Shown piece by piece: positions 1 to 64,000 of a stretch of DNA of 64,000 nt. Where the stretch lies: positions 46,341 to 110,340 of the forward strand of contig JAZQGF010000005.1 of assembly GCA_045539875.1 (NCBI GenBank), written 5' to 3'. Below the pieces are notes generated by a model. It did no database searches. It worked only from the letters and a program-made list of their open reading frames with translations, and was not told where the DNA came from. Made by a program: the position numbers and the translations under genes. How positions within the stretch are numbered: position 1 is the stretch's first letter; the number at the start of each line of letters is the position of its first letter. This stretch comes from Acutalibacteraceae bacterium (GTDB taxonomy: Bacteria; Bacillota; Clostridia; Oscillospirales; Acutalibacteraceae).

Positions 1-123
1 CAACGGTTCCCCAAAATCAAATATAAAAAGCGGATACTTTATTTATAATGTATCAATACGGGTGGCACCGCGGGTATAATAACTCGTCCCGGGAATTTCA
101 TTGGAAATTCCCGGGACTTTTTG
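1..123 (+). promoter_or_regulatory. T-box riboswitch leader (3' part): T-box antiterminator and terminator
   Basis: GGTGGCACCGCG at 61-72, followed by the hairpin GTCCCGGGAATTTC...GAAATTCCCGGGAC and a T run, directly upstream of aspS. Stem I and the specifier probably lie before the window. Confidence 0.9.
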
Positions 124-165
124 CATTATATATAATAGGTAAACACCTGATGGAGGTATGATAAA

Positions 166-2274
166 ATGTACAGAACTCATCGATGCAACGAAATAAGAGA
201 GAGCCACATCGGGCAGAGAATCGAGCTTGCCGGATGGGTAGATGTTATCCGTGACCACGGCGGCGTTCTTTTCGTTGACCTGCGCGATGAAACAGGCGTA
301 ACACAGGTTGTTGTTCACGACGAAAATCTCGTTAAGGGCATCAGCAAAGAAACGGTTATTTCCGTTTCGGGCGTTGTTACAAAGCGCGACGAAAGCACGG
401 TTAACCCCAAAATTGAAACCGGTCTTGTTGAGCTTGTTGCTGATAAGCTCGATGTTCTCGGCGTATGCAGCAGAGATCTTCCTTTTGAAATCGGTTCAAA
501 CGACACAAACGAAAACATTCGCCTTAAGCACAGATTCCTCGACCTGAGAAATCCCGAGCTTCACAAAAATATTCTTCTTCGTTCGAAGGTTATCGGCCAC
601 ATGAGAAAGCTCATGGAGGAGAGAGGTTTCCTTGATATTCAGACCCCAATCCTCACCGCATCCTCACCCGAAGGCGCAAGAGACTTCCTTGTTCCCAGCC
701 GTAAGCATCCGGGCAAGTTCTATGCTCTTCCGCAGGCACCTCAGCAGTTCAAGCAGCTGCTCATGGTTTCGGGCTTCGATAAATACTATCAGATTGCTCC
801 CTGCTTCAGAGATGAAGATGCCCGTGCCGACCGTTCACCCGGCGAATTCTATCAGCTCGACTTTGAAATGGCATTCTCAACTCAGGATGAAGTTCTTGAG
901 GTTTGCGAAAGCGTAGTAAGCGATATTTTCAAAACCTTCTCGGATAAGAAGGTCACAGAATCCCCCTTCAGACGCATTCCTTATGCCGAGGCAATGGCAA
1001 AATACGGTTCGGATAAGCCCGACCTTCGCAACCCCCTTATCATCTGCGACCTTACCGATATGTTCAAAAGAGTTCAGTTCAAGCCCTTTATGAATAAATT
1101 TGTAAGAGCAATCGTTGCACCCTGCAAAAACGAAAGATGGTTCTTTGATAAGTCACTTGCTTTTGCAACAAAGCAGGCAAAGATGGCAGGTCTTGCACAC
1201 ATCACTCTTCTTGATGCCGCAAACTACGGATTCAAGGATGACCCCATCAGCAAGGTTATGACCGAAGAAGAAAAGAGAGAAATCGTTGAGCTGACAGGCG
1301 TTAAGGAAGGAGAAACAATCTTCTTCATCTGCGATAACATCGCCGATGTTGCCGATAAGAACGCAGGCGTTATCCGCACATGGCTCGGCAATGAGCTTGA
1401 TCTCATAAAGAACGATTCATTTGAATTCTGTTTTGTTGTTGACTTCCCCATGTATGAGCGCGATGAAACAACAGATAAAATTATCTTTACTCACAACCCG
1501 TTCTCAATGCCTCAGGGCGGACTTGACGCACTTGAGAACATGGATCCCTGCGAGATTCTTGCATATCAGTATGACCTTGTCTGCAACGGCATCGAGCTTG
1601 CTTCGGGTGCTGTAAGAAACCACAGCCCCGAAATCATGCGCAAGGCATTTGAAATCGCAGGCTACAGCGAGGACGAGGTTGAAAGACGCTTCAGCGCTCT
1701 TTATAACGCATTCCAGTTCGGCGCACCTCCCCATGCAGGCATGGCACCCGGCGTTGACAGAATCATAATGCTTCTTGCAGACACCGAAACAATCAGAGAT
1801 GTTATTGCATTTCCGCTTGACGGCACAGCTCAGGACCAGATGCTCGGTGCACCCGGCGAAGTTACTGAGCTTCAGCTCTTTGAAGCAAATGTCAGCATAA
1901 GAGGCAAGGGCGGCAGCGTTGAGGTTGCAGGCGGCGAAAGCGACAATTCCGCATTCACCGCAACCGTTAACTCCGCAAAAGGCGGCGTTAAGACCAAGGA
2001 AGGCTGGCTCAAGGAGCTTGAAAGCGTAAATGAACTCAGCTTCACTGCCGACGAAAAGAAGAAAATGCAGAAGATTCTCGACATGATGGGTAAAAACGAA
2101 GCCGAGCTTGAAAAGACCGATACAGCAGATGTTGAGGCAATGGTTTATGTTATGCCCATGACCAATGTTCTCAGAAACGACGGCAGAAATCAGCCCTTTG
2201 CCCGTAAAGACCTGCTTGAAGGCGCTCCCCAGAGCACTGAGGACAGCTGGCAGGTTCCCAGACTCGTGAAGTGA
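166..2274 (+). CDS. aspS: Aspartate-tRNA(Asp/Asn) ligase with C-terminal GatC-like domain fused
   Basis: MYRTH start, RDHGG, EGARDFLVPSR, ALPQAPQQFKQLL, FRDED, PPHAGMAPGVDR. After a Gly/Ser linker there is a GatC-like tail (..TNVLRND..LLEGAP..QVPRLV). Confidence 0.95.
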   Translation: MYRTHRCNEIRESHIGQRIELAGWVDVIRDHGGVLFVDLRDETGVTQVVVHDENLVKGISKETVISVSGVVTKRDESTVNPKIETGLVELVADKLDVLGVCSRDLPFEIGSNDTNENIRLKHRFLDLRNPELHKNILLRSKVIGHMRKLMEERGFLDIQTPILTASSPEGARDFLVPSRKHPGKFYALPQAPQQFKQLLMVSGFDKYYQIAPCFRDEDARADRSPGEFYQLDFEMAFSTQDEVLEVCESVVSDIFKTFSDKKVTESPFRRIPYAEAMAKYGSDKPDLRNPLIICDLTDMFKRVQFKPFMNKFVRAIVAPCKNERWFFDKSLAFATKQAKMAGLAHITLLDAANYGFKDDPISKVMTEEEKREIVELTGVKEGETIFFICDNIADVADKNAGVIRTWLGNELDLIKNDSFEFCFVVDFPMYERDETTDKIIFTHNPFSMPQGGLDALENMDPCEILAYQYDLVCNGIELASGAVRNHSPEIMRKAFEIAGYSEDEVERRFSALYNAFQFGAPPHAGMAPGVDRIIMLLADTETIRDVIAFPLDGTAQDQMLGAPGEVTELQLFEANVSIRGKGGSVEVAGGESDNSAFTATVNSAKGGVKTKEGWLKELESVNELSFTADEKKKMQKILDMMGKNEAELEKTDTADVEAMVYVMPMTNVLRNDGRNQPFARKDLLEGAPQSTEDSWQVPRLVK

Positions 2275-2285
2275 GGTGCAGATAA

Positions 2286-3464
2286 ATGATTTATATTAAT
2301 GAAATAAATGCGGCAGGCAAAATTGCCGTAGACGATACAATCCTTGTAAAGGGTGCTCCTGCTACCGCAGGCTCAAAAATGCTTGAAAACTTCAAGCCTC
2401 TTTTCAGCGCAGAAGCCGTTGAAAGACTTGAAAAGGCAGGCTATGCAATCACAGGCAAAACAAATGTCGGCGAATTCGGTCTTGACCTTCTCGGCGAAAC
2501 CTCATATTTCGCACCCGAAACCGAAAACGGCAAGCTTGTAGGCGCAGCAGCATCGCTTGTTGCATCGGGCAAGGTTAAGGCAGCTCTCAATGTTGATCTT
2601 AACGGTGCACCCAGACGCGCAGCAGCCGTTTCGGGCGTTGATTTCATAAAGCCCACCTATGGCACTGTTTCACGCTACGGCATTATCGCATGTGCATGCT
2701 CAGGTGAACAGATAGGCGTTACCGCCGCAACCGCAGAGGATGCAAAGGAAATCCTCACCGTTATCGCAGGGCACGACAGCAAGGACGGCACAAGCCTCCC
2801 TGCCGAAAAATACGAATACTCAACAGACGAAGATGTTGCTGCAATGAAAATCTGCATCATCAAAGAGCTTTATGACGCCGCAAGTGCAAAGGTTAAGGCA
2901 AATATTGACGCATATGCAGAAGGTCTTAAGAAAAACGGTGCAGCGGTTGAAACCGTTTCGCTTGATATCGTTTCACAGGCACAGACCGCATGGCAGATTC
3001 TTATGGCAGCCGAAACCACTAACAATCTTTCAAGATTTGACGGCGTTAAATTCGGCTACAGAACTCCCGAATACAAAAATATTGACGAGCTTTATATCAA
3101 GAGCCGTTCTGAATCGATGGGCTTCCTCTCAAAGGCAACTATCATCTACGGTTCGGATGTTCTTGCAAAAGCAAAATACGAAAAATGCTACGATAAATCT
3201 CTCCGTATGCGCCGCATAGTATGCGACAAGGTCAGAGAAGCGCTCGCAAAATACGATGCAATTCTCTCCCCCGCATGCTCACAAACAGGCTATGCTCCTT
3301 ATGATACAGCAGATGCATTTGAAAAGGTTTTTGAAGAAAGTCTTTTCACTGCAATCCCCTCAATCACGGGTATGCCTGCAATGGTAACAAAGGGCGTTCA
3401 GCTTATCGCCGATTCATACAAAGAGAGCGTTCTTCTCAGCATCGCAAAAAGCGCGGAGGTGTAA
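2286..3464 (+). CDS. gatA: GatA-like amidase-family subunit, N-terminally short, catalytic triad degenerate
   Basis: GSKMLENF, GKTN.GEF, KPTYGTVSRYG, NNLSRFDGVKFGYR; lies between aspS-gatC and gatB. Confidence 0.9.
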   Translation: MIYINEINAAGKIAVDDTILVKGAPATAGSKMLENFKPLFSAEAVERLEKAGYAITGKTNVGEFGLDLLGETSYFAPETENGKLVGAAASLVASGKVKAALNVDLNGAPRRAAAVSGVDFIKPTYGTVSRYGIIACACSGEQIGVTAATAEDAKEILTVIAGHDSKDGTSLPAEKYEYSTDEDVAAMKICIIKELYDAASAKVKANIDAYAEGLKKNGAAVETVSLDIVSQAQTAWQILMAAETTNNLSRFDGVKFGYRTPEYKNIDELYIKSRSESMGFLSKATIIYGSDVLAKAKYEKCYDKSLRMRRIVCDKVREALAKYDAILSPACSQTGYAPYDTADAFEKVFEESLFTAIPSITGMPAMVTKGVQLIADSYKESVLLSIAKSAEV

Positions 3465-3467
3465 ATA

Positions 3468-4877
3468 ATGAAATACGAACTTGTTATAGGTTTGGAAACT
3501 CATGTTGAACTTTCCACCGATTCAAAGCTTTTCTGCTCCTGCGGCGGTCATTCAAGCCCCAAGGAGCCCAACGACTGTGTATGCCCTGCCTGCAGCGGCA
3601 TGCCCGGCATGCTCCCCGTAACAAACAAGCACGCAATCGAGCTTGCAGTCAAGGCAGGCTTCATGCTCAACTGCCATATCAATCAATACACAACCTTCGA
3701 TAAGAAGAGCTATTATTATCCCGACCTTCCCTGCGCTTATCAGATTACTCAGTGGTTCAACCCCATCTGCGTTAACGGCAGCGTTCAGATTGGCGACAGA
3801 ACAATCGGCATCAAGCAGATTCATGTTGAAGAGGACGCAGGCAAGCTTGTTCACGATGAAGCAACCAACACCTCTTTCGTTGACTTCAATCGCACCAGCG
3901 TTCCCCTTATTGAAATCGTAAGCAGACCCGATTTCCGTTCGTCGGACGAGGTTATCGCATATCTCAAGAAGCTCAAGTCAAGCCTTCAGTTTGCAGGCAT
4001 TTCCGAATGCGAAGAGGGCGCAATGAGATGCGATGTTAACATTTCGGTGCGTCCCGAAGGCTCAAACGAGCTGGGCGTTCGTTCCGAAATCAAAAACATG
4101 AGCTCGCTTTCCGAAATCAAGGATGCAATCGAGTTTGAAAAGGTCCGCCATGTTGACGCTATTGAGCGCCACACAGAAATGCTTGTTCAGGAAACTCGCC
4201 GCTGGGACGATGTTAAGCGCCGCACCTTCCCCATGCGTAACAAAGAAACCGCAGCGGACTACAGATATTTCCCCGACCCCAACCTCATGCCCATCGTCAT
4301 TGATGACGAATGGCTTGCAGAAATTAAGGCAAGCATGCCTGCAACTGCAGAGGAAAAGAGCAGCTACTACGAAGAAATGGGTATTGCTGCAAAAGAAGCA
4401 TCCGTTCTCGCTTCCGACAGAAAGCTTGCCGATATGTTTGATGCCGTTGTTGCAATGGGCAGAAGCCCCAAAACCGTTGCGAGCTGGATTCTCACCGAAT
4501 GCATGGGTCAGATGAAGCGTCTTGAACTCACATCTCTTGACATTGATGCCGCAAAGCTCGGCAGAATCATTGAGCTTGTTGAAAGCGGTGAAATCACCCG
4601 TGCCGCAGGCAAAAAGGTTCTTTCGGCAGTGTTTGAAAACGATGTTGATGTTGATAAATTCTGCGAAGAAAACAACCTTAATGCAAAGATTGACGACAGC
4701 TTCATTCTTGACACGGTCCGCCGTGTTATCGGAGAAAACGACAAGGCTGTTGCCGACTACAAGAGTGGCAAGGTCAAGGCTATGCAGTCAATCTTCGGCT
4801 GCATAATGAAGGAGCTTAAAGGCAACGGCGACCCCGCAGTTATCAGAGAGCTTCTTGAAAAGGAACTCAATAAATAA
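3468..4877 (+). CDS. gatB: Asp/Glu-tRNA amidotransferase subunit B
   Basis: IGLETHVEL, EEDAGK, PLIEIVS, RCDVNIS, EIKN, DYRYFPDP, YqeY-like tail. Confidence 0.97.
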   Translation: MKYELVIGLETHVELSTDSKLFCSCGGHSSPKEPNDCVCPACSGMPGMLPVTNKHAIELAVKAGFMLNCHINQYTTFDKKSYYYPDLPCAYQITQWFNPICVNGSVQIGDRTIGIKQIHVEEDAGKLVHDEATNTSFVDFNRTSVPLIEIVSRPDFRSSDEVIAYLKKLKSSLQFAGISECEEGAMRCDVNISVRPEGSNELGVRSEIKNMSSLSEIKDAIEFEKVRHVDAIERHTEMLVQETRRWDDVKRRTFPMRNKETAADYRYFPDPNLMPIVIDDEWLAEIKASMPATAEEKSSYYEEMGIAAKEASVLASDRKLADMFDAVVAMGRSPKTVASWILTECMGQMKRLELTSLDIDAAKLGRIIELVESGEITRAAGKKVLSAVFENDVDVDKFCEENNLNAKIDDSFILDTVRRVIGENDKAVADYKSGKVKAMQSIFGCIMKELKGNGDPAVIRELLEKELNK

Positions 4878-4883
4878 ATATTA

Positions 4884-4922
4884 ATATGCCGACACAAAAT
4901 CTGTGTCGGCATATTTTATTTT
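4884..4922 (+). terminator. Intrinsic terminator
   Basis: ATATGCCGACACA-aaatc-TGTGTCGGCATAT followed by Ts after gatB. Confidence 0.8.
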
Positions 4923-4991
4923 GAAAAGCTGTAGAAATATTCTGAATATATGTTATAATTATCAGTTGAATAAATCTTTCGGGAGAAAAAT

Positions 4992-6236
4992 ATGGACGCA
5001 AAAAATTTTAAACGCACAAAGCTCGCCTGCTACACAGCGTATTTCACCATGTCATCAGTCTTCAGTCTGCCGCCCGTCCTTTTTGCGGCTCTTCAAGACA
5101 TATACGGCATTTCTTACACTCTTCTCGGCACTCTTGTTCTGACAAATTTCTGCACACAAATGACGGTTGACCTTATTTTTACGGTCTTTTCAAAGCACTT
5201 TAATGTTAAAAAGGTCGTCAGAATCATGCCGCTGATAACATCGGCAGGACTGCTGATATATGCTCTTGTTCCGAATGCTTTTCCTCAGCATGCATATGTC
5301 GGTCTGCTTGTCGGAACGGTGCTTTTCTCGGTTTCGGCAGGTCTTTCGGAGGTCCTTCTCAGCCCTGTTATTGCTGCTATTCCATCGGATAACCCACAGA
5401 AAGACATGAGCCTTCTTCATTCACTCTATGCCTTCGGCGTTTTCACCGTTGTTGTTGTAAGCACCATGTTCCTCAGATTTTTCGGTACGGAAAACTGGAT
5501 GTGGCTCACAATTTTCTGGGCGGTGCTTCCCGTTGCGGCGGCATTTATGTTTATGCTTTCTCCCATGCCCGATATGGATGTTTCGTCCTCGGACGGAGGC
5601 GCAAAAGGAACCGGCAGAAGAACCCTTGCCCTTGCAATCTGCGTAGGCTCGATTTTCTTTGGCAGCTGCGCTGAAAACGCAATGTCAAACTGGGTTTCAA
5701 CCTACATGGAAAATGCACTTCAGGTTGATAAAACTCTTGGCGATATTCTCGGCATGGCGATGTTTGCAATTCTTCTGGGCATTGCAAGAATCTGCTATGC
5801 AAAATTCGGTAAAAACATTATGAGAGTTCTTCTCGCAGGAATGACCGGTGCGGTTGCTTGCTATCTTGTTGCCGGACTTTCAACAAATGTTGTTTTTGCT
5901 TTCGTCGCCTGCATTTTAACAGGTCTTTTCACCTCGATGCTTTGGCCCGGAACTCTTATTATGATGGAAGAAAATCTGCCCGGTCTCGGAGTTGCCGCAT
6001 ATGCCCTCATGGCGGCAAGCGGCGACCTCGGTGCATCCGTTGCACCCCAGCTTCTAGGAATTGTTGTTGATAAGGTTGCCGAAAGCAGCTTCGCAGCCGA
6101 ACTCAGTGCATCGCTGGGTCTTGCAGCCGAACAAATTGGTCTTAAGGCAGGAATGCTTGTAACGGCAATATTCCCCATTCTCGGCATAGGTGTACTTATA
6201 TTTGCAATGCATTACTTCAAGAAACAGAAAAACTGA
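4992..6236 (+). CDS. MFS transporter
   Basis: 414 aa, about 12 hydrophobic helices; upstream of a glycoside hydrolase. Confidence 0.85.
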   Translation: MDAKNFKRTKLACYTAYFTMSSVFSLPPVLFAALQDIYGISYTLLGTLVLTNFCTQMTVDLIFTVFSKHFNVKKVVRIMPLITSAGLLIYALVPNAFPQHAYVGLLVGTVLFSVSAGLSEVLLSPVIAAIPSDNPQKDMSLLHSLYAFGVFTVVVVSTMFLRFFGTENWMWLTIFWAVLPVAAAFMFMLSPMPDMDVSSSDGGAKGTGRRTLALAICVGSIFFGSCAENAMSNWVSTYMENALQVDKTLGDILGMAMFAILLGIARICYAKFGKNIMRVLLAGMTGAVACYLVAGLSTNVVFAFVACILTGLFTSMLWPGTLIMMEENLPGLGVAAYALMAASGDLGASVAPQLLGIVVDKVAESSFAAELSASLGLAAEQIGLKAGMLVTAIFPILGIGVLIFAMHYFKKQKN

Positions 6237-6247
6237 AGGAGTTTATT

Positions 6248-8647
6248 ATGGATAGTTTCTCAAAAAGATTTAAAATCGACTGCTCTCCCCTCGCACCCGA
6301 AAAGCAAACAATAACAAAAGGAAAAACAAGGCTCACGGTTATTACCCCATGCCTTCTGAGAGTTGAGGTTCAGAACGAAGGAAAATTCTGCGACGAGCCG
6401 ACCCAAAGCGTGTGGTTCCGCGACTTTTGCAAAACCGATTTTGAAGTCAAAGAATCAAACGGCATTATTGAAATCAAAACCTCGGGTACAAAATTCGTTT
6501 ATTCTCTTAAATCAAACAAGATGCTCCGCATTGAGCTGAGCGACGGAAGAACCGTTAAAAACTATAAATCCGGCAACCTCAAGGGCACTTGCAGAACTCT
6601 TGACATCACCGCAGGCATAATCAGACTCGGCGACGGCGTTTGCTCCAAAAACGGTGTTGCGATTCTTGATGACGGCGATACTCTTGCAATCAAGCCCGAC
6701 GGCTCAATTCTCCCTAAGGATAATAAGGGAAGCGATAAATATTATTTCGCTTACGGCAACGATTACATCGGCGCAACAACCGATTTATATAAGCTCACGG
6801 GCAAAGTGCCTCTCATTCCGAGATATGCCCTCTCCAACTGGTGGAGCAGGTACAAGGATTATTCACAGGCTGAATATCTCAGCCTTATGGATAAGTTCAA
6901 GGAAGAGGAAATTCCCATCACCGTTGCAACGGTTGATATGGACTGGCACTGGGTTAAAATCAAAGAGAAATTCGGCAAGGATGCTCACAAGGTTACAAAG
7001 CACCTGAATTTCATGGAATATGTTTATGATGTGTGGTCAGTCGGCTGGACGGGCTACAGTTTCAACACCGACCTTTTCCCCGATCCCGATGGCTTTATCA
7101 GAAAGCTCAAGGACGATAAATACCATGTCACCTTCAACATTCATCCGTCAATGGGCGTGCGCTGGTTTGAAAATCAGTATAAAGATATGTGCAAGGCTAT
7201 GGGTCAGAATCCCGATGAGAAAAAGCCTGTTAAATTTGACATAACCGATAAGACATTCACCGAAAATTATTTTGATATTCTTCACCATCCGTTTGAAAAA
7301 ATAGGAGTTGACTTCTGGTGGATTGACTGGCAGCAGGGTAAAAACACAAACACTCCGGGACTCGACCCCCTCTGGGCGCTTAACCACTATCATTTCCTTG
7401 ACAACGCAAAGGATAACCACAGACCTCTCATTCTTTCGCGTTTCTGCGGTGCAGGCAGCCAGAGATATCCCCTCGGCTTCAGCGGTGACACAACCCAGAC
7501 ATGGAAAAGCCTTGACTTCCAGCCGGGTTTTACCGCCACCGCGTCAAATGTTGCCTATCCGTGGTGGAGCCACGATATCGGTGGTCACTGCATGGGCAAA
7601 AGAGATGACGAGCTTTATCTGCGCTGGGTTCAGCTCGGAATTTTCAGCCCCGTTATGCGTCTGCACTCCACCAACAACGAATTTGCAGGCAAAGAGCCGT
7701 GGAAATTCAGCGGTCCCGTTGAAAAAATCGCAAAGGATGCGCTCCGCCTGCGTCATAAGCTCCTTCCCTATATCTATACAATGAATTACCGCACTCACAC
7801 GGAATGCAGAGCAATCTGCGAGCCGATGTATTATGCCTATCCCGAGGATAAGAGCGCATACGAATGCAAAAACGAATTCTTCTTCGGCACCGAGCTTATC
7901 GTTGCGCCGATAACGGAGCATACCTGCGAAAAGACCAACCTTGCAGGCGTGAATGTGTGGATTCCCGAGGGCAGATACACCGACATCTTCACAGGAAGAA
8001 TCTATAAAGGTAACAGATTCGTCAAGATGTACCGTGATATCGAAACAATACCCGTTCTTGCAAAAGAAGGCGCGATTATCCCCATGGATACCAACGACAG
8101 AACCAACGACTGCTCAAACCCCGAAAAGCTTGAGCTTTGGGTCTACAGAGGCAACAACACCTTTACTCTCTATGAGGACGACGGTGAAACCCTCTCATAT
8201 CAGAACGGAGAATACCTCAAAACCGCCTTCACCGTTGCCGAAAACGGAAACAAGGTCACATTCACAATCAAAAAAACGGAAGGCGACAGCTCCGTTGCTC
8301 CCGAAAAGAGAACATATTTTGTTAAGCTCAAGGATATAGCTAATGCGGATATTTCCGTCAGCATTAACGGTCAGAGTGCCGATACCGTAATCAGAAAAGG
8401 ACAGACTCTTGAAGTTGAAATTTCTGCAGAAAATTCGGCAACCGTTGAGATTGCCGCAGAAAACTGCGTGTATCTCACAAACGCAGACGAAAAAGAAGAG
8501 CTGACAAAGCTTATTTCAAAATTCCAGATGTCCACTGACCGCAAAGGAATGCTCTTCACCAAATTCGTCAAAGGCGGAAAATCCATGCCGAGCGTTTCCA
8601 AAGATTTCAGCGGTCCTATCGAAGAAATATTAAATTTGCACAGATAA
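6248..8647 (+). CDS. Glycoside hydrolase family 31 (TIM-barrel alpha-glycosidase)
   Basis: DMDWH, WWIDWQQG, GFSGDT, WSHDIGGH, MRLHS, YEDDG motifs. Confidence 0.9.
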   Translation: MDSFSKRFKIDCSPLAPEKQTITKGKTRLTVITPCLLRVEVQNEGKFCDEPTQSVWFRDFCKTDFEVKESNGIIEIKTSGTKFVYSLKSNKMLRIELSDGRTVKNYKSGNLKGTCRTLDITAGIIRLGDGVCSKNGVAILDDGDTLAIKPDGSILPKDNKGSDKYYFAYGNDYIGATTDLYKLTGKVPLIPRYALSNWWSRYKDYSQAEYLSLMDKFKEEEIPITVATVDMDWHWVKIKEKFGKDAHKVTKHLNFMEYVYDVWSVGWTGYSFNTDLFPDPDGFIRKLKDDKYHVTFNIHPSMGVRWFENQYKDMCKAMGQNPDEKKPVKFDITDKTFTENYFDILHHPFEKIGVDFWWIDWQQGKNTNTPGLDPLWALNHYHFLDNAKDNHRPLILSRFCGAGSQRYPLGFSGDTTQTWKSLDFQPGFTATASNVAYPWWSHDIGGHCMGKRDDELYLRWVQLGIFSPVMRLHSTNNEFAGKEPWKFSGPVEKIAKDALRLRHKLLPYIYTMNYRTHTECRAICEPMYYAYPEDKSAYECKNEFFFGTELIVAPITEHTCEKTNLAGVNVWIPEGRYTDIFTGRIYKGNRFVKMYRDIETIPVLAKEGAIIPMDTNDRTNDCSNPEKLELWVYRGNNTFTLYEDDGETLSYQNGEYLKTAFTVAENGNKVTFTIKKTEGDSSVAPEKRTYFVKLKDIANADISVSINGQSADTVIRKGQTLEVEISAENSATVEIAAENCVYLTNADEKEELTKLISKFQMSTDRKGMLFTKFVKGGKSMPSVSKDFSGPIEEILNLHR

Positions 8648-8656
8648 AATATATCT

Positions 8657-8680
8657 GTAGAGGCGATTCACGAATTGCCC
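8657..8680 (+). repeat. GTAG-type REP-like palindrome
   Basis: GTAGAGGCGATTCACGAATTGCCC; related copy at 37943-37966. Confidence 0.55.
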
Positions 8681-8691
8681 GCAAACAACGC

Positions 8692-8724
8692 AAAAAACCG
8701 GAGGTCAGCCGACCCCCGGTTTTT
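8692..8724. terminator. Bidirectional terminator
   Basis: AAAAAACCGGAGGTC..GACCCCCGGTTTTT between convergent genes. Confidence 0.75.
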
Positions 8725-8730
8725 AATTTT

Positions 8731-9675
8731 TTATAAGCTGTTAAGAATTCTGAGCACGCCTCTGAGCTCTTCGGGATTCATCTTATCAACAGGCTTATCG
8801 TTGATAACGCAGTCTGCAAAATAATGAATCTCGTTTGCGTATGCGTTGCTCTTGGGCAGATTTATTGAGCCTGTGTCGCCTTCTGCCTCCTGTGAAAGGT
8901 CAATTCTGGCATCGTTTCTTAAATAAATCATCATCTTTCCGTTCTCGTTTGAAACAACTGCTTCCTCAAACTGGAATCGGAATTCGGGCGTAAACGGATA
9001 GCAGGTTGCATACCATGAAGCTTCGGAATGAACCGAAAATTCACCGAAATCATATTCCAGGCTGATGAAATCCTTGTCGGGCAGCTTTGTGCGGCTCTGA
9101 TATTTAACCTCGGGCATTCCGAAAGCATAAACCATGAAATCAAGGTCATGGATATGAAGGTCAAACGGAACAAGACCGCTGCGCTTTTCATCCGCCATCC
9201 AGCCGTCCCAGCTCCATTGGGGGAAGCCGCCGAGCCTTATCATCGTGCCCGAAAGGAGCTTTCCGTATTTCTTGGTATCATAAATCTCTTTCAGCAGCTC
9301 GTATTCGGGCCAGAATCTGAGCACCTGAGCAACCATGAATTTAACGCCGTTTTTCTCCGCTGCCCCATAAACCCTGTCAACATCCTCTTCTTTAAGAGAA
9401 ATGGGCTTTTCACAGATAACATTGATTCCCTTTTCCATTGCCTTTACGGCAAAATCTGCGTGGAGATATGTCGGCAGACAGATATCAAGAATATCGAGCT
9501 GCTCATTTTCAAGCATCTCATCAAAATCGGTATAGCAGCGCTTGCCGCTGTATTTTTCCATTCTTTCCGGTCGGATATCGCAAAGAGCAATAAGCTCGGC
9601 ATTCTCCATTTCTTCCCATACGGGGATATGCGCGCCGCTTATTCCGCCGACGCCGACCAAGCCAACTTTAAGCAT
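8731..9675 (-). CDS. Gfo/Idh/MocA family oxidoreductase
   Basis: MLKVGLVGVGGI Rossmann start with GGAGG RBS; CEKP; DLHIHDLD. Confidence 0.92.
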   Translation of the reverse strand: MLKVGLVGVGGISGAHIPVWEEMENAELIALCDIRPERMEKYSGKRCYTDFDEMLENEQLDILDICLPTYLHADFAVKAMEKGINVICEKPISLKEEDVDRVYGAAEKNGVKFMVAQVLRFWPEYELLKEIYDTKKYGKLLSGTMIRLGGFPQWSWDGWMADEKRSGLVPFDLHIHDLDFMVYAFGMPEVKYQSRTKLPDKDFISLEYDFGEFSVHSEASWYATCYPFTPEFRFQFEEAVVSNENGKMMIYLRNDARIDLSQEAEGDTGSINLPKSNAYANEIHYFADCVINDKPVDKMNPEELRGVLRILNSL

Positions 9676-9794
9676 AATAATAACCTCCGTATTATAACTC
9701 CCGTTTATTTTAACACCGCAACTGCAATCCGTCAACTTTTTCCTTGAAAACATTTTATATATATGTTAGTATTCATGTGTAAGGAGGAGTAGAA

Positions 9795-11687
9795 ATGACA
9801 ACATTAAAAGGCGTTATTGCTCTTATTCAGGTTATCCTTGTTGCGGTGGGAATAATCCCTGTCAGCACAGAAATAAACTACGGCGGAAATGCTTATGAAG
9901 CTCCCGAAATAGCAGCTCCGATGTATATAGTCCGTGACGGCAAAACCGATTATTCCATCGTAACGGCTGAAAATCCCGATGAATGCACCCTCTCCGCCGT
10001 CCGTGAGCTTCAAGAGTATCTTGAAAAAATCAGCGGTGCAAAGCTTCCCTATATTGCCGAATCCGAGCTTGAAGAAGGCGAAAAAGCAATCCTTCTGGGC
10101 AAAACGGAGCTTTCTGAAGCTCTTACCGACACCGACTGCTCCGAAATCGGCAAGGACGGATTTCTGCTTTTCTCCGACGGTGATTATCTTATCATAAACG
10201 GCTCCGACAGCAGAGGCACTCTCTACGGAGTTTACACCTTCCTTGAAGAATATCTCGGGGTTCGATGGTTCACTCCCAAGCTTGAGGTTGTTCCCGAAAG
10301 CAAAAATGTTGTTATCGATTCAGCCGTCAACCGCATCGTTGAGCCTTCGTTTGAAATCCGCAGGAATGACCCGGCAGGCACAAATGATGCATACCGTGCA
10401 AAAAGCAGAATGAATGTTTCATTCTGGAAAGAAATGCCTGAATACGGCGGAGCGCTGACCTATGTCCTCTGGGATGTAACTCTTGACAAGCTCGTTCCCG
10501 ATGCCCTTTTCACAGAGCATCCCGAATATTTCGCAATGAATCCCGACGGCACACGCACAACCGACCATGTATGCCTCAGCCATCCCGAAGTTCTTCCGAT
10601 TGCTGTTGAAAACGCAAGAAATGCCATTCTCGGATGCGAAAGAGAAACCTCAAAGCATATTCACATCGGGCAGAAGGATAATTCCAACTACTGTCACTGC
10701 GAAACCTGCGAAGCTCTTTATGAAAAATACGGCAGCGTTTCTGCTCCGACAATCATTTTTACCAATAATTTTGCGGATGCGCTCGATGATGAATTCCCCG
10801 ATTTCACCTTCACTTTTTACGCATACGGCGAAACCGACCGTCCCCCGACGGATATGACTTTGCGATGCAATCCGAATGTTGTTCCCGTTCTCTGCGGACT
10901 TCACAGAGCCTGCCGAAGCCATCCGCTGACAGAGTGCGGCGCAATGGACGGCATTGAAAACGAAACCTTTGATATGCAATACGGCAATCCCGAGCCGCAG
11001 GTTGCAGAAGATTTCGCAAACTGGGTTAAGCTCGCCGACAGAACTTATATCTATGACTACACGATAAATTTTCTCAACACGGCGCAGTTCTTCTCAAATT
11101 TTGAAACAATGCAATCTACGATGAAATATATGCACGATATCGGTATCACGGGCTATGTTTATAACTGCGGCGACGGACACTATGCTGCTTTCAACGAGCT
11201 GAGAAACTATCTTCTCACAAAGCTTCAGTGGAATGTTGACTGCGATGTTGAATATCACATGATTGATTTCTTAAAGGCATATTACGGCGAGGATGCCGCA
11301 CCGTATATCAAGGAAATTATTGATATTCAGACCGCATATCTCAGAGAAACGGGTCATGCCTTTGACTTTGACTGGCATTATCAGGCAGGCTTCATTCCTC
11401 TCAATGTCTGCGCAAAGCTTGATATCCTTTGGGAAAAGGCGCTCAACGCAGATATAACCGATGAACAGCGTTTTGAGGTTGAAGTTGCAAATCTCAGCTG
11501 GGAATATTTCAAAGCTAATCTTTTTATCGGAGAGTATTTCTTCCTCAATCCGTTCAGGCTGAAAGCCAATGAAGAACTTTATGACGGCTTCATATCGCAC
11601 GGTCTTAACAGAGTTTCGTCATTTGCTGTCATTCCCGAAAAGAGCGAGGTTGACTTTATTAACCGACCCTACATCTGGGGAAAATAA
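9795..11687 (+). CDS. Secreted DUF4838-like glycoside-hydrolase-related protein
   Basis: N-terminal hydrophobic segment; GTLYGVYTFLEEYLGVRWFTP; HPEYFAM; CHCETC. Confidence 0.7.
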   Translation: MTTLKGVIALIQVILVAVGIIPVSTEINYGGNAYEAPEIAAPMYIVRDGKTDYSIVTAENPDECTLSAVRELQEYLEKISGAKLPYIAESELEEGEKAILLGKTELSEALTDTDCSEIGKDGFLLFSDGDYLIINGSDSRGTLYGVYTFLEEYLGVRWFTPKLEVVPESKNVVIDSAVNRIVEPSFEIRRNDPAGTNDAYRAKSRMNVSFWKEMPEYGGALTYVLWDVTLDKLVPDALFTEHPEYFAMNPDGTRTTDHVCLSHPEVLPIAVENARNAILGCERETSKHIHIGQKDNSNYCHCETCEALYEKYGSVSAPTIIFTNNFADALDDEFPDFTFTFYAYGETDRPPTDMTLRCNPNVVPVLCGLHRACRSHPLTECGAMDGIENETFDMQYGNPEPQVAEDFANWVKLADRTYIYDYTINFLNTAQFFSNFETMQSTMKYMHDIGITGYVYNCGDGHYAAFNELRNYLLTKLQWNVDCDVEYHMIDFLKAYYGEDAAPYIKEIIDIQTAYLRETGHAFDFDWHYQAGFIPLNVCAKLDILWEKALNADITDEQRFEVEVANLSWEYFKANLFIGEYFFLNPFRLKANEELYDGFISHGLNRVSSFAVIPEKSEVDFINRPYIWGK

Positions 11688-11712
11688 TTCACAACATCAA
11701 AAGGAGAAAAAC

Positions 11713-12165
11713 ATGAACAGAATAACGAGCTTTACCGTTGACCACGACCTTCTGACCGAAGGCATCTATGTTTCACGCATTGACGGAGATATAACCACTT
11801 ATGATATGAGAACAAGGGTTCCAAACTCGGGCGATTTTATGGACACAACAACAGCCCACACGGTTGAGCATATGTTTGCAACCTTCGTTCGCAATTCCGA
11901 AATAAAGGACGATGTTATCTATTTCGGTCCCATGGGCTGCCGAACGGGATTTTATCTGCTTGTGCGAAATGCAGACAACGCAAAAATCCTTGAAATAACA
12001 AAGAAGATTCTTGCCGATATCATCGCCTATGACGGCGAGGTTTTCGGAAACACAAGAAAGGAATGCGGAAACTATCTTGACCTTAACCTTGAAAAGGCAA
12101 AGGAGGAATGCCGCAGATACCTCAAAGCACTTGAAGCGGAACAGACATTTGAATACAGAAAATAA
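11713..12165 (+). CDS. luxS: S-ribosylhomocysteine lyase
   Basis: SFTVDH, HTVEH, GPMGCRTGFY, CGNY; AAGGAG RBS. Confidence 0.96.
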   Translation: MNRITSFTVDHDLLTEGIYVSRIDGDITTYDMRTRVPNSGDFMDTTTAHTVEHMFATFVRNSEIKDDVIYFGPMGCRTGFYLLVRNADNAKILEITKKILADIIAYDGEVFGNTRKECGNYLDLNLEKAKEECRRYLKALEAEQTFEYRK

Positions 12166-12166
12166 A

Positions 12167-12206
12167 AAAGCACGGTCGTTTTCAGATTTGTAAAACGACC
12201 GTGTTT
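12167..12206. terminator. Bidirectional terminator
   Basis: GCACGGTCGTTTT..AAAACGACCGTGT hairpin between convergent genes. Confidence 0.75.
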
Positions 12207-12210
12207 ATGT

Positions 12211-12969
12211 TTATTTTGTTGCTTCTGCAGTTTCCTTTTCAAAATTGACTGCCTTATTGCCCTTGTGGCGGTAGGGTACAAACTTGATAAAGAAATATGC
12301 AAGCGCTGCGCCGACTGAATTGAGAACGATATCTGCCATTGTATCCATCAAAGGCCAGCGAGCATCAACGATAGGGTCAAAAAGAGTCAGCTCTTTAGGT
12401 GTTCCGAGTGCGAGTTCAAGCGACCAGTGCTGTGCATCGCCGGGATAGCCGCCCATCATGCCTGCAATCTGGTCAAAGCCGAATTCAAAAAGCTCCCAAC
12501 AGGTTGATGCGAGGAACGAAAATCCGACCGATGCGAGAAGAATAAGAGTCATGGGCGCGGTTGATTTTCTGGCTTTAAGAATAGCGCATACGATTTCGTA
12601 GCCAAAGAATACGCAGGCACCGCCGCCCACAAAGTGGAGAATAACATCCCACCATCTGAAATCATAATAGAGATTGAGGAACTTTCCGCCGAATGAGCCG
12701 CACCAAATCATAATCATAAGAGCAGTCTGCACGCCCGAGGAAACATAGCGAAAAATGCTCTTTTTGGGGAATGCCATAAAGATTTCCCAAACAAAGGTGC
12801 AAAGGAAATTTGCGCCGACCTGAAGGGGGTCTGTTATGTCAAACGCCTCTCCCTCGGCAGGGAAAAAGCCTTTGATAAATGCAAAAATAAGCGATGCTCT
12901 GAGTATCCACCAGAAAATAAATCTGTATGTGGGGCAGTTGTCTTTTAAACGCTGAATATATTCTTTCAT
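12211..12969 (-). CDS. Integral membrane protein (DUF2238-like)
   Basis: Multiple transmembrane segments; WDVILH..WELFEF..DTMAD pattern. Confidence 0.55.
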   Translation of the reverse strand: MKEYIQRLKDNCPTYRFIFWWILRASLIFAFIKGFFPAEGEAFDITDPLQVGANFLCTFVWEIFMAFPKKSIFRYVSSGVQTALMIMIWCGSFGGKFLNLYYDFRWWDVILHFVGGGACVFFGYEIVCAILKARKSTAPMTLILLASVGFSFLASTCWELFEFGFDQIAGMMGGYPGDAQHWSLELALGTPKELTLFDPIVDARWPLMDTMADIVLNSVGAALAYFFIKFVPYRHKGNKAVNFEKETAEATK

Positions 12970-13101
12970 ATTTTTTCTCCGTTCGTGTGTTTTGCTGTTT
13001 CAGTATATCAATATTTTTCAGCGGTGTCAATAACAGTTTGATTTTATTAAAAACTTGTGATATTATATAAAACTGTAAAACATCTTTCAAAGGAGCGCAA
13101 C

Positions 13102-14238
13102 ATGACACAGAAGCTTTATTATGAAAATCAATATATAAAAGAATTTACCGCAGCCGTTATTTCATGCACAGAGGGCAAGAGAGGTTTTGAGGTTATTCTT
13201 GACAAAACTGCGTTTTTCCCTGAGGGCGGCGGTCAGCCCGGCGACACAGGCTTTATCGGTACGGCACAGGTTATTGACACCGTTGAAAGCGGCGAGGATG
13301 TTATTCACATCTGCAGCGAAGCGGTTGAGGGCGAGGTTGAGTGCAGACTTGATTTTAAAAAAAGATTCACCAACATGCAGCAGCACACGGGCGAACACAT
13401 TTTTTCGGGAATAATCCATTCAATCTGCGGCTGCGACAATGTCGGCTTTCACATGGGCGAGCACAACATAACCGTTGATTTCAACTGCGCAGTTACTCAG
13501 CAGCAGCTTGAAGAAGCTGAAAGACTTTCAAATGAAGCGGTTTTCGCAAATATTCCCGTTGAAGCGGTTTATCCTTCCGATGAAGAGCTTTGCAATTACG
13601 ATTACAGAAGCAAGAAAGAAATCAAGGGTCAGGTGCGCCTGACGAAAATCGAAGGCGTTGACCTTTGCGCCTGTTGCGGAACACATGTTGCATTTACGGG
13701 CGAGGTTGGAATAATCAAGGTTATTTCAATGTCTAACTATAAATCCGGAGTGCGCATCACTCTCCAGATTGGCAGAAAGGCTCTTGCCGATTATTGCGAA
13801 AAGAATAAAAGTGTACATGAAATTTCAGCACTTCTCAAAGCAAAAACAAATGAAATCACCTCTGCAGTTGAACGAGTTATGGCTCAGCTTCAGGAATCAA
13901 GATATAAATATTCCTCGCTCAAAAAAGAGATTTTTGCAGTAAAAGCAAAGGATGCTTCGGGCGAAAAATTCATTGCATTTGATGACGGCGGAGAAGCCGA
14001 GGATGCAAGGGTTTTCAGCGATATGCTTGCAGAGAAGGCAGGCATTGCGGCAGTATTTTCAGGCAATGACGAAAACGGCTATAAGTATGCAATAACAAGC
14101 CGTTCCGAGGATGTAAGAGCAATCGGAAAAAAACTCAACTCGACATGCAGCGGCAGAGGCGGCGGAAAGCCCGATATGGTTCAGGGCTCGGTTGCCGCAA
14201 AGCGTGAAGAAATCGAAAAATTCTGGAATAATTTATGA
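13102..14238 (+). CDS. AlaX-like alanyl-tRNA editing protein with DHHA1 domain
   Basis: FFPEGGGQPGD, QQHTGEH, CCGTHV, GRGGGK. Confidence 0.9.
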   Translation: MTQKLYYENQYIKEFTAAVISCTEGKRGFEVILDKTAFFPEGGGQPGDTGFIGTAQVIDTVESGEDVIHICSEAVEGEVECRLDFKKRFTNMQQHTGEHIFSGIIHSICGCDNVGFHMGEHNITVDFNCAVTQQQLEEAERLSNEAVFANIPVEAVYPSDEELCNYDYRSKKEIKGQVRLTKIEGVDLCACCGTHVAFTGEVGIIKVISMSNYKSGVRITLQIGRKALADYCEKNKSVHEISALLKAKTNEITSAVERVMAQLQESRYKYSSLKKEIFAVKAKDASGEKFIAFDDGGEAEDARVFSDMLAEKAGIAAVFSGNDENGYKYAITSRSEDVRAIGKKLNSTCSGRGGGKPDMVQGSVAAKREEIEKFWNNL

Positions 14239-14378
14239 TTATTTAATGAGGGCACATCAGTACGGTGTGCCCTTAATATATATAAAACAGCTATAAAAAC
14301 AACCTGTCTTTTTTGTTTAAAATTATACTTGTATTTACAATTTAATAGGACTAAAATAAGGGAGAAAGAAGGTGCGTT

Positions 14379-14732
14379 ATGGATAAAGAAAAAATCATCA
14401 GGGAAGAAAGCGACAATCTGGGCAGTGTTATAAAGAATCTGATTGATTTTGATGCTCAGCAGAGAGAAATTATTTCTTCCGAAATCGCATCAAGAGAAAC
14501 GCTCCAAAAAGAGCTTGAAGCTCAGAGAAGCGAAATAAACGAAAAATATATGAAACAGGCAGAAGAAAAGCTTGCAATGCTCGAAAAGAGCGAAAACGAG
14601 CGCGCCGAAAAAGCTGTAAGAGCTGCGGAATCCGCTGCGGCAAAAAACATTGCCGAGCTTGAAAAAACAGCGGCAAAAAATAATGATTACTGGGTAGAAG
14701 AAATCTACAAAAGAACGGTTAAAGGCGAATAA
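14379..14732 (+). CDS. V/A-type ATPase subunit G/H-like coiled-coil protein
   Basis: Charged helical 117 aa protein heading the ATPase operon. Confidence 0.65.
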   Translation: MDKEKIIREESDNLGSVIKNLIDFDAQQREIISSEIASRETLQKELEAQRSEINEKYMKQAEEKLAMLEKSENERAEKAVRAAESAAAKNIAELEKTAAKNNDYWVEEIYKRTVKGE

Positions 14733-14765
14733 TATACAACAGATAAAACGAAAGGAGGCAATCAT

Positions 14766-15821
14766 ATGGAATCAAGAGCATCCAACTCCGTTATGACAAG
14801 AGCGAGAGCCAAATACGGCGCAAGCCTGAGCAACGCGGATTTTGATGCGCTTGCAGGGCTTTCAAGCCTTGGCGAAGCAGTTTCATATCTGCGCACAAGA
14901 ACTCATTTCGCTCCGTACTTTGAAAAACTTGCCTCCGACCCGTCTCTTTCAAGAATCAAGCTTGAATCTGCAGTCAAAACCGCCTTTATGGCTGAAGCAC
15001 AGCGGCTCTGCGGTTTTGAAAAGAGTGTGGGCAGCACTATTTACAATTACATCGTTATAAGCAGCGAAGCTGAGCTTCTGCTCGACTATATCATCAACCT
15101 TTCGCAGGGTACTCCCGAAAAGATGATTTTTAAGCTGCCTTCAAAATATGCAAGCCCCTCCAAAATTGATTTTGCTAAGCTCTTTCAGATAAACGATGTT
15201 GCTCAGCTGTCAAGATACCTTCAGAAAACAAAATTTTCAAAGCTTGTGACCGTGCTCCCGAAAAACAATAATAGCGAATTCGATATTTCACTGATTGAAG
15301 CCACCATCGAAAGAATAAAATACGGCATAGTTTTCGGCATTATCGGCAAGGCATTTCCTTCCGAAACGGCAAAAACCCTTTCCGAAGGCATACTGATGAG
15401 AATTGAACTTACCGATTTTAACCTCGTTTACAGAGCAAAGAAATATTACGGTCTTTCCGAAAATTATATTCGCACAAACCTCGTCGGCTACCGTTGTCTG
15501 CTTTCATCGAAAACGGCAGAAAGCATTCTTGCCGCGTCGACCGCCGAAGACGCCCTCAATCTTCTCAAAAGCTCCCGTTACGCATCAAAAATTGAGCGTC
15601 ACGGAATTGAAGATATTGAGCTTTTCTGCAAAAAGGCGGCAATTGATTCCGACATAAGGCAGATTCATTTTTCTGCCGACCCTGCGGTTGTGCTTGCCGC
15701 ATATCTGCGCATTTTTGAAACGGAATGCGAAAATGTTATAAAAATAATCGAAGGCATTTCTTATAAAATGCCAAAAGAAGAAATACTGAAAAATCTGATT
15801 ATTATAAAGAAAGGAGCGTGA
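14766..15821 (+). CDS. ntpC: V/A-type ATPase subunit C
   Basis: RARAKYG.. start, ECENVIKIIEGISY end; operon position. Confidence 0.85.
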   Translation: MESRASNSVMTRARAKYGASLSNADFDALAGLSSLGEAVSYLRTRTHFAPYFEKLASDPSLSRIKLESAVKTAFMAEAQRLCGFEKSVGSTIYNYIVISSEAELLLDYIINLSQGTPEKMIFKLPSKYASPSKIDFAKLFQINDVAQLSRYLQKTKFSKLVTVLPKNNNSEFDISLIEATIERIKYGIVFGIIGKAFPSETAKTLSEGILMRIELTDFNLVYRAKKYYGLSENYIRTNLVGYRCLLSSKTAESILAASTAEDALNLLKSSRYASKIERHGIEDIELFCKKAAIDSDIRQIHFSADPAVVLAAYLRIFETECENVIKIIEGISYKMPKEEILKNLIIIKKGA

Positions 15822-15825
15822 GTGA

Positions 15826-17742
15826 ATGGCTGTTGAAAAAATGAAGCTTCTGACAATACTCGGCCCTTACGAAAGCCTTAACAAAGTTATCGGCTTATGC
15901 ATTGAAAGCGAAAATTTTCAGCCCGAAAATGCATCGGAATTCATGGGTGATTCCGAAGGCTTCTCTTACATCAGCGAAGAGAATCCCTATTCCTTCAGGC
16001 TTATGAAAATCAAAGAGATTTTTGCGCATTTTAATCAGCCGCCGAAATTTATCGAGGACTGCTCATCGGTTGACATTGACGAGGCAAACCGAAGAATCGA
16101 TGCTCTTTATGAAACAATAAAAACAATCAACGACCATGACACGCTGGTTAACACCAGAATTGACGAAATCAAGCGTGCAATTGAGCAGCTTTCTCACTTT
16201 GAACACATGGATATCAATCTCGACGATGTTTTTGACTGCGACTATATCCGTGTGCGCTTCGGCAGACTGCCGTTTGACGGCTTTGAAAAGCTGAAAAAAT
16301 ACAACAAGGATATAAGCTCTATTTTTTACCCCGATTCAAGCGACGATGTCGGATACTGGGGAATGTATGTAACTCCCATCGACCAAGCCGCCGAAGCAGA
16401 CAGAGTTTATGCCTCGCTCTTTTTCGAAAGACTCCGTTTGCCGAGCTATGACGGCTCACCTGCATCCACTTTAAAGCATCTTCAGGAGGAGCTTGCCTCC
16501 CTTGAAGAAAGCAAAAAGCAGATTGATGAAAGCGACGATATATATTTTGAAGATCATACAGAGCTTTTCCATCTGTATTATTCAAGGATAAAAACCCTCT
16601 GCGATTCGTTTGAGGTAAGAAAATACGCCGCAAAATATCACTCAAGCTTCTTCCTTGCAGGCTGGGTTCCCCAAAAGGAAGAAAAAAGGCTTACGGATAT
16701 GCTTCACTCGGTTGAGGGTGTTGAGGTTGAATCGGCAGAGCCGAAGGAATTCAAAAAGCTCACTCCGCCCACCAAAACAAAAAATTCAATCCTCACAAAA
16801 GCATATCAGTTCTATACGGAAATTTACGGCGTGCCCTCATATAACGAGGTTGACCCCACTCCGCTTGTTGCGGTTGTTTACACCCTGCTTTACGGCATCA
16901 TGTTTGCCGACCTCGGACAAGGCATCGTGCTTGCAATCGTCGGCTGGCTGATGTTTAAGCTCAAAGGCATGAGACTCGGAAAAATCCTCATTCCGTGCGG
17001 AATCAGCGCCGCCCTTTTCGGAACGGCATTCGGCAGCGTTTTCGGCTATGAAGAGCTGCTCAACCCCATGTTCCATGCGCTCGGTTTTGAAGAAAAACCG
17101 ATTGAAATTATGGATTCGGCGCTGATGTTTATCATCGTTTCAATCGTGCTCGGTGTTGCGGTAATCATCGTTTCGATGCTGTTCAATGTTGTTTCAGGCA
17201 TAAAGAAACGGGATTTCTGCTCGGCAATATTCGGGCATAACGGAATTGCAGGTATCGTTCTTTATTCCTCGCTCATTCTTTTACTAATCAATATGTTCAT
17301 GGGTCTCGGCATCAACACAAAGTCTCTTGCAATCGGCGGAATACTTGTTCCCGTTATACTCATTTTCTTAAAACATCCTCTCGGCGAGCTTGTCTGCGGC
17401 AAAAAGCCCAAGATTGAAAGCATGTCGGATTTTATAATTGAGAATTTCTTTGAGCTTTTTGAGGTTATTCTCAGCTACATGTCAAACACGCTCAGCTTTC
17501 TGCGTGTCGGCGCATTCGTGCTGATTCATGCCTGCATGATGTCAACCTTTGCGGCGTTGGCAGGAATCGCAGGCGGCGGTGCGGCGGAAATCATAATAAT
17601 GATATTCGGCAATATTTTTGTTATCGCCCTCGAAGGTCTGCTTGTCGGCATTCAGGTTTTGCGACTCAACTTCTACGAAATTTTCAGCCGCTTCTATGAC
17701 GGCGACGGAATTCCGTTTAATCCGATAAAAATCAACAGTTAA
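15826..17742 (+). CDS. ntpI: V/A-type ATPase subunit I (a)
   Basis: MFADLGQG, SNTLSFLRVGAF, LRLNFYEIFSRFY. Confidence 0.95.
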   Translation: MAVEKMKLLTILGPYESLNKVIGLCIESENFQPENASEFMGDSEGFSYISEENPYSFRLMKIKEIFAHFNQPPKFIEDCSSVDIDEANRRIDALYETIKTINDHDTLVNTRIDEIKRAIEQLSHFEHMDINLDDVFDCDYIRVRFGRLPFDGFEKLKKYNKDISSIFYPDSSDDVGYWGMYVTPIDQAAEADRVYASLFFERLRLPSYDGSPASTLKHLQEELASLEESKKQIDESDDIYFEDHTELFHLYYSRIKTLCDSFEVRKYAAKYHSSFFLAGWVPQKEEKRLTDMLHSVEGVEVESAEPKEFKKLTPPTKTKNSILTKAYQFYTEIYGVPSYNEVDPTPLVAVVYTLLYGIMFADLGQGIVLAIVGWLMFKLKGMRLGKILIPCGISAALFGTAFGSVFGYEELLNPMFHALGFEEKPIEIMDSALMFIIVSIVLGVAVIIVSMLFNVVSGIKKRDFCSAIFGHNGIAGIVLYSSLILLLINMFMGLGINTKSLAIGGILVPVILIFLKHPLGELVCGKKPKIESMSDFIIENFFELFEVILSYMSNTLSFLRVGAFVLIHACMMSTFAALAGIAGGGAAEIIIMIFGNIFVIALEGLLVGIQVLRLNFYEIFSRFYDGDGIPFNPIKINS

Positions 17743-17756
17743 AAAGGAGAATTATT

Positions 17757-18239
17757 ATGTCATCATTCACTATTGCTCTTTGCGTTATTCTTCCCATTCT
17801 TGCACTCGTTATTTCCGTATGGGCATCCATACGCTGCATGGATAAAACACACAGCGGCAAAACCGCTTTCGGCAGACAGCTTCTTGTTCTTGCCGTTGCA
17901 CTCACCGTTGCATTCTCATGCATGGGCGCAGCCTATGCGGCAGAGGATGCTGCTCCCGCATCAGAGGCTGCAGCAGTTGAAACCGTTGAAGAAGAAGCAG
18001 CCGAATCCGACGGCGGAATTGCACAGGGTCTGAGCTTTATCGGCGCAGCTCTTGCAATCGGTCTTGCGGCTATCGGCGCAGGTATCGCACTCGCATCGGG
18101 CGCACCTGCTGCCATCGGTGCAGTTGCGGAAGACCCCAAATCCTTCGGTAAGGCAATGATTTTCGTTGCTCTGGGCGAAGCTGTTGCTATCTACGGCTTC
18201 ATCATCGCCTTCCTTATGATTCTCCCCACTCTTCAGTAA
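17757..18239 (+). CDS. ntpK: V/A-type ATPase proteolipid subunit K (c) with N-terminal extension
   Basis: AALAIGLAAIGAGIA..GEAVAIYG hairpin. Confidence 0.9.
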   Translation: MSSFTIALCVILPILALVISVWASIRCMDKTHSGKTAFGRQLLVLAVALTVAFSCMGAAYAAEDAAPASEAAAVETVEEEAAESDGGIAQGLSFIGAALAIGLAAIGAGIALASGAPAAIGAVAEDPKSFGKAMIFVALGEAVAIYGFIIAFLMILPTLQ

Positions 18240-18242
18240 ACC

Positions 18243-18548
18243 ATGAAGTTCAGGCTTATAAGTGACAGCCATGATGCGCTGACAGGCATGCGGCTTTCGG
18301 GAATCGAAGGCGTTTTTGCCAAAACTGCGCAGGAGGCGGAAATACATTTAAAAGAATGCATTGATGATGAAACAATCGGCATCGTGCTTATCACGGAAAG
18401 ACTTGCGGCAAAATGCCCCGAATTCATTGACAGAATGAAGCTCGAAATGAGCAGACCTCTTGTTGTTACGATTCCCGGCTCAAAGCGCGACGAGCCGCAG
18501 GATAACATCATGCGCTATGTCCGTGAAGCAATCGGCATCAAGATTTAA
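18243..18548 (+). CDS. ntpF: V/A-type ATPase subunit F
   Basis: TGMRLSGIEG, PLVVTIP, VREAIG. Confidence 0.9.
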   Translation: MKFRLISDSHDALTGMRLSGIEGVFAKTAQEAEIHLKECIDDETIGIVLITERLAAKCPEFIDRMKLEMSRPLVVTIPGSKRDEPQDNIMRYVREAIGIKI

Positions 18549-18560
18549 GGCGGTGAAACC

Positions 18561-19154
18561 ATGATTCAGCAAGCAAAAATCAACAGCTTTATTAATTCAA
18601 TCAAAGATACGGCTGCGGAAAAAAGAGCCGCTATCAGCGCGGAAACGCAGGAAATGCTGAATTCCGAAAGAGCCGAAATGGAGGCTCAGGCAAAAAAATC
18701 CGCAGACGATTATATAAAAGCAAAAACCGCCTCAATAAAGCTTGAGGCAGGTCGCCGCATATCCGAAAGCGCAGCAGAATGCAGAAAAAAGGTTTTCAGC
18801 CGCAGAAACGAAATTGCGGATAAAACCCTTTCATCCGTTGCCGAAAAGCTCAAAGCATTCACTCAGTCGGATGAATATAAATCATTCCTGTTTGAAAGTG
18901 CGGAAAACATCCTCAAAAACTTTGGGGGCGGCAGCATTACCCTTCTTGTCAGACCCGAGGATATGAAATATGAATCCGAGCTTGAAGCAACGCTGAATGT
19001 ATCCGTTTCGGAGGATGCATCAATAAAAATCGGCGGCGTTAAAGGAATTAATTCCATAGTTACTCTTCTTATTGACGACACTCTCGACAGCCGTCTTGAA
19101 CAGCAGAAAAGATGGTTTGAAGAGAATTCAGGGCTTTATATCAGTATGAGATGA
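18561..19154 (+). CDS. ntpE: V/A-type ATPase subunit E
   Basis: Coiled coil, IGG..IDDTLDSRL. Confidence 0.85.
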   Translation: MIQQAKINSFINSIKDTAAEKRAAISAETQEMLNSERAEMEAQAKKSADDYIKAKTASIKLEAGRRISESAAECRKKVFSRRNEIADKTLSSVAEKLKAFTQSDEYKSFLFESAENILKNFGGGSITLLVRPEDMKYESELEATLNVSVSEDASIKIGGVKGINSIVTLLIDDTLDSRLEQQKRWFEENSGLYISMR

Positions 19155-19165
19155 GGAAAAGCATT

Positions 19166-20923
19166 ATGTCCAACAATAAAGTTTTCGGAATAAACGGACC
19201 GGTTGTTACCGTTGCTGACACCAAGGATTTTTCCATGCAGGAAATGGTCTATGTAGGCAAGGAAAAGCTGGTCGGCGAGGTTATTTCCATCGACGATAAA
19301 TTCACAACCATTCAGGTTTACGAAGTGACAACGGGGCTTACTCCCGGCGAGCCTGTTGAAGGCACGGGAAGCGCAATTTCGGTTACGCTCGGACCCGGTA
19401 TAATCAAAAATATTTATGACGGCATTCAGCGACCTCTGCGCGAAATCGCAGAAAAAACAGGCGAATTCATCGAAAGAGGCTGCTTTGCGCCCGGAATTGA
19501 TGAACACACCCTCTGGGATGTTACCGTTACTGCAAAGGTCGGCGATGAGCTGAGCAGCGGAGAGGTTTACGCAACCTGCCCCGAAACGGAATCAATTATC
19601 CATAAAATCATGGTTCCTCCGGGAATCAGCGGTAAAGTCACCTTTGCGTCGGAAAACGGTCATTACTCAGTCAACACGAAAATCCTTGAAATAACAAGCA
19701 AAAACGGCGCTGTCCATGAGCTTACGCTCTGCCACAAATGGCCTATCAGAACAGCCCGTCCCATAAAGAAGCGTCTGCCCTGCACCGTTCCCCTCATTAC
19801 GGGTCAGAGAGTCATTGACACCCTTATGCCCGTTGCAAAGGGCGGCACAGCGGCTATACCCGGCGGCTTCGGCACAGGCAAAACCATGACTCAGCATCAA
19901 CTCGCAAAATGGTGCGATGCAGATATCATTATTTATGTCGGCTGCGGCGAAAGAGGCAACGAAATGACACAGGTTCTCGATGAATTCGGTGAACTCATCG
20001 ACCCAAGAACAGGCAGAAAGCTGACTGACCGCACCGTTCTCATTGCAAACACCTCAAACATGCCCGTTGCGGCAAGAGAAGCTTCAATTTACACAGGCAT
20101 CACTCTTGCGGAATATTACCGCGACATGGGATATGCCGTTGCAATGATGGCAGACTCCACCTCACGCTGGGCAGAGGCTCTGCGTGAAATCTCGGGCAGA
20201 CTTGAGGAAATGCCTGCTGAAGAAGGCTTTCCTGCATATCTTCCTTCAAGACTTGCCGCCTTCTATGAAAGAGCAGGCAGAGTTACCGCATTAAACGGCA
20301 GCGAAGGCTCTGTTACCGTTATCGGCGCGGTTTCTCCTCAGGGCTCGGACTTCTCAGAACCCGTAACCCAAAATACCAAGCGATTCACCCGTGTTTTCTG
20401 GGCACTCGATAAATCTCTTGCATACGCAAGGCATTATCCTGCAATCAACTGGACCGACAGCTACAGTGAATATGACGGTGACCTTGCCGATTACTATAAC
20501 AATAATGTTAACCTTTCGTTTATGGATTACCGCAGACAGCTGCTTTCCATTCTCCACGAAGAAAGCAAGCTCATGGAAATCGTAAAGCTCATCGGTGCGG
20601 ATGTTCTGCCCGATGACCAGAGGCTTGTTATTGATATTGCAAGGGTTATCCGTGTAGGCTTCCTTCAGCAGAATGCTTATCACAAGGACGACACCTATGT
20701 TCCCCTTGAAAAGCAGTTCCTTATGATGAAAACCATTCTCTGCCTCTACGAAAAAGGCAAGACTCTTGTCGCGGCAGGCAAACCTGTTGCAGGCATCGCA
20801 AAATCGGGCATTCTTGAGAAGCTTATCAAGATGAAATACGATATCCCCAATGATAAGCCCGAAATGTTTGACGGTTATATAACCGAAATTGATTCCGTCA
20901 TAAGCACTCTTATGGCGAAATAA
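19166..20923 (+). CDS. ntpA: V/A-type ATPase subunit A
   Basis: GGFGTGKT, GCGERGNEM, DSTSRWAEALRE. Confidence 0.97.
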   Translation: MSNNKVFGINGPVVTVADTKDFSMQEMVYVGKEKLVGEVISIDDKFTTIQVYEVTTGLTPGEPVEGTGSAISVTLGPGIIKNIYDGIQRPLREIAEKTGEFIERGCFAPGIDEHTLWDVTVTAKVGDELSSGEVYATCPETESIIHKIMVPPGISGKVTFASENGHYSVNTKILEITSKNGAVHELTLCHKWPIRTARPIKKRLPCTVPLITGQRVIDTLMPVAKGGTAAIPGGFGTGKTMTQHQLAKWCDADIIIYVGCGERGNEMTQVLDEFGELIDPRTGRKLTDRTVLIANTSNMPVAAREASIYTGITLAEYYRDMGYAVAMMADSTSRWAEALREISGRLEEMPAEEGFPAYLPSRLAAFYERAGRVTALNGSEGSVTVIGAVSPQGSDFSEPVTQNTKRFTRVFWALDKSLAYARHYPAINWTDSYSEYDGDLADYYNNNVNLSFMDYRRQLLSILHEESKLMEIVKLIGADVLPDDQRLVIDIARVIRVGFLQQNAYHKDDTYVPLEKQFLMMKTILCLYEKGKTLVAAGKPVAGIAKSGILEKLIKMKYDIPNDKPEMFDGYITEIDSVISTLMAK

Positions 20924-20935
20924 AGAGGAATCGGT

Positions 20936-22324
20936 ATGATTAAAGAATATATTGGTTTAAACGAAATATCAGGCTCGCTCGCAGTCCTTGACGGCGTTAA
21001 GAATCCCGGCTACGAAGAGGTTGTTAAATTCAATGTTACCGACGGTTCAAAGCGCATGGGCAGAATTATCCGCATTGACGGCGAGAAAGTTGTTGTTCAG
21101 GTTTTTGAAGGAACAAAGGGACTTTCGCTCAAAAACACAGGCACCATTCCTACGGGCAGACCCATGGAGCTTAAACTCTCGGAAGAAATTCTCGGCAGAG
21201 TTTTTGACGGCGCAGGAAGACCGATTGACGGCTTCGGAGAAATTTATCCCGAGGTTTCAAGAGATATCAACGGTTCGTCAATAAATCCTGTTTCAAGAAT
21301 CTATCCCAGAAACTATATTTCAACAGGCATCTCCTCAATTGATGCACTGTCAACTCTCATCAGAGGACAGAAACTTCCCATTTTTTCGGGCTACGGCATG
21401 AAGCATAACGAGCTTGCGGTGCAGATAGTCCGTCAGGCAAAGATAACGGGTGCTTCAAGCGATAATTTTGCCGTTGTTTTTGCTGCAATGGGCGTTAAAA
21501 ACGATGTTGCGGATTACTTCAGGCGTTCGTTTGAGGAATCGGGCGTGCTTTCAAAGGTTGTTATGTTCCTCAACCTTTCCGATGACCCGATTATCGAGCG
21601 CACAATCACTCCCCGATGCGCACTGACCGCCGCAGAATACCTTGCCTTTGAAAAAGGAATGCATATTCTTGTTGTTATGACGGATATGTCATCCTACTGC
21701 GAGGCTTTGCGTGAATTCAGCTCATCAAAGGGCGAAATTCCGGGCAGAAAAGGATATCCCGGCTATCTTTATTCCGACCTTGCATCGCTCTATGAAAGAG
21801 CAGGCATGATAAAAGGCAGAGAAGGCTCGGTTACGCAGATACCCATTCTCACCATGCCCAACGACGATATAACCCACCCTGTGCCCGACCTTACAGGCTA
21901 CATCACCGAGGGGCAGATTGTTCTTGACCGTTCGCTTGACAGCACGGGAATTTATCCGCCCGTCAGCATTCTTCCAAGTCTTTCAAGACTTATGAAGGAC
22001 GGCATCGGCGAGGGCTTCACGAGAGAGGACCATTCTTCGCTCGCAAATCAGCTTTTCTCGGCGTATGCCAAGGTGCAGGATGCAATTTCGCTTGCGTCGG
22101 TTATCGGCGAGGATGAACTTTCGGATATCGACAAAAAATATCTTGAATTCGGCAGAGCCTTTGAAAACCGATTCATAAAACAGGGCGCAAACGAAAACCG
22201 TTCAATAGAAGAAACGCTCAACCTCGGATGGGAGATTCTCACTCTCCTTCCCGAAAGTGAGCTTGACAGAGTCAGCGACGAGCTGATTGAGAAATACTAT
22301 AAGCCTGCGTTGCAGGCTCAATGA
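20936..22324 (+). CDS. ntpB: V/A-type ATPase subunit B
   Basis: [25 protein letters not shown]. Confidence 0.97.
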
Positions 22325-22431
22325 ATAATGAATAGTGAAAAATGAAGAATTAAGAACGGGTTTCACCCATATCCATTGCATATTTGCGGCGCAGCCCCAA
22401 AACTTTTCACTCTTCACTTTTATCTTTTCAC
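22322..22431. repeat. Intergenic element A with 7-bp-periodic inverted arms
   Basis: TGAATAA TGAATAG TGAAAAA TGAAGAA ... TTTTCAC TCTTCAC TTTTATC TTTTCAC; internal ACGGGTTTCACCCAT. Confidence 0.75.
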
Positions 22432-22450
22432 TTGCAAAGGAGCTGAAACC

Positions 22451-23059
22451 ATGTCGGCCAAGGTATCGCCAACCAAGGGCAACCTTATGAAAATCAAAAA
22501 ATCGCTGGAGCTTGCCAAGGTCGGCTATGAGCTGCTCGACCGCAAGCGCAACATTCTTATCCGCGAAACAATGAACATGATTGACAGCGCAAAAGATATC
22601 CGTCAGCGCATCAATGAGAGCTACCGCCTTGCCTATGAGGCTCTTGAAAAAGCAAACATGAGCATGGGCGTTGTTGATGATTTTGCGGCATTCGTGCCTG
22701 TTGAAAACGGAATCTCGATTTCTTCAAGAAGTGTTATGGGAGTTGAAATTCCGACCGTTACTCTCAACGCAGAAAAAATCGACAACTATTACGGCTTCAA
22801 GCGCACAACTGCAAAGCTCGATGAAGCATATAAGTTCTTCAACGATGCAAAAATTCTCACTGCAGAGCTTGCCGAAACCGAAAACAGCATTTACCGCCTT
22901 GCAACGGGAATAAAAAAAACCCAAAAAAGAGCAAACGCCCTCAAAAATATCGTTATTCCCAGATTTGAAGAGCAGGTAAAAGCAATCTCCTCTGCGCTTG
23001 ACGAAAAAGAAAGAGAAGAATTCTCAAGACTTAAGGTAATTAAAAGCTTTATCGAATAA
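22451..23059 (+). CDS. ntpD: V/A-type ATPase subunit D
   Basis: PTKGNL, GYELLDRKR, KRANALKN, EREEFSRLK. Confidence 0.95.
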   Translation: MSAKVSPTKGNLMKIKKSLELAKVGYELLDRKRNILIRETMNMIDSAKDIRQRINESYRLAYEALEKANMSMGVVDDFAAFVPVENGISISSRSVMGVEIPTVTLNAEKIDNYYGFKRTTAKLDEAYKFFNDAKILTAELAETENSIYRLATGIKKTQKRANALKNIVIPRFEEQVKAISSALDEKEREEFSRLKVIKSFIE

Positions 23060-23163
23060 TACAAAAAAACTGCTGTCAGCCGTTGACATCACTGCAAAAA
23101 AATGTTATTATTCAATATATAGTGTTTTTACACAATTAAGAAAGATTGAAAGGATAATTCAAA

Positions 23164-23622
23164 ATGAAGAAATTAACAGCTATCATTCTTGCTCTTGTTA
23201 TTGCACTTTCAGTTGCAGTAACAGCATTCGCAGCAGACGCAACTTATCAGTGCCCCCATTGCCTTGCAGTTATCGAAGGTGAAGCAGCTTATAATAAGCA
23301 TCTTTCAAACACCTGCCCCGTAGTCGGCGAAGATGATAAAAACAAGGCTGAAGAAGCTGCAAAAATCCAGACCTGCCCCTATGAAGGCTGCGGTGCTCAG
23401 TTCAAGGATGAAAACGAATACAACACTCACCTTGATGTTTGCCTTAAGAAGACTGACCCCACAATCGCTCAGAAGGTTGAAGATTTTATTCTCAATTTCA
23501 AGTTTGAAGACCTCCTCGGCACAGTTGAAGAGCTTCTCGGCAAGGTTAATTTCCCCGATCTCCTCGTTAAGGCAATCGACCTTCTTGAAGATGCAGTAGA
23601 AGGCATTCTCGGCGCTATCTAA
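23164..23622 (+). CDS. Secreted hypothetical protein with two Cys/His zinc-finger-like motifs
   Basis: Signal peptide ending AFA; CPHC..H..C and CPYEGC..H..C. Confidence 0.7.
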   Translation: MKKLTAIILALVIALSVAVTAFAADATYQCPHCLAVIEGEAAYNKHLSNTCPVVGEDDKNKAEEAAKIQTCPYEGCGAQFKDENEYNTHLDVCLKKTDPTIAQKVEDFILNFKFEDLLGTVEELLGKVNFPDLLVKAIDLLEDAVEGILGAI

Positions 23623-23645
23623 GTAAAACATTCAAAGAGCAGTCC

Positions 23646-26279
23646 TCACGGGCTGCTCTTTTTTCTTGTGTATACGGTTTTTCCGATTTCACCCGTTATC
23701 AGCGGCACAAGCGAAAGACCTGCAACCGTTGCCCACTGAGTGCCGGTAAGAGCAGTAACGCCGAAAACATCGGCAAGCGGCGGAAAAATAACAACCGACG
23801 CCTGAACCGCTGAACACATGACAACCGCAATATTCATCATCCGATTGCTGAAAATTCCTGCCTTGAAAAGCGGCATAGAGGAGCGCATATTGACTGCATG
23901 AGTAATTTCACAAAAGCTCAGGGTGCAGAATGCCATTGTTCTGCCCAGAATAACGCTGCTGTTCTCGCCGAAAGCAAGGCTGCCCATAAGGTAAGCAAGC
24001 ACAGTCAGCGTTCCGATAAGCATTCCCTCAAGCGAAATATCCATCCACAGACCGTCCGAAAAAAAACCCTTTTTGGGTGAAACAGGCGGTCTTTTCATTA
24101 TATCTTTTTCAATCATTTCCGTTCCGAGTGCCATTGCAGGCAGCGAATCGGTAACAAGATTAACCCACAACAGCTGAATCGGAATCAGCGGTGCTTCCAG
24201 ACCCATCAGCGAAGCCGCAAAAACCGCAAGAATTTCTCCTATATTCGTGCCGAGAAGAAAGTGCACGGCTTTTTTTATATTGTCAAATATTCCTCTGCCC
24301 TGCTCAACCGCCTTGACGATGGTTGCAAAATTATCATCGGTCAGAATCATATCAGCCGCGTTTTTGGCAACATCCGTGCCGCCCTTTCCCATAGCACAGC
24401 CGATATCTGCCGCCTTGAGTGCAGGCGCATCGTTAACACCGTCGCCCGTCATGGCAACAATTTCACCTCTCGCACGGAACGCCTTGACTATTCTCACCTT
24501 ATGCTCAGGGCTTACCCTTGCAAAAACCCTGCAGTTTTTGATTATCTCCGCAAGCCTTTCGTCGCTCATAAGGTCAAGCTCATTTCCCGTTACGGCACTT
24601 AATCCGTCCTCAAGAATTCCAAGCTTCTTCGCAACGGCGCAGGCGGTAACTATATGATCTCCCGTTATCATAACGGGTATGATTCCTGCTCTTTTGCAGG
24701 TGGCAACGGCTCTTGCCGCCTCAGGTCTCGGAGGGTCTGTCATTCCTATAAGCCCGGCAAAAATCAGCCTGTTCTCTTCATTATCCGCCGCACCCGCGGA
24801 GCTTCTGTAGGCAACGGCAATAACTCTGAGCGCATCCTTTGCCATCTGCTCATTCTGCTGCATGATTCTTCTTCGCTGACTTTGGCTGAGTGCTGAAACT
24901 CCTCCGCCTGTAACGGCATGAGTGCACAGCTCAAGCACAACATCGGGAGCACCCTTAACCGTCAGCCTTGCACCTGCGCCGAAGGAATTGACGGTTGACA
25001 TCATTTTTCTTTCACTCGTAAACGGCGTTTCATGCAGTCTCGGATATTCCTTTTCAAAAAAGAAAACCCGTTCTCCTGCCTCATAGGCGGCAGAAAGAAT
25101 TGCAGTTTCCGTCGGGTCGCCGCTGAAGGTAACGGTTCTCCCCTTTTTTGCAGTCCTTGAATTGTTGCACAGCGCACCCATAAGAAGGATGCTTCTGCCC
25201 TCTGCGCTGTCGACCGCTATCTCTCCGGATATGTTTCTTATCTGAGTTACCGTCATTTTATTCTGAGTAAGCGTTCCCGTTTTATCGGAGCATATGACCG
25301 TTGCCGCGCCGAGCGTTTCAACCGCAGGCAAATGGCGGATAATGGCATTGCTTTTTGCCATGCGCTGAACACCCATTGAAAGAACGATTGTCACTATTGC
25401 AGGCAAGCCCTCGGGAATTGCCGCAACTGCAAGGCTGACCGAAAGCATAAACGACGGCAGAATTCCGCTTTTTCTTACTAGCCCAAGCAAAAACACAAAT
25501 GCACAGATAACCAGCGCACCTACTCCCAGAGCCTTTCCGATTCTGCCGAGCCTCTGCTGCAGAGGAGTTTGAGGCGATTCCTCACTTGCAAGAAGATGCG
25601 CGATTTTTCCAACCTGCGTTGCCATTCCCGTTTCGGTAACAATTGCCGTGCAGTTACCCGAAATAACGGTTGTTGAAGAAAAAATCATGTTTTTTCTTTC
25701 AGCTATGGGACAGTCAGCCTTGCAAACCGCCTCCGCCGTTTTTTCGCACGGCACTGATTCTCCTGTAAGCGAGCTCTCCTGAACCTTAAGCCCGTTTGAT
25801 GAAACAAGCCTTGCATCGGCAGGAACCATATCTCCGCTTTCAAGCATTATTAAATCGCCCGGTACCAGCTGCGCGGCATCAATTTTTTTTATTACTCCTG
25901 AGCGCACAACGCACGCCGTCGGCGCCGACATCTTTTTGAGTGCTTCAATCGCCTTTTCTGCTCTCTGTTCCTGAAAAACACCGATTGCGGCGTTAAGAAT
26001 AACTATCATCAGAATAACAATCGGTTCAACAAAATCTCTGCTGCCCTCCATAAGACTTGTCAAAAACGAAATTATGCATGCAATAAAAAGAATGATAACG
26101 CAGAAATCAGAAAACTGAGCCAGAAACCTTCTGAGCAATGAAGCTTTTTTCTTCCCTTCCAACCTGTTTTCTCCATGCTTTTCAAGCAGCTTCCTCGCTG
26201 CTGAATCATTCATTCCGTTTGCTGCATCGCTTTTAAGAATATCCGCTGTCTGCGAAACCGATTTTGAATGCCAATCCAT
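23646..26279 (-). CDS. Ca2+-transporting P-type ATPase (SERCA/YloB-like)
   Basis: LTGES, IPEGL, DKTGTLT, KGAPD, TGDGVNDAP. Confidence 0.95.
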   Translation of the reverse strand: MDWHSKSVSQTADILKSDAANGMNDSAARKLLEKHGENRLEGKKKASLLRRFLAQFSDFCVIILFIACIISFLTSLMEGSRDFVEPIVILMIVILNAAIGVFQEQRAEKAIEALKKMSAPTACVVRSGVIKKIDAAQLVPGDLIMLESGDMVPADARLVSSNGLKVQESSLTGESVPCEKTAEAVCKADCPIAERKNMIFSSTTVISGNCTAIVTETGMATQVGKIAHLLASEESPQTPLQQRLGRIGKALGVGALVICAFVFLLGLVRKSGILPSFMLSVSLAVAAIPEGLPAIVTIVLSMGVQRMAKSNAIIRHLPAVETLGAATVICSDKTGTLTQNKMTVTQIRNISGEIAVDSAEGRSILLMGALCNNSRTAKKGRTVTFSGDPTETAILSAAYEAGERVFFFEKEYPRLHETPFTSERKMMSTVNSFGAGARLTVKGAPDVVLELCTHAVTGGGVSALSQSQRRRIMQQNEQMAKDALRVIAVAYRSSAGAADNEENRLIFAGLIGMTDPPRPEAARAVATCKRAGIIPVMITGDHIVTACAVAKKLGILEDGLSAVTGNELDLMSDERLAEIIKNCRVFARVSPEHKVRIVKAFRARGEIVAMTGDGVNDAPALKAADIGCAMGKGGTDVAKNAADMILTDDNFATIVKAVEQGRGIFDNIKKAVHFLLGTNIGEILAVFAASLMGLEAPLIPIQLLWVNLVTDSLPAMALGTEMIEKDIMKRPPVSPKKGFFSDGLWMDISLEGMLIGTLTVLAYLMGSLAFGENSSVILGRTMAFCTLSFCEITHAVNMRSSMPLFKAGIFSNRMMNIAVVMCSAVQASVVIFPPLADVFGVTALTGTQWATVAGLSLVPLITGEIGKTVYTRKKSSP

Positions 26280-26385
26280 TTCTTATCCCCTTCCGTGAAA
26301 TATTCCGCTAATCTCATTCATATATATTCACGCAGGGATAAAAAAATCCCCGAACAACAGAAGTTGTTCGGGAACTTAACATCAT

Positions 26386-26634
26386 TTATTCGGCAACTGA
26401 TTTAATCTTCTCAAGACAGCTTGCGCAGATAAACTTACCGTCAAACTCAATAAGCTCTGTTTCTGCTTTGCAGAAAATGCAGTCGTTAACCGCTTTTTTC
26501 ACAATAATCTGCTTTCCGTCAGAAAACATTTCTACCTTGCTGCCCTGTTCGACAAGTCCGAGTTCTTTTCTGATTTGCATAGGAATAACAATTCTTCCTA
26601 CACTGTCAATTTCACGAATAAAGCCTGCAAACAT
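26386..26634 (-). CDS. abrB: AbrB-family transition-state regulator
   Basis: REIDSVGRIVIP..IRK; C-terminal CIFC..ICASC. A TTGACA-17-TATAAA promoter lies at 26708-26680. Confidence 0.8.
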   Translation of the reverse strand: MFAGFIREIDSVGRIVIPMQIRKELGLVEQGSKVEMFSDGKQIIVKKAVNDCIFCKAETELIEFDGKFICASCLEKIKSVAE

Positions 26635-26749
26635 AACATAACCCTCCATATGGGATATTTCCCTTTTATTTCCAATATGTTTATACCATATTTTGACAAA
26701 ATTGTCAATAGAAAAAAGTGTATTTTGTAAAATTCTGGGAGGAAATGCA

Positions 26750-27346
26750 GTGATTAATTATATTTGGGCAGCAATGGTCGTTTTTTCGGTTATTGCGGCA
26801 TTTTTCAGCGGAAGCATGCAGGAGCTGTCGGCAGCAGTTATTTCGGGTGCATCCGATGCAGTTTCGCTGTGCATCAGATTGGGAGGCACCATCTGTCTGT
26901 GGGGCGGCCTTATGGAAATTGCAGAGCAGTCGGGACTGACAGGCGCAGTGTGCCGTATGCTTTCGCCGCTGCTGAAAATCGTTTTTCCGAAAATGGATAT
27001 GAAAGGAAAAACTGCGCGGGCAATTTCAATGAATGTAACCGCAAATCTGCTTGGGCTGGGCAACGCCGCAACTCCCCTCGGGCTTGAAGCAATGCACAGA
27101 CTTCAAGCCGAAAATCCCTCAAAAGACAAGGCAAGCAGCGACATGATAAAATTTGTTGTTATGAATTCCGCGGCATTTCATCTTATACCCACAACCGTTG
27201 CTGCAATGCGTCAGGATTACGGAAGCAGAAATCCTTTTGATATCATGCTCCCCTCATGGATATCCTCTGCCGCCGCCCTGACCGTCGGACTGACCGCCGC
27301 TTTTATTTTTATAAGGCTTTCGGAGGGAATTAAATGGAAAAAATAA
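26750..27346 (+). CDS. spmA: Spore maturation protein A
   Basis: GTG start after GGAGG; ANLLGLGNAATPLG. Confidence 0.92.
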   Translation: MINYIWAAMVVFSVIAAFFSGSMQELSAAVISGASDAVSLCIRLGGTICLWGGLMEIAEQSGLTGAVCRMLSPLLKIVFPKMDMKGKTARAISMNVTANLLGLGNAATPLGLEAMHRLQAENPSKDKASSDMIKFVVMNSAAFHLIPTTVAAMRQDYGSRNPFDIMLPSWISSAAALTVGLTAAFIFIRLSEGIKWKK

Positions 27347-27855
27347 CCTACTGTATTCTGCCCGTAACAACTGCGTCAATCGTTATTTTCGGACTGATAA
27401 AAGGGATAAAGGTTTTTGACTGCTTTGTTACAGGAGCATCCAAAGGGCTTCAGTCGGCAATAAAGCTTCTGCCGCCGCTGATGGGTCTTGTTACGGGAGT
27501 AACAATGCTGAGGCAGTCGGGAGCGCTGAATGTAATAACGGAAATGCTTCTGCCGATTGCAAAGCTGACAGGCATCCCTGCCGATGTTTTGCCGCTGACG
27601 GTGCTCAGCCCGATATCGGGCAGCGGCTCGCTGACGATGTTTGAGCAAATTCTTAAAAATTTCGGACCTGACTCTCCCGAAGGACGCATTGCTTCGGTTA
27701 TAATGGGATCAACCGAAACAACTTTTTATGCCGTAACGGTATACTACGGCTCAGTCGGCATAAGGAAAAGCGGATGCACCGTGCCTGCCGCTTTGCTTGC
27801 GGACATGACAAGCTTTATTGTTTCCGCCGTGACGGTAACACTGTTTAATTTTTAG
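27334..27855 (+). CDS. spmB: Spore maturation protein B
   Basis: PISGSGS, GSTETTFY..YYGSVG. Confidence 0.92.
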   Translation: MEKITYCILPVTTASIVIFGLIKGIKVFDCFVTGASKGLQSAIKLLPPLMGLVTGVTMLRQSGALNVITEMLLPIAKLTGIPADVLPLTVLSPISGSGSLTMFEQILKNFGPDSPEGRIASVIMGSTETTFYAVTVYYGSVGIRKSGCTVPAALLADMTSFIVSAVTVTLFNF

Positions 27856-27955
27856 TGTTTTTAAAAATTTTTGTTGAAAAATTATTTTGTTGATGCTATA
27901 GTGTTTGTGTATGCGGATTTTTCATGCTTAAAATAAAATCAAGGTGGACATTAAT

Positions 27956-28807
27956 ATGATAGGAATTATTGATGTCGGCGGCGGCATGAGAGGTATTTAC
28001 ACAAGCGGACTTTTCGACTATCTTATGGATAAGGGAATTTCTTTCAAATACTATCTCGGCGTTTCCTCCGGCAGCGCTAACCTGATTGCTTATGCGGCAG
28101 GTCAGCGTGGACGAACTTACAAATTCTATACCGAAGACGCATTTGACAAAAAAATTATGGGTATCGGTGCATATTTCAGAAGCGGAATGATAATGAATCT
28201 CGACAAAATTTTTGAGAATCCGCTTTCCACGCCTACAGAAACCGTTGATTTTGATGCATTTATGAAAGATGATTTTTCATTTACTGCAGTTTCAACCCAT
28301 ATGAACACCCTGTCTCCCAGATATTTCACGAAAAACGATTTCACAGCCAACAATTTTTCAGCCCTTAAGGCTGCGGCGGCAATGCCCGTTGCATGCAGAA
28401 GACCCGTTAAATTCAAGGATGAGCTTTATTTTGACGGCGGTCTTTCCGACCCCATCCCCTATCAGAAAGCATTTAACGACGGCTGCGACAAGGTTATTGT
28501 TTGCATAACAAAACCCGAGCACGAAAGAAAAACCATTCTTCCGTGGTACATAGTAAAGCCTCTGCTTATCAGATATCCCAAGGTTGCGGATTCCGTGCTC
28601 GACCTTCACACCAAATATAATGAAGGCATTGAAGGCGCTCTCAAGCTTCAAGAAGAAGGCAAGGTGCTCGTTGTTGCTCCCCATGAATGCTTCGGAATCA
28701 ATACTATAACAAGAGAGCTTGAAGGACTTAACAAGCTTTATGAGCTCGGATATAATGACGGCAAAAAAATTGAAGAGTTTGTTATTGCAAACGAACAGTA
28801 TGTATAA
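27956..28807 (+). CDS. Patatin-like phospholipase
   Basis: GGGMRG, GVSSG, DGG motifs. Confidence 0.9.
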   Translation: MIGIIDVGGGMRGIYTSGLFDYLMDKGISFKYYLGVSSGSANLIAYAAGQRGRTYKFYTEDAFDKKIMGIGAYFRSGMIMNLDKIFENPLSTPTETVDFDAFMKDDFSFTAVSTHMNTLSPRYFTKNDFTANNFSALKAAAAMPVACRRPVKFKDELYFDGGLSDPIPYQKAFNDGCDKVIVCITKPEHERKTILPWYIVKPLLIRYPKVADSVLDLHTKYNEGIEGALKLQEEGKVLVVAPHECFGINTITRELEGLNKLYELGYNDGKKIEEFVIANEQYV

Positions 28808-28847
28808 AAAAAGTCTGTCTCACCAAACAGGTGAGACAGACTTTTTT
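28808..28847. terminator. Bidirectional terminator
   Basis: AAAAAGTCTGTCTCACC..GGTGAGACAGACTTTTT. Confidence 0.8.
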
Positions 28848-29094
28848 ACATTACTGTTGTATCTGCCGTTGTTGTGTCTGCCGCTGCGGAAACCGTTGCC
28901 GATTGAGAAACGGTTTCGGGCGCACTGGTAAAAGCTTCGGAAACATCGGTCATCATTTCCTGCATTCCCGTCATTGCCTCGGAAAGATTCTGCATGTTAT
29001 CGGTAACCTTTCCGCCCTCTGCGCCGTTACAGCCTGCAAAAATGCATGCAACAAGAATTACTGCTGCCAAAATAACAGCTGTTGTTTTCTTCAT
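28846..29094 (-). CDS. Small Ser/Thr-rich lipoprotein
   Basis: MKK start, hydrophobic core, FAGC lipobox. Confidence 0.65.
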   Translation of the reverse strand: MKKTTAVILAAVILVACIFAGCNGAEGGKVTDNMQNLSEAMTGMQEMMTDVSEAFTSAPETVSQSATVSAAADTTTADTTVM

Positions 29095-29168
29095 AATATG
29101 CCTCTCCTTTTATCGGTAAAATATTTCTTTTGAAAATATTTTTTCCGAAGACAGCATATTTATTCAAA

Positions 29169-29591
29169 CTATTTTAAATTATATTCGGATTTTATAATTT
29201 CAAGATCCTTTGCATATTCACCGTAAACAGCATTGCCCGACCAATATGAAATATATCTTTTTTCGTCATCGATTTTGGTGACATCGGGATCACCCGACAT
29301 TTCTTCTTTTGCCGCTTCAAAAGCAACATCGTTGGTATAAAACATGTGAGTCACTTCATCGGTTCTTACACCGTTTTCATAATAAACAACAACATATTTC
29401 ACATAGTCATTTGTTCCCTGATAGGCAACAATGCGGCTGCCATCCTGTGTTATGCCGAAGCTCGAAATAATTTTGCCCTGAGCTTTCTCAACCTGATTCG
29501 GTTCAACCTCGCCGAGCTTTGGCTGATTGCTGCAAGCCGAAAAAGAAAACAGCATAAAGACCGCAGTTATAAAGGCGATTATTCTTTTCAT
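29169..29591 (-). CDS. Hypothetical lipoprotein
   Basis: MKRIIAF..FSAC lipobox; AAGGAG RBS. Confidence 0.75.
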   Translation of the reverse strand: MKRIIAFITAVFMLFSFSACSNQPKLGEVEPNQVEKAQGKIISSFGITQDGSRIVAYQGTNDYVKYVVVYYENGVRTDEVTHMFYTNDVAFEAAKEEMSGDPDVTKIDDEKRYISYWSGNAVYGEYAKDLEIIKSEYNLK

Positions 29592-29607
29592 AAAACGCTC
29601 CTTTATA

Positions 29608-30225
29608 TTACTTCTTTTTCTTTTCTTCTTTGCTTTCGCCGATTTCGATAAGATAAAAAGAAAGTGTCCATATGATAAGGAAAATAAATGTAAAAATAAG
29701 TCCGTTCTGGAAACCTGCGAGTGAAATCGCTTCGATTTTAACAAGACTGCCTACAAGAGAAGTCAGAAGACCTGCTGAGAGAATATCCTTGATTCCTATA
29801 ACGCCTGTGGTTATTACGGAAGCCGCAGAGCTGAAGCAGCACATCATTACGATTGTTGAAACAAGACCGACACCTGTTGCGATAAGGACGGGTATTCTTT
29901 TGCTGCTGCAAATTGACCAAATGATAATAAAAAGAGCAACAATAATAACAAGAGCAAGACATACGCCCGAGGTGATGAGCCTTCCGTTGAGAACATTAAA
30001 GGCTTCGGGCCAGCTGAATCCCGAGGATGTTGCGCCGTCATATATAAACGAAAAATAATGCTCGCCTCTGACAATATCAATGATATCCTTAACCGTCAAA
30101 GTTTCGTGAAGTCCTGCTTCAATAACGGTTGTTCCGATGCGCAGATAAATGAAATCCATAAAAATGATTATAGGAAAAATCACCGCTGCAAGAAGCGCGT
30201 TGACTATTCTGTATAAATAATTCAT
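29608..30225 (-). CDS. Hypothetical membrane protein
   Basis: Four to five transmembrane segments; downstream of glnS. Confidence 0.7.
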   Translation of the reverse strand: MNYLYRIVNALLAAVIFPIIIFMDFIYLRIGTTVIEAGLHETLTVKDIIDIVRGEHYFSFIYDGATSSGFSWPEAFNVLNGRLITSGVCLALVIIVALFIIIWSICSSKRIPVLIATGVGLVSTIVMMCCFSSAASVITTGVIGIKDILSAGLLTSLVGSLVKIEAISLAGFQNGLIFTFIFLIIWTLSFYLIEIGESKEEKKKK

Positions 30226-30252
30226 TTTAAAATTCCTTTCTTGTTTCCTTTA

Positions 30253-31908
30253 TTATTTCCATGAAGATTTGAGGTCAACCGTTCTGTTGAAAACAAGCTT
30301 TTCATCGGTTGAAGTTTTATCAACGCAGAAATAGCCCTGTCTCATAAACTGGAAGGTATCGCCGCGTTTTGCATTGCCGATTCCGCCCTCAACAAGGCAA
30401 CCTTCAAGAATTTCAAGCGAAGCGGGGTTGAGATGAGTGAGATAGTTTTCTTTACCGTCTGCCATGGGGTTTTCGGCATTGAAAAGACGGTCATAAAGAC
30501 GGATTTCACAAGGAACACTGTCGTTACCGCTGACCCAGTGAATTGTGCCCTTAACCTTTCTGCCGTCGGGAGCTTCGCCGCCCTTGGTTTCGGGGTCATA
30601 GGTGCAGTGGAGGCAGGTGATTTCTCCGTTTTCATCGGTTTCCCAGCTGTTGCAGGTTACGAGATATGCGCTCTTGAGACGAACCTCGTTTCCGGGGAAG
30701 AGTCTGAAATATTTTTTCGGAGGCTCAACCATAAAGTCGTCACGCTCAACGAAAATTTCTCTTGAAAAATGAACGGTTCTTGTGCCGAGTTCGGGCTTGA
30801 GAGGATTGATTTCAACCTCAATTGCCTCTGTCTGACCTTCGGGATAGTTGTCGATAATAACTTTAAGAGGACGGAGAACAGCCATTGCTCTGGGAGCGTT
30901 CTCATTAAGATTATCTCTTACACAGGCTTCAAGCAGACCGTAATCAACAACGCTGTCTGCCTTTGAAACGCCGATGCGGTTTATGAATTCACGCACCGCA
31001 GCTGCAGGATATCCTCTTCTTCTCATACCGCTGAGAGTAATCATTCTGGGGTCATCCCAACCGTCAACGGTTCCATTCTGCACCATTGCAAGATTGTATC
31101 TCTTGCTGGTTACGCAGTAGTTGAGGTTAAGTCGAGCAAACTCAATCTGTCTGGGGGGCTCTTCAAAGCCGATTTCGTTGATAAACCAGTCATAAAGAGG
31201 TCTGTGATTTTCAAATTCAAGAGAGCAGAGTGAATAGGTTACGCCTTCCCTTGCATCCGAAAGAGGGTGAGCAAAGTCATACATGGGATATACGCACCAC
31301 TTATCGCCCGTCTGATGGTGAGTAACATGAGCAATTCTGTAGATAACAGGGTCACGCATATTGATGTTGGGCGATGACATATCAATCTTCGCACGCAGAG
31401 TTCTTTCGCCGTCTGCAAATTCACCTACCGTCATTCTTGCGAAAAGGTCAAGGTTTTCTTCAACCGAACGGTCTCTGTAGGGGCTGTTTTTGCCGGGCTC
31501 GGTGAGAGTGCCTCTGTATTCTCTGATTTCATCAGCAGAAAGGTCGCATACATATGCCTTGCCCTTCTTGATGAGCTTGATTGCGCATTCATAGATGAAA
31601 TCAAAATAGCTTGATGCATAAAGAACCTTGTTCCACTTGAAGCCAAGCCATTCGATATCCTCTTTTATCGCATCAACATATTCAACATCCTCTTTTGATG
31701 GGTTGGTATCGTCAAGACGGAGGTTGCATTCGCCGCCGTATTTCTCCGCTGTGCTGAAGTCAATGCAGATAGCCTTTGCATGACCGATGTGAAGATAGCC
31801 GTTGGGCTCGGGCGGGAAACGGGTCTGAACACGGGTGTTGACACCGGCAGCAAGGTCCTCATCAATAAAGTCATATATAAAATTTGAGGTGGTTTTAATT
31901 TCGTCCAT
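30253..31908 (-). CDS. glnS: Glutamine-tRNA ligase
   Basis: [42 protein letters not shown]. Confidence 0.97.
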
Positions 31909-31923
31909 GGTGGGTACTTCCTT

Positions 31924-33585
31924 TCAGTTTAAGCTTTCAAGTGTCTTTGTAAGTCTTGCCTTGATTTCATCTTCGCCGAGAAGATTCATTATTGAATAAA
32001 GGTCGGGAGTATTCTTTCTTGAGGTGAGGGCGATTCGGATAACGGTTGAAACATCGCCGACATGGCCCTTGAATGCCTCGGGATTCTTCTTATATTCCTT
32101 AACATTCGGAGTGAAGCCGAGAGGCTCGCACATATCCTTGATTCTTGCAAACCATTGGTCCTTATCGTCTGCAAGCGAGAATTCGCCGAGATATTTTTCG
32201 ATTATCGCCGCCGCGTCATCCTTTGAGATGTTTTCGGGCATGGTGTAATCGGGAGCATAAATCTCATTATAAAGATAAGAGAAATATTCCTTAACCTCGC
32301 TCCATTTTGCAATGTCTTTTCTGGGCTTGGGATTCTCTCTGTCAATGTTGACGGCAGCTGTTGAGAATTCGGGGTCTGCCGTAAAGAGATTATAAAACTC
32401 AGGGTCATAGACCTTTGCCCATTCGGCAATATTATCGTAAACCTGCTGAGCATTCATAACCGAGATAACATTCTTGCTGACATCGTTGAGCTTTACGAGG
32501 TCAAAAAGGCAGCCGCTGGAGCTCATCTTTTTGAGGTTGAAGGGGAATTTTGAGATATCCTCCTTCGGATTTGCTCTGCGCCAGTCCTCAAAGTTGGAGT
32601 TAAGAAGAGTGAGAAGATATTCAAGCACGCTCTCCTTCGGGAAGCCCTGCTCAAAGAAATAGCTGACTGCCGCTTCGGGATCTTTTCTCTTTGAAAGCTT
32701 GCGCTTGTCGCCTGTTTCTTCATCTATTTTGAGAACCTGCGGAGTATGCGCAAACTTCGGTAGCTTATAGCCGCAAACTCTGAAAAGCTCGATATGCTTG
32801 GGAACGGATGAAATCCATTCCTCGCCGCGGATAACATGAGTTGTTCTCATGTAGTGGTCATCGCAGGCGTGGGCGAAATGATATGTGGGAATTCCGTCGG
32901 ATTTGAGAAGAACCTCGTCAATTATGTTTTCGGGCATCTCGATTTTGCCTCTGATAACATCCTCGAAAACGATTTTTTTATCTTCGCTGCCGCCTGAACG
33001 CAGACGGAGCACCCAGGGCTTGCCGTCGGCTATATTCTTTTCGATTTCTTCATAAGAAAGATTGCGACATTTTGCCCATTTTCCGAAATAACCCCAGATA
33101 AGAGCGTCGCCCTGTTCCTGCTCCTTGCGAAGCTCGGAAAGCTCGTCCGCCGTGCAGAAGCAGGGATAAGCAACTCCCTTTTCAACAAGACTCTTTGCAA
33201 CAGTCTGATAAATCTCGGCACGCTTGCTCTGAGTGTAAGGTCCGTATGCGCCCTTTTCGGTTCCGAAGCCTGTTACGCCTTCGGTAAATTCAACGCCGAA
33301 ATAATCAAAGCCGTTGACGATTGCGGAAACGCCGTCATCAATTTCACGCTTTTTATCTGTATCCTCAATTCTGAGGAAGGAAACGCCGTTTGTTGTTTGA
33401 GCAGTCAGCACATCAACAAGAGCGCTGAAAAGTCCGCCGATATGGAGATAGCCTGTGGGCGACGGAGCAAATCTCGCTACTCTTGCACCTTCGGGGAGTC
33501 CTCTTTCGGGATAAATCTCCTCATAATAATCAGGAGTTTTGTCGATGTGAGGAAAAAGAAGCTCCGCTAATTTTTTATTATCCAA
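31924..33585 (-). CDS. gltX: Glutamate-tRNA ligase
   Basis: RFAPSPTGYLHIG, LRIEDTD, KLSKR; probable TTG start after GAGGTG. Confidence 0.95.
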   Translation of the reverse strand: MDNKKLAELLFPHIDKTPDYYEEIYPERGLPEGARVARFAPSPTGYLHIGGLFSALVDVLTAQTTNGVSFLRIEDTDKKREIDDGVSAIVNGFDYFGVEFTEGVTGFGTEKGAYGPYTQSKRAEIYQTVAKSLVEKGVAYPCFCTADELSELRKEQEQGDALIWGYFGKWAKCRNLSYEEIEKNIADGKPWVLRLRSGGSEDKKIVFEDVIRGKIEMPENIIDEVLLKSDGIPTYHFAHACDDHYMRTTHVIRGEEWISSVPKHIELFRVCGYKLPKFAHTPQVLKIDEETGDKRKLSKRKDPEAAVSYFFEQGFPKESVLEYLLTLLNSNFEDWRRANPKEDISKFPFNLKKMSSSGCLFDLVKLNDVSKNVISVMNAQQVYDNIAEWAKVYDPEFYNLFTADPEFSTAAVNIDRENPKPRKDIAKWSEVKEYFSYLYNEIYAPDYTMPENISKDDAAAIIEKYLGEFSLADDKDQWFARIKDMCEPLGFTPNVKEYKKNPEAFKGHVGDVSTVIRIALTSRKNTPDLYSIMNLLGEDEIKARLTKTLESLN

Positions 33586-33759
33586 GATATACACCTCTGT
33601 TAAAAATAATTATACCCTATTATTATTGCAGAAAATCTCTCAACTATCAAGATATATTTTTAATTTTTTCATTTTATATTGCCGTTTTTTTCAATTTTAT
33701 CTTCCGATTGGAATAATAATCTCACGAAGTGACAAAAATAAGGGTGAAAATTTACTGAA

Positions 33760-33890
33760 TGAAAAATCAAAAATGAATAATGAATAATTTCGGATAGGCT
33801 CTGCCTATGACCGATTTTAACGGACGCCCAATGGGCATTCCGTCAGCGTCGCAGACCCTTAATTCTTCACTTTTCATTCTTCATTTTTCA
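33760..33890. repeat. Intergenic element B with 7-bp-periodic inverted arms
   Basis: TGAAAAA TCAAAAA TGAATAA TGAATAA ... TTCTTCA CTTTTCA TTCTTCA TTTTTCA; internal GGATAGGCTCTGCCTATGACCGA. Confidence 0.75.
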
Positions 33891-33909
33891 TTTGAAAAGA
33901 GGTTTTATT

Positions 33910-34596
33910 ATGAAAAAGAAGCTCAGGCAGTATCCCAACATCTACCTCGCGCTTTTCGTTTGCCTGATTGCGGTGGGAATAGGCTCGGTTGTGGGTCTGA
34001 CCAACATGAATTCCGATGATGAAACATCCGATTTCAGCCGCATCACTGTGCAATGGAGCATCGAAGACGAGCACCCTCAGACGGATGAAGCAAACATCGG
34101 CATCAGCGGCATTGCAGACGAGCGAATTTATACCGTACCCGAAACAACCGAAGAGATTGAGGATAACAAGCCCTTCTCGGGCAATTTTGCCCTGCCCATG
34201 GGCACGGATATCATCAAGGATTTCAGCAACGGTGAAATGGTGCAGTCAAAAACCATGGGCGACTGGAGAGTGCATAACGGCGTTGACTTCGGCGGCAGTG
34301 CAGGAAATGAGGTTGTTGCGGTTGGCAACGGCAAAATCACCTCTGTCTATGATGACAGCTTCTGGGGTACGGTTGTTGAGATTGACCACGGCAACGGCAT
34401 GACTGCCCGATACTGCGGTCTTAAAAGCGGAAGCTGCCTGCCCGAAGGCAGTGAGGTTAAAAAATACGATAAAATCGGCTCGCTCGGGCATATTCCCATC
34501 GAAATCAGCGACGAAGACCATCTGCATCTTGAAATTCTCATCGACGGCGAAAATGTTGACCCGTTGAAGGCTTTGAATAAGGTCGGGGGAAATTAA
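33910..34596 (+). CDS. M23 family peptidase with N-terminal transmembrane segment (SpoIIQ-like)
   Basis: HNGVD and HLHLE M23 motifs. Confidence 0.85.
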   Translation: MKKKLRQYPNIYLALFVCLIAVGIGSVVGLTNMNSDDETSDFSRITVQWSIEDEHPQTDEANIGISGIADERIYTVPETTEEIEDNKPFSGNFALPMGTDIIKDFSNGEMVQSKTMGDWRVHNGVDFGGSAGNEVVAVGNGKITSVYDDSFWGTVVEIDHGNGMTARYCGLKSGSCLPEGSEVKKYDKIGSLGHIPIEISDEDHLHLEILIDGENVDPLKALNKVGGN

Positions 34597-34754
34597 TTCG
34601 TAATCAGTAATGCGGAATTAAAGGACGGACTTTGCCTATGACCGATTATTATGAAACAACAAGGTTCACGAGCACATAGTGTGAGTGGTTCTTATAATGG
34701 GTATGGGTGAAACCCGTCCTTAATTACGAATTCATAATTACGCATTACGAATTA
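34594..34754. repeat. Intergenic element C with 7-bp-periodic inverted arms
   Basis: TAATTCG TAATCAG TAATGCG ... CGCATTA CGAATTA; internal GCCTATGACCGA and ATGGGTGAAACCCGT. Confidence 0.7.
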
Positions 34755-34929
34755 ATCTATGATTATGGCGGCCGCCATGCGTCACCCGGCTCCCCACGGG
34801 CATATTATGCCACCGCTGACGGCAGCCGCCTTGTTTTTGAGAGCAAAAACACCCTCAATCCATTCTATGCCGATATAAAAAATCGGGCATAAAATAAATT
34901 TAAAAAAGGGCTTTACTTTTTGATTTTGT

Positions 34930-35046
34930 TGTGATATAATCCCATTTGCACATGCCCGTTTCTCGGGTTGCGGAGTAAACCTCAGCGAGGTATTCACCTG
35001 CCGCATTCTGGGTTCCGAGGCAAATATTTAAATGAGGTGAAAGAAA
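34930..35046 (+). promoter_or_regulatory. rpsO promoter and structured leader (probable S15 autoregulatory RNA)
   Basis: TG-a-TATAAT extended -10 ending at 34940; ATTTGC...GCAAAT closes a GC-rich multi-stem just before the GAGGTG RBS. Confidence 0.55.
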
Positions 35047-35310
35047 ATGACACAGGCAGAAAAGAACGCAATCATGCAGGAATATGCTCTTCACGAGGGC
35101 GACACAGGCTCACCCGAAGTTCAGATTGCTGTTCTCACAAAGAGAATCAACGATCTCACTGAGCATCTTAAGGTTCACAAGAAGGATCACCACTCAAGAA
35201 GAGGCCTTCTTATGATGGTTGGTCACAGAAGAAACCTTCTTGCATACCTTCAGAAGGTTGACATTGAGCGTTACCGTTCAATCATTGCAAGACTCGGCAT
35301 TCGTAAATAA
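35047..35310 (+). CDS. rpsO: 30S ribosomal protein S15
   Basis: [20 protein letters not shown]. Confidence 0.99.
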
Positions 35311-35433
35311 TTTTAACAATAAAGCAGGCAGGAACAAAATATCTTGCCTGCTTTGTGTCGTTTTAAAAGACAGATTAACATGTTAAAATGCTAATCTGTT
35401 AGAGCTTTAAAGCGGCAATAAAAATGCATCTTT

Positions 35434-35652
35434 CAGGCGGCTGATTTCCCCGGTTTTAGCGGTAAATCGAGGGTTTAAATCAAATGAACAATGAAGAGTG
35501 AAAATTGAAAAATGAAGGATAGGCTCCGCCTATGACCGAATATATTTGGGCGTGGGCAACGACACCCGAAATTCTTCATTATTCATTATTAATTTTTTAT
35601 TCAATTAAAGATTAAACTTTGGATTTATTGCTAAACCCAAACCTGCCGCCTG
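35434..35652 (+). promoter_or_regulatory. Long pnp leader stem (RNase III-type substrate)
   Basis: CAGGCGGC..GGTTTTAGCGGTAAATCGAGGGTTTAAATC pairs, with G-U pairs, to GATTAAACTTTGGATTTATTGCTAAACC..GCCGCCTG. Confidence 0.65.
35485..35599. repeat. Intergenic element D with 7-bp-periodic inverted arms
   Basis: TGAACAA TGAAGAG TGAAAAT TGAAAAA TGAAGGA ... TTCTTCA TTATTCA TTATTAA; internal GGATAGGCTCCGCCTATGACCGA. Confidence 0.75.
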
Positions 35653-35687
35653 TGGAAATAAAAAATTTTACAGAGAGGTAAAAAATT

Positions 35688-37889
35688 ATGTTTTTTGAAG
35701 CTTTCAAAAAGTACGAAACAGAAATTGCAGGCAGACCCTTTGTTGTTGAAGTAGGCAAAATGGCTCAGCTTGCAGGCGGTGCATGTCTGGTTCGCTACGG
35801 CGAAACCAATGTGCTCTGCACAGCTACAATGGCTGCAAAACCCAGAGAGGGCGTTGACTTCTTTCCTCTTTCGGTTGACTACGAAGAGAAGCTCTATTCG
35901 GTAGGCCGCATCCCCGGCTCATTCCAGCGCCGCGAAGGCAAGGCAAGCGAAAAGGCAACTCTTGCATCCCGTGTTATCGACAGACCCATCCGTCCTCTTT
36001 TCCCCAAGGATATGAGAAACGATGTTGGCGTTGTTGCAACCGTTATGTCGGTTGACCCCGACTGCCAGCCCGAAATCGCTGCAATGCTCGGCGTTTCAAT
36101 CGCTATCTCAATTTCAGAAATCCCATGGGACGGCCCTGTTTCAAGCGTTGTTGTAGGACTTGTTGACGGTCAGTATGTCATCAACCCCACTCTTGAGCAG
36201 AGAGCAAAGAGCGATATGTATGTTACAGTTGCTTCAACAAGCGAGCTTGTTGCAATGATTGAAGCAGGTGCAAACGAAGTTTCAAACGATGATATGTATG
36301 ACGGCATCATGTTTGCACACAAGGAAAACCAGAGAATCGTTGAGTTCATCAACCAGATCAAGGCTGAATGCGGCAAGGAAAAGGTTGATTTCCCCTCAAA
36401 CGATCCCGACCCCGAAATGTACGAAGCAATCAAGGATTTCGCAATCGAAGATATCCGCTATGCTCTTGATACAGACGATAAGAGAATCCGTGACGAGCGC
36501 CTTAAGCCCGTTTACGAGAAGGTTCACGAGAAGTTCGACGAAATCTATCCCGAAATGGAAGTTAAGATTGAAGAATGCCTCTACAAGGTTCAGAAGTATG
36601 TTGTCCGCCGCTGGCTTCTTGATGACGGCAAGCGCGTTGACGGCAGAGGAATCAACGAAATCCGTCCTCTTAACGCAGAGGTAGACCTTCTTGACAGAGT
36701 TCACGGCTCAGGTATGTTCACCAGAGGTCAGACTCAGGTTCTTTCAATAACAACTCTCGGACCCATGAGCGATGCACAGCTTCTTGACGGTCTTGATGAA
36801 GAAGAAAGCAAGCGCTACATGCACCACTACAACTTCCCCTCATATTCAGTCGGTGAAACAAAGCCCTCAAGAGGTCCCGGCAGAAGAGAAATCGGACACG
36901 GCGCACTTGCAGAGCGTTCACTTATCCCCGTTCTTCCCTCAGTTGAAGAATTCCCCTATACTATCCGTGTTGTTTCCGAAGTTCTTTCATCAAACGGCTC
37001 AACCTCACAGGGCTCAGTTTGCGGTTCAACACTTTCACTTATGGCAGCAGGCGTTCCCATCAAGTCTCCCGTTGCAGGTATTTCATGCGGTCTTATCACC
37101 GAAGGCGACCGCTTTATGACAATGGTTGACATTCAGGGTCTTGAAGACTTCTTCGGCGACATGGACTTCAAGGTTGCAGGTACAAAGAAGGGTATCACAT
37201 CAATCCAGATGGACCTCAAGGTTCACGGTCTTACCCCCGCAATCATCAGAGAAGCTCTCGACAAGACTTACACCGCAAGATGCTATATTCTTGACGAAAT
37301 CATGCTTCCCGTTATCGCAGAACCCAGAGCAGAGCTTTCAAAATGGGCACCCAAGATGCTCACAACAAAGATTGACCCCGAAAAGATCGGCGATGTTATC
37401 GGCAAGCAGGGCAAGGTTATCCAGAAGATCTGCGCTGAATGCAACTGTAAGATTGATGTTCAGGAAGACGGCAACATCTTTGTTTCGTCAACAGATATCG
37501 ACGATGCAAGAAGAGCAATCTCAATCGTTGAAACAATCGCTAACGACCCCGAGGTCGGCGCAATCTATAAGGGCATCGTAACCCGTCTTATGAGCTTCGG
37601 CGCATTTGTTGAAATCGCTCCCGGCAAGGAAGGCATGGTTCACATCAGCCAGCTCGATGTTAAGAGAACAGAGAAGGTTGAAGATGCAGTTACCGTCGGC
37701 GACGAGGTTATCGTTAAGGTTCTTCCCAAGGATGACCAGGGCAGACTCAACTTCTCACGCCGCGAGGCACTCATCGAGGTTGAAGGACTTGTTCCCGAAA
37801 ACACAGTTTCGGATGCTCCCAGAAAGCCCAGAAGAGATTTCAAGGGCGACAGAGGCGGCAGAGCTCCCAGAAGAAATAACGATCAGTAA
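35688..37889 (+). CDS. pnp: Polyribonucleotide nucleotidyltransferase
   Basis: FFPLSVDYEEK, RREIGHG, GDMDFKVAG, KH and S1 domains. Confidence 0.99.
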   Translation: MFFEAFKKYETEIAGRPFVVEVGKMAQLAGGACLVRYGETNVLCTATMAAKPREGVDFFPLSVDYEEKLYSVGRIPGSFQRREGKASEKATLASRVIDRPIRPLFPKDMRNDVGVVATVMSVDPDCQPEIAAMLGVSIAISISEIPWDGPVSSVVVGLVDGQYVINPTLEQRAKSDMYVTVASTSELVAMIEAGANEVSNDDMYDGIMFAHKENQRIVEFINQIKAECGKEKVDFPSNDPDPEMYEAIKDFAIEDIRYALDTDDKRIRDERLKPVYEKVHEKFDEIYPEMEVKIEECLYKVQKYVVRRWLLDDGKRVDGRGINEIRPLNAEVDLLDRVHGSGMFTRGQTQVLSITTLGPMSDAQLLDGLDEEESKRYMHHYNFPSYSVGETKPSRGPGRREIGHGALAERSLIPVLPSVEEFPYTIRVVSEVLSSNGSTSQGSVCGSTLSLMAAGVPIKSPVAGISCGLITEGDRFMTMVDIQGLEDFFGDMDFKVAGTKKGITSIQMDLKVHGLTPAIIREALDKTYTARCYILDEIMLPVIAEPRAELSKWAPKMLTTKIDPEKIGDVIGKQGKVIQKICAECNCKIDVQEDGNIFVSSTDIDDARRAISIVETIANDPEVGAIYKGIVTRLMSFGAFVEIAPGKEGMVHISQLDVKRTEKVEDAVTVGDEVIVKVLPKDDQGRLNFSRREALIEVEGLVPENTVSDAPRKPRRDFKGDRGGRAPRRNNDQ

Positions 37890-37892
37890 TAA

Positions 37893-37924
37893 CAACCCCA
37901 CCGTGGAAATCCGCGGTGGGGTTT
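37893..37924. terminator. Terminator after pnp
   Basis: AACCCCACCGTGGA-aa-TCCGCGGTGGGGTT. Confidence 0.75.
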
Positions 37925-37970
37925 AATCATGAATTGATTTATGTAGGGACGATTACGAATTGCCGTTAAA

Positions 37971-38183
37971 CTATAACCCGAGAATATAATCACAGGTTGT
38001 TCCGTAAAATTTTGCAAGCTTTATTAAAATATCACACGGAATATTCCGGCTGCCGGTTTCGTATTTAGAATATGCGCTGCGGCTGACGGCACAGCCTGTT
38101 TTACAGAGTTCTTTGCAAAGCTTTTCCTGAGTTAAATCTTTGTCTTCTCTCAACGCTTTCAGATTATTTTTCACTTCTGTCAC
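37971..38183 (-). CDS. XRE-family HTH protein
   Basis: LKALRED..TQ..SAYSKYETG..LAKFYG..DYILG. Confidence 0.8.
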   Translation of the reverse strand: MTEVKNNLKALREDKDLTQEKLCKELCKTGCAVSRSAYSKYETGSRNIPCDILIKLAKFYGTTCDYILGL

Positions 38184-38305
38184 TCTTTGCTTTTTTATTT
38201 AATTATAACACCTTGCAATAATATTTACAATATATTTTTAAGTGTAAATTAAGCGTGTATATAACACAGGTGTTTTTTAGTAAAATATACATAGAGGTGA
38301 TTTGT

Positions 38306-38464
38306 TTGTTTAAAGTAGAAAAACCTGAATATATAAATAAAACCTTCAGAATGCCTGCAGAGCTTGTTGCACAGCTTGAATTTTTGGCGCAAAACAAGCA
38401 GATTTCATTAAATCAGCTTGTTGTTCAGTGCTGTAAGTACGCGTTGGAAAATCTTGAAGATTAA
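38306..38464 (+). CDS. Small ribbon-helix-helix / HicB-like DNA-binding protein
   Basis: TTG start after GAGGTG; KTFRMP..L..LA..ISLNQLV. Confidence 0.65.
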   Translation: MFKVEKPEYINKTFRMPAELVAQLEFLAQNKQISLNQLVVQCCKYALENLED

Positions 38465-38546
38465 AAATCACCGTGGATTGATTCCACGGTGATTTTAGTT
38501 TGCAAAAAAGTATTCAAAGTTCCGGCGGCTTGATTATAATTACGAA

Positions 38547-39977
38547 TTAAAAATGTCCTCCTCTGATTGCAACGGTTATTTTATCTCCCTCAAGATAAAC
38601 CCATCCGAGGAATTCAACAACCTTATAAAGCGCTCTGTGGAGCAGCTTGAATATCGAGTTGTCGTTATGGTCGCTGTCGGTCTTTTTGATTGTGAGCGAA
38701 TCAAGCAGCTCGCTGTTGTCGCCTCTTCTGGTTTCAAGCTTCATTGTGTTGCCCTCAAATTCAAGGGTTGAATAAGTTGTAACATCATTCTTGCCGAAGC
38801 TGTAGGCAACATAGGGAAGATTAAGGAATTCATATTCCTCAAAGCTGTTCTGGTCGCAGATAGCATTTGTGTTGAGATAAACCGTGCCGAGAGGGTCGGT
38901 ATAGGTTTCGCCGCTTTCAGCCTTGCCGATTGTCATGCTCTCATACATGAAATGCGAGCGTCCCTGCATATGACTGTGACCCGTGAGAACAAGGTCAACA
39001 TCAAATGTGTCAAAAATCGGGGTAAAAACTGCATTGAGAAGAATCTGAGTTTCTGCGCTGAACGCACATACCGAAGGTCCGAAAAGAGCCTGATGCATGA
39101 CGCCGATACGCCACTTTGCGTCGGGATTCTTTTCAACTGCTTCTTTAGCCATAGCCATATGGTCTGCGGCAGATGCCGAGCATGCATCGAAAACAAGATA
39201 AAGAACATCGCCGTAGCAGAACCAGAAATCTCTGTCAAGTCCTTCAAAATATTCGCCGAAATATTCGTTGGGCATGTTGGTGTAATAGTTATAAGTCATG
39301 CCCTTTTTATCGTGATTGCCGATTGCAAGAGCCATGGGAAGGCTTCTAACCGCCTGAGGCATGAGAAGAGTCTGCCACTCATCGGCAGTTTTGCCCGTTG
39401 AGGTGTTATCGCCGGGCGAAACAAGATAGCTTGCATCGGGGTTTTCTTCAAGCGCTTCAGCAAGAACATTGTTCCATGTGTAGCCGTTCATGGACTGCAC
39501 GGTTGAATCCTCAGTCTGTCCGCCTATCTGAATATCGCCGATAACAAGTGCCTTGTGGTCGCCGAAGGACTTTGTTTCATATTCGCAGATTTCGCTCCAG
39601 CCGTTATCCGAATACCACTGATAGTAATAGGCTGTGTTTTCTTTAAGACCCGTAATATCAACGCGGCACACAACTTGTTCTTCATTTTCGGCTTCGGTCT
39701 TTTCGCCTGTAAAGGTCTTTGCATCTGCCATTGAGTAGCTTTCGGAAATTCTGACCTTTGCATCGGCTTTTTCGGCATCGGCATGCCAGCAAAGACTCAC
39801 TTCGCCCTCTTTTGCGCCGACATTGAGCATGGGAAGAGTGTTTTCATCGCTGAGAGACGCATAAAGCTCGTCCCACTCTGACTGTGTGAGCTTCGGTGCG
39901 TTGAAGCTTGCCGAACCCGAAACGCAGACTGTCAGCATCATCGAGATGCAGAGAATAATTGCAACAGCTTTTTTCAT
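38547..39977 (-). CDS. Secreted metallophosphoesterase (purple acid phosphatase-like, FN3 N-domain)
   Basis: Signal peptide; GD.Q, GDN, GNHD, GHSH motifs. Confidence 0.88.
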   Translation of the reverse strand: MKKAVAIILCISMMLTVCVSGSASFNAPKLTQSEWDELYASLSDENTLPMLNVGAKEGEVSLCWHADAEKADAKVRISESYSMADAKTFTGEKTEAENEEQVVCRVDITGLKENTAYYYQWYSDNGWSEICEYETKSFGDHKALVIGDIQIGGQTEDSTVQSMNGYTWNNVLAEALEENPDASYLVSPGDNTSTGKTADEWQTLLMPQAVRSLPMALAIGNHDKKGMTYNYYTNMPNEYFGEYFEGLDRDFWFCYGDVLYLVFDACSASAADHMAMAKEAVEKNPDAKWRIGVMHQALFGPSVCAFSAETQILLNAVFTPIFDTFDVDLVLTGHSHMQGRSHFMYESMTIGKAESGETYTDPLGTVYLNTNAICDQNSFEEYEFLNLPYVAYSFGKNDVTTYSTLEFEGNTMKLETRRGDNSELLDSLTIKKTDSDHNDNSIFKLLHRALYKVVEFLGWVYLEGDKITVAIRGGHF

Positions 39978-40115
39978 TTTTTTGCCTCCTGAAATCAAAT
40001 TAATGTCCGTTTTTTCGTACAGAAAATAATGTAATATTATCTCAAGCAAAAAACAGACAATCTACCTGAAAATTATAACAGGTAAATTGTCTGTCTGCAA
40101 TATTAATTTGAAAAT

Positions 40116-40820
40116 TTATCCTGCGCAGGCTCGTTCGGGCTTGATAAGTTCACCCTGTTTAAGGAGCGAAAGGAGCCTGATATTCTGCTTTGCCGTGCCC
40201 TTGTAATCCTCAATTCCGTTTGCCTGAGCGATTGTTTTACGGGCGGAATAGCCGCTGTTTTCGCCGATTGACTTGAGTGCATCAACGATTGAGGTTTCGT
40301 CTTTATCGCACTTTTCAAAATATCTTGAGGCCGCCGGATAAGTTATCCACGGGCACTTGCCCCAGGATTCCCACGGTCTGTCTTTGAGTTCTGTTTCAAC
40401 AACGCCGTAATTGAATCCTCTCGCCTCAATCACCCTTCCCCCTCCGACATAAACGCCGACATGACCCGGCATAAAAACAAGAATTCCGGGGATTTCGGGC
40501 ATGGAATAGATTCTTCCCCTTTCTTTGCATTTGAGAAGCATTCCGTTTGCGGAAACATCCTGAGAAGAGTTGTATGCGGGCTTTGAATCGGGGCTTTCGC
40601 TCCAGAGATAGCCCTTTATAAGTCCCACGCAGTCGTGCACTCTTTCGCCGAGCTGCGATTTATATTTTTCCATTCTCGCCTGCTGATAATGCGCAGGATA
40701 CTGCCCCTTTTTCCTTTGAAGAAGGTCGCTCGTTGCTGTGTTGCCGAAAGTGCCGTACCAATACGGTCTGCCAAGCTGAGCCGCTGCATATTCAACAAGT
40801 CCTTTGTTTGTTTTCATCAC
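40116..40820 (-). CDS. Phage-type endolysin (NlpC/P60-like cysteine peptidase with C-terminal cell-wall-binding domain)
   Basis: PYWYG, DCVGLIKG, GHVGVY..VIEARG; SIVDALK..YKGTAKQN tail. Confidence 0.8.
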   Translation of the reverse strand: MMKTNKGLVEYAAAQLGRPYWYGTFGNTATSDLLQRKKGQYPAHYQQARMEKYKSQLGERVHDCVGLIKGYLWSESPDSKPAYNSSQDVSANGMLLKCKERGRIYSMPEIPGILVFMPGHVGVYVGGGRVIEARGFNYGVVETELKDRPWESWGKCPWITYPAASRYFEKCDKDETSIVDALKSIGENSGYSARKTIAQANGIEDYKGTAKQNIRLLSLLKQGELIKPERACAG

Positions 40821-41041
40821 ATCTCACCTCCGCCGAGCGATTTTACCACACCGTTCCAGACTGCAGAAATGCCTGCCGCAAGCGCAGCAACAAGCATTGA
40901 AATTCCAACCTTTTTGAATGCATCAAAATCCGTTACTCCGAGCAGCACATCAACCGATATCGCCGATAAAAATGCCTGCATAAAGGTTTTTCCTGCTCTT
41001 TCAATAATATCAGTAATAATTCTTTTTGTTTCTTCCCTCAT
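40817..41041 (-). CDS. Holin-like protein
   Basis: ERAGKTFMQA followed by two transmembrane segments; directly upstream of the lysin. Confidence 0.7.
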   Translation of the reverse strand: MREETKRIITDIIERAGKTFMQAFLSAISVDVLLGVTDFDAFKKVGISMLVAALAAGISAVWNGVVKSLGGGEM

Positions 41042-41042
41042 A

Positions 41043-41309
41043 TTATCCTCCTGTAAAATATGCCGCAGCGGCACTCACCGCCGCACCGACAAGCGCAAAA
41101 ATAAACCTGTCCCAAAGTGTTCCCGGTCTGGATTTAAGCGCTTCAATAGTCGCTTTAAGTTCTCCTACAAGTGCAAGCAGATTGTTGAGAGTGGTTGTTG
41201 TTGCAACCAGCGATTTATCAATTCCGTTATATTTTCCGAAAAGCTCTTTTATATTTTCTTCCGCCTGAATCAAACGGTGCTCAATCTCAGTTAAGGTTAT
41301 TTCACTCAT
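41043..41309 (-). CDS. Phage lysis-region coiled-coil protein with C-terminal transmembrane segment
   Basis: Heptad-rich, PGTLWDR followed by a hydrophobic tail; XhlA-like position. Confidence 0.55.
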   Translation of the reverse strand: MSEITLTEIEHRLIQAEENIKELFGKYNGIDKSLVATTTTLNNLLALVGELKATIEALKSRPGTLWDRFIFALVGAAVSAAAAYFTGG

Positions 41310-42201
41310 TGTCGGCCTCTTCCGCAAGCTTTTCAATATATGTTATTCTGACCTTCTTCAGACAGAAGCCGGCAATGTATTCCGCTATCAGATTAATTTC
41401 ATTGATAAAAAACACCTTGCATACCGTTGTCAGCATAGTTTCGCTGTCCGAAAACACTTTATGGCAATTTATAATATACGGCTTTCCGGAATCATAACCG
41501 AACATATCCCGTAAATCTATCCATTCGGGAAATCCCTCATAATCCACATTAAGCTCAACAGATTTAATTTCAGCATCTGCCGGCACCGCAAAACTCTCAA
41601 TATCGGAATATGAAATTATGCTTAAAACATTGCCGCTTGCCTTTGCAACTTCTGCATCAATCTCACCATCTTCAACCGACAAAACAACGCTTTTTTCTTC
41701 TCCGCGCTTACATACATTTTTTCCGTTATACATAAGTCTGTTTTCCCTTTCTTCAAAAAGACTGATTACCGCGGAATTACCGTGGCTGTGTCTTTCTTTG
41801 CTGTTAAGAATAACCCGATTTTTCAACAGATAATCATTTTTATCAATCTCGCTTTCTGCTCCCGAAATCGAGGGCATCAACCGGATTTTTGAAACCATGG
41901 GGCTTTTGCACAGAAGCATATTTTCTTCCGAATATCCCTCAAGCTGTACGCTCAGGTAATGATTCTGTGTCAGATGCGCTCCTAGCATAACCTCAAACGC
42001 TTCAGCGGGTTCAAAATGCTCCGAACGAAAAATCTCATCTTTAGAAAGAAACACAGCAACAAAAAAGCTGCTGCCGCTTTCCAGAAGCTCCGCTGAAGGC
42101 TTTATGATAAGCTTCGTTGCATTGTTTTCGCCGATATATCCTGCATCCGAACCGCCCGACAGCGGATTTTCATTATTAAAATCAATTGTTAATTCTCGCA
42201 T
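41302..42201 (-). CDS. Hypothetical phage tail/baseplate-like protein
   Basis: N-terminal GYIGENNATKL resembles BppU-type N-domains; HSHGNSAV..L motif; upstream of lysis genes. Confidence 0.45.
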   Translation of the reverse strand: MRELTIDFNNENPLSGGSDAGYIGENNATKLIIKPSAELLESGSSFFVAVFLSKDEIFRSEHFEPAEAFEVMLGAHLTQNHYLSVQLEGYSEENMLLCKSPMVSKIRLMPSISGAESEIDKNDYLLKNRVILNSKERHSHGNSAVISLFEERENRLMYNGKNVCKRGEEKSVVLSVEDGEIDAEVAKASGNVLSIISYSDIESFAVPADAEIKSVELNVDYEGFPEWIDLRDMFGYDSGKPYIINCHKVFSDSETMLTTVCKVFFINEINLIAEYIAGFCLKKVRITYIEKLAEEADNE

Positions 42202-42467
42202 TTTTCCTCCCCGACATTAAAATTCCCGTTTGGCGAAACATTCTCCTCAAGAACATCGCACCAGAGCCTTGCCTGAAAAATAAAGTCCAGAAGCATTGAA
42301 AGCTTCGTTTCAACCGTGCGATATTCATGCGGCCTCAGATTGTTTCTTTCAGACTTGCCTGCAAAAAGATTGAATAAATCTCCCCCGATAACGCCGGCAT
42401 ATTCAAGCTGCTGTCTGAGCTCTCCTACAGGGATTTCTTCTGTGTTTTCGTTTAAAAAATTTTCCAT
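42189..42467 (-). CDS. Hypothetical protein
   Basis: 92 aa ORF heading the leftward operon. Confidence 0.55.
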   Translation of the reverse strand: MENFLNENTEEIPVGELRQQLEYAGVIGGDLFNLFAGKSERNNLRPHEYRTVETKLSMLLDFIFQARLWCDVLEENVSPNGNFNVGEEKCEN

Positions 42468-42497
42468 ATTTATCGTATCTCCCGTTTATTGTATAAT

Positions 42498-42667
42498 TGT
42501 TTCGTGTTCGACACAAAGAAAAGCAAAAAAATAACTTTCACTCCTCACCCTCTTATATATGTGTCGCACTCAACACTTCTATATTAGCGGCAAAAATTGT
42601 CGTTGTCAACACTTTTTTGAATTTTTTTCATAAAAATGTTGCGTTTGTGAAACATTTGTGGTATTAT
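42498..42667. promoter_or_regulatory. Divergent promoters with four operator-like palindromes
   Basis: TGTKTCG-N4-CRACAC-like sites at 42498, 42560, 42596 and 42637. Leftward TTGACA-17-TAATAT (42609-42581); rightward TTGCGT-17-TATTAT (42639-42667). Confidence 0.7.
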
Positions 42668-42699
42668 TCATTAAAACAGCGGTTACAGGGGTGAGTTAA

Positions 42700-43062
42700 A
42701 TGCTCGGAGAAAAAATAAAAAAGCTGAGAAAAGAAAATAAAATGACTCAGACTGAGCTCTCAGAAAAGCTCAACAGTCAGTTCGGACTTAATACCGACCG
42801 TGTTATGATAAGCAAGTGGGAAACCGAATTCCAGACACCGATAGTTTCAACCCTTTCGTGTCTGGCACAGCTTTTCGGCGTTTCTCTTGACTATCTCAGC
42901 GGTGCGGAAAGCGAAGAGAAAGTGCAAAAAAACAACATAGAGGCGGCCAAGGTTGCCCTTTTTTCGGGAGCCGAAGAGGTTACCGACGAAATGTGGCAGG
43001 AGGTTGTTGAATTCGCAAAATTTGTTGAAGCAAGGGAGGCGAAAAGAAACGAGAACAAGTGA
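42700..43062 (+). CDS. XRE-family repressor (ImmR/CI-like)
   Basis: IKKLRK..TQTELS..ISKWE..LAQLFGVSLDYL. Confidence 0.9.
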   Translation: MLGEKIKKLRKENKMTQTELSEKLNSQFGLNTDRVMISKWETEFQTPIVSTLSCLAQLFGVSLDYLSGAESEEKVQKNNIEAAKVALFSGAEEVTDEMWQEVVEFAKFVEAREAKRNENK

Positions 43063-43465
43063 GCTTTATGAAATCGCAGAAAGAAACGGAACGGAAATCA
43101 TCTGCTGCGATCTGCCGCAGACGCGCTCGGCTTCGGTAAGAACCGCTGCAGGCAGATGCTGCATAGGAATTGACCCGTTTCAAATAGAAACGACGGCAGA
43201 GGAAAGGGTGCATCTCGCCCACGAAATCGGCCATTGCGAAACATTTGCATTTTATAACGCATATTCACCGTTTGAAATCCGTTCAAAGCAGGAACTGAAG
43301 GCAGACAGATGGGCGGTTTCAACGCTTGTTCCCGTACAGGAACTGACCGAAGCATTGAAACACGGAATAAACGAAATCTGGGATTTGGCGGAACATTTTG
43401 ATGTTACGGAAGAATTCATAAGAAAAGCCATCAGAATTTACCGACTCAAAGGAATCGCCATTTAA
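43049..43465 (+). CDS. ImmA/IrrE-family metallopeptidase (anti-repressor)
   Basis: LAHEIGH, E..ADRWA, LAEHFDVT. The start is uncertain: an ACG codon lies 9 nt after GGAGG. Confidence 0.85.
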   Translation, partial: TRTSELYEIAERNGTEIICCDLPQTRSASVRTAAGRCCIGIDPFQIETTAEERVHLAHEIGHCETFAFYNAYSPFEIRSKQELKADRWAVSTLVPVQELTEALKHGINEIWDLAEHFDVTEEFIRKAIRIYRLKGIAI

Positions 43466-43530
43466 CAGGCAATTAATAAAAAATAAAAAATGGCTTGTAT
43501 GGGTTCAATCGCCCATGCAAGCCTTGTTTT

Positions 43531-43980
43531 TTATTCTTCCATCTGCTTTCCGAGGAATGATGCGGCAATCTGTGCAAGCTTTGTTTCAGTCTGGGTAGGG
43601 CATGAACCGTTGTCGTTCATAAGCATCACAAGCGCACCCGAAACATCACCGCCTCCAACTATCGGAAACGCAACCGCAGCCTCTCTGCCATAGCCCTCAA
43701 CAGGCTTCATTCGCTCACTGTCAACGCAGCATACATAGTTTTCGCGTTTTTCCATAAGGCTCTCAAGACTGCCGCTGATGCGTCGGTCAAGAACTTCCTT
43801 TTTGGAAACGCCTGCGCACGCAATAACGCTGTCCCTGTCGGTAATAATAACCGCAAGACCCGTACCCCTTGCAAGCACCTCGGCATACTGAGCCGTAATC
43901 GAAGAAAGCTCTCCTATAGGTGAATATTTTTTAAAAATAACCTCCCCGTCAGAATCCGTATAAATCTCCAACGGGTCGCC
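43531..43980 (-). pseudogene. spoVT: 3' part of interrupted spoVT
   Basis: GDPLEIYTDSDGEVIFKKYSPIGEL..ITDRD..IACAG..AASFLGKQMEE matches SpoVT from about residue 30 onward; the N-terminal part is missing. Confidence 0.9.
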
Positions 43981-45696
43981 GTCACTGATAACATTGACAC
44001 TGTAAACCTTGTCCGAGTGATTTCTGCTCACCTGGACTATTTCAGTTGATGCGATATCTACAGTGCCTGAATTAAAATTTGCGGCGTCCTCCAAGGGTTC
44101 GGGAAGCGTTCCGCATCTGAGAATCATATCAATATCGCGCTGAAGCTTTATTTCAATATGATCCTCAAAAACATAAATTGCTTCGATTATCAGCTCGAGA
44201 TCATTTCGCTCGAGCTTTTCTTTTGTGAGAATATCAGAGAAAATATCGATTGCAGTTTTTGCAACACGGTTAACTCTTATAATTGTGTTGCGTTTGTCCG
44301 AGAGCAAATCAAGCTGATGATTCAAGCCGTCAATCTTTCTTTGCAAATCAGATTCAAGCTCGTCGTACATATCTTCAATATCCGCTTCACGGTCAGGATT
44401 TTTCATAATTTCACGGATACGCATACGTTTTGTCACCTTAAGTTCTTCGTTCAGATCAACGAGAACCTTAGCGATATTTTCTGCAGTCTGCTCGGTTTCT
44501 TCGATATTCTCATTTTCGTGTTCAAGGTCAGCATTGAGCTGATCAATCATAGCTGCAGAATTCTGCATGACTTTTTCAACGTAAAGCTTTACGACTTCAT
44601 CAAGCTTGTCCACACGGATATGATGACTTGTGCAACCTTTGAGTCCTCTTCTGTGATAGGTTCCACAGGTATAGGCAGATTTTCTTGACTGTCCGCCCGT
44701 AGCAAACATCGGACTTACGCAATCACCGCATTTAAGAAGGCCTGAATAAACATTATCGTTGATTTTTACTCCGCGGTAGTTGTTGCGTGAACGGCTTTCC
44801 ATAGCTGCACGGGCAAGAGCGAAAGTATGGTAATCAATAATTGCCTGATGATGATCTTCATGGATAATATGGTTTCCGTCATCAAGTTTTTTGCTTTTGC
44901 CGTTGATTTTTACTCTGGTATATTTGCTTTGTCTCAGAGTGCCGATATAGAAATCGTTCTGAAGGATACCGTGAATCGTTTCGATTGCCCAGACAGATTT
45001 GACCTGACGCTTGTATTCTTTGCCTTCAGCTTCCTTCCGCATCTGCTCTGACATTCTCGGCGTCGGAACACCGCTGTCGGTCAGATAATTTGCGATGCTG
45101 TTATAACCCATACCTTCATTAATATAAAGGTCAAAGATTTTTCTGACGATCTCTGCTTCTGTAGGAACAATCTCAAATTTCTTATGGGTATTGATGATAT
45201 AGCCGTAAGGCGCGGCACAAATCCACTCACCGTCATTCTGGCGACGTTCAATAACGTTCTTGACTTTTCTTGAAGTTTCCGTAACAGGCATTTCGTTCAT
45301 AATAAAATGAATTGAAATTTTAAACCAGTCGTTGTTATTGGGGAAATCAACGTTATCACCAATAGATATGATACGCACACCTTCGTCACGGAAATTTTCC
45401 AATTCCATAAGCCCCTGACTGGTACGGCGCGAGAATCTTGAAAAGTCTTTTACGATAAGAATATCGTATTTATGAGATAAAAGACCCTTTCTCAATTCCT
45501 GATAGCTTTCACGCTGGTCAAAGGTGTAACCTGAACGGTCTCGTTCTTCAAAAAAGGTGAGATCGCTGCCGGGAAAATTGATTTTTACATAATCGGCAAT
45601 AATTGCCTTCTGGTTTTCAATTGAAATATTATCGCGGTCGAGTTCATCATCGACCGAAATGCGGACATAGCCCGCAATATTGAACTTTTCTGTCAT
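43531..45696 (-). CDS. Large serine recombinase fused in frame to SpoVT C-terminal part
   Basis: GYVRIS, KDFSRFSR, APYGY, CGDC zinc ribbon, coiled coil; then GDPLEIYTD..KKYSPIGEL..FLGKQME. Confidence 0.93.
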   Translation of the reverse strand: MTEKFNIAGYVRISVDDELDRDNISIENQKAIIADYVKINFPGSDLTFFEERDRSGYTFDQRESYQELRKGLLSHKYDILIVKDFSRFSRRTSQGLMELENFRDEGVRIISIGDNVDFPNNNDWFKISIHFIMNEMPVTETSRKVKNVIERRQNDGEWICAAPYGYIINTHKKFEIVPTEAEIVRKIFDLYINEGMGYNSIANYLTDSGVPTPRMSEQMRKEAEGKEYKRQVKSVWAIETIHGILQNDFYIGTLRQSKYTRVKINGKSKKLDDGNHIIHEDHHQAIIDYHTFALARAAMESRSRNNYRGVKINDNVYSGLLKCGDCVSPMFATGGQSRKSAYTCGTYHRRGLKGCTSHHIRVDKLDEVVKLYVEKVMQNSAAMIDQLNADLEHENENIEETEQTAENIAKVLVDLNEELKVTKRMRIREIMKNPDREADIEDMYDELESDLQRKIDGLNHQLDLLSDKRNTIIRVNRVAKTAIDIFSDILTKEKLERNDLELIIEAIYVFEDHIEIKLQRDIDMILRCGTLPEPLEDAANFNSGTVDIASTEIVQVSRNHSDKVYSVNVISDGDPLEIYTDSDGEVIFKKYSPIGELSSITAQYAEVLARGTGLAVIITDRDSVIACAGVSKKEVLDRRISGSLESLMEKRENYVCCVDSERMKPVEGYGREAAVAFPIVGGGDVSGALVMLMNDNGSCPTQTETKLAQIAASFLGKQMEE

Positions 45697-45804
45697 TTTT
45701 TACACCTCTTTTCTGCTATCAAAGTTATCTGTTTTTGCTTTGTGTTATTACAGACAACATTGTATAACAAATTCCGATAAAATTCAAGTGGAAAATTAAA
45801 TTTA

Positions 45805-46053
45805 TCATAAAGCCGCTTGTTTTTCTTTCTTAACTTCAAGCTCGGGAATGCGGCGTTTGTTATATGCAAGCAAATCAAGCGTGCCCTGATACAAATCCTT
45901 TTCTCCGGATTCAAACACGGCAACAAGATATTTCATTTCTTTATATTTCTTATAAATGTCGTTCAGACCCTCTCGAAGAGCGGGGTCATTTTTTTCGGCA
46001 TTTGTAAGCCATATATCGACAATTTTTTTGTCATCTCTGACGTTAATTTCCAA
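45805..46053 (-). CDS. Hypothetical mobile-element protein (candidate directionality factor)
   Basis: 82 aa ORF between relaxase and recombinase, AAGGAG RBS. Confidence 0.6.
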   Translation of the reverse strand: MEINVRDDKKIVDIWLTNAEKNDPALREGLNDIYKKYKEMKYLVAVFESGEKDLYQGTLDLLAYNKRRIPELEVKKEKQAAL

Positions 46054-46059
46054 ATAGAA

Positions 46060-47052
46060 TCACACTCCTTTCTCCTTATTTTTACTTGTGGCGGCTTCTT
46101 TATTCGCCGCGTTATTCCTTGCGATTTTTATAAGTTCGGGCGGTAGACCATCAACTGTTTTCCTCAGTTCTTCAAGTTCGCTGAGCTTCTGATTGATTTC
46201 AAGCTTTCTCTGCACGCTGTCTTTTGATGCAGAGTCAAGCTTCTTTTCGAGTTCACTGACTTCTTCGGTCAGCTCCTTATATGCCTTATCGTATCTTTTC
46301 AGCTTTGTTCTCAAAGCTTCAACTCCGGGAATATATCTTTCAAGAAGAGCTTCAAGCTCCTCGGTTTTTGTCTTTTTATTGATTATGTTTGTATCCGCCA
46401 TCAGGGTCATAATCTGTTCCTTCATGCGGTTAAGATGCACAGCTTCTTTGAAAAGCGAGGGAGGAATATGAGATCTTCCCGTCACGCTTGCGCTTTCGCC
46501 GCGCTCCATGTCGGGATACTTCTTCACCATGTGTTTCCAGAATTCATCCTGCCACCAGGTCAGCTTTTTTCTGTTGCCGACTATGTCTTTTGCACTCAGT
46601 CTGCCGTCTTCCGTTATCGGAACGAACGACAGATGCATATGCGGTGTTTTTTCATCAACGTGAATAACCGCAGATATGATTCTTTCTTTGGGAACGTGTT
46701 TCAGAATGAATTTCAGTGCATGTTCAAAATATTCTCTGATCTGTGCTTTCTTCTTGCCCTTGAAAAATTCGGGACTTGCTGTTATCAGCGTTTCAACAAC
46801 TCTGACGCTGTCTGTTCTTGTTCTGCAGCCTGCGGCTGCAATCTGTCTTTCCGCTTCTGCACGGTATTTTGAATTCGGTTTAACAAGATGAATGTTGTAT
46901 TTGCTTCTCTCGGTATCAACGTCGGGATTACTTGCATAAACCTCTTTCGTGCGTTCATTATGTGCCTCAATTCTGCTGATTTCGGGACCCTTGTATTTTG
47001 CAAATCTCAGTATTGCGTGCTGACTTTTCGTTTCTTTGCCTATAAAAATCAC
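46060..47052 (-). CDS. MOBV (Mob/Pre) relaxase
   Basis: HAILRFAK, HNER, HVDEKTPHMH, coiled-coil tail. Confidence 0.92.
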   Translation of the reverse strand: MIFIGKETKSQHAILRFAKYKGPEISRIEAHNERTKEVYASNPDVDTERSKYNIHLVKPNSKYRAEAERQIAAAGCRTRTDSVRVVETLITASPEFFKGKKKAQIREYFEHALKFILKHVPKERIISAVIHVDEKTPHMHLSFVPITEDGRLSAKDIVGNRKKLTWWQDEFWKHMVKKYPDMERGESASVTGRSHIPPSLFKEAVHLNRMKEQIMTLMADTNIINKKTKTEELEALLERYIPGVEALRTKLKRYDKAYKELTEEVSELEKKLDSASKDSVQRKLEINQKLSELEELRKTVDGLPPELIKIARNNAANKEAATSKNKEKGV

Positions 47053-47621
47053 TCCTTGTTTTCTTTGATATATTTTTCAAGATGTTCAATACAGTTGTTA
47101 CAGAAAAGGTCGTCAACAACCTCGTTCTGTTCTTCCTTTGTGCCTGTGTCGAGAAGCTCTGCCATGTATTCGGTAACCTCAAGCATACGGCAGGCTTCGG
47201 CAAATCTCGGATGCAGTTTTTCATCCGCGGTTTTCGGTGCATAGTCAGTCATCCATTTCCGCAGAATGCGGTTGTAATCGCAGAGAACACGCACACATCT
47301 GTCATGTCGTTTCTGTTTTTCCTTATAGAAATTCAGTTTTGAATTAACGGAAATTTTCATTGTTTCAATGCCGTAATCGTCTGCAATTCTCTGCGCCGCA
47401 TCGGCGGCAGACAAGCTGAGATGTTCAGCGACAAGACTGATAACGTCACCCTTTGCGCCGCAACCGAAGCAATAATAATATTTGTTGTTGAGTTTCATGC
47501 TCGGTATACGGTCATCGTGAAACGGACAGCGGACCATCGAGTTTTTACCGATATCCATCCCGTATTTCTCTGCTGCCATGCGCAGATTTACTTTTGATCT
47601 GACAGCCTCATAAATTGACAT
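47049..47621 (-). CDS. CHC2 zinc-finger (primase-type) protein
   Basis: CPFHDDRIPS..CFGCGAKGDVI. Confidence 0.88.
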   Translation of the reverse strand: MSIYEAVRSKVNLRMAAEKYGMDIGKNSMVRCPFHDDRIPSMKLNNKYYYCFGCGAKGDVISLVAEHLSLSAADAAQRIADDYGIETMKISVNSKLNFYKEKQKRHDRCVRVLCDYNRILRKWMTDYAPKTADEKLHPRFAEACRMLEVTEYMAELLDTGTKEEQNEVVDDLFCNNCIEHLEKYIKENKE

Positions 47622-47953
47622 AAATAACTCCTTTCGTTTTTAAAAATAGAAACGGACCGTAAGCAAAGCTCACAGTCCGATAAAGCAATATTAAGTTTTC
47701 TATGGTTTTTTCATTGCATCACCGCCCTTCAATATCATTATACGGTGAAAAAGTGTATACCTCTGAAATCCGCTGTTTCTGCAATTTTGCCATGCGATTT
47801 GGTCCGAAAACTTGCAAATCTGCAAATTTTCAGTGTTTTCCACTGCTTCAGAGTCCGTTTTTTGGGACATTAAAAATTATATTATATAGGTGTAAGATAC
47901 GTTAATTGCCAAAGTGAAATTCGGATTTTCAAAGAAAAGAAAGGAAAAAAGTT

Positions 47954-48340
47954 ATGGAAAATGTTTTTATCACGATAACAGGAGTCAAGAATTATTTCGG
48001 CATGAAACCGTTCAAGATCGGTAAGATTTTCAGAATCGTCAAAGAAGACGATAACGATTATGACGAAGAAGCAATACGCGCCGAGCTTCCCGCTATCGAC
48101 ACAATCGGCTACGTTGCCAACAGCACAAACACCGTTTATGCAGGAACTGTCAGCGCAGGCAGACTCTACGACAAAATTGATGATTATGCCTATGCTCAGA
48201 CAATGTTTATCACTCATTCGAGCGTTATCGCACTTGTGCTTTCACCCGATGAGGTTGAAGGCGACAAAGATGCTCCGCCCGTCAAAGAAAAGGAATCGGG
48301 TAACAGTAAACCGAAAACCAAAGCAAAAATCGGATTTTAA
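47954..48340 (+). CDS. HIRAN-domain protein
   Basis: TITG..E.DNDYDEEAI..IGYVAN. Confidence 0.75.
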   Translation: MENVFITITGVKNYFGMKPFKIGKIFRIVKEDDNDYDEEAIRAELPAIDTIGYVANSTNTVYAGTVSAGRLYDKIDDYAYAQTMFITHSSVIALVLSPDEVEGDKDAPPVKEKESGNSKPKTKAKIGF

Positions 48341-48352
48341 GAGGGAATAAAT

Positions 48353-48421
48353 ATGATATGGTTATTTGTCTTGTTATTGGGATTATCGGCGTTTTATAAA
48401 GAGTGGACAAAAGGATTATAA
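48353..48421 (+). CDS. 22-aa hydrophobic micro-peptide
   Basis: MIWLFVLLLGLSAFYKEWTKGL with GAGGG RBS. Confidence 0.45.
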   Translation: MIWLFVLLLGLSAFYKEWTKGL

Positions 48422-48433
48422 GAGGTGTTGAAT

Positions 48434-48499
48434 ATGTGGGTAATTGCTCTGATTGCATTGTCGGTTGGAGTATTCATTAATGAAATTTCCAAAGATTAA
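48434..48499 (+). CDS. 21-aa hydrophobic micro-peptide
   Basis: MWVIALIALSVGVFINEISKD with GAGGTG RBS. Confidence 0.45.
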   Translation: MWVIALIALSVGVFINEISKD

Positions 48500-48513
48500 A
48501 GGAGGACTGATAA

Positions 48514-49320
48514 ATGACATATTTACGCGGAACACCGGGAGACAGAATTGTCGATTTGCGTAAGAATAAAGGCTGGAGTCAGGAAGAACTTGCAAATCAG
48601 GTTAATGTCAGCAATTCAACAATCAGCAGAATTGAGAAGGGAGAATCACAAAAAATCGACAGCGATGTGATTCTGAGTATCGCAAAAATTTTCGGGGTAT
48701 CAACAGATTTTATCCTCGGACTTTCCGATGATCCCGAACCGAAAAATTTCAGTATAGGTGAACTCGGTCTGACTTCCGAAGCTGCAAAGAAAATTTATAC
48801 GGGAGAGATTGACCCCGATATTCTGAATATGCTGCTTGAACATCCGGACTTCGGAACATTGTTAAATAAAATCGCTCATTTTTTCAAAGGTACTTTTGCC
48901 GAAGGATTTGCAGCGCAGAACCTGCTTTATGAAATGCTCAGCAGAAGCGTATGCGGAGAAGATGAAATTTCAAAGCAGGTGTCGGAAGATATACGTAACG
49001 CAAAAACTCCGGTATATCAGGCTGACCTGACCATGATTGAAAACGGATTTATGTCCATCGTAAAAGATATAAAGAAAACCGTCGACACCGATTTTTCACA
49101 TTCAAAAAAGCTTACGCAAGAAATTTTTGCGGACATCAGGCAGAGCCTTGTCAAAGGTGGCGGCAGTCTGTCATACAGAAGAATAACAGCAGAAAAAATG
49201 GCAGATGCTGTTATTGACCAGATCAGTAACTTCGACGGTATTACTCAGGAAATGAAAGATAATCTTCGCAATGCTTTGATACCGATTTTCGTAAAACCGC
49301 AGAAAGGTAAGCACAGATGA
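48514..49320 (+). CDS. XRE-family transcriptional regulator
   Basis: LRKNKGWSQEELA..TISRIEKG..STDFILG. Confidence 0.88.
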   Translation: MTYLRGTPGDRIVDLRKNKGWSQEELANQVNVSNSTISRIEKGESQKIDSDVILSIAKIFGVSTDFILGLSDDPEPKNFSIGELGLTSEAAKKIYTGEIDPDILNMLLEHPDFGTLLNKIAHFFKGTFAEGFAAQNLLYEMLSRSVCGEDEISKQVSEDIRNAKTPVYQADLTMIENGFMSIVKDIKKTVDTDFSHSKKLTQEIFADIRQSLVKGGGSLSYRRITAEKMADAVIDQISNFDGITQEMKDNLRNALIPIFVKPQKGKHR

Positions 49321-50099
49321 CCAACGAAGAACTCTGCGTTCTTGCACAGAGCGATGATGAAAACGCAAAATGCAAGTTGCTGAAAAACGTTGAAAAATAC
49401 ATCTGGAAAATCGCAAACGATCAGGCTGAAGCATATAAAGATTACGGCATAGAATCCGAAGAGCTTTTTCAGGAAGGAGTCGTCGGAGTGCTCAGAGCAA
49501 TTCCGGGATTCGACCCCGAACGCGGAACAAAATTTCTTACCTACGCCACATATTGGATTGTAAAACATATCAATCTTTTCATCGAAACAACAGACTGCAA
49601 CAAGACAATAAAAAACAAAGAAACCGATGAAGAATACCCTGTCACCTTCACAAGCTTTGATGATGATACAGATGATTACGACGGCGAAACCAATGCCGAA
49701 TATATCGAACGGACTCTCTTTGAACGTAAAGCGGATATCTACCGCAACACTCCTGAAAACGTGTTTTTCAAAGAGAAAAAATACAGCATCGTCAACGAAG
49801 CAACAGCTCTCCTGAGCGAAAGACAGTGGCAATATATTTCCTACCGTTTCGGTATCGAAGACAATATTTATCATTCAAGAAAAGAGACTGCAACCCACTT
49901 CAATTTATCCGAATCCCGCGCAAAAAATCTTGAGAAACAAGCTCTGAAAACTATCAGAACTCATTTCGAATCACAGTGGAAATATATCAATAACTATGTT
50001 CCGCCCGATGAAAAAGAAAAGGAATGGCTCATAATTTTTTGCAGCAAATATGATGACATACTTAAATACAAAAATGCAAAATGTTTGTTTCACGGTTGA
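49317..50099 (+). CDS. Sigma-70 family sigma factor-like protein
   Basis: ELFQEG..FDPERGTKFLTYATYWI (region 2); LSERQ..RFG..EKQAL (region 4). Confidence 0.85.
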   Translation: MTNEELCVLAQSDDENAKCKLLKNVEKYIWKIANDQAEAYKDYGIESEELFQEGVVGVLRAIPGFDPERGTKFLTYATYWIVKHINLFIETTDCNKTIKNKETDEEYPVTFTSFDDDTDDYDGETNAEYIERTLFERKADIYRNTPENVFFKEKKYSIVNEATALLSERQWQYISYRFGIEDNIYHSRKETATHFNLSESRAKNLEKQALKTIRTHFESQWKYINNYVPPDEKEKEWLIIFCSKYDDILKYKNAKCLFHG

Positions 50100-50166
50100 A
50101 ACTGTTGTTTTCTTCTATCAAGCTGTAAAGAAAAATAAGCGACGGATTTCTCCGCCGCTTGTTTGC

Positions 50167-51093
50167 TTATTTTTCAATTTTGTTTTTAATTTCTTCAGCA
50201 CGTTTTTCTGCTATATCAGCCTCAACATCATAACCTCTGCTGCGGTAGATATCCGCCATTTTCATGCATTCATTATAAGCCTTTTCATATTCTCTCATTT
50301 CTTCATACAGACCGACCTTGCAATCCATTTCATCGCAGAAGTATGTTCCGATTTCGCCTGCTCTGTTGTAGTATCCCTGTGCCTCATCATATTTTTTGAG
50401 TTCCTTTGCGATGTCACCGCCGTGAATATACATCCGCCAATCATCGGGGAATTTTTTGATTGCATCTCTGAAAAGATTATAGGCATCATCAAATTTTTCT
50501 GCCCAGATAAGAGCAATCAGGAGGTTGTCTGTTTCTCTCGGATTACCGGGATTTGATTTTACTTTTTCTCGGAGTTCGGAAATAATTTCATCTTCTTTTT
50601 TCAGAAGAAAGAACATCCATATTCTCTGCATGCAGGCGAGCTGATAATTTTCGGGGTCATCATTCGGGTCATCGCTGACCGCTTTGTCATACCACTCAAT
50701 CGCAATGTCTCTGCAATAATTCATCATATACATATGAATCCACGCGTAGAGCCATTTATCCTCAGTTGAAAGCTCACCGTTTTTCATAAGCTTTTCGTAT
50801 TCGATACGGCAACGCATAAAGTCCTCAGGGTCACGGGATTTCTCATAAACAGAAGCCAAACGCTGTGCGTAGTTATCGTAAGCAACGGTGCTCTTTTTGT
50901 AGAAATCATCAACAGTTACTTCATAGAGCCTTGCAAGTTCGGGCAAAGTCAGAACGTCGGGCAAAGTTGTTCCGCACTCCCAGCGTGAAACCGTCTGAGA
51001 ATTAACATTCAGTTTTTCTGCAACCTGCTCCTGAGTGAAGCCTTTTGCAAGACGAAATTTTTTGAGATTGTCGCTGAAAATATTGTTCATCAT
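50167..51093 (-). CDS. XRE HTH + TPR regulator
   Basis: N-terminal HTH (TQEQVA..VSRWE) and C-terminal TPR-like helices. Confidence 0.8.
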   Translation of the reverse strand: MMNNIFSDNLKKFRLAKGFTQEQVAEKLNVNSQTVSRWECGTTLPDVLTLPELARLYEVTVDDFYKKSTVAYDNYAQRLASVYEKSRDPEDFMRCRIEYEKLMKNGELSTEDKWLYAWIHMYMMNYCRDIAIEWYDKAVSDDPNDDPENYQLACMQRIWMFFLLKKEDEIISELREKVKSNPGNPRETDNLLIALIWAEKFDDAYNLFRDAIKKFPDDWRMYIHGGDIAKELKKYDEAQGYYNRAGEIGTYFCDEMDCKVGLYEEMREYEKAYNECMKMADIYRSRGYDVEADIAEKRAEEIKNKIEK

Positions 51094-51423
51094 TTTCACC
51101 TTTTTCAATTTTTTCTCGAAGCTTCTGTTGTGATTATATCACGTAAAAATCAATTTGATAAGGTCTTATTTTGTGAACAGACTCTCAAATTCTGTGTAGT
51201 CGATTCAAGCGTTTTTTCGCTGCGGCAGGGATTTTTCAATAAGGGCATCGCCCGTCATTCAACAATCGACCAACGGTCGTTGTTATATACCGTTTGTTCC
51301 TTTTCCGAGCAATCAGAAAAACAAATTTTTCTGTTCTTCCCTGAATTTATCTGCCTGCTCTGCACCGATGAAAAGTCTGATGTCATGTAAGGCGACAGAC
51401 ATCCTTTTCACCGCCGACGGAAC

Positions 51424-51468
51424 AAAGGTATAACACACTAGACTTTGCGTGCCGCAAAATCGTGTGCC
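51424..51468 (-). other. MOBV-type oriT (RSA-like)
   Basis: Minus strand GGCACACGATTTTGCGGCACGCAAAGTCTAGTGTGTTATACC resembles the pMV158 oriT AAAGTATAGTGTG/TTATAC. Confidence 0.8.
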
Positions 51469-51754
51469 AAAAGGAGATTTTCTCCCTTTGGATACCCACT
51501 TGTGCCGATTGCTGTGTATATACAAATTGAATTTTTGGGTAAAAGGGTACCCATAAAATTCAACCGCACACACAAAAATTTTACAAAAACAAATTTGCAA
51601 AATTCAATCGTCACCTTAATTTTTCGCAAGCACAAAATCCCCCTATTCACAAATTTTTTGCAACAATATTCCCTTGCTCAAAATGAAAAAAGTCCGAAAA
51701 ATTTCTCACACATTCGGAGAATTTCTTCGGACTTTTATTATGCGAAGAGTTTTT

Positions 51755-52288
51755 CTAAACGACACGGAATGTCAGCATTTCATCAATGTCAACATTTTCA
51801 ATTTCGCATTCGACACCGCCACGCAAAAACGCTTTTAAACGGAAAAACTCCATACAACCGTTAACATAATCTACCAGCATTTTTGAGCGTCGCTTGTAGC
51901 CGTATTCTTTTAATAATGTTCTGAGCTTTATTCTCACATAATCCTTTGAACCGTCAACAACAATTCGGATTCTCATGTTTTTAAAAAACAAATCCAAGCC
52001 TGAAAAATCACTTGTGTAGTTGTCTTTTTCTAAGTTGCTTCCCAAATCAAACATGTCTTTTTGTATTGAAGGGAATTCAGCATCAATTGTTGTTTTATTG
52101 TAGAAATAATGTGTCCAATAGTATGTATCAAGAATAAGTTTTCGAAAATTATTTCTGTACTGCGGAGCAAGATAATCATTATCTTTTTCCCAAACAGCTT
52201 CAAGAAACTTCGCGATTTCTTTTTCGGTGAGTTCTCTGGCACTAACCAAAATTGCAAGGTCGAGTGCAGAATAATATAATTCATCCAT
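51755..52288 (-). CDS. Hypothetical protein coupled to helicase-HNH
   Basis: 177 aa; start overlaps the helicase stop (TAATG). Confidence 0.75.
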   Translation of the reverse strand: MDELYYSALDLAILVSARELTEKEIAKFLEAVWEKDNDYLAPQYRNNFRKLILDTYYWTHYFYNKTTIDAEFPSIQKDMFDLGSNLEKDNYTSDFSGLDLFFKNMRIRIVVDGSKDYVRIKLRTLLKEYGYKRRSKMLVDYVNGCMEFFRLKAFLRGGVECEIENVDIDEMLTFRVV

Positions 52289-54552
52289 TACTTGTCACCC
52301 TTTGTTCCGTTGCACTGGCGGCAAAGAATCTGTAAGTTTTCAGGTACACTCTTTCCGCCATTATTCATAGGTGTGATATGGTCAACCTGGAACCACACTT
52401 TTGATTTATCTGCCATACCGCAAATAGCACAGCAGTATTCACCGTTTTCATTTTTTGATTTTTCGAATGCCTGATCACGAAGTTCTTTTTCAAGTTCAGG
52501 TTTATATTTTCCGATTTCACTGAGAGGCAAATCTTCCAATGCTCTGGTACCGAATTTCACGTCGGGACCTGCATCTTCATAAATACCGGAATGAGAAATT
52601 TTGGTTCGTTCAATATCTAATTGACGGATAAAATAAAGTTTACGCCCGAAGAAAAGACGAAGAAGGTTTTCGTCTCCCGAGTCCCACATCGAATCGATAT
52701 ATTCTGCTCTTTTTCTCTCACCCATATCTTCGTCCCAAATATGCTGAGCAATCTTTGAAATATCAAGTTTGTTTCTGTCGATATCCTCATAGGTATAGAA
52801 TTTCGGAGCTTCACCATTCTGAGCGTAATATTTGAGTATGTTTATAACATCTTTTCTTTCGTATGAAGGAATCATTTCTCCGCAGAAAAAGGAATCATGG
52901 CACTGTTTTTCCATTTCGTCGAGAATATCATCGGACAGATATTCTTCTTCTGTTGCTTCAAAGCTTTCAAACAATGCAGGAAGAGAATCCATAAGATTTC
53001 TGTAAGCTTCGGCAGTGCTGTCATATACCATAACACTGTATGCCGAGTCTACACCGCTTTTTTCTATATGTATAAACGCATATTTTCCTATGGGGATTCT
53101 TTGAATAAACGGAATTTTTTCGATAGCCGATGTATCAACGCAGTCATCAAGAAGTGAAGCGAATTCCTCTATTTTTGATATTGAAATAAGTCTCAGTTCC
53201 CTCTTGATTCTTTCAGGAGAATTATCAACAAAATCGTTGTCTTCACCGAAAATGCTTTCGGGAGAAACCCATGAAATGTTTTCGTTCCATCTGTCAACAA
53301 AAGATACTATATATGCTTCCGCCGTACCGCCTGCAGCTTCACCTCTGAGTGCTCTGCCGACCATCTGAGTCATAAGAACTTTTGATACGGTGGGTCTTGC
53401 AAGAAAAACGGTTTTTGTTTGAGGCAGATCAATTCCTTCGGTGAGGATATTAACATTTACGAGTACCTGTAATCTTCCTGCACGGTAATCCTCAATTTTT
53501 CTTTCGTTATCCTCATTGCTGATTGTTACACCTGTCACATGGTCTTTGACTGACGACACTATATAATCCGCTTTAATTCCTGCTTTTTTAAACTGTGCTG
53601 CAAGTTGGAAAGCATGGGGGACATTAACTGCAAAAACAATTGTCTGACCGTATTTATCCTGATTCTTACGGTATCTTTCAACAATAAGTTTATTTCGGCC
53701 TGCATTTTCTGCCATCTGACCCGCAATATCCTCGGGAATAGAGTCGAAATTCTGAATGCTTCTTACAGCATCAATGCCAAGGTATTCTCCGAAGTTTTCA
53801 TCGGTACGGCATTCATCAAAATTGGGATGCGAAAGAATCTGTTTGTTAATCAATTCAGTTAAATTGACAGAATATGCAATGCCGATATCATTATGAACAA
53901 CCTGACCGTCCTTGATTCCGTCGGTATATATTTTTGCAAGAAGACCTTGCTCGGATTCGGACGTGCGGAACGGTGTAGCTGTAAGTCCGATAAGCTTAAC
54001 GCAAGGTACTTTTGATTTTACATATTCAATTACCTTGCGATATGTTTTTGCTGTTGAATGATGCGCCTCATCAACAATCAGATAAATCTCATCTTCGCCT
54101 GCAAGCCAACTGTCAAGACGGTTAAGGTTTCTGCCTATACTGTCTTTGCTGACAATAAGCAAATTGTCTTTGGGCTTTATGTCACTTGTTCTGTCGTGAC
54201 TCGATGAGCCTGAAACAATTCGAAATGCAAAAGACGAAATGTGAGGAACAACTTCTGCATAGGCATATTTCTGGAATGATTCAGCAGCCTGTTCCAACAA
54301 CATCTGTCTGTGTGCAATCCAAAGTATTTTCTTGCCTTTGTCGATTGCGTTTTTCAAAAGCCACAATGAAGCTGTATATGTTTTTCCGCCACCGGTAGGA
54401 AGCACAACAAGTGTGCTGTATGATTTGGATTTATTCATCAGGTCAAGGTGTTCCATAGCCTTTCTCTGATGTTCATAAGGTGTTCTTGTATTTGAACCTT
54501 TACCGGGACAGATTTCGCCAAAAGATTTTACCGAAATTTGTTCGTTAAGCAT
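52288..54552 (-). CDS. SF2 DEAH helicase (ResIII-like) with C-terminal HNH nuclease
   Basis: PTGGGKT, DEAHH, TAT, QMVGRALR; CAIC..DHI..N..LC..CN. Confidence 0.9.
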   Translation of the reverse strand: MLNEQISVKSFGEICPGKGSNTRTPYEHQRKAMEHLDLMNKSKSYSTLVVLPTGGGKTYTASLWLLKNAIDKGKKILWIAHRQMLLEQAAESFQKYAYAEVVPHISSFAFRIVSGSSSHDRTSDIKPKDNLLIVSKDSIGRNLNRLDSWLAGEDEIYLIVDEAHHSTAKTYRKVIEYVKSKVPCVKLIGLTATPFRTSESEQGLLAKIYTDGIKDGQVVHNDIGIAYSVNLTELINKQILSHPNFDECRTDENFGEYLGIDAVRSIQNFDSIPEDIAGQMAENAGRNKLIVERYRKNQDKYGQTIVFAVNVPHAFQLAAQFKKAGIKADYIVSSVKDHVTGVTISNEDNERKIEDYRAGRLQVLVNVNILTEGIDLPQTKTVFLARPTVSKVLMTQMVGRALRGEAAGGTAEAYIVSFVDRWNENISWVSPESIFGEDNDFVDNSPERIKRELRLISISKIEEFASLLDDCVDTSAIEKIPFIQRIPIGKYAFIHIEKSGVDSAYSVMVYDSTAEAYRNLMDSLPALFESFEATEEEYLSDDILDEMEKQCHDSFFCGEMIPSYERKDVINILKYYAQNGEAPKFYTYEDIDRNKLDISKIAQHIWDEDMGERKRAEYIDSMWDSGDENLLRLFFGRKLYFIRQLDIERTKISHSGIYEDAGPDVKFGTRALEDLPLSEIGKYKPELEKELRDQAFEKSKNENGEYCCAICGMADKSKVWFQVDHITPMNNGGKSVPENLQILCRQCNGTKGDK

Positions 54553-54916
54553 TTTAATACAACCGCCTTTCAGCTTTGTTTTCTACATTATATCACAGAT
54601 TACTGTCCCAAAAAACTCCCTTTGACAAGTTTTTTGATAAATTTTCATATTTTTATCAAAGTCCTTTTTATGGTACATATCAAATATTACAATTAAATCA
54701 TCAATTAAAACATCTCCTCATTTACCACTCTCTTTCACTTAAATGAAGCCGCAGGAACCGACACTACCTGCGGCTTCATTCCTTCCGTAACGATTTTGTT
54801 TTATTATGATTGTTGCATTATTTGTTGAAAAAAATAAAACTATATGATAATATATATTTAATTATATTTTAAAGTGGGTAAATATTTTATAAAAGCTGAA
54901 AGGGAGGAATTACTTT

Positions 54917-55654
54917 ATGGTTACGCTTGAAGAATTATCTTCGTGGATAAAAGAAAACACTTCATTAAGCGACAGTTCAATTTATAAGTATTCCCGAGCA
55001 GTTAACACCATTTCAAAAGAAATGGTTGCAAAAGGTATTCTTCCCGTCAGCTTGTTTGAGTTGTCATCACTTCAACTTGATTTATATATTCCGATTATTT
55101 TTGATAATCCCGATTTCAAAGAAAAGAACAACACAGGAAACAATATGTACAGCAACGCACTCAAACAGTTCCGTATGTTTAGGACTGCAAACCCCGATGT
55201 AGTAACAAAACAACATGAAATTGAAAAAGCAATACCCAATTATGCAAATCTTAACGAAACTGAAAAAACCGCAATAATAAAATCCAGAGTCGGACAAGGT
55301 TTATTCAGAAAAAGACTGATGGAAAAATACAACGGTATGTGTATTATTACCGGTGTTTCAACAAAAAAACTTCTCATAGCAAGTCACATTAAACCCTGGG
55401 CTGCAAGCAACAACTATGAGCGCTTAAGTGAAGAAAACGGACTTCTGTTAACTCCGACATATGATAAATTATTCGATTATGGTTTGATTACATTTTCAAA
55501 TCTCGGCAACATAATAATTTCTCCGCAACTTTCATCTGAAGAAATTTCAAGATTGAAAATTTCTTCAGATATCGAATATGATTTGAAGGTTTCGGCAACA
55601 ATGCGAGAGCATTTAGATTATCACAGAGATAAAATTTTCGTAAGGTCAAGATAA
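54917..55654 (+). CDS. HNH endonuclease (putative restriction endonuclease)
   Basis: RVGQGLFR..CIITG..ASHIKPW..NGLLL..DKLFD.G. Confidence 0.88.
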   Translation: MVTLEELSSWIKENTSLSDSSIYKYSRAVNTISKEMVAKGILPVSLFELSSLQLDLYIPIIFDNPDFKEKNNTGNNMYSNALKQFRMFRTANPDVVTKQHEIEKAIPNYANLNETEKTAIIKSRVGQGLFRKRLMEKYNGMCIITGVSTKKLLIASHIKPWAASNNYERLSEENGLLLTPTYDKLFDYGLITFSNLGNIIISPQLSSEEISRLKISSDIEYDLKVSATMREHLDYHRDKIFVRSR

Positions 55655-55678
55655 ATTGTTTATAAGGAGAAATCCGCC

Positions 55679-57103
55679 TTGGACAGACATACTCCCGAGC
55701 AGCGTCGCAGAAATATGCAGGCTGTAAAGAATAAAGACTCCAAAATTGAAATAGCACTTCGAAAGGAACTGTGGGCAAGAGGCTTACGGTATCGTAAGAA
55801 TGCAAAAAATGTTTTCGGTAAACCCGATATCGCTTTCATCGGCAAGAAGGTTGCGGTATTCTGCGACAGCGAATTTTGGCACGGATATAATTGGGAAGAA
55901 AGAAAAGCGGATTTTAAATCCAACCAAGATTTTTGGATCCCGAAAATAGAACGCAATATTCAGAGAGATAAAGAAGTTACCGAAAAGCTTGAAGCTGACG
56001 GTTGGACCGTTCTGCGCTTTTGGGGCAAAGAGATAAAGAAAAATCCCGGCAAATGTGCCGACAGAATAGAAAAGGCGGTCAAAGGAAATATGCCTAACTA
56101 TAAATCCATAGATTTGTTTGCCGGTATCGGCGGTATCCGTTTGGGATTCGACAGAGCCTTCGGTAAAAATATCGAAACCGTTTTTGTCAGCGAATGGGAC
56201 GAAAATGCACAAAAAACATACAAAGCTAATTTCAGCGATAATTTTGAAATTGCCGGAGACATCACCGTATTTGACGAAAAAGATGTTCCAGAATTCGATA
56301 TCTGCCTCGCAGGTTTCCCTTGTCAGGCATTCAGTATGGCAGGTCAGAGAAAAGGTTTTGAGGACAACTACAAAGGTCTTTGCAGAGGTAACTTGTTCCT
56401 TGATGTTGCAAGAATCTGTGAACATCATAAGCCAAAAGTTATTTTCTGTGAAAACGTAAAAGGCCTTGTCATTCATGACAAGGGTCGCACATTCAAAATC
56501 ATATGTGATACTTTCAGACAGCTCGGTTACACCGTTCATCATCAAATTCTTAACAGTAAGGATTTCGGTGTGCCTCAGAACAGAGAAAGAATTTATATTG
56601 TCGCATTCAGAGATGATATAGATTCAACTTGGTTCAGATTCCCGCAACCCACAAATCCCGATACCGTTCTCAAAGATATTATGGAAGAAAACCCCGTTCC
56701 GGCAAAATATTATTTGAGTGAAACATATCTTCAGACACTTATAAACCATAAAGCTCGTCATGCTGCAAAAGGCAACGGTTTCGGTTATGAGGTCAGAGGT
56801 TGGGAAGATATTGCCGGTGCAATTGTGTGTGGCGGTATGGGCAGAGAGAGAAATCTTGTAATCGACAACAGACAGACCGATCTTACACCTACAACACATA
56901 TTAAGGGCGAAATCAACAAAGATGGTATCAGAAAAATGACACCGAGAGAGTGGGCAAGACTTCAAGGCTTCCCCGATGATTTTGTTCTTCCTCTTGCCGA
57001 TACACATCTTTACAATCAGTTCGGCAACAGCGTAACCGTTAATGTTATTGAAGCCATAGCTAAAAAAATAAAAGAGGTGTTGGACAATGATAACGGGAAA
57101 TAA
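55679..57103 (+). CDS. Vsr endonuclease fused to C5-cytosine methyltransferase (M.HpaII-like)
   Basis: Vsr part: RRNMQA..GKPDI..DSEFWHG..GWTVLRFW. Methyltransferase part: FAGIGG, GFPCQ, ENV, Q.RER, and target-recognition region GNGFGYE..GGMGRERNLVID. Confidence 0.9.
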   Translation: MDRHTPEQRRRNMQAVKNKDSKIEIALRKELWARGLRYRKNAKNVFGKPDIAFIGKKVAVFCDSEFWHGYNWEERKADFKSNQDFWIPKIERNIQRDKEVTEKLEADGWTVLRFWGKEIKKNPGKCADRIEKAVKGNMPNYKSIDLFAGIGGIRLGFDRAFGKNIETVFVSEWDENAQKTYKANFSDNFEIAGDITVFDEKDVPEFDICLAGFPCQAFSMAGQRKGFEDNYKGLCRGNLFLDVARICEHHKPKVIFCENVKGLVIHDKGRTFKIICDTFRQLGYTVHHQILNSKDFGVPQNRERIYIVAFRDDIDSTWFRFPQPTNPDTVLKDIMEENPVPAKYYLSETYLQTLINHKARHAAKGNGFGYEVRGWEDIAGAIVCGGMGRERNLVIDNRQTDLTPTTHIKGEINKDGIRKMTPREWARLQGFPDDFVLPLADTHLYNQFGNSVTVNVIEAIAKKIKEVLDNDNGK

Positions 57104-58160
57104 AGGCGAATGGAGCGAAGCATATGTGCTTCTTCGTTTGCTTGCTCAAGGTAGAATTTATGCCGCAAATGAAAATCTCGAGCAAATCGATGATATGTAT
57201 TTCCCTATTCTGAAAATACTTCGTGAAGAAATAAAAAATAATAAATACGAATATACGGTTGATTCGCAGGACAGAAAAATTGACATTTATTTCAACAACA
57301 ATCTTGTTAAATCATATCCGCAGAATCAGTTTTGTAAAGAAGCTGATTATCTTTATGATAAGATTACCGAAGGCGGCAACCGTGCTTTTGCTATAGAGCA
57401 GAGCGAAGAATTTCTCAAAGAAATCGGTTGCGGCAGACTTGCTGCACCCTCAAGCGACAAAACGGATATCACGATGCAGATTCACGACATTCAAACAGGA
57501 TATTCTCCCGTTTGCGGTTTCAGCATCAAATCCGAAATAGGCAATGCACCCACGCTTATTAACGCAACGGGTGCAACAAACTTTGTTTATGAAATCGAAG
57601 GTCTTGATGACGAGCAAATTGATTCTATCAATGCAATCGACACAAAAACAAAAATCCGAGACAGAATGAATCGAATTTTCGGTGAAGCATCTTCGGTTAA
57701 GTTTGTTAAAGTGAATAGTGATACTTTCGCAAACAACCTTATGCTTATCGACAGCCGTTTGCACGAAATTGTTGCCGAATCACTTGTTGTTCATTACAGA
57801 GACGGTTTCGGCAAATGCCGTGAAGTTGTCAATGCTCTTGAAGAAACAAATCCGCTCGGATTCCCTGCAAGCGGTTTCTATGAGTATAAATTCAAAGAAC
57901 TGCTTTGCTGTGCGGCTCTCGGTATGACTCCCGCAACCGTTTGGGACGGTCATGATGAAGCTAACGGCGGATATATTGTTGTAACTTCTGCAGGCAACGT
58001 ACTTGCTTATCACATTTACAACAGAGATTTCTTCAAAGAATATCTGATGAACAACACAAAGTATGAAAGAGGTTCAACAACCAGACATGGTTTTGCTTCT
58101 CTCTACAAAGAAAATGGTAAAACATATCTTAAGCTTAATTTACAGATAAGATTTATATGA
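57087..58160 (+). CDS. HpaII-family type II restriction endonuclease
   Basis: GNKGEWSE N-terminus, GFSIKS..TL.NA, KLNLQIRF C-terminus. Confidence 0.85.
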   Translation: MITGNKGEWSEAYVLLRLLAQGRIYAANENLEQIDDMYFPILKILREEIKNNKYEYTVDSQDRKIDIYFNNNLVKSYPQNQFCKEADYLYDKITEGGNRAFAIEQSEEFLKEIGCGRLAAPSSDKTDITMQIHDIQTGYSPVCGFSIKSEIGNAPTLINATGATNFVYEIEGLDDEQIDSINAIDTKTKIRDRMNRIFGEASSVKFVKVNSDTFANNLMLIDSRLHEIVAESLVVHYRDGFGKCREVVNALEETNPLGFPASGFYEYKFKELLCCAALGMTPATVWDGHDEANGGYIVVTSAGNVLAYHIYNRDFFKEYLMNNTKYERGSTTRHGFASLYKENGKTYLKLNLQIRFI

Positions 58161-58267
58161 AAATCGGAAGTTTATTTGCAGGTATAGGCGGTATAGATTT
58201 AGGTTTTATACAAGCAGGTTTTGATGTTGCTTGGGCAAATGAAATTGACACAGATACCAGAAAATAA
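58157..58267 (+). pseudogene. Truncated C5-methyltransferase stub (motifs I-II)
   Basis: MKIGSLFAGIGGIDLGFIQAGFDVAWANEIDTDTRK then stop; ATGA overlap with the endonuclease gene. Confidence 0.8.
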
Positions 58268-58285
58268 TAAAAAGGGATAGGTTGC

Positions 58286-59284
58286 ATGATAACATATACT
58301 AATGCAGAAAAAGTTTTACAAGGATTTACATTTATAGATTTGTTTTGTGGTATAGGCGGATTTCATTCAGCACTTTCATCTTTAGGAGGAAGATGTGTTT
58401 TTGCATCAGATATAGATAAAAATGCAAAAATTGTTTACGAAGATAATTATGGTATAAAGCCTCAAGATGATATAACCAAGATAGCTGTCGAAGATATCCC
58501 TCAACACGATATCATTTGTGCGGGATTTCCTTGTCAACCATTTAGCATATCAGGAAATCAAAAAGGATTTGACGATCCGAGAGGAAAGTTGTTTTTTAAT
58601 GTTGTAGAAATTGCCAACTATCATAAACCCAAAGTTATTTTCTTGGAGAATGTAAAAAATTTTGAAAAACATGACGATGGTAAGACATTAAAGCGTGCTA
58701 AAGGCGAATTACAAAGAATCGGATATACGGTTTATTCAAAGGTGTTATGTGCGTCTGATTACGGTGTTCCGCAAGCGAGAAAGAGAATATATATCGTTGC
58801 TTTTAGAAATGATATTGATTCAAGCAAGTTTTCTTTTCCAACACCTTTTGATAATTATAGAGTGTTGCAAGATATTTTAATTGATGATTCTTTAAATACA
58901 GTACAAGGGTCATATTTTATAGAAAGAGAACAGGAGTTTATAGAAAAAGTTCCTGATTATCGCTCGAACGAACTTGTTCGTATTGGCAAAATCGGATTAG
59001 GACGCCAGGGAGAAAGAATTTATTCTATTTTAGGTGTATCAACCACATTGTCTTCTCAAGGTGGTGGTCTTGGCGGCAAAACGGGCATGTATTTAGTTAA
59101 TGGCAAGGTTAGAAAATTATATCCCAGAGAATGTGCACGTTTAATGGGTTTTCCAGACACATTTAAATTAGCATTATCTCAAGAACAAAATTACAAACAG
59201 TTTGGTAATAGTGTTGTTGTAGAAGTAATTCAACTGATTGCTAAAGAGATCGCAAAATATTTACCGAAAAATCATGTTAAATAA
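58286..59284 (+). CDS. C5-cytosine methyltransferase (M.HhaI-like)
   Basis: FCGIGG, GFPCQPFS, ENV; target-recognition region QGERIYS..TLS..GGG..KTG.YLVNGK.RKL.PRECAR. Confidence 0.92.
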   Translation: MITYTNAEKVLQGFTFIDLFCGIGGFHSALSSLGGRCVFASDIDKNAKIVYEDNYGIKPQDDITKIAVEDIPQHDIICAGFPCQPFSISGNQKGFDDPRGKLFFNVVEIANYHKPKVIFLENVKNFEKHDDGKTLKRAKGELQRIGYTVYSKVLCASDYGVPQARKRIYIVAFRNDIDSSKFSFPTPFDNYRVLQDILIDDSLNTVQGSYFIEREQEFIEKVPDYRSNELVRIGKIGLGRQGERIYSILGVSTTLSSQGGGLGGKTGMYLVNGKVRKLYPRECARLMGFPDTFKLALSQEQNYKQFGNSVVVEVIQLIAKEIAKYLPKNHVK

Positions 59285-59305
59285 AATAAGGAGAAGAATA
59301 ATAAA

Positions 59306-61378
59306 ATGACTAATAAGCAAAAAATCCCCTTTAATTTTACTTATTTTGCAATGAAACTTTTAGGTAAAAATTTATACTCTACTCCTTGGACTGCAGTATC
59401 CGAAATTGTTGCCAACGGAATAGATGCTGGTGCAAATAATGTATATGTATTAATTGATATGCGCAACAAAGAAAAAGCTGTAGTTGAAATATTTGACGAT
59501 GGAAGCGGTATGTCCTTTGATGACCTGAGCCAGAAATACACACTCATAGGCAGAAACAAAAGATTAGAAAACGATAATAGGAACGGAAAAACTCTTGGAC
59601 GAAAAGGCATCGGTAAGTTGGCTGCGTTATATTTGTCTCCCAAGTATTATCTTTATACCAAAAGCATAGAAGGACAATCATCATGGGTAGTTGATACCCA
59701 AGGGATATTAGATAGTGATATTCCTGCACTTAATGAAACAACTTATGACAGTTCTCTTTTAATTTCTCGAAATCAATGGGAACAATTGACGACTGGCACA
59801 ATGATCCATCTTTCAGATGTGGATTTGCGTAGAATTGGCACGGAACGATTAAAAAGTCTTCCAGCTATGTTGGCAGATTATTATCTCGAAACTATTATTT
59901 CTTCTTCAATTTCTGTTTGTATTATAAACAACAACAATGATGAAATTAAGTTTGAAAAAATCAGAAAAAACATACACTTCGATACCATGTATGGTATATT
60001 TGATAATACTGGTCTTGGCTATAAAGATAAAATACAAGAGAAAGTTTATTTGACCAAGAATTCTGTTGAGCCTGCTATAGACTACGCCAGGCAAACAGTT
60101 AAACTTAACGAAGAGAAGTATCCTTGTACGGGGACACTTCAGATGGCAGATTTAAATGGTGTAATTAGGGAAGTCCCCTATAATATGGTTGGTTGGATAG
60201 GAATTCACTCATCGTTAGACAACGCAATACTTGAAAGAAATTCACCAAGTGCCAAAAGAATCCAAAATCATCCTAATGCATTGCGCTTGTATGTTAGAGG
60301 AAAACTTGCGGTAAATAATTTAATGACATATGTAGCTTCAACCGCTGCCTTTGCTTCTTATATTGAAGGGGAAATCTCGTTTGATATATTGGATGATGAT
60401 ATGTTTGAGGATGCTTCTACTTCAAACAGAGAGGGTTATAGTGTCAGCGATCCAAGAATTAAAAAACTTGTTGAAATTGTAGGGAAAATCATTACTACAT
60501 TGATAATAGAAAGAAACAAAGCAGGTAATATTATCAACGAAGAATTAAAAGCAATAAAGACTGCCAGGGAAGCAGAAACTGAAACTGAACGAAAAAAGAG
60601 AAAAGAAGCAGAAGCAGAAGCCACCCGCGAAAGGAAAAATGCAGAAAAGGCAAGCGAAGAAAAAGAAAAGGCAATAATTGAACGTGACACGGCTATATCA
60701 GAAACTGAAAAAGCACATAAACGTCTCTTTGTATTGGAAAACAATTTTACATCTGAGGGTGAGAACTATAGACACGCTATTCATCTGTCTGTTAATTTTG
60801 CTAAAGAAATAAGAAGTTTAGTTTGTGACTTTGAAGATTTTGATTTAGATGGCTGTGATAATATTATGGAAACCGTTATGGCTATCGACCGCTCAGCAGT
60901 CAAAATTGAGAATCTTCCAAAATTCATTGATTCTGCTACTTTTTCTTTATCCTCACCCACACTAAAAACTGATGTTGTTAAATTAATTAAAGAATACTTA
61001 GAGGCCAAGGGTAACAAACGCCTACAGTATTCATTTGATATTTCTGGCTCAACTATTAAGGAAATTGATTTTCCAGAAATCTTAATGTTCATAGAAAATG
61101 TTATAAGCAATTCGATTAAAGCGACTGCAACATCATTAAGAATTTCAAGTAAAATTGCTAATGGAAAATGTCAAATCGATTTTATTGATAATGGCAGAGG
61201 TTTAGACGAAAAATACTTGGCTAATCCTCAAGCAATATTTGAATTAGGAGAAACCAGTACTCCTGAAGGCTTTGGCATAGGAGCTTTTCACATGAAAGAG
61301 ATTGTCAAAAAATTAGAAGGACAAATTTTTGCTATACCTGCAACTCCTAATGGTTTGATAATAAGGGTGGTAATATAA
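59306..61378 (+). CDS. MORC/MutL-like GHKL ATPase fused to histidine-kinase domain
   Basis: N-terminal EIVANGIDA, DDGSGM, GRKGIGK; coiled coil; candidate His in RHAIH; ENVISNSIKA, DNGRG, IFELG, GFGIG. Confidence 0.85.
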   Translation: MTNKQKIPFNFTYFAMKLLGKNLYSTPWTAVSEIVANGIDAGANNVYVLIDMRNKEKAVVEIFDDGSGMSFDDLSQKYTLIGRNKRLENDNRNGKTLGRKGIGKLAALYLSPKYYLYTKSIEGQSSWVVDTQGILDSDIPALNETTYDSSLLISRNQWEQLTTGTMIHLSDVDLRRIGTERLKSLPAMLADYYLETIISSSISVCIINNNNDEIKFEKIRKNIHFDTMYGIFDNTGLGYKDKIQEKVYLTKNSVEPAIDYARQTVKLNEEKYPCTGTLQMADLNGVIREVPYNMVGWIGIHSSLDNAILERNSPSAKRIQNHPNALRLYVRGKLAVNNLMTYVASTAAFASYIEGEISFDILDDDMFEDASTSNREGYSVSDPRIKKLVEIVGKIITTLIIERNKAGNIINEELKAIKTAREAETETERKKRKEAEAEATRERKNAEKASEEKEKAIIERDTAISETEKAHKRLFVLENNFTSEGENYRHAIHLSVNFAKEIRSLVCDFEDFDLDGCDNIMETVMAIDRSAVKIENLPKFIDSATFSLSSPTLKTDVVKLIKEYLEAKGNKRLQYSFDISGSTIKEIDFPEILMFIENVISNSIKATATSLRISSKIANGKCQIDFIDNGRGLDEKYLANPQAIFELGETSTPEGFGIGAFHMKEIVKKLEGQIFAIPATPNGLIIRVVI

Positions 61379-62367
61379 TGAGTAAATTTCGAATACTGTG
61401 GATTGATGATCAAGAGACAAAATGTAAACGCGATGTGCGAATGGTAAAGCGTATCATTGAATCTTTAGGATACGAAGCGGATATTCAGATAGTAGATGAC
61501 ATTTCTAAAGAAAGTCTCAGTAGTGAAAACGGAACATTAAATAAAGCTATAAAAGCTCGTGATGTTGACTTGTTTGTTATTGATTACAATTTAAAAAATG
61601 ATTTGTTTGGTGGGGATGTTGTTGAAGAAATAAGATGTAATAATGATATGTATACAGACATCGTTTTTTATTCGAGCGTCCAAAGTTCCTTAATTGATGC
61701 GGTAAAAGCCAGCTTTGATTCAGAATCTATCATGGAATATTTTGATGGTGTTTATATCGCTCCTTTAGGAGATGAGTTTATTGAAAAAATAAGAAGCGTT
61801 ATTGTGAAAATAATAAAATCATGGTACAATGTGCACTCAATAAGAGGAATTGTATTATCGAAGTCAAGTAAGTTTGAACAAATGGTTTCTAATGTTATTA
61901 ACACAAAATACGTAGCATGTTTGGACAAGCTAAAAGATGATTTGGACACTAAAGGTGAGAATGTTTGTCGTAGCACAAATGGAAAATGGAAGTCCGTAAA
62001 AGAATCGTCAGATCCTATTCCTCGAATATTAAACGATCCAATACAATTTAATTGGAAAGTAAAAGAATTGATTCTTAAAAGATTATGTGACGAAAACATA
62101 ATTAGTATTTCTTCATGGTCAGATATAAAATATATCTTCAGTTTGAGAAATGATTTTGCTCACAACCCAATGCATTTGAGAGATGGCGTATTGGTACTCG
62201 AAACAACTCGTGGTGAGCAAACATTCGATGAAAAGAAGATTGAGGATATAAAAGATGCGTTAACGCGAATCGAGAATGATTTACAAAATTTAATTAATGA
62301 AAATGATGGAGAAAATATAATTCCGGAAATAACAGAAGAAACAGACGAAGAATTATGCATTGTCTAA
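61378..62367 (+). CDS. Response-regulator receiver domain with C-terminal HEPN-like domain
   Basis: ILWIDD, DLFVIDYNL, FYSS; RNDFAH (R-X4-H). Confidence 0.75.
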   Translation: MSKFRILWIDDQETKCKRDVRMVKRIIESLGYEADIQIVDDISKESLSSENGTLNKAIKARDVDLFVIDYNLKNDLFGGDVVEEIRCNNDMYTDIVFYSSVQSSLIDAVKASFDSESIMEYFDGVYIAPLGDEFIEKIRSVIVKIIKSWYNVHSIRGIVLSKSSKFEQMVSNVINTKYVACLDKLKDDLDTKGENVCRSTNGKWKSVKESSDPIPRILNDPIQFNWKVKELILKRLCDENIISISSWSDIKYIFSLRNDFAHNPMHLRDGVLVLETTRGEQTFDEKKIEDIKDALTRIENDLQNLINENDGENIIPEITEETDEELCIV

Positions 62368-62470
62368 AAACATAATCGAATTTCATTAATAAATCCATTT
62401 GCTATATCGTGTTTTATGATTCCCTTTCTAACTTTTTGTTTTCACATTTTCAGTTTTGAGGACAAACGAA

Positions 62471-62884
62471 ATGACAAAAGAACTCATCCACGACCCGATT
62501 TTGCTTGCAAGGAAATCGGAGAAAGCGACAATTCAAGATTTGCAGGTGGCACAGGATTTGCTGGATACTCTCAACGCTCACAAAGATGGTTGTGTAGGTA
62601 TGGCGGCGAATATGATAGGTGTGCACAAGCGTATTATTGCTTTTGATAACGACGGCACATATATGGTTATGTTTAACCCCGAAATCATAAAGAAATCGGG
62701 ACCCTACGATGCAGAAGAAGGCTGTCTTTCTCTGCTCGACGGTCCCCGAAAGTGTAAGCGCTATCAGACAATAAAAGTGCAGTGGCAGACGGCTGAATTT
62801 CAGACCCGTATCAAGACTTTCACAGGTTTCCCTGCACAAATAATTCAGCATGAGGTTGACCATTGTGACGGAGTATTAATATGA
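62471..62884 (+). CDS. def: Peptide deformylase (short form)
   Basis: GMAANMIG, EGCLS, QHEVDH. Confidence 0.92.
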   Translation: MTKELIHDPILLARKSEKATIQDLQVAQDLLDTLNAHKDGCVGMAANMIGVHKRIIAFDNDGTYMVMFNPEIIKKSGPYDAEEGCLSLLDGPRKCKRYQTIKVQWQTAEFQTRIKTFTGFPAQIIQHEVDHCDGVLI

Positions 62885-64000
62885 CAGCATTACTTATTGT
62901 TATCTACATAGCGTTTGTTTCACTCGGATTTCCCGATTCGCTTTTCGGCGTAACATGGCCAGTTGTTCACCTTGAATTCGGTTTACCCGAAAGCTTCGGC
63001 TCGGTTTACAGCGTTGTTACGGCTGTTTCCACGGGCGGTATTGCATTCATTGCAGGTCCTCTTCTTCGAAAATTCGGTACAGGCAGAGTAACATTTTTCT
63101 CAACGCTTCTCACCGCACTCGGACTTATCGGCATCAGTTTTTCACCGAATATCATTGTGATGATGATTTGCACAATCATTATGGGCTATGGTGCAGGTGC
63201 GATTGACACGGGTCTGAATAACTTCGTTTCGCTTCACTACAAGGCAAAGCATATGAACTGGCTTCATTGCTGCTGGGGTCTCGGGGTTACAATCAGTCCT
63301 ATGATTATGTCCGCATTCCTCGGCGGTGACGGAACGTGGAGTGGCGGTTACCGTGTTGTTGCACTTATTCAGTTTGCGATTGCACTTATCATTCTTGCGA
63401 GCCTGAAAAAATGGAATGTTCAGCCCAAAGCAGTTGCCGAAACCGAATCCGCACAAAAAGAATTGCCCAAGAAGAGCTTTTTAGATTTGCTGAAAGAAAA
63501 AGGAATGGTAACAAGCATTCTTTCGCTCGGACTTTACTGTGCAGGCGAATTCACGATAGGCACATGGGGTGCTACATATGCGGTCAATGTTCTTGCCATT
63601 TCACCCGACGAAGCGGCAAAATGGATTTCACTTTATTTCTGCGGAATTATGGTTGGCAGAATCATTGCAGGTTTTCTTTCCGAAAAGCTTTCGGACAACA
63701 CGCTGATTAAAGGCGGAATGGTAATTGCCGCAGTCGGAATGATAGTTATGCTTCTGCCAATCGGCAAAACAGCACTTGTCGGTTTGCTTTTAATCGGTAT
63801 GGGTTACGGTCCCGTATTTCCGAGCGTGCTTCACAGCGTGCCTGCAAGATTCGGCGCAGAATATTCGGCCGACATCACAGGTTACCATATGAGCGGTGCT
63901 TACGGCGTCGGATTTGTGATTCAGTTTGCTTTCGGATATATTGCATCGGCAACAACCTTTGCAATTATGCCGTTTATGTTACTTGCATTCGGTCTCGGGG
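62881..64000 (+). CDS. MFS transporter (runs off the window end)
   Basis: MTALLIVIYIAFVSLGFPDSLFGVTWP.. open frame with many transmembrane segments. Confidence 0.85.
   Translation, partial: MTALLIVIYIAFVSLGFPDSLFGVTWPVVHLEFGLPESFGSVYSVVTAVSTGGIAFIAGPLLRKFGTGRVTFFSTLLTALGLIGISFSPNIIVMMICTIIMGYGAGAIDTGLNNFVSLHYKAKHMNWLHCCWGLGVTISPMIMSAFLGGDGTWSGGYRVVALIQFAIALIILASLKKWNVQPKAVAETESAQKELPKKSFLDLLKEKGMVTSILSLGLYCAGEFTIGTWGATYAVNVLAISPDEAAKWISLYFCGIMVGRIIAGFLSEKLSDNTLIKGGMVIAAVGMIVMLLPIGKTALVGLLLIGMGYGPVFPSVLHSVPARFGAEYSADITGYHMSGAYGVGFVIQFAFGYIASATTFAIMPFMLLAFGLG

Follow-up and report, generated by a model that had tools for sequence, protein, structure and literature searches.

A recurrent fusion of aspartyl-tRNA synthetase and GatC beside a triad-less GatA: a probable covalently tethered Asn-transamidosome in a ruminant-gut Clostridia bacterium and its relatives

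Introduction

Why should an aspartyl-tRNA synthetase (AspRS) and the amidotransferase subunit GatC be made as one polypeptide? Transamidosomes are textbook examples of substrate channelling that guards the genetic code, and those known are held together by tRNA and differ widely in stability. Within the amidotransferase, GatC acts as a belt around GatA and GatB, and it contacts GatB through its C-terminus. The locus studied here lies on contig JAZQGF010000005.1 of a ruminant-gut Clostridia bacterium (Acutalibacteraceae; GCA_045539875.1), in a stretch of 64,000 nucleotides that is called the window below. The assembly is MAG-like, with 3.0 Mb in 39 contigs and an estimated completeness of 88%. 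An earlier note, made from the letters of the window, had described an AspRS-GatC fusion and proposed that it hard-wires the transfer of Asp-tRNA(Asn) to GatB. In the following we ask whether the fusion is genuine, how it arose and what it is likely to do.

Results

Architecture of the fused gene

The gene is a single open reading frame encoding 702 aa, with matches to both AspRS and GatC families and with no in-frame stop (Table 1). Its ATG start is kept in 70 related loci. Residues 1-579 are a bacterial aspartate--tRNA ligase (NF001750, 744.6 bits, cut-off 443; TIGR00459, 605.6 bits, cut-off 373.85), and this part is of the full bacterial type, with anticodon-binding, catalytic and GAD domains. 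The tail, which had been called GatC-like by eye, is recognised by the GatC profile PF02686 (gathering score 23): the full-length protein scores 31.3 bits, and the last 123 aa searched alone score 35.0 bits. Positions 6-92 of TIGR00135 align with residues 615-701 (E 6e-11), and the scores of 38.9 and 42.4 bits fall under the 47.1 cut-off of this model while the Pfam threshold is passed. The domain thus reads as a divergent GatC. It can be aligned with GatC of S. aureus (2DF4_C) over 83 residues and is 53-60% identical to the stand-alone GatCs of 93-94 aa found in split relatives, one of which (93 aa, 60% identical) passes TIGR00135 with 56.1 bits against 47.1. The C-terminus of GatC is free in the fusion and carries residues that are invariant among the relatives.

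The linker between the two parts was found at the place given in the earlier note. Neither a stop codon nor an in-frame ATG, GTG or TTG occurs in it; the earliest in-frame ATG beyond it encodes Met634, inside the GatC domain, and no Shine-Dalgarno sequence is present between residue 580 and this codon. An AlphaFold2 model of the single chain, built on a shallow alignment of 70 sequences, was poor overall (mean pLDDT 55.6), did not resolve the catalytic core and lends the tether no support from geometry; the linker had a pLDDT of 31-40 within this model. Small open reading frames that overlap the fused gene in other frames or on the opposite strand look like chance frames.

Table 1. Features of the aspS::gatC operon. 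Positions are nucleotides of the window unless stated otherwise; residues are those of the fusion protein.
Feature	Position	Strand	Evidence
Promoter TTGACA-17-TATAAT	-123..-95 relative to the window (L001 1877-1905), outside the window	+	Sequence reading
T-box leader, 3' part	1..126; leader begins at ~-88, outside the window	+	Rfam RF00230, comparative alignment
Conserved T-box sequence	~58-74	+	T-box 14-mer
Leader terminator hairpin followed by T run	86-117	+	Sequence reading
Shine-Dalgarno GGAGG (152-156) and ATG start (166-168)	152..168	+	Direct sequence reading
aspS::gatC, 702 aa	166-2274	+	
AspRS part, residues 1-579	166..1902	+	NF001750, Pfam domain matches
OB anticodon-binding domain, residues 20-97	223-456	+	PF01336, 51 bits
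His31 codon (RDHGG)	256-258	+	
Class II catalytic core, residues 115-551	508-1818	+	PF00152, 372 bits
GAD insertion, residues 311-397	1096-1356	+	PF02938, 28 bits
Linker, residues 580-612 (~33), Gly/Ser/Ala-rich	1903..2001	+	Sequence reading
First in-frame ATG past the linker (Met634)	2065	+	
GatC domain, residues ~613-702, and stop codon	2002..2274	+	PF02686, TIGR00135
GatA-like subunit, 392 aa	2286..3464	+	PF01425, 174.8 bits; TIGR00132, 256 bits (cut-off 481)
GatB, 469 aa, canonical	3468..4877	+	NF004012, 557.6 bits (cut-off 338)
Intrinsic terminator closing the operon	4883..4915	+	14-bp stem followed by T-rich tail

Operon and leader

The fused gene is the first of an operon with the order sigma-70 promoter, T-box leader, aspS::gatC, triad-less gatA, gatB and terminator. 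The Rfam model RF00230 matched the truncated leader in the window with E 2.5e-6, below the gathering score, and the whole leader of L001 with 43.9 bits (E 4.5e-8) against a gathering score of 93, its 5' half being misaligned over the promoter. The T-box 14-mer, the terminator, an AAC specifier followed by a purine and a covarying basal helix were nevertheless all seen, by eye and in an alignment of 19 leaders. In these diverse leaders the AAC (Asn) specifier and its purine are invariant (19/19), with the covarying helix beneath the specifier. A specifier read from the Rfam alignment was rejected as wrong because the 5' half of that alignment runs over the promoter, and the comparative alignment was preferred.

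The genes are tightly spaced. No separate gatC stands ahead of gatA, as already noted earlier, and gatA begins 12 nt past the stop of the fusion, with gatB next. A glutamine-hydrolysing GatA is expected to have an amidase triad of Lys, cis-Ser and Ser. The subunit encoded here lacks ~60 N-terminal residues and all three triad residues: alignment to GatA of T. maritima (3AL0_A) and comparison of the triad columns gave K->D, loss or replacement of GGSSGG, and S->A, in agreement with the earlier description of a dead GatA. In GatB, both the GatB_N domain and the GatB/YqeY tail were found.

Asparagine routes and tRNA(Asn) in operon-bearing genomes

A search of the 3.0-Mb assembly (88% complete) by tblastn, and for the Amidase family, found no second GatC, GatA or GatB. 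The genome does encode a second, housekeeping AspRS, with RDLG and hence Leu at the position where the fusion has the His of RDHGG that had been pointed out earlier. This His is invariant in the 32 operon AspRSs of the clade (32/32). We take His at the residue equivalent to His31 of the P. aeruginosa enzyme to mark a non-discriminating AspRS and Leu a discriminating one, a rule that is said to come from Bernard et al. 2006. On this reading, the AspRS part is probably a second, dedicated enzyme of the non-discriminating type that accepts tRNA(Asn). Two bacterial-type AspRSs were present in 16 of 17 compared genomes, the exception (G231) being 47% complete.

Both AsnRS and GlnRS are present in this genome, and neither AsnA nor AsnB was found in it at 88% completeness. 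Among the 17 operon-bearing genomes, GlnRS was found in 14 and AsnRS was not found in 10; nor was AsnRS found in 25 of the 49 genomes of an overlapping second set. AsnB was absent from all six clade-X genomes examined. With no AsnRS found in many operon genomes and no AsnB in those of clade X, no other route to Asn-tRNA is visible. Judged from gene content, the machine with the triad-less GatA would have to be the working Asn-tRNA route of the genomes in which AsnRS was not found.

The U1-A72 pair of tRNA(Asn) is the feature recognised by bacterial GatB. Both assembled tRNA(Asn) copies of this incomplete genome have G1-C72. A copy with U1-A72 was seen in close kin, with both types in one genome, and several genomes show only G1-C72, two of them without AsnRS. 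In characterised bacteria the G1-C72 pair blocks recognition by GatCAB (PMC3367201, PMC4206432).

Distribution and origin of the fusion

A search with the tail gave 594 protein clusters; the 120 listed each combine an AspRS with a GatC domain, and almost every one is 701-703 aa long. Representatives at 50% identity that matched the tail were mostly short fragments and stand-alone GatCs rather than fusions, and were uninformative on distribution. Among 80 related loci at the species level, taken from independent MAGs, the fused form was found in 71, so the relatives are not always split, an outcome that the earlier note had considered. GatA is triad-less in all 80, as judged from the triad columns. 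Four species (L092, L097, L099, L103) have a separate gatC of 93-94 aa beside a triad-less GatA, and the tether is therefore not essential. Five other genomes of the order (L012-L016, with L016 cut by a contig end) have an AspRS-GatC fusion beside a full-length, triad-intact GatA, and the group B fusions form a separate clade with live GatA. Among relatives the linker varies in sequence and keeps its length; the linkers of the two other fusion lineages bear no relation to it.

In a tree of concatenated AspRS, GatA and GatB, rooted on split kin with live GatA, the split lineages with triad-less GatA are basal and paraphyletic, and two state changes are needed. Monophyly of the fused proteins within the clade with triad-less GatA was rejected with the concatenated alignment (AU p 0.0008); the AspRS-only tree did not distinguish one fusion from two there (AU p 0.42). 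Inactivation of GatA thus preceded fusion, which then took place at least twice in the clade with triad-less GatA and once elsewhere. Repeated fusion with unrelated linkers, together with the two state changes and the AU result of the concatenated alignment, argues for selection. The earlier suggestion that the fusion co-evolved with the dead GatA stands in part: the 71 fused loci agree with it, while the four split species and the five fusions beside live GatA do not. The pattern is compatible with a triad-less background that favours fusion; obligate co-evolution was not demonstrated.

Comparison with known systems

The architecture is already catalogued as NF009460 (PRK12820), 'bifunctional aspartyl-tRNA synthetase/aspartyl/glutamyl-tRNA amidotransferase subunit C', which has the same order of AspRS followed by GatC in ~720 aa. 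The lineage in the window differs from that model: its protein reaches 432.6 of the required 1379 bits, with profile positions 26-618 covering the AspRS part only, and the two other fusion lineages likewise fail it (456-636 bits). Our literature search found no paper on an AspRS-GatC fusion or on the NF009460 architecture.

The transamidosomes of T. thermophilus (3KFU), P. aeruginosa (4WJ3) and H. pylori (PMC3367201) are composed of the same parts, namely non-discriminating AspRS, GatC, GatA, GatB and tRNA(Asn), and have the same two-step chemistry on the tRNA and the same logic against release of Asp-tRNA(Asn). They consist of separate proteins with tRNA as the scaffold, whereas here a covalent bond connects GatC with AspRS, the glutaminase residues are missing from GatA and AspRS is a second, dedicated copy. 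In H. pylori, no association of non-discriminating AspRS with GatCAB is seen unless tRNA is present, and the sharing of GatCAB by two synthetases has been proposed to keep transamidosomes dynamic (PMC3367201). In T. thermophilus and D. radiodurans, AspRS2 and GatCAB are the sole asparagine route (PMC2330236, PMC4206432). These organisms resemble ours in having AsnRS and GlnRS, no AsnA or AsnB, and a second AspRS dedicated to tRNA(Asn), but here that second AspRS belongs to the bacterial type, contains a GAD domain and has GatC fused to it. For the operon of Clostridium acetobutylicum, attributed to Saad et al. 2012 (J Biol Chem 287:20382), GatA is said to be active. The account of these aspS/gatCAB genes given in PMC4206432 likewise describes an extra AspRS and an amidotransferase controlled by a tRNA(Asn)-sensing T-box, and tRNA-dependent Asn synthesis beside AsnRS, the genes there being separate.

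Other fusions offer partial parallels. A laboratory GatC-GatA fusion in M. smegmatis ties the C-terminus of GatC and disturbs fidelity, with increased error rates (PMC7541841); here it is the N-terminus that is tethered, and by a long linker. GlnRS-YqeY of D. radiodurans (PMC1865053) is a natural synthetase fusion with different partner domains. The fungal ErdS, an AspRS-DUF2156 protein (PMC13219428), also hands Asp-tRNA to a fused second enzyme, and differs in the partner domain.

Discussion

Taken together, we consider it probable that the operon encodes a covalently tethered Asn-transamidosome, induced by asparagine starvation and likely fed by ammonia, in which a dedicated non-discriminating AspRS is linked to GatC. 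Uncharged tRNA(Asn) would build up on starvation and cause readthrough at the T-box with its AAC specifier, so that the whole machine is made in fixed stoichiometry. The flexible linker of ~33 residues would tie the C-terminus of AspRS to the N-terminus of GatC and leave the C-terminus of GatC free for GatB, and each subunit of the AspRS dimer would permanently bear one amidotransferase of triad-less GatA and GatB. In such a covalent transamidosome tRNA would not be needed as glue. AspRS would load Asp onto tRNA(Asn), the acceptor end would swing to the tethered GatB, and GatB would phosphorylate the Asp and then amidate it to Asn. It is reasonable to suppose that the fusion hard-wires the channelling of Asp-tRNA(Asn). 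As GatA is without its glutaminase residues, free ammonia is the most likely source of the nitrogen. With GlnRS present, the amidotransferase need not be shared with a Gln pathway, and committing GatC to AspRS may thus be affordable.

The fusion might instead be a product of neutral operon compaction, in which loss of the aspS stop joined two adjacent, translationally coupled genes, GatC works as usual, and neither channelling nor stability gains from the tether. A small lesion would suffice for this, given the gap of 19-63 nt between aspS and gatC in split relatives, and gatC stop-loss fusions arise readily in M. smegmatis (PMC7541841); the four species with triad-less GatA that remain split fit as well. 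Yet a single bacterial order shows no fewer than three fusion events, after which dozens of species retained the fused form with a linker of conserved length, and the tree is explained without any reversion. We therefore regard neutral compaction as unlikely.

A more far-reaching version of the tethered transamidosome, which we consider distinctly unlikely, would let the tether partly replace tRNA identity. GatB would then be independent of U1-A72, tRNA(Asn) would be told from tRNA(Asp) through physical hand-over from the fused, tRNA(Asn)-dedicated AspRS, the triad-less GatA would serve just as a scaffold for the ammonia-fed reaction, and the repeated fusions in the clade with triad-less GatA would be adaptive responses to slower or leakier amidation.

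It is improbable that the fusion is made but acts as two proteins, either by cleavage of the linker or by synthesis of a separate GatC from an internal start. The stretch from residue 580 to Met634 offers neither an ATG, GTG or TTG codon nor a Shine-Dalgarno sequence, and Met634 itself belongs to the GatC domain. The linker is flexible, of low complexity and variable, and so the kind of segment that proteases cut, but its alignment has no conserved cleavage motif, and in independent lineages the long linker has been retained, with no return of a stop.

Recruitment of the operon away from Asn-tRNA synthesis, for example to regulation or to other tRNA-linked chemistry, would agree with the lost triad and truncated N-terminus of GatA, the divergent GatC, the G1-C72 pair of the assembled tRNA(Asn) and the AsnRS of this genome. 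However, GatB is fully canonical, the AspRS part passes its equivalog model, and a T-box with Asn specifier precedes the operon in all lineages (19 leaders); AsnRS was moreover not found in many operon genomes, and AsnB in none of the six of clade X. Such a recruitment is accordingly very improbable. A missed stop or frameshift in the linker, conceivable in a MAG-like assembly of 39 contigs, can be dismissed, since the same architecture, with differing linker sequences, recurs in 594 clusters and in the genomes of 71 species that were assembled independently.

A natural and recurrent link between synthetase and amidotransferase, as the tethered transamidosome would be, would give structural and kinetic studies a stable complex that nature has already built, and the fused and split sister lineages are a natural experiment on the benefit of tethering. 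A GatA unable to use glutamine, together with many genomes in which AsnRS was not found, bears on the possibility of ammonia-fed, tRNA-dependent asparagine synthesis in the ammonia-rich gut.

The fusion protein and its operon

The earlier note had proposed that AspRS and GatC are translated as one protein across a Gly/Ser/Ala linker (about 1903-1986), with no stop codon or obvious internal start. The reading frame bears this out, as a single 702-aa ORF matches AspRS and then GatC, and the linker extends to nt 2001 (see table). The AspRS part scores 744.6 bits against NF001750 (cut-off 443) and contains the OB anticodon domain, class II core and GAD insertion of Pfam. The tail exceeds the gathering score of 23 for PF02686, scoring 31.3 bits when the whole protein is searched and 35.0 bits for its last 123 aa, and aligns to positions 6-92 of TIGR00135 (E 6e-11) with 42.4 bits, slightly below the cut-off of 47.1. 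It can also be aligned with GatC from S. aureus (2DF4_C). The linker holds no in-frame stop, ATG, GTG or TTG; the earliest in-frame ATG past its start (nt 2065, Met634) already lies within GatC and is preceded by no ribosome-binding site.

Features of the fusion operon and neighbouring synthetase genes (window positions; residues refer to the fusion protein)
Feature	Position	Strand	Basis or remark
Promoter TTGACA-17-TATAAT, perfect	-123 to -95	+	sequence of L001, the operon with its upstream DNA
Terminator hairpin of leader	86-117	+	sequence
AspRS-GatC ORF	166-2274	+	single frame, 702 aa
AspRS part, complete, bacterial-type	residues 1-579	+	NF001750 and Pfam domains
Linker, Gly/Ser/Ala-rich	residues 580-612, nt 1903-2001	+	sequence
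GatC domain	residues about 613-702	+	PF02686, TIGR00135
gatA	start 12 nt past fusion stop	+	spacing read
gatB	start 3 nt past gatA	+	spacing read
Operon-closing terminator	4883-4915	+	sequence
GlnRS	30259-31830	-	755 bits
Second class I match	32818-33477	-	just upstream of GlnRS

As noted earlier, no separate gatC precedes gatA, which follows the fusion directly, and no other GatC, GatA or GatB was found in the 3.0-Mb assembly (39 contigs, 88% complete). The RDHGG motif is likewise present in the fusion AspRS, while the second AspRS of the genome, 39% identical to it, has RDLG at this site. About 60 N-terminal residues are missing from the 392-aa operon GatA, as is the entire glutaminase triad (K to D, GGSSGG lost, nucleophile S to A). 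The genome encodes AsnRS; neither AsnB nor AsnA was found in the assembly. Since GlnRS is encoded in the window, Gln-tRNA can be made without the amidotransferase; the class I match beside it is probably GluRS. A second AspRS and GatCAB, with no AsnA or AsnB found, resembles the gene pattern of Thermus and Deinococcus, where these form the sole route to asparagine (PMC2330236, PMC4206432).

The window begins within the leader, and upstream DNA was taken from L001. The leader matches the Rfam T-box family with E 4.5e-8, under the gathering score, and the Rfam alignment of its 5' half was rejected because it overlies the promoter. Because AAC and a purine are invariant immediately 5' of a covarying basal helix (GAAG/CUUC versus GGAG/CUCC) in an alignment of 19 diverse leaders, the predicted T-box specifier is an Asn codon. 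The T-box UGGC is compatible with a G73 discriminator, which tRNA-Asn has. The C. acetobutylicum operon, as cited in PMC4206432, likewise has an Asn T-box.

Distribution of the fusion and of the dead GatA

A search with the tail matched 594 protein clusters, and among the 120 matches listed every one had AspRS and GatC domains, nearly all being 701-703 aa long. Species-representative genomes were scanned using aligned sequences of the GatA encoded next to the fusion; 365 genomes were found and 80 loci kept. The source genomes of these loci are MAGs from the gut of goat, sheep, cattle, yak and deer, under the labels Acutalibacteraceae, Oscillospiraceae or Clostridia. AspRS and GatC share one frame in 71 loci, the rest being split (four), ended by the contig (four) or with a broken aspS (one). 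The fusion is thus not an artefact, and relatives do not always have split genes. In one related MAG (L084:2873-4981) a stop or frameshift within the AspRS part divides the frame into pieces of 479 aa and 212 aa, which may point to a pseudogene or to faulty assembly. NCBIfam already lists the architecture as NF009460/PRK12820, a model that the window protein and two other lineages tested fail (433-636 bits versus 1379); no paper on any AspRS-GatC fusion was found in the literature searched.

The K to D change is common to GatA of all 80 loci, and the suggested co-evolution of the fusion with the dead GatA holds only in part. The two co-occur in 71 of these loci but are separable, and the fusion does not strictly accompany the dead GatA. 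Four species (L092, L097, L099 and L103) combine a dead GatA with a separate gatC of 93-94 aa, which lies 19-63 nt past the aspS stop and has its own ribosome-binding site. Conversely, five genomes (L012-L016; L016 ended by its contig) carry a fusion, with AspRS only about 40% identical to that of the window, beside a full-length GatA with intact triad. Two same-family genomes (L026 and L027, aspS 59% identical) have a split aspS-gatC-gatA-gatB operon with live GatA.

GatC was present in 143 of 301 sampled genomes of the order; 12 of the matches lie in frames 635-785 aa long, and the others are stand-alone. One of the 12, L018, was ruled out as AspRS-GatC. Its 633-aa frame (L018:5788-7689, +, genome G006) encodes GatC at 72-139 and then a full Amidase/GatA domain at 174-615, apparently a natural fusion of GatC to GatA; no such arrangement was found among about 500 gatCAB loci in a survey cited in PMC7541841. 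Three further matches (G105:C106:25690-25902, G129:C3:97388-97594 and G047:C88:1097-1303) occupy open frames 263-301 aa long, above normal GatC size and below that of the AspRS fusion, and may represent further GatC fusions or extended forms of GatC.

Order of events

Trees were quick reconstructions with SH-aLRT support only. In the AspRS tree the fusions with live GatA form a separate clade, and L026 and L027 are basal in the operon-AspRS clade; AspRS alone did not discriminate the number of fusions within the dead-GatA clade (AU p 0.42). In a tree of concatenated AspRS, GatA and GatB (1446 aligned columns), with L026 and L027 as the root, split dead-GatA lineages are basal and paraphyletic. 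Of the two fused clades, X (L017, L019-L022, L101, L104-L106) has the split L097 as its sister, and Y, which includes the window, is separate from it. Forcing monophyly of all fused loci costs 52.6 log-likelihood units (AU p 0.0008). No similarity is seen among the linkers of X, Y and the live-GatA group, and Y shares the AspRS C-terminal motif EAN-V/I-SIR with the split lineages, X having an older-looking E-D/E-VH. The simplest history suggested by these sequences is that the GatA active site was lost in a split-gene ancestor, before fusion, and that AspRS and GatC were joined independently in X and Y, with a third fusion in the live-GatA lineage.

Acceptor stem and proposed mechanism

Characterised bacterial GatCAB requires U1-A72 and does not recognise a G1-C72:U20A variant (PMC3367201; PMC4206432). 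Both tRNA-Asn genes assembled in the window genome (G000:C1:66-141 and G000:C17:66-141, outside the window) have G1-C72. Among 55 dead-GatA-clade genomes, including this one, 24 have the G type, 11 the U type and about 21 neither; G321 has both, the closest relative (L028) only the U type, and two genomes without AsnRS only the G type. Either two tRNA-Asn species are kept and one was missed by the MAGs, or GatB has relaxed its acceptor-stem rule, with specificity coming from the tether.

GatC is a non-catalytic scaffold on which GatA folding and the GatA-GatB complex depend (PMC2330236, PMC7541841). The H. pylori synthetase associates with GatCAB only in the presence of tRNA, and it has been proposed that their complex stays dynamic because GatCAB must also serve the Gln pathway (PMC3367201). 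GlnRS is present here, as in 14 of 17 operon-bearing genomes, which allows GatCAB to be dedicated to AspRS. The tether is attached to the N-terminus of GatC and would keep the conserved, GatB-contacting hairpin at the C-terminus free, unlike a mycobacterial GatC-GatA mutant in which the C-terminal end of GatC is tied and errors are raised (PMC7541841). We infer that a covalent (AspRS-GatC)2(GatA*)2(GatB)2 particle, GatA* being the dead subunit, would be built around the fusion; this particle would be induced by uncharged tRNA-Asn, charge tRNA-Asn, channel the product and use free ammonia as nitrogen source. The AlphaFold model of the fusion was poor and gave no help on mechanism.

Two split-gene, dead-GatA genomes (G311 and G313; L092 and L099) have an AsnB-type asparagine synthetase and no detected AsnRS; if they are complete, direct charging of free asparagine would be impossible. 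Four close relatives (G303, G321, G322 and G310; L045, L036, L039 and L107) have two asnS-family genes each; in the first three both exceed the AsnRS cut-off, at about 630 and 570 bits, and in G310 the second is weak (244 bits). One AsnRS of G303 adjoins a partial AsnB-like gene.

What is new here is that GatA died first, that three or more fusions took place within one order, that fusion is separable from the dead GatA, and that many carriers have no visible AsnRS; the acceptor-stem puzzle of tRNA-Asn is also new. AsnRS was found in none of eight clade-X or split dead-GatA genomes and, in a wider set, not in 25 of 49, and AsnB in none of six clade-X genomes examined; the operon machinery must therefore be the working route to Asn-tRNA in genomes without AsnRS. 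For this reason the dead GatA represents a scaffold rather than decay.

Follow-up and report, generated by a model that had tools for sequence, protein, structure and literature searches.

The window, a 64,000-nt stretch of DNA, begins within an operon on the forward strand. Its first 122 nucleotides (1–122) are the 3′ part of a T-box-like leader, followed by a fused aspS–gatC gene (166–2274, 702 aa), an open reading frame for a gatA homologue with a dead glutaminase site (2286–3464, 392 aa; hereafter GatA*) and gatB (3468–4877, 469 aa). An intrinsic terminator, a 14-pair stem followed by a T-run (4883–4915), closes the operon.

The leader and the genes flanking gatA*

The T-box sequence of the leader lies at about 55–74 and contains UGGC, which matches discriminator G73 of tRNA(Asn); a terminator scan placed an antiterminator/terminator hairpin at 86–117, followed by a T-run at 118–122. 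Upstream of window base 1, at a distance of 4–120 nt (L004:1185–1302), are stem I and the C-AAC-A specifier loop; the specifier AAC (Asn) is at L004:1296–1298, in a register inferred from the predicted fold, in which AAC and the following A adjoin the base helix UUGAAG/CUUCAA. The leader thus has the UGGN, the alternative terminator and, in stem I, the specifier codon followed by a purine that are expected of a T-box; across 14 genomes of the genus the leader is conserved, and 13 of them share GGCAACAC without change. No T-box was found at the Rfam gathering threshold; the leader surfaced only in an E-value scan, where its match to RF00230 had an E-value of 5.8e-8 and 43.9 bits, short of the gathering score of 93, with stem I mis-aligned by the model. 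The divergent leader of a related genome (G019, L045) gave no confident specifier reading. We regard the element as a real but atypical T-box-like leader of the Asn type. The preliminary description, which had placed gatA in a T-box operon, was right about the T-box, of which stem I and the specifier lie upstream of the window. Clostridium acetobutylicum, another member of the Clostridia, reportedly has a T-box-controlled aspS2–gatCAB operon (work by Saad et al., JBC, 2012), in which, as here, an Asn-responsive T-box would precede a second AspRS and an amidotransferase; to our knowledge, a dead GatA has not been reported for that operon.

The fusion protein consists of a bacterial-type AspRS (residues 1–579, with a GAD domain and an RDHGG motif; NF001750, 744.6 bits), a Gly/Ser/Ala linker and a GatC-like tail, in which the Pfam GatC match covers residues 626–695 (nt 2041–2250; PF02686, 31.3 bits; TIGR00135, 38.9 bits). 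This is the sole GatC match in the genome. NF009460 (PRK12820), a bifunctional AspRS/GatC, likewise places AspRS before GatC in one polypeptide, but the fusion here reaches only 432.6 bits against its cut-off of 1379, and the best-matching stretch ends at residue 579, before GatC; the two fusions probably arose independently. A second, housekeeping AspRS is encoded in a hisS–aspS pair on another contig (C35) and has RDLG where the fused enzyme has RDHGG. We take the His of RDHGG, from work on P. aeruginosa and H. pylori, to mark a non-discriminating AspRS, which would make the fused enzyme a candidate of this kind.

GatB, the only one in the genome, is full length, with GatB_N and YqeY domains (PF02934, 360 bits; PF02637, 112.7 bits), and scores above the equivalog cut-off (NF004012/TIGR00133; 557.6 bits for NF004012 against 338). 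It is the normal-looking GatB previously described, and it carries changes specific to its partner: among 10 GatB proteins encoded beside a canonical GatA and 11 beside a dead one, every protein of the first group has Lys at the position of Cys89 (3732–3734), changing PDLPKAYQ to PDLPCAYQ. Presumably GatB Lys88/89 lines the ammonia tunnel; if so, the K89C change could mean that the tunnel is out of use. A complex prediction with GatA*, GatB residues 1–295 and the GatC tail (residues 605–702) scored 0.95, against 0.87 for a control in which GatB was replaced, so that the score carries no weight for or against binding. From the conserved gene order and the selection described below, we infer that the GatA*/GatB/GatC complex would assemble.

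Active site, fold and conservation of GatA*

Aligned to S. aureus GatA (2df4_A), GatA* lacks the entire Ser-cisSer-Lys triad. Lys79 is replaced by D16 (2331–2333; GIKDN becomes AVDDT), cis-Ser154 by L84 (2535–2537) and Ser178 by A108 (2607–2609; NVDLNGAPRRAA versus GSDTGGSIRQPA), and the Gly/Ser loop GGSSGGS (152–158 of 2df4_A) reads GKLVGAA, immediately preceded by a 7-residue deletion. The residues that bind glutamine are also gone, R358 having become T285 (3138–3140) and D425 S352 (3339–3341), so that all five glutaminase-site residues are replaced; the latter two positions, which correspond to R334 and D418 in the yeast enzyme (PMC4027206), are variable across the dead-GatA family. T175 and Y309 have changed to L105 and W236. 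Because residue 14 of GatA* aligns to residue 77 of 2df4_A, some 63 N-terminal residues are absent. The motifs KPTYGTVSRYG (122–132) and NLSRFDG (247–253) are retained. On each of these counts, the losses from the triad, the missing N-terminal region and the surviving KPTYG and SRFDG motifs, the alignment bears out the preliminary description.

The fold is intact. GatA* matches Pfam Amidase (PF01425) at 174.8 bits, and its AF2 model (pLDDT 96.8) superposes in Foldseek on GatA of 3h0l, 2df4 and 4wj3 with TM scores of 0.92–0.93, placing it in the amidase-signature fold. Against the GatA equivalog model TIGR00132 it scores 256.4 bits, below the cut-off of 481.1, with the match starting at model position 62, and close homologues are labelled ‘hypothetical protein’ by NCBI. 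The gene resembles its neighbours in composition (GC 0.47, against 0.46–0.49).

Nor are the changes private to this genome. Copies of GatA* that are 74–92% identical occur in 80 other species-level Acutalibacteraceae MAGs from the ruminant hindgut, and the wider family forms dozens of 50%-identity clusters in metagenomes; the triad is lost both in the relatives within the genus and in 31 short triad-less representatives. GatA* is encoded between gatC and gatB in the window, and aspS–gatC, gatA* and gatB are all whole, with no frameshifts, at 53 of the 80 related loci; three distant members lie in operons of the form gatC–gatA*–gatB or aspS–gatC–gatA*. Median dN/dS is 0.10 for gatA*, 0.07 for gatB and 0.07 for aspS–gatC, which indicates purifying rather than relaxed selection on gatA*. 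The locus is not decaying; it is under strong purifying selection.

In 66 canonical GatA representatives, 72 columns reach a conservation of 90% or more; the 31 short triad-less representatives keep 36 of these and have lost 36, the lost columns including the triad, the Gly/Ser loop, T175, Y309, R358 and D425. On the sequence side, GatA* is confirmed as a strongly conserved protein of the GatA fold with a dead glutaminase site, and its earlier designation as a structural pseudo-enzyme is well supported, given the missing triad and glutamine-binding residues, the intact fold and the purifying selection.

That GatA* remains a hydrolase, through a rearranged catalytic set or with another amide donor, appears improbable. 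Some relatives keep Ser (G036, G039) or Thr (G019) at the nucleophile position, and three residues of the former nucleophile loop (D104, G107, R110) are conserved. Against this, the nucleophile is Ala in this protein, no family member retains Lys79 or cis-Ser154, the residues that hold glutamine (R358 and D425, by their yeast equivalents; PMC4027206) are replaced and unconserved, and the family alignments show no Ser, Cys, His or Lys peculiar to the family from which a new triad could be built. The old active site nevertheless does not vary freely: Asp or Glu occupies the Lys79 position in 53 of the 71 representatives that lack this Lys, and Arg stands in for Gln181 in 71%. The pocket may therefore retain some role.

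The operon and asnA across the genus

In this assembly, an 87.7% complete MAG with both AsnRS and GlnRS, asnA had no match and the best asnB match reached 18.5 bits; the absence of AsnA and AsnB is what tRNA-dependent asparagine biosynthesis would predict. The assembly also has no second gatA, gatB or gatC, no second amidase, and no asparaginase (PF00710, PF06089) or glutaminase (PF04960). This genomic logic of AsnRS, GlnRS, an extra AspRS, an amidotransferase and no Asn synthetase is shared with the Asn-transamidosome systems (T. thermophilus, 3KFU; P. aeruginosa, 4WJ3) and with other bacteria that make Asn on tRNA; AsnRS without AsnA or AsnB accompanies a tRNA-dependent route in Bdellovibrio, Legionella and Deinococcus-Thermus (PMC4206432). 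Unlike in the transamidosomes, the link between AspRS and GatC is covalent here and the glutaminase is dead.

Among 61 genomes of the genus, all of them MAGs, the operon occurs in 26 and asnA in 33, with both in one and neither in three, and the two distributions mirror each other. A canonical GatA is found in none of the 26 operon genomes and in five others of the genus. AsnA fills the same metabolic slot, the species of the genus carrying either asnA or the operon, but it is an unrelated enzyme whose product is free Asn and not Asn on tRNA. As a marker asnB is less clean, two operon genomes (G004, G047) carrying an AsnB-family gene above cut-off. Operon-type and asnA-type genomes are interleaved when ranked by AsnRS identity, which suggests several switches between the two. 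Four operon genomes have no AsnRS (G001, 96% complete; G019, 98% complete; G005; G021), so that no source of Asn-tRNA(Asn) is visible there apart from the enzyme with the dead GatA. This comparison of genomes supports a working operon, which would serve tRNA-dependent Asn synthesis.

It also bears on the alternatives that the operon survives as a remnant in decay or has some other job, for instance only that of a second AspRS, with Asn imported from the gut. Possessing AsnRS, this organism could live on imported Asn, and GatCAB is thought to be vestigial in some bacteria (PMC4206432). A remnant is, however, hard to square with a dN/dS of 0.10 and the lack of frameshifts in the 53 whole loci, with a distribution that is the mirror image of that of asnA, with AsnRS-less relatives that need the operon, or with control by an Asn-type T-box; we disfavour this explanation and consider it very improbable.

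Both tRNA(Asn) genes assembled here have G1–C72, and no U1–A72 tRNA(Asn) was found in this assembly. The U1–A72 pair is reported to be needed by bacterial GatCAB (PMC2330236, PMC4206432) and is present in all 18 genera surveyed among the bacteria that have AsnRS but neither AsnA nor AsnB (PMC4206432, Table 2). In our comparison, it occurs in five other operon genomes, in one genome with a canonical gatCAB and in none of 29 GatB-less genomes. In one gut metatranscriptome, relatives’ contigs that are 90–95% alike cover 29 of 30 bins, for which carry-over of DNA is conceivable, and one such contig bridges the aspS–gatC/gatA* junction.

The source of the nitrogen

With moderate confidence, we favour a working tRNA-dependent Asn pathway in which GatA* is a scaffold and nitrogen comes from free ammonia. 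The T-box leader, the AspRS–GatC fusion, the dead GatA and GatB would form one unit for making Asn on tRNA(Asn). A shortage of charged tRNA(Asn) would cause the T-box to permit transcription; the fused AspRS, probably non-discriminating, would load Asp onto tRNA(Asn), and GatB would phosphorylate and then amidate Asp-tRNA(Asn) to give Asn-tRNA(Asn). GatA* would hydrolyse neither glutamine nor asparagine and would be kept as a structural partner for GatB and GatC, with the free NH3/NH4+ of an ammonia-rich hindgut entering through the remnant GatA pocket and tunnel or straight at GatB.

Several observations point to ammonia. First, the glutamine-splitting residues are all lost from GatA*, so that nitrogen should come from elsewhere, most likely from free ammonia, and we infer ammonia to be the donor. 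Second, sister species use AsnA in place of the operon, and asnA, the gene that the operon replaces, itself encodes an ammonia-dependent enzyme (PMC4206432). Third, the yeast mitochondrial GatFAB, likewise an amidotransferase of the GatA/GatB type, accepts free ammonia: 20 mM NH4Cl bypasses its glutaminase in vitro, and the NH4Cl-driven reaction became faster after a truncation that its authors read as destabilising the GatA site (PMC4027206). The yeast case is an in vitro bypass of a live glutaminase, whereas the dead GatA here is natural. The G1–C72 tRNA(Asn) of this genome, the conserved replacements at the old active site and GatB K89C sit less comfortably with this pathway.

The preliminary description had offered free NH3 or an amide donor enzyme encoded elsewhere; that half of its interpretation still stands as an either/or, the pseudo-enzyme half having held. 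The assembly being only 87.7% complete, a donor enzyme on an unbinned element is possible. The ammonia might be delivered by another protein docked on GatA* or GatB, be it a free-standing class-I glutaminase or a partner resembling asparaginase, or by the fused AspRS itself, and we hold this to be possible, if rather unlikely. GatD serves GatE as such an asparaginase-like partner in archaea; a mycobacterial non-discriminating AspRS reportedly has glutaminase activity, judging by the title of a paper by Chew et al. (FEBS Lett, 2020), which would favour a docked donor; and docking or relay could be the role of the Asp/Glu and Arg that are conserved in the former GatA* active site. The genomic neighbourhood argues the other way: genes for PF00710, PF06089 and PF04960 proteins are absent from this assembly, the terminator shuts the operon directly 3′ of gatB, gatA* in the three distant relatives is preceded only by gatC or aspS–gatC and followed by gatB or a cut-off gene, and no conserved extra neighbour was seen at GatA* loci.

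More tentatively, and also rather doubtfully in our view, the dead GatA may have been rebuilt, its pocket taking up cytoplasmic NH4+ and handing NH3 to GatB, as a natural ammonia-dependent tRNA amidotransferase. Such a pocket would be consistent with Asp/Glu at the Lys79 position, alongside D17 and D104, both retained, and with a family-specific Arg111; GatB K89C together with a dedicated U1–A72 tRNA(Asn) would then be co-evolved. AsnRS-less relatives would in that case decode all Asn codons through a glutamine-independent enzyme.

Returning to GatA* as a scaffold, the system resembles canonical GatCAB in its three parts, their gene order, the GatA fold, an above-threshold GatB equivalog and the presence of a GatC-like peptide. 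It differs in a GatA* stripped of the triad, the Gly/Ser loop, the glutamine-binding Arg and Asp and the N-terminal region, scoring half the GatA equivalog cut-off, and in a GatC fused to AspRS and a GatB with partner-specific changes. Nothing relevant to a dead or pseudo GatA emerged from the papers searched, and among them we found none describing this family.

GatCAB is the textbook glutamine-dependent amidotransferase, its glutaminase and transamidase coupled through a 30 Å tunnel, and here a large natural family keeps the body of GatA without any of its chemistry. If our interpretation is right, the coupling of glutaminase to transamidase would be dispensable in ammonia-rich habitats, and the family would offer a natural system in which to ask how ammonia reaches the tunnel and what GatA does beyond hydrolysis. 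GatA* is ‘hypothetical’ to NCBI and may be called an active GatA by other pipelines; the Asn metabolism of many uncultured Clostridia from the gut would then be misread by annotation, with a bearing on the prediction of amino-acid auxotrophy from MAGs.

Loss of the glutaminase site

GatA*, the 392-residue GatA homologue encoded at window positions 2286–3464 (+), scores 174.8 bits with Pfam Amidase and 256 bits with the GatA equivalog model, against a cut-off of 481, the match beginning at model position 62. Alignment to S. aureus GatA (2df4_A), as proposed in the preliminary description, yields a seven-row residue map that agrees with its claim of a wholly lost triad: K79 is D16, cis-Ser154 is L84 and the nucleophile S178 (PMC2330236) is A108. 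The G152–S158 loop, GGSSGGS, reads GKLVGAA after a 7-residue deletion, and T175 and Y309 have become L105 and W236. Yeast R334 and D418 hold the glutamine (PMC4027206); their bacterial equivalents, R358 and D425, are T285 and S352, so that the substrate site is lost besides the chemistry. Also as described earlier, the N-terminal region is absent (~63 residues) and the KPTYG and SRFDG motifs are kept, within KPTYGTVSRYG and NLSRFDG. GatA* is very probably glutaminase-dead.

It is nevertheless a folded, selected protein and no wreck. The AlphaFold2 model (96-row alignment) has a mean pLDDT of 96.8 and superposes on the GatA of 3H0L, 2DF4, 4WJ3 and 3KFU with TM scores of 0.92–0.93. Median dN/dS (pairwise Nei–Gojobori, eight genus members) is 0.10 for the GatA* gene and 0.07 for both gatB and aspS-gatC, and its GC is similar to that of neighbouring genes. 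The proposal of a structural pseudo-enzyme is thus well supported by the lost triad and glutamine site, the intact fold and the purifying dN/dS.

Copies 74–92% identical occur in 80 species-representative genomes, recorded as Acutalibacteraceae, Oscillospiraceae or ‘Clostridia bacterium’ metagenome assemblies from goat, sheep, deer, cattle and buffalo colon, caecum and rectum. In 53 of these 80 loci the aspS-gatC, GatA* and gatB genes are each complete; truncation at a contig end, or a miss by the start-motif search, accounts for most of the remainder. One genome carries the AspRS-GatC/dead-GatA arrangement twice on separate contigs (G001:C47 and G001:C16; L029, L039) with one GatB match only. 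More than 100 protein-database clusters, all of 392–393 residues, are 88–93% identical to GatA*; those named by NCBI are ‘hypothetical protein’.

Triad-less relatives are widespread: dozens of short (~360–420 residues) GatA-like proteins came up when the 50%-identity representatives were searched exhaustively. Of 71 representatives that lack Lys79, 36 have Asp and 17 have Glu in its place. An alignment of 66 canonical GatA representatives has 72 columns with at least 90% conservation; the 31 short triad-less representatives retain half of these (PTYG.VSR.G, AE..NL.R.DG, D104, G107 and others) and have lost the other half, every glutaminase-site residue among them. None of the residues peculiar to the dead family (D16, R111, N246, some Gly/Ala) is a Ser, Cys, His or Lys able to rebuild a triad. 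In three distant members, whose operons read gatC-gatA*-gatB or aspS-gatC-gatA*, gatC is a gene of its own, so the dead GatA predates the AspRS-GatC fusion and has a broader distribution. Still more reduced GatA-like genes adjoin gatB at L035 (G007:C66) and L036 (G029:C31), with open frames of 348 and 302 residues, one lacking the whole nucleophile loop. Because GatA* differs from the enzyme GatA in triad, glutamine site and equivalog score, we class it not as GatA but as a pseudo-glutaminase subunit derived from GatA; such a subunit is not described in the literature that we searched.

A probable operon for asparaginyl-tRNA

GatA* lies between an aspS-gatC fusion (166–2274, +; 702 residues), comprising a bacterial-type AspRS (NF001750, 744.6 bits) joined by a linker to a GatC domain (PF02686, residues 626–695), and gatB (3468–4877, +; 469 residues; NF004012, 557.6 bits, cut-off 338), which a strong terminator follows (4883–4915, +). 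A leader upstream of aspS-gatC, bearing a T-box sequence and a terminator (86–117, +), lies mostly outside the window, at 1100–1424 of L004, the locus reaching beyond window base 1. It scores 43.9 bits with the Rfam T-box family (E = 5.8e-8), under the gathering score of 93, and is kept in 14 genus genomes, with GGCAACAC invariant in 13. In the predicted fold C-AAC-A sits directly above the stem I base helix, and the T-box UGGC fits G73, the discriminator base of tRNA(Asn), both supporting tRNA-dependent asparagine synthesis. The operon would share its mode of working with the Asn-transamidosome and the tRNA-dependent Asn pathway, and its arrangement with a T-box-controlled aspS2-gatCAB reported from C. 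acetobutylicum. The window also holds glnS (~30259–31830, −; GlnRS, 755 bits), so Gln-tRNA does not depend on the operon; a GluRS-like gene (32818–33477, −) lies ~1 kb past glnS, toward higher coordinates.

Several lines of evidence support a working asparagine pathway. First, the window genome (3.0 Mb, 39 contigs, 87.7% complete) has AsnRS (630.9 bits), GlnRS, a housekeeping AspRS whose gene is paired with hisS (hisS-aspS), one gatB, one GatC domain (the AspRS-fused copy) and one amidase-family gene, that of GatA*; the earlier suggestion to look for a second gatA, asnA or asnB turned up none of them in this assembly. Such gene content is known to characterise tRNA-dependent asparagine synthesis (PMC4206432).

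Second, operon and asnA alternate across 61 genus genomes searched for asnA, asnB, GatB and the amidase family: 25 have the operon with asnA not found, 32 have asnA with the operon not found, 3 have neither (G009, G022 and G007, the last with a more degenerate 348-residue GatA-like gene adjoining gatB) and 1, G060, has both. The G060 asnA match is truncated, a 276-residue open frame covering model positions 49–322, and is possibly a gene being lost; the G060 loci concerned are G060:C16:103625-104413 and G060:C59:104056-106050. Canonical GatA (448–509 bits) with GatB occurs in 5 of the 61 genomes, all with asnA, and in none of the 26 operon genomes (71–98% complete), which argues that a glutaminase-competent copy was not simply lost by binning. 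Operon-type and asnA-type species are interleaved at 87–94% AsnRS identity to the window genome, suggesting several switches rather than one split, a reading by identity ranking in which related genomes are not independent samples. In G004, G047 and G022 a divergent second AsnRS, 54–55% identical to the main one, stands directly beside an AsnB-family gene (G004:C43:1700-4668, G047:C28:1451-4419, G022:C1:1310-4278), in what looks like an asnB-asnS2 cassette.

Third, an AsnRS family search of G001 (96% complete), G019 (98%), G005 (89%), G021 (85%) and G007 (96%) gave nothing above ~117 bits, the weak matches being LysRS and AspRS paralogues. The first four carry the operon and G007 its degenerate form, with asnA in none of the five, so the dead-GatA amidotransferase is the sole visible source of Asn-tRNA(Asn) there. 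These genomes offer the strongest single argument for a working enzyme. On such genomic grounds the pathway appears well supported, and the operon in all likelihood makes Asn-tRNA(Asn).

Two tRNA(Asn) types

Both tRNA(Asn) genes of the window assembly (C1:66-141, C17:66-141) are G1-C72, as in 19 other genus genomes, operon- and asnA-type; of the two tRNA-Asn(GUU) types in the genus, this one is shared by all kinds of genome. Bacterial GatCAB reportedly requires U1-A72 (PMC2330236; PMC4206432), found in a 547-genus survey in every genus relying on GatCAB for asparagine (PMC4206432, Table 2). A second, U1-A72 tRNA(Asn) with the same anticodon and discriminator is present in five operon genomes (G004, G017, G019, G059, G062) and a canonical-gatCAB genome (G069), near contig ends (for example L195, G019:C65; L197, G017:C122; L198, G069:C146), and in none of 29 GatB-less genomes; it was not found in the 39 contigs (87.7% complete) of the window assembly. 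It may be the true substrate, merely unassembled here, or the window GatB may accept G1-C72.

Nitrogen donor

Free ammonia would be the most likely nitrogen donor, and we lean towards it with modest confidence. The carriers live in the hindgut, the operon alternates with AsnA, an ammonia-dependent synthetase, and searches for asparaginase (PF00710, PF06089) and glutaminase (PF04960) found no candidate donor in the window assembly (87.7% complete). Yeast GatFAB can run in vitro on 20 mM NH4Cl with its glutaminase bypassed, and the rate was higher after a truncation taken by the authors to destabilise the GatA site (PMC4027206). Some findings call for caution: the old pocket is not freely drifting (Asp/Glu at 16, D104, G107, R110, R111), and GatB partners of dead GatA show fixed differences from those of canonical GatA: R79K, K89C (Ala/Ser in distant members), G144S and Q228H. 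In GatB of S. aureus and H. pylori, the residues lining the ammonia tunnel presumably include Lys88. Such changes may reflect a tunnel that has been re-tuned or given up, or a site where another protein docks. The fused AspRS is a possible donor, kept among the candidates because a title in the reference list of PMC8406222 (Chew et al. 2020) names glutaminase activity of a mycobacterial non-discriminating AspRS. At GatB residues 181–184 the closest GatB relatives of the window genome have a two-residue deletion in a conserved stretch (CKMQEG to C--EEG); more distant dead-GatA partners retain both residues.

Taken whole, the chain from a dead GatA*, through an operon that makes Asn-tRNA(Asn), to free ammonia as the donor would be slightly more probable than not.

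What the first reader, a model, noticed from the sequence alone, without database searches (positions are those of the whole stretch)
58286..62367. Methyltransferase, GHKL-histidine kinase and receiver-HEPN: candidate phosphorelay-gated defence system
Seen: an HhaI-like methyltransferase with no adjacent classical endonuclease. Next is a soluble protein with two ATP-binding domains (MORC/MutL-like N-terminal, histidine-kinase C-terminal). It is coupled (TAATG) to a receiver with intact acidic pocket and phospho-acceptor Asp, whose output has RNDFAH instead of an HTH. Established: R-X4-6-H is the HEPN RNase motif, and MORC-type ATPases occur in restriction-modification neighbourhoods. Inference: the ATPase senses unmethylated or foreign DNA, or inhibition of restriction, and signals by His-Asp transfer to an RNase effector causing abortive infection.
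Basis: partly seen in the sequence, partly recalled or inferred. Interest (0 to 1): 0.8.

Follow-up and report, generated by a model that had tools for sequence, protein, structure and literature searches.

The report
Methylase-linked kinase relay to RNase
Three tightly packed genes (a DNA cytosine methylase, a MutL/MORC-like ATPase fused to a histidine kinase, and a phospho-receiver protein ending in a probable HEPN RNase) form a mobile cassette that most likely acts as a restriction-modification-like immune or addiction module; its outline was published in 2021 and it has never been tested.

Summary
Window 58286-62367 carries three co-oriented genes:
- an M.HhaI-like C5 methylase;
- a soluble 690-aa protein with an N-terminal MutL/MORC-type GHKL ATPase, a coiled coil, a DHp-like helix with an invariant His493, and a complete histidine-kinase catalytic domain;
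- a 329-aa protein, overlapping by TAATG, with a receiver fold (Z 14.6) and a C-terminal helical domain.

That C-terminal domain's best structural matches are HEPN proteins. It carries an invariant R-N-x3-H at the position that defines HEPN.

Only these three genes are conserved together, in all 20 related loci with enough flank, across Clostridia, Bacilli, Bacteroidota, Kiritimatiellia and Calditrichota.

GHKL-kinase "putative restriction enzymes" were noted in 2008. The methylase + paraMORC-kinase + receiver cassette was described by computation in 2021 (Pfam HEF_HK / Response_reg_2), and a related five-gene system, Ambrosia, was shown to defend in 2025.

The window's proteins match neither Pfam model. 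The 2021 paper and the 2025 preprint do not mention HEPN (word searches of both), and a library search for HEPN, GHKL and receiver returned only the 2013 HEPN survey. I therefore call it a new variant of a known kind.

Phosphotransfer, RNase activity, the trigger and phage protection are all inferred. This scan has already met the cassette on other DNA (20 notes, at least 16 genomes).

The parts
58286..59284 (+). C5 DNA cytosine methylase, M.HhaI-like (332 aa; catalytic PCQ Cys83)
   Evidence: Pfam DNA_methylase E 3.6e-92. Full-length match to M.HhaI, E 4e-107. A C5 methylase sits directly beside the kinase gene in 20 of 20 related loci with enough flank.
59306..61378 (+). Soluble paraMORC-like ATPase fused to a histidine kinase (690 aa): GHKL ATPase + middle domain + coiled coil + DHp + CA
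   Evidence: HATPase_c_3 E 1.1e-24 and HATPase_c E 2.7e-15. NCBIfam BbrUII/HgiDII restriction-enzyme model matches residues 16-436 only (E 5.8e-43, 147 bits against a cut-off of 550). No transmembrane segment.
59381..59710 (+). N-terminal MutL/MORC-type GHKL ATP-binding domain (residues 26-135)
   Evidence: Invariant Bergerat motifs E33, N37, D40, D64-G66-G68, G98-K100-G101-G103 and G164-T165 in 26 and 19 homologues. Closest solved sequences are MutL N-terminal domains and Hsp90/MutL by profile.
60782..60784 (+). Codon of His493, the candidate phospho-accepting histidine of the DHp helix
   Evidence: Invariant in 26 of 26 and 19 of 19 homologues down to about 20% identity. The family profile aligns over DHp+CA with the solved kinases ZraS, ThkA and HK853. 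In the ThkA alignment His493 falls on the H-box His; in the ZraS alignment it lies 7 residues upstream of it.
61088..61366 (+). Histidine-kinase catalytic (CA) domain, residues 595-687
   Evidence: N box (N598, N602, K605), G1 (G630), F box (F645, G648) and G2 (G655, G657, G659) are invariant or nearly so. Profile match to the VicK-like kinase 4i5s, E 3.3e-14.
61376..61380 (+). TAATG stop/start overlap coupling the kinase and receiver genes
   Evidence: Read directly. AAGGGTGG lies about 10 nt upstream of the ATG.
61378..61827 (+). Receiver (REC) domain of the 329-aa protein, residues 1-150; Asp69 codon at 61582-61584
   Evidence: AlphaFold2 model with pLDDT 80. VIA-align Z 14.6, rmsd 2.2 over 131 residues to the ComE REC domain, and dozens of other receivers. 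Foldseek E about 2e-4. D11, D69 and S99 invariant. 51 of 60 distant family members match Pfam Response_reg.
61828..62313 (+). HEPN-like C-terminal domain, residues 151-312
   Evidence: Domain model with pLDDT 87, pTM 0.83. The best VIA-align rows are HEPN proteins: AF_0298 Z 8.7, Roquin 8.4, Csm6 7.4/7.3, HEPN toxins 7.2/7.0, plus HepS, AbiF, sacsin HEPN and MtlR. 2 of 60 relatives match Pfam HEPN_Swt1.
62146..62163 (+). RNDFAH (R257-H262), the Rx4-6H motif
   Evidence: R257 and H262 invariant, N258 and A261 nearly so, in 26, 19 and 60 homologues. The motif sits at the end of helix 247-262, before the last helix; this is the helix-3 position that PMC3710099 gives for HEPN.

Best explanation
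This is a self-contained, horizontally mobile three-gene cassette built like a restriction-modification system. The DNA-cutting module has been replaced by a two-component phosphorelay that ends in an RNase.

Proposed working:
1. The M.HhaI-like methylase marks the host's own DNA (probably GCGC).
2. The soluble kinase uses its MutL/MORC-type ATPase head, which is homologous to the N-terminal two thirds of HgiDII-type restriction enzymes, to detect a DNA-borne danger signal. The most likely signal is unmodified incoming DNA, read either directly or through the methylase.
3. Detection switches on autophosphorylation at His493.
4. The phosphoryl group passes to Asp69 of the receiver.
5. Receiver phosphorylation releases or dimerises the HEPN domain, which cleaves RNA and arrests the infected (or cassette-losing) cell.

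Shown here: the domain identities, the conserved catalytic residues, the gene coupling, the strict three-gene conservation, the co-inheritance of transmitter and receiver, and the patchy mobile distribution.

Inferred: the trigger, phosphotransfer, RNase activity and the protective outcome.
For: Domains and residues
- Kinase core with invariant His493 and N/G1/F/G2 boxes, aligned to solved kinases over DHp+CA.
- Intact ATPase motifs in the N-terminal GHKL domain.
- Receiver fold with invariant D11/D69/S99.
- HEPN-like fold with invariant RNxxxH at the defining position.

Operon
- TAATG overlap.
- Methylase-kinase-receiver adjacency in 20 of 20 loci from five phyla; no other gene is shared by more than 4 loci.

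Partnership
- Receiver and HEPN identity track DHp/CA identity (r 0.91-0.94; partial r 0.77 given the sensor).
- They track the sensor less well (partial r 0.36). Sensors 41-45% identical to the window's sit on transmitter-receiver pairs at background identity.

Link to restriction enzymes
- Residues 16-436 match the BbrUII/HgiDII restriction-enzyme model and REBASE-derived PADLOC REase models.
- PMC2441816 records GHKL-kinase and GHKL-Ymh 'putative REases'.
- PMC3710099 records paraMORC-HEPN fusions in R-M neighbourhoods.

Precedents for defence by phosphorelay
- Detocs: mutants of the kinase His and the receiver Asp lose defence.
- Ambrosia: methylase + HATPase-kinase + REC; D60A loses defence.

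Mobility
- The cassette lies to the right of a serine-recombinase/Mob_Pre island junction in a low-GC stretch.
- The receiver-HEPN gene occurs in only 1 of 300 other genomes sampled from the same order.
Against: - No experiment exists for this family.
- HEPN fold support is moderate. Z 8.7 is within the range helical bundles can reach by chance. Foldseek found nothing, Pfam HEPN models do not reach threshold on the window's protein (E 0.14), and sequence profiles find no solved HEPN.
- The receiver lacks the conserved Lys in this clade.
- The register of His493 against the canonical H-box is ambiguous: on the His in ThkA, 7 residues upstream in ZraS.
- The methylase has been exchanged against a nearly unchanged sensor (L003: sensor 62% identical, methylase 24%). 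This argues against a simple model in which the sensor itself reads the methylase's target sequence.
- In Ambrosia the authors propose transcriptional control, not direct effector activation.
Confidence: 0.55

Rival explanations
1. Guard or dead-man's-switch polarity. The kinase is constitutively active while the methylase/DNA state is normal, and phosphorylation keeps the HEPN RNase off. Phage interference (anti-restriction proteins, SAM depletion, DNA degradation) or loss of the cassette stops the phosphate flow and the RNase fires.
For: Same anatomy as the best explanation. Unlike Detocs, there is no separate 'buffer' receiver to absorb leaky signalling, which suits a system whose resting state is the phosphorylated one. 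The methylase-toxin pairing and the location on a mobile island fit an addiction role.
Against: In most receiver-effector proteins, and in Detocs and Ambrosia, phosphorylation activates: Asp-to-Ala mutants lose defence and are not toxic. Nothing in the sequence settles polarity.
Confidence: 0.15
2. Regulatory two-component system. The receiver-HEPN protein is a post-transcriptional or transcriptional regulator (an RNA-binding or narrowly specific RNase) that tunes expression of the methylase or of nearby restriction genes. This is what was proposed for Ambrosia's REC-wHTH regulator. It would not be a cell-arresting effector.
For: For the related Ambrosia system the authors propose that the kinase-receiver pair induces expression of the R-M-like genes on infection. 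Bellieny-Rabelo et al. also framed the pairs as a signalling system near R-M genes. Some HEPN-fold proteins, such as MtlR, are regulators; MtlR and YggD are among the structural matches.
Against: Only the three genes are conserved, so there is no constant nuclease gene to regulate. R257, N258 and H262 are invariant across 60 representatives at about 20% identity, as expected of a catalytic RNase. No DNA-binding output domain was found.
Confidence: 0.15
3. The 690-aa protein is itself an ATP-dependent restriction endonuclease, as the REBASE/NCBIfam naming of its relatives implies, and the 329-aa protein is an accessory subunit. The cassette would then be an ordinary, if unusual, Type II R-M system.
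For: Matches to the BbrUII/HgiDII restriction-enzyme model and to REBASE-derived REase_II models. REBASE lists GHKL-kinase proteins as putative REases.
Against: The matches cover only the N-terminal GHKL and middle part (profile positions 10-392 of 659; 147 bits against a cut-off of 550). The C-terminal part of HgiDII, where its unassigned putative nuclease lies, is replaced here by coiled coil + DHp + CA. No nuclease family matches either protein.
Confidence: 0.05
4. A housekeeping or epigenetic signalling pair. The MutL-like head monitors DNA methylation or mismatch state for repair or gene regulation, with no role in conflict with phages or plasmids.
For: The head domain is closest to MutL. 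C5 methylation creates T:G mismatches, and Vsr genes are frequent near the published relatives.
Against: Sparse, patchy distribution (1 of 300 other genomes sampled from the order). Location on a mobilisable island among restriction genes. Modular shuffling of methylase, sensor and transmitter. All of these are typical of conflict systems, not housekeeping ones.
Confidence: 0.05

Closest known systems
HEF_HK / Response_reg_2 'two-component-system-like' elements next to C5 methylases (Bellieny-Rabelo, Pretorius & Moleleki 2021, PMC8011034)
   Same: Same three-gene order: C5 methylase, then a soluble HATPase_c_3 + DHp + HATPase_c kinase, then a receiver-like protein. I confirmed this in four true members, L030-L033. 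The paraMORC ancestry and R-M neighbourhood are the same. The two ends of the kinases are homologous (31% identity, E 2e-10 and 7e-4).
   Different: - The window's proteins and all 21 related loci fail both Pfam models, even at E 10.
- A profile comparison of the receivers is not significant.
- The published proteins are much longer (about 990 and 550 aa against 690 and 329), and their roughly 350-aa output domain has no RNxxxH.
- The paper never mentions HEPN or an RNase, and its family is mostly proteobacterial.
Ambrosia (bioRxiv 10.1101/2025.09.30.679545)
   Same: An experimentally validated anti-phage cluster that combines a DNA methylase, a sensor histidine kinase/Hsp90-like ATPase and a receiver protein. 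The receiver Asp is needed for defence.
   Different: Ambrosia has five genes: an XRE regulator, an N6-adenine methylase, a receiver with a winged-helix output and a separate type IV HNH nuclease. Its authors propose transcriptional induction. Here the methylase is a C5 enzyme, there is no conserved regulator or nuclease gene, and the receiver carries a HEPN-like domain itself. I could not compare sequences directly because none were at hand.
Detocs, the defensive two-component system (bioRxiv 10.1101/2023.01.24.525353)
   Same: Same logic: a kinase passes phosphate to a receiver fused directly to a cell-arresting effector domain. Effector domains are exchangeable.
   Different: Detocs has a TPR sensor, a third 'buffer' receiver gene, PNP/REase/TOPRIM/TM effectors and no methylase. 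No PADLOC model matches the window's receiver protein or (bar two isolated weak hits) 60 of its relatives.
paraMORC-HEPN fusions and GHKL 'putative restriction enzymes' (R.NmeAIP, R.EcoUTORF4938P, R.HgiDII; PMC3710099, PMC2441816, PMC2292703)
   Same: A MutL/MORC-type GHKL head in methylase neighbourhoods, joined either directly to a Ymh-type HEPN domain or to a histidine-kinase CA domain. The window's head and middle domains match the HgiDII/BbrUII model.
   Different: Here head and HEPN are on two proteins, linked by a His-Asp relay rather than by fusion. The score is far below the HgiDII family cut-off, and HgiDII's C-terminal domain is absent.

Membership tests
Two-component system (histidine kinase + response regulator) | Catalytic ATP-binding domain with N, G1, F and G2 boxes | tested here: met
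   HATPase_c E 2.7e-15. N598, N602, G630, F645, G648, G657 and G659 are invariant; K605 and G655 nearly so. Profile matches to solved kinases, E down to 3e-14.
Two-component system (histidine kinase + response regulator) | DHp helix with a conserved phospho-accepting His next to the CA domain | tested here: met
   His493 is invariant in all homologues. The profile aligns across DHp+CA of ZraS, ThkA, HK853, KinB and CpxA. His493 falls on the H-box His in ThkA but 7 residues upstream of it in ZraS, so the exact register is uncertain.
Two-component system (histidine kinase + response regulator) | Receiver (beta-alpha)5 fold with acidic pocket, acceptor Asp and Thr/Ser | tested here: met
   Z 14.6, rmsd 2.2 over 131 residues to ComE REC. 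D10/D11, D69 and S99 conserved. 51 of 60 relatives match PF00072, best E 4.8e-12. The window's own protein scores only E 0.022.
Two-component system (histidine kinase + response regulator) | Conserved Lys at the end of receiver strand 5 | tested here: not met
   This clade has A128-P129-L130 and no conserved Lys or Arg nearby. At least half of the wider family has Arg at the equivalent of position 130.
Two-component system (histidine kinase + response regulator) | Autophosphorylation and His-to-Asp phosphotransfer | not testable with these tools
   Indirect support only: gene overlap and co-inheritance of DHp-CA with the receiver.
HEPN superfamily | Four-helix up-down core with an insert between helices 2 and 3 | tested here: inconclusive
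   With VIA-align, at least 17 of the 50 best rows are HEPN-domain proteins, top Z 8.7 (2hsb), rmsd 2.9 over 102 residues. That Z is in the range helical bundles can reach by chance, and Foldseek gave no match below E 0.5.
HEPN superfamily | Rx4-6H motif at the end of helix 3, usually with a polar residue after the Arg | tested here: met
   R257-N-D-F-A-H262 ends helix 247-262 and precedes the last helix. R and H are invariant and N nearly so in 60 representatives at about 20% identity. The position is as defined in PMC3710099.
HEPN superfamily | Match to a curated HEPN sequence model | tested here: inconclusive
   Window protein: HEPN_RiboL-PSP E 0.14, below cut-off. 2 of 60 relatives match HEPN_Swt1, best E 8e-4. 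1 of 60 matches PADLOC CARF_HEPN, E 2e-4.
HEPN superfamily | Metal-independent RNase activity | not testable with these tools
   No assay was possible.
HEF_HK / Response_reg_2 cassette (Pfam PF19191, PF19192) | Kinase matches PF19191 (HEF_HK DHp) | tested here: not met
   No match at E 10 in the window's genome and none in 8 related kinases. True members score E 1e-27 to 3e-28.
HEF_HK / Response_reg_2 cassette (Pfam PF19191, PF19192) | Receiver matches PF19192 (Response_reg_2) | tested here: not met
   No match at E 10 in the window's genome. In five related genomes the best was E 0.03, below cut-off. True members score E 1e-43 to 1e-13.
HEF_HK / Response_reg_2 cassette (Pfam PF19191, PF19192) | Architecture HATPase_c_3 + DHp + HATPase_c, adjacent receiver gene, adjacent C5 methylase | tested here: met
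Detocs | TPR-sensor kinase DtcA, stand-alone buffer receiver DtcB, receiver-effector DtcC | tested here: not met
   The sensor is a GHKL ATPase, not TPR. There is no second receiver gene in the window or the related loci. No PADLOC model matches the receiver protein. Only the receiver-effector logic is shared.
BbrUII/HgiDII restriction enzyme family (NCBIfam NF050001) | Full-length match above the curated cut-off, including the C-terminal domain | tested here: not met
   147 bits against a cut-off of 550. Only profile positions 10-392 of 659 are matched, by residues 16-436.
Type II restriction-modification system | Methylase plus a cognate DNA endonuclease | tested here: not met
   The methylase is present. 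No nuclease domain was found in either partner protein. The neighbouring R.HpaII is not conserved with the cassette.

The most novel reading that the evidence does not exclude
The cassette is a restriction-modification derivative in which the methylation state of DNA is read by a MutL/MORC-type ATPase clamp, possibly using the methylase as its specificity subunit. The read-out is not DNA cleavage but a His-Asp phosphorelay that switches on a HEPN RNase. Three modules (methylase, sensor head, transmitter plus receiver-RNase) are shuffled independently. This would be a direct molecular link from an epigenetic DNA mark, through two-component signalling, to RNA-level abortive infection.
Probability: 0.35. 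Interest if true: 0.75.

Novelty: new variant of a known kind. Interest (0 to 1): 0.55.

Why it matters
If the relay works as read, it shows that bacteria turned the sensing half of an ATP-dependent restriction enzyme into the input of a two-component system, and swapped DNA cutting for RNA cutting. That would link three well-studied subjects: DNA methylation, His-Asp signalling and HEPN RNases.

It would also give the first biochemical handle on what MutL/MORC-type ATPases in restriction-modification neighbourhoods actually sense, a question open since 2008 and relevant to eukaryotic MORCs.

The family is large: 455 clusters at 50% identity with E at or below 1e-10. PADLOC 2.0.0 has no model for the receiver-HEPN protein, and its REase_II models match only the N-terminal part of the kinase. 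Current annotation may therefore miss the cassette or label it as plain restriction-modification.

The window's copy is compact (4.1 kb, three genes) and suits a direct test.

Tried and rejected
HEPN domain: searches that gave nothing usable
- Foldseek of the HEPN-domain model against PDB: nothing below E 0.5; an HEPN entry appears only at rank 20.
- Sequence profiles of the receiver-HEPN family against PDB: only a serine-recombinase catalytic domain (E 0.003) and coiled-coil noise.
- ESM Atlas on residues 150-312: no usable hit.

Relation to the published Pfam families
- Profile-profile comparison of the window's receiver family with true Response_reg_2 proteins: not significant (E 0.13). Common descent of the two receiver families is neither shown nor excluded.
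- PF19191 and PF19192 searched in the window's genome and in five related genomes at E 10: no member-level match.

Neighbouring genes
- I considered whether the neighbouring HNH_2, Vsr-methylase, R.HpaII, helicase-HNH and 177-aa genes belong to the system. None has a homologue in the 21 related loci, so I rejected this.
- I looked for a fourth conserved gene by all-against-all clustering of flanking ORFs. Nothing is shared by more than 4 loci.

Does the sensor head co-vary with the methylase?
- If the head read the methylase's target, the two should co-vary. It does not clearly do so (partial r 0.24 given DHp-CA). L003 pairs a 62%-identical sensor with an unrelated methylase.

Other
- Promoter and terminator scans were at chance level.

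Tools unavailable
I therefore obtained no metagenomic neighbourhoods for the many Logan/ENA homologues and no expression data; read laying was not run, as it takes run ids from the look-up of sequencing runs.
- Both structure-prediction jobs went on the 329-aa protein, so the 690-aa protein was not modelled.

Full report
**What is there**

Window 58286-62367 holds three co-oriented ORFs in a low-GC stretch. GC is 0.31-0.36, against 0.45 from about 62.5 kb onward.

- ORF1 (58286-59284, 332 aa) is a C5 cytosine methylase (Pfam DNA_methylase E 3.6e-92). It aligns end to end, target-recognition region included, with M.HhaI (E 4e-107). GCGC is therefore the likely target; that is an inference.
- ORF2 (59306-61378, 690 aa) has an N-terminal HATPase_c_3 domain (residues 26-135) and a C-terminal HATPase_c domain (595-687). 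It has no hydrophobic segment.
- ORF3 (61378-62367, 329 aa) starts inside the TAATG that ends ORF2. It has no Pfam, NCBIfam or PADLOC match above threshold. The only hints are Response_reg at E 0.022 and HEPN_RiboL-PSP at E 0.14.

**The 690-aa protein**

I aligned 26, and separately 19, homologues reaching down to about 20% identity.

- The Bergerat ATP-binding motifs of the N-terminal domain are invariant: E33, N37, D40, D64-G66-G68, G98-K100-G101-G103, G164-T165.
- So is His493, on a helix just after a charged coiled-coil segment (residues 400-480).
- So are the kinase N, G1, F and G2 boxes: N598, N602, G630, F645, G648, G657, G659.

A profile of the family matches solved histidine kinases over DHp plus CA: ZraS E 2.7e-12, ThkA 1.9e-11, HK853 1.1e-10. 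His493 falls on the H-box His in the ThkA alignment. In the ZraS alignment it lies two helical turns upstream. It is a strong candidate for the phospho-acceptor, but its register is not settled.

The N-terminal 436 residues match the NCBIfam BbrUII/HgiDII restriction-enzyme model. The match covers only positions 10-392 of 659 and scores 147 bits against a cut-off of 550. They also match REBASE-derived REase_II models in PADLOC. The nearest solved sequences are MutL N-terminal domains.

The protein thus looks like the ATPase/sensor two thirds of a GHKL-type restriction enzyme, with the C-terminal part replaced by a kinase transmitter.

**The 329-aa protein**

AlphaFold2 on 26 homologues gave pLDDT 80.

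Residues 1-150 are a receiver domain:
- VIA-align Z 14.6, rmsd 2.2 over 131 residues to ComE REC, followed by dozens of other receivers.
- Foldseek E about 2e-4.
- D10/D11, D69 and S99 are conserved.
- In 60 representatives at about 20% identity, D69, Y98 and S99 stay invariant, and 51 of them match Pfam Response_reg, best E 4.8e-12.
- The conserved Lys after strand 5 is absent in this clade (APL). Most of the wider family has Arg there.

Residues 151-312, modelled alone, gave pLDDT 87 and pTM 0.83.
- Foldseek finds nothing significant.
- The exhaustive VIA-align search is headed by HEPN proteins: AF_0298 Z 8.7, Roquin 8.4, Csm6 7.4/7.3/6.1, HEPN toxins 7.2/7.0/6.3, plus HepS, AbiF, YutE, HI0074, TT1696, sacsin HEPN and MtlR/YggD. 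That is at least 17 of the 50 best rows.
- The Z values alone would not carry the case for a helical domain.
- What adds weight is the motif. R257-N-D-F-A-H262 ends the penultimate core helix, exactly where PMC3710099 places the Rx4-6H motif. R257 and H262 are invariant and N258 nearly so across all alignments.
- Two of 60 relatives reach Pfam HEPN_Swt1 (E 8e-4) and one reaches PADLOC CARF_HEPN.
- I read the domain as HEPN with fair, not full, confidence.

**Conservation of the cassette**

A scan of one genome per GTDB species gave 21 loci.

- In all 20 with enough flank, a C5 methylase, a dual-GHKL kinase and a receiver-HEPN gene lie next to each other. In 19 they follow the window's order and orientation; in L003 the methylase is divergent.
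- The hosts span Clostridia, Bacilli, Bacteroidota, Kiritimatiellia and Calditrichota.
- Eight divergent kinases tested all keep both GHKL domains.
- All-against-all clustering of the flanks finds no other gene in more than four loci.
- None of the window's neighbouring restriction genes recurs in those loci. These are the helicase-HNH, HNH_2, the Vsr-methylase fusion and R.HpaII.
- The HEPN-domain profile finds 942 clusters at 50% identity (455 at E 1e-10 or better). Nearly all are 300-340 aa with the domain at about 135-305, so the receiver-HEPN architecture is the rule.
- Within the window's own order, only 1 of 300 other sampled genomes has the gene.
- The cassette lies to the right of a serine recombinase::SpoVT_C junction with a Mob_Pre relaxase.

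**Modularity**

- Receiver and HEPN identities between loci follow DHp/CA identity (r 0.91-0.94; partial r 0.77 given the sensor). They follow sensor identity far less (partial r 0.36).
- A whole group (L007-L014, L012, L021) has sensors 41-45% identical to the window's, but transmitters and receiver-HEPN proteins at background identity.
- Some metagenomic homologues (P0180, for example) have a 79%-identical head on a 23%-identical DHp.
- So the transmitter and its receiver travel as a unit, as cognate pairs do, while sensor heads are recombined onto them. These pairs are related, so the correlations are descriptive, not tests.
- Methylases are swapped as well. The window, L001 and L002 carry HhaI-like enzymes. 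L003 has a 62%-identical sensor but an unrelated methylase (24% identity).
- This weakens the simple idea that the head itself reads the methylase's target. It leaves room for the methylase acting as the specificity subunit.

**What is known**

- Iyer et al. 2008 placed MORC/paraMORC ATPases in R-M operons.
- Orlowski & Bujnicki 2008 listed REBASE 'putative REases' with a GHKL head and either a histidine-kinase domain (R.EcoUTORF4938P) or a Ymh domain (R.NmeAIP).
- Anantharaman et al. 2013 recognised Ymh as HEPN and noted paraMORC-HEPN fusions in R-M contexts.
- Bellieny-Rabelo et al. 2021 described HATPase_c_3 + HEF_HK + HATPase_c kinases with adjacent Response_reg_2 proteins next to C5 methylases in 628 strains, without naming an output domain.
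- I fetched true members (L030-L033). They show the same gene order with longer proteins, about 365, 990 and 550 aa.
- The window's proteins and all their relatives fail both Pfam models. The receivers are not significantly alike by profile. The kinases share only their two GHKL ends.
- Detocs shows that kinase-to-receiver-effector relays can defend.
- Ambrosia shows defence by a methylase + HATPase-kinase + REC-wHTH + HNH cluster that needs the receiver Asp.
- A library search for HEPN, GHKL and receiver together returned only the 2013 HEPN survey. Neither the 2021 paper nor the Detocs and Ambrosia preprints mention HEPN.

**Verdict**

The mechanism is plausible but untested: a methylation-linked sensor kinase switching on a HEPN RNase. 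I put it at about 0.55, with a guard-type polarity and a purely regulatory role as the main rivals.

The thing is a distinct branch, with an identifiable RNase effector, of a class already outlined in print. It is a new variant of a known kind. This scan has reported the same cassette repeatedly on other DNA (20 notes in at least 16 genomes).

Noticed in passing
window 62456-62884 (+); L001:4470-4883; L014:148-603: A short peptide deformylase gene (137-151 aa, Pfam Pep_deformylase E about 3e-29) lies right beside the cassette in the window (downstream) and in L001 (upstream). A homologous ORF lies upstream in L014 (it clusters with the L001 gene by BLASTP; Pfam was not run on it). It may be mobile-element cargo travelling with the cassette rather than the host's own def.
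   Followed up: partly
L001:9038-9460 (-), L003:3604-4068 (+), L004:8975-9427 (-): In the three closest relatives a 140-154-aa gene with a weak YpsA/SLOG match (E 5e-6 to 5e-5, below cut-off) lies near the cassette: about 40-50 bp downstream in L001 and L004, and about 460 bp beyond the divergent methylase in L003. No counterpart was seen in the window. SLOG domains bind nucleotides in other conflict systems.
   Followed up: partly
L007, L009, L010, L011, L012, L014, L015, L021 (receiver-HEPN genes, region just after the RNxLAH motif): One subfamily has a longer hairpin after the RNxLAH motif, carrying four Cys (for example C-x3-C...C-x2-C). This looks like a zinc-binding insert next to the predicted active site. 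It recalls the beta-hairpin and zinc ion described for Csx1 in PMC3710099.
   Followed up: no
L030:6711-8447, L031:6703-8346, L032:7509-9110, L033:6535-8262: True Response_reg_2 (PF19192) proteins carry a roughly 350-aa C-terminal region with no Pfam match, no RNxxxH, and an invariant C-x4-C-D plus a C-terminal R-V pair. The effector of the published cassette family is thus still unidentified and differs from the one here.
   Followed up: partly
window 54917-58160: Directly upstream lie an HNH_2 endonuclease gene, a Vsr::C5-methylase fusion (474 aa; the methylase part is 38% identical to the cassette's methylase) and an HpaII-type endonuclease that overlaps the fusion's end. This is a separate, complete R-M unit. 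With the helicase-HNH gene at 52288-54552 it makes the region a defence island.
   Followed up: partly
window 43531-47621: A serine recombinase fused in frame to a SpoVT C-terminal domain is followed by a Mob_Pre relaxase and a primase-like zinc-ribbon protein. An AbrB-like 63-aa ORF on another contig (C35:11168-11257) could be the missing SpoVT N-terminus. If so, the island runs off the end of this contig.
   Followed up: partly
L012:9170-9793, L013:5075-5947, L021:8983-9621: In the Faecalibacterium/Roseburia copies an ORF lies just downstream of the cassette that matches RloB in L012 (Pfam E 1e-39) and clusters with it by BLASTP in L013 and L021. This again places the cassette among defence genes.
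   Followed up: no
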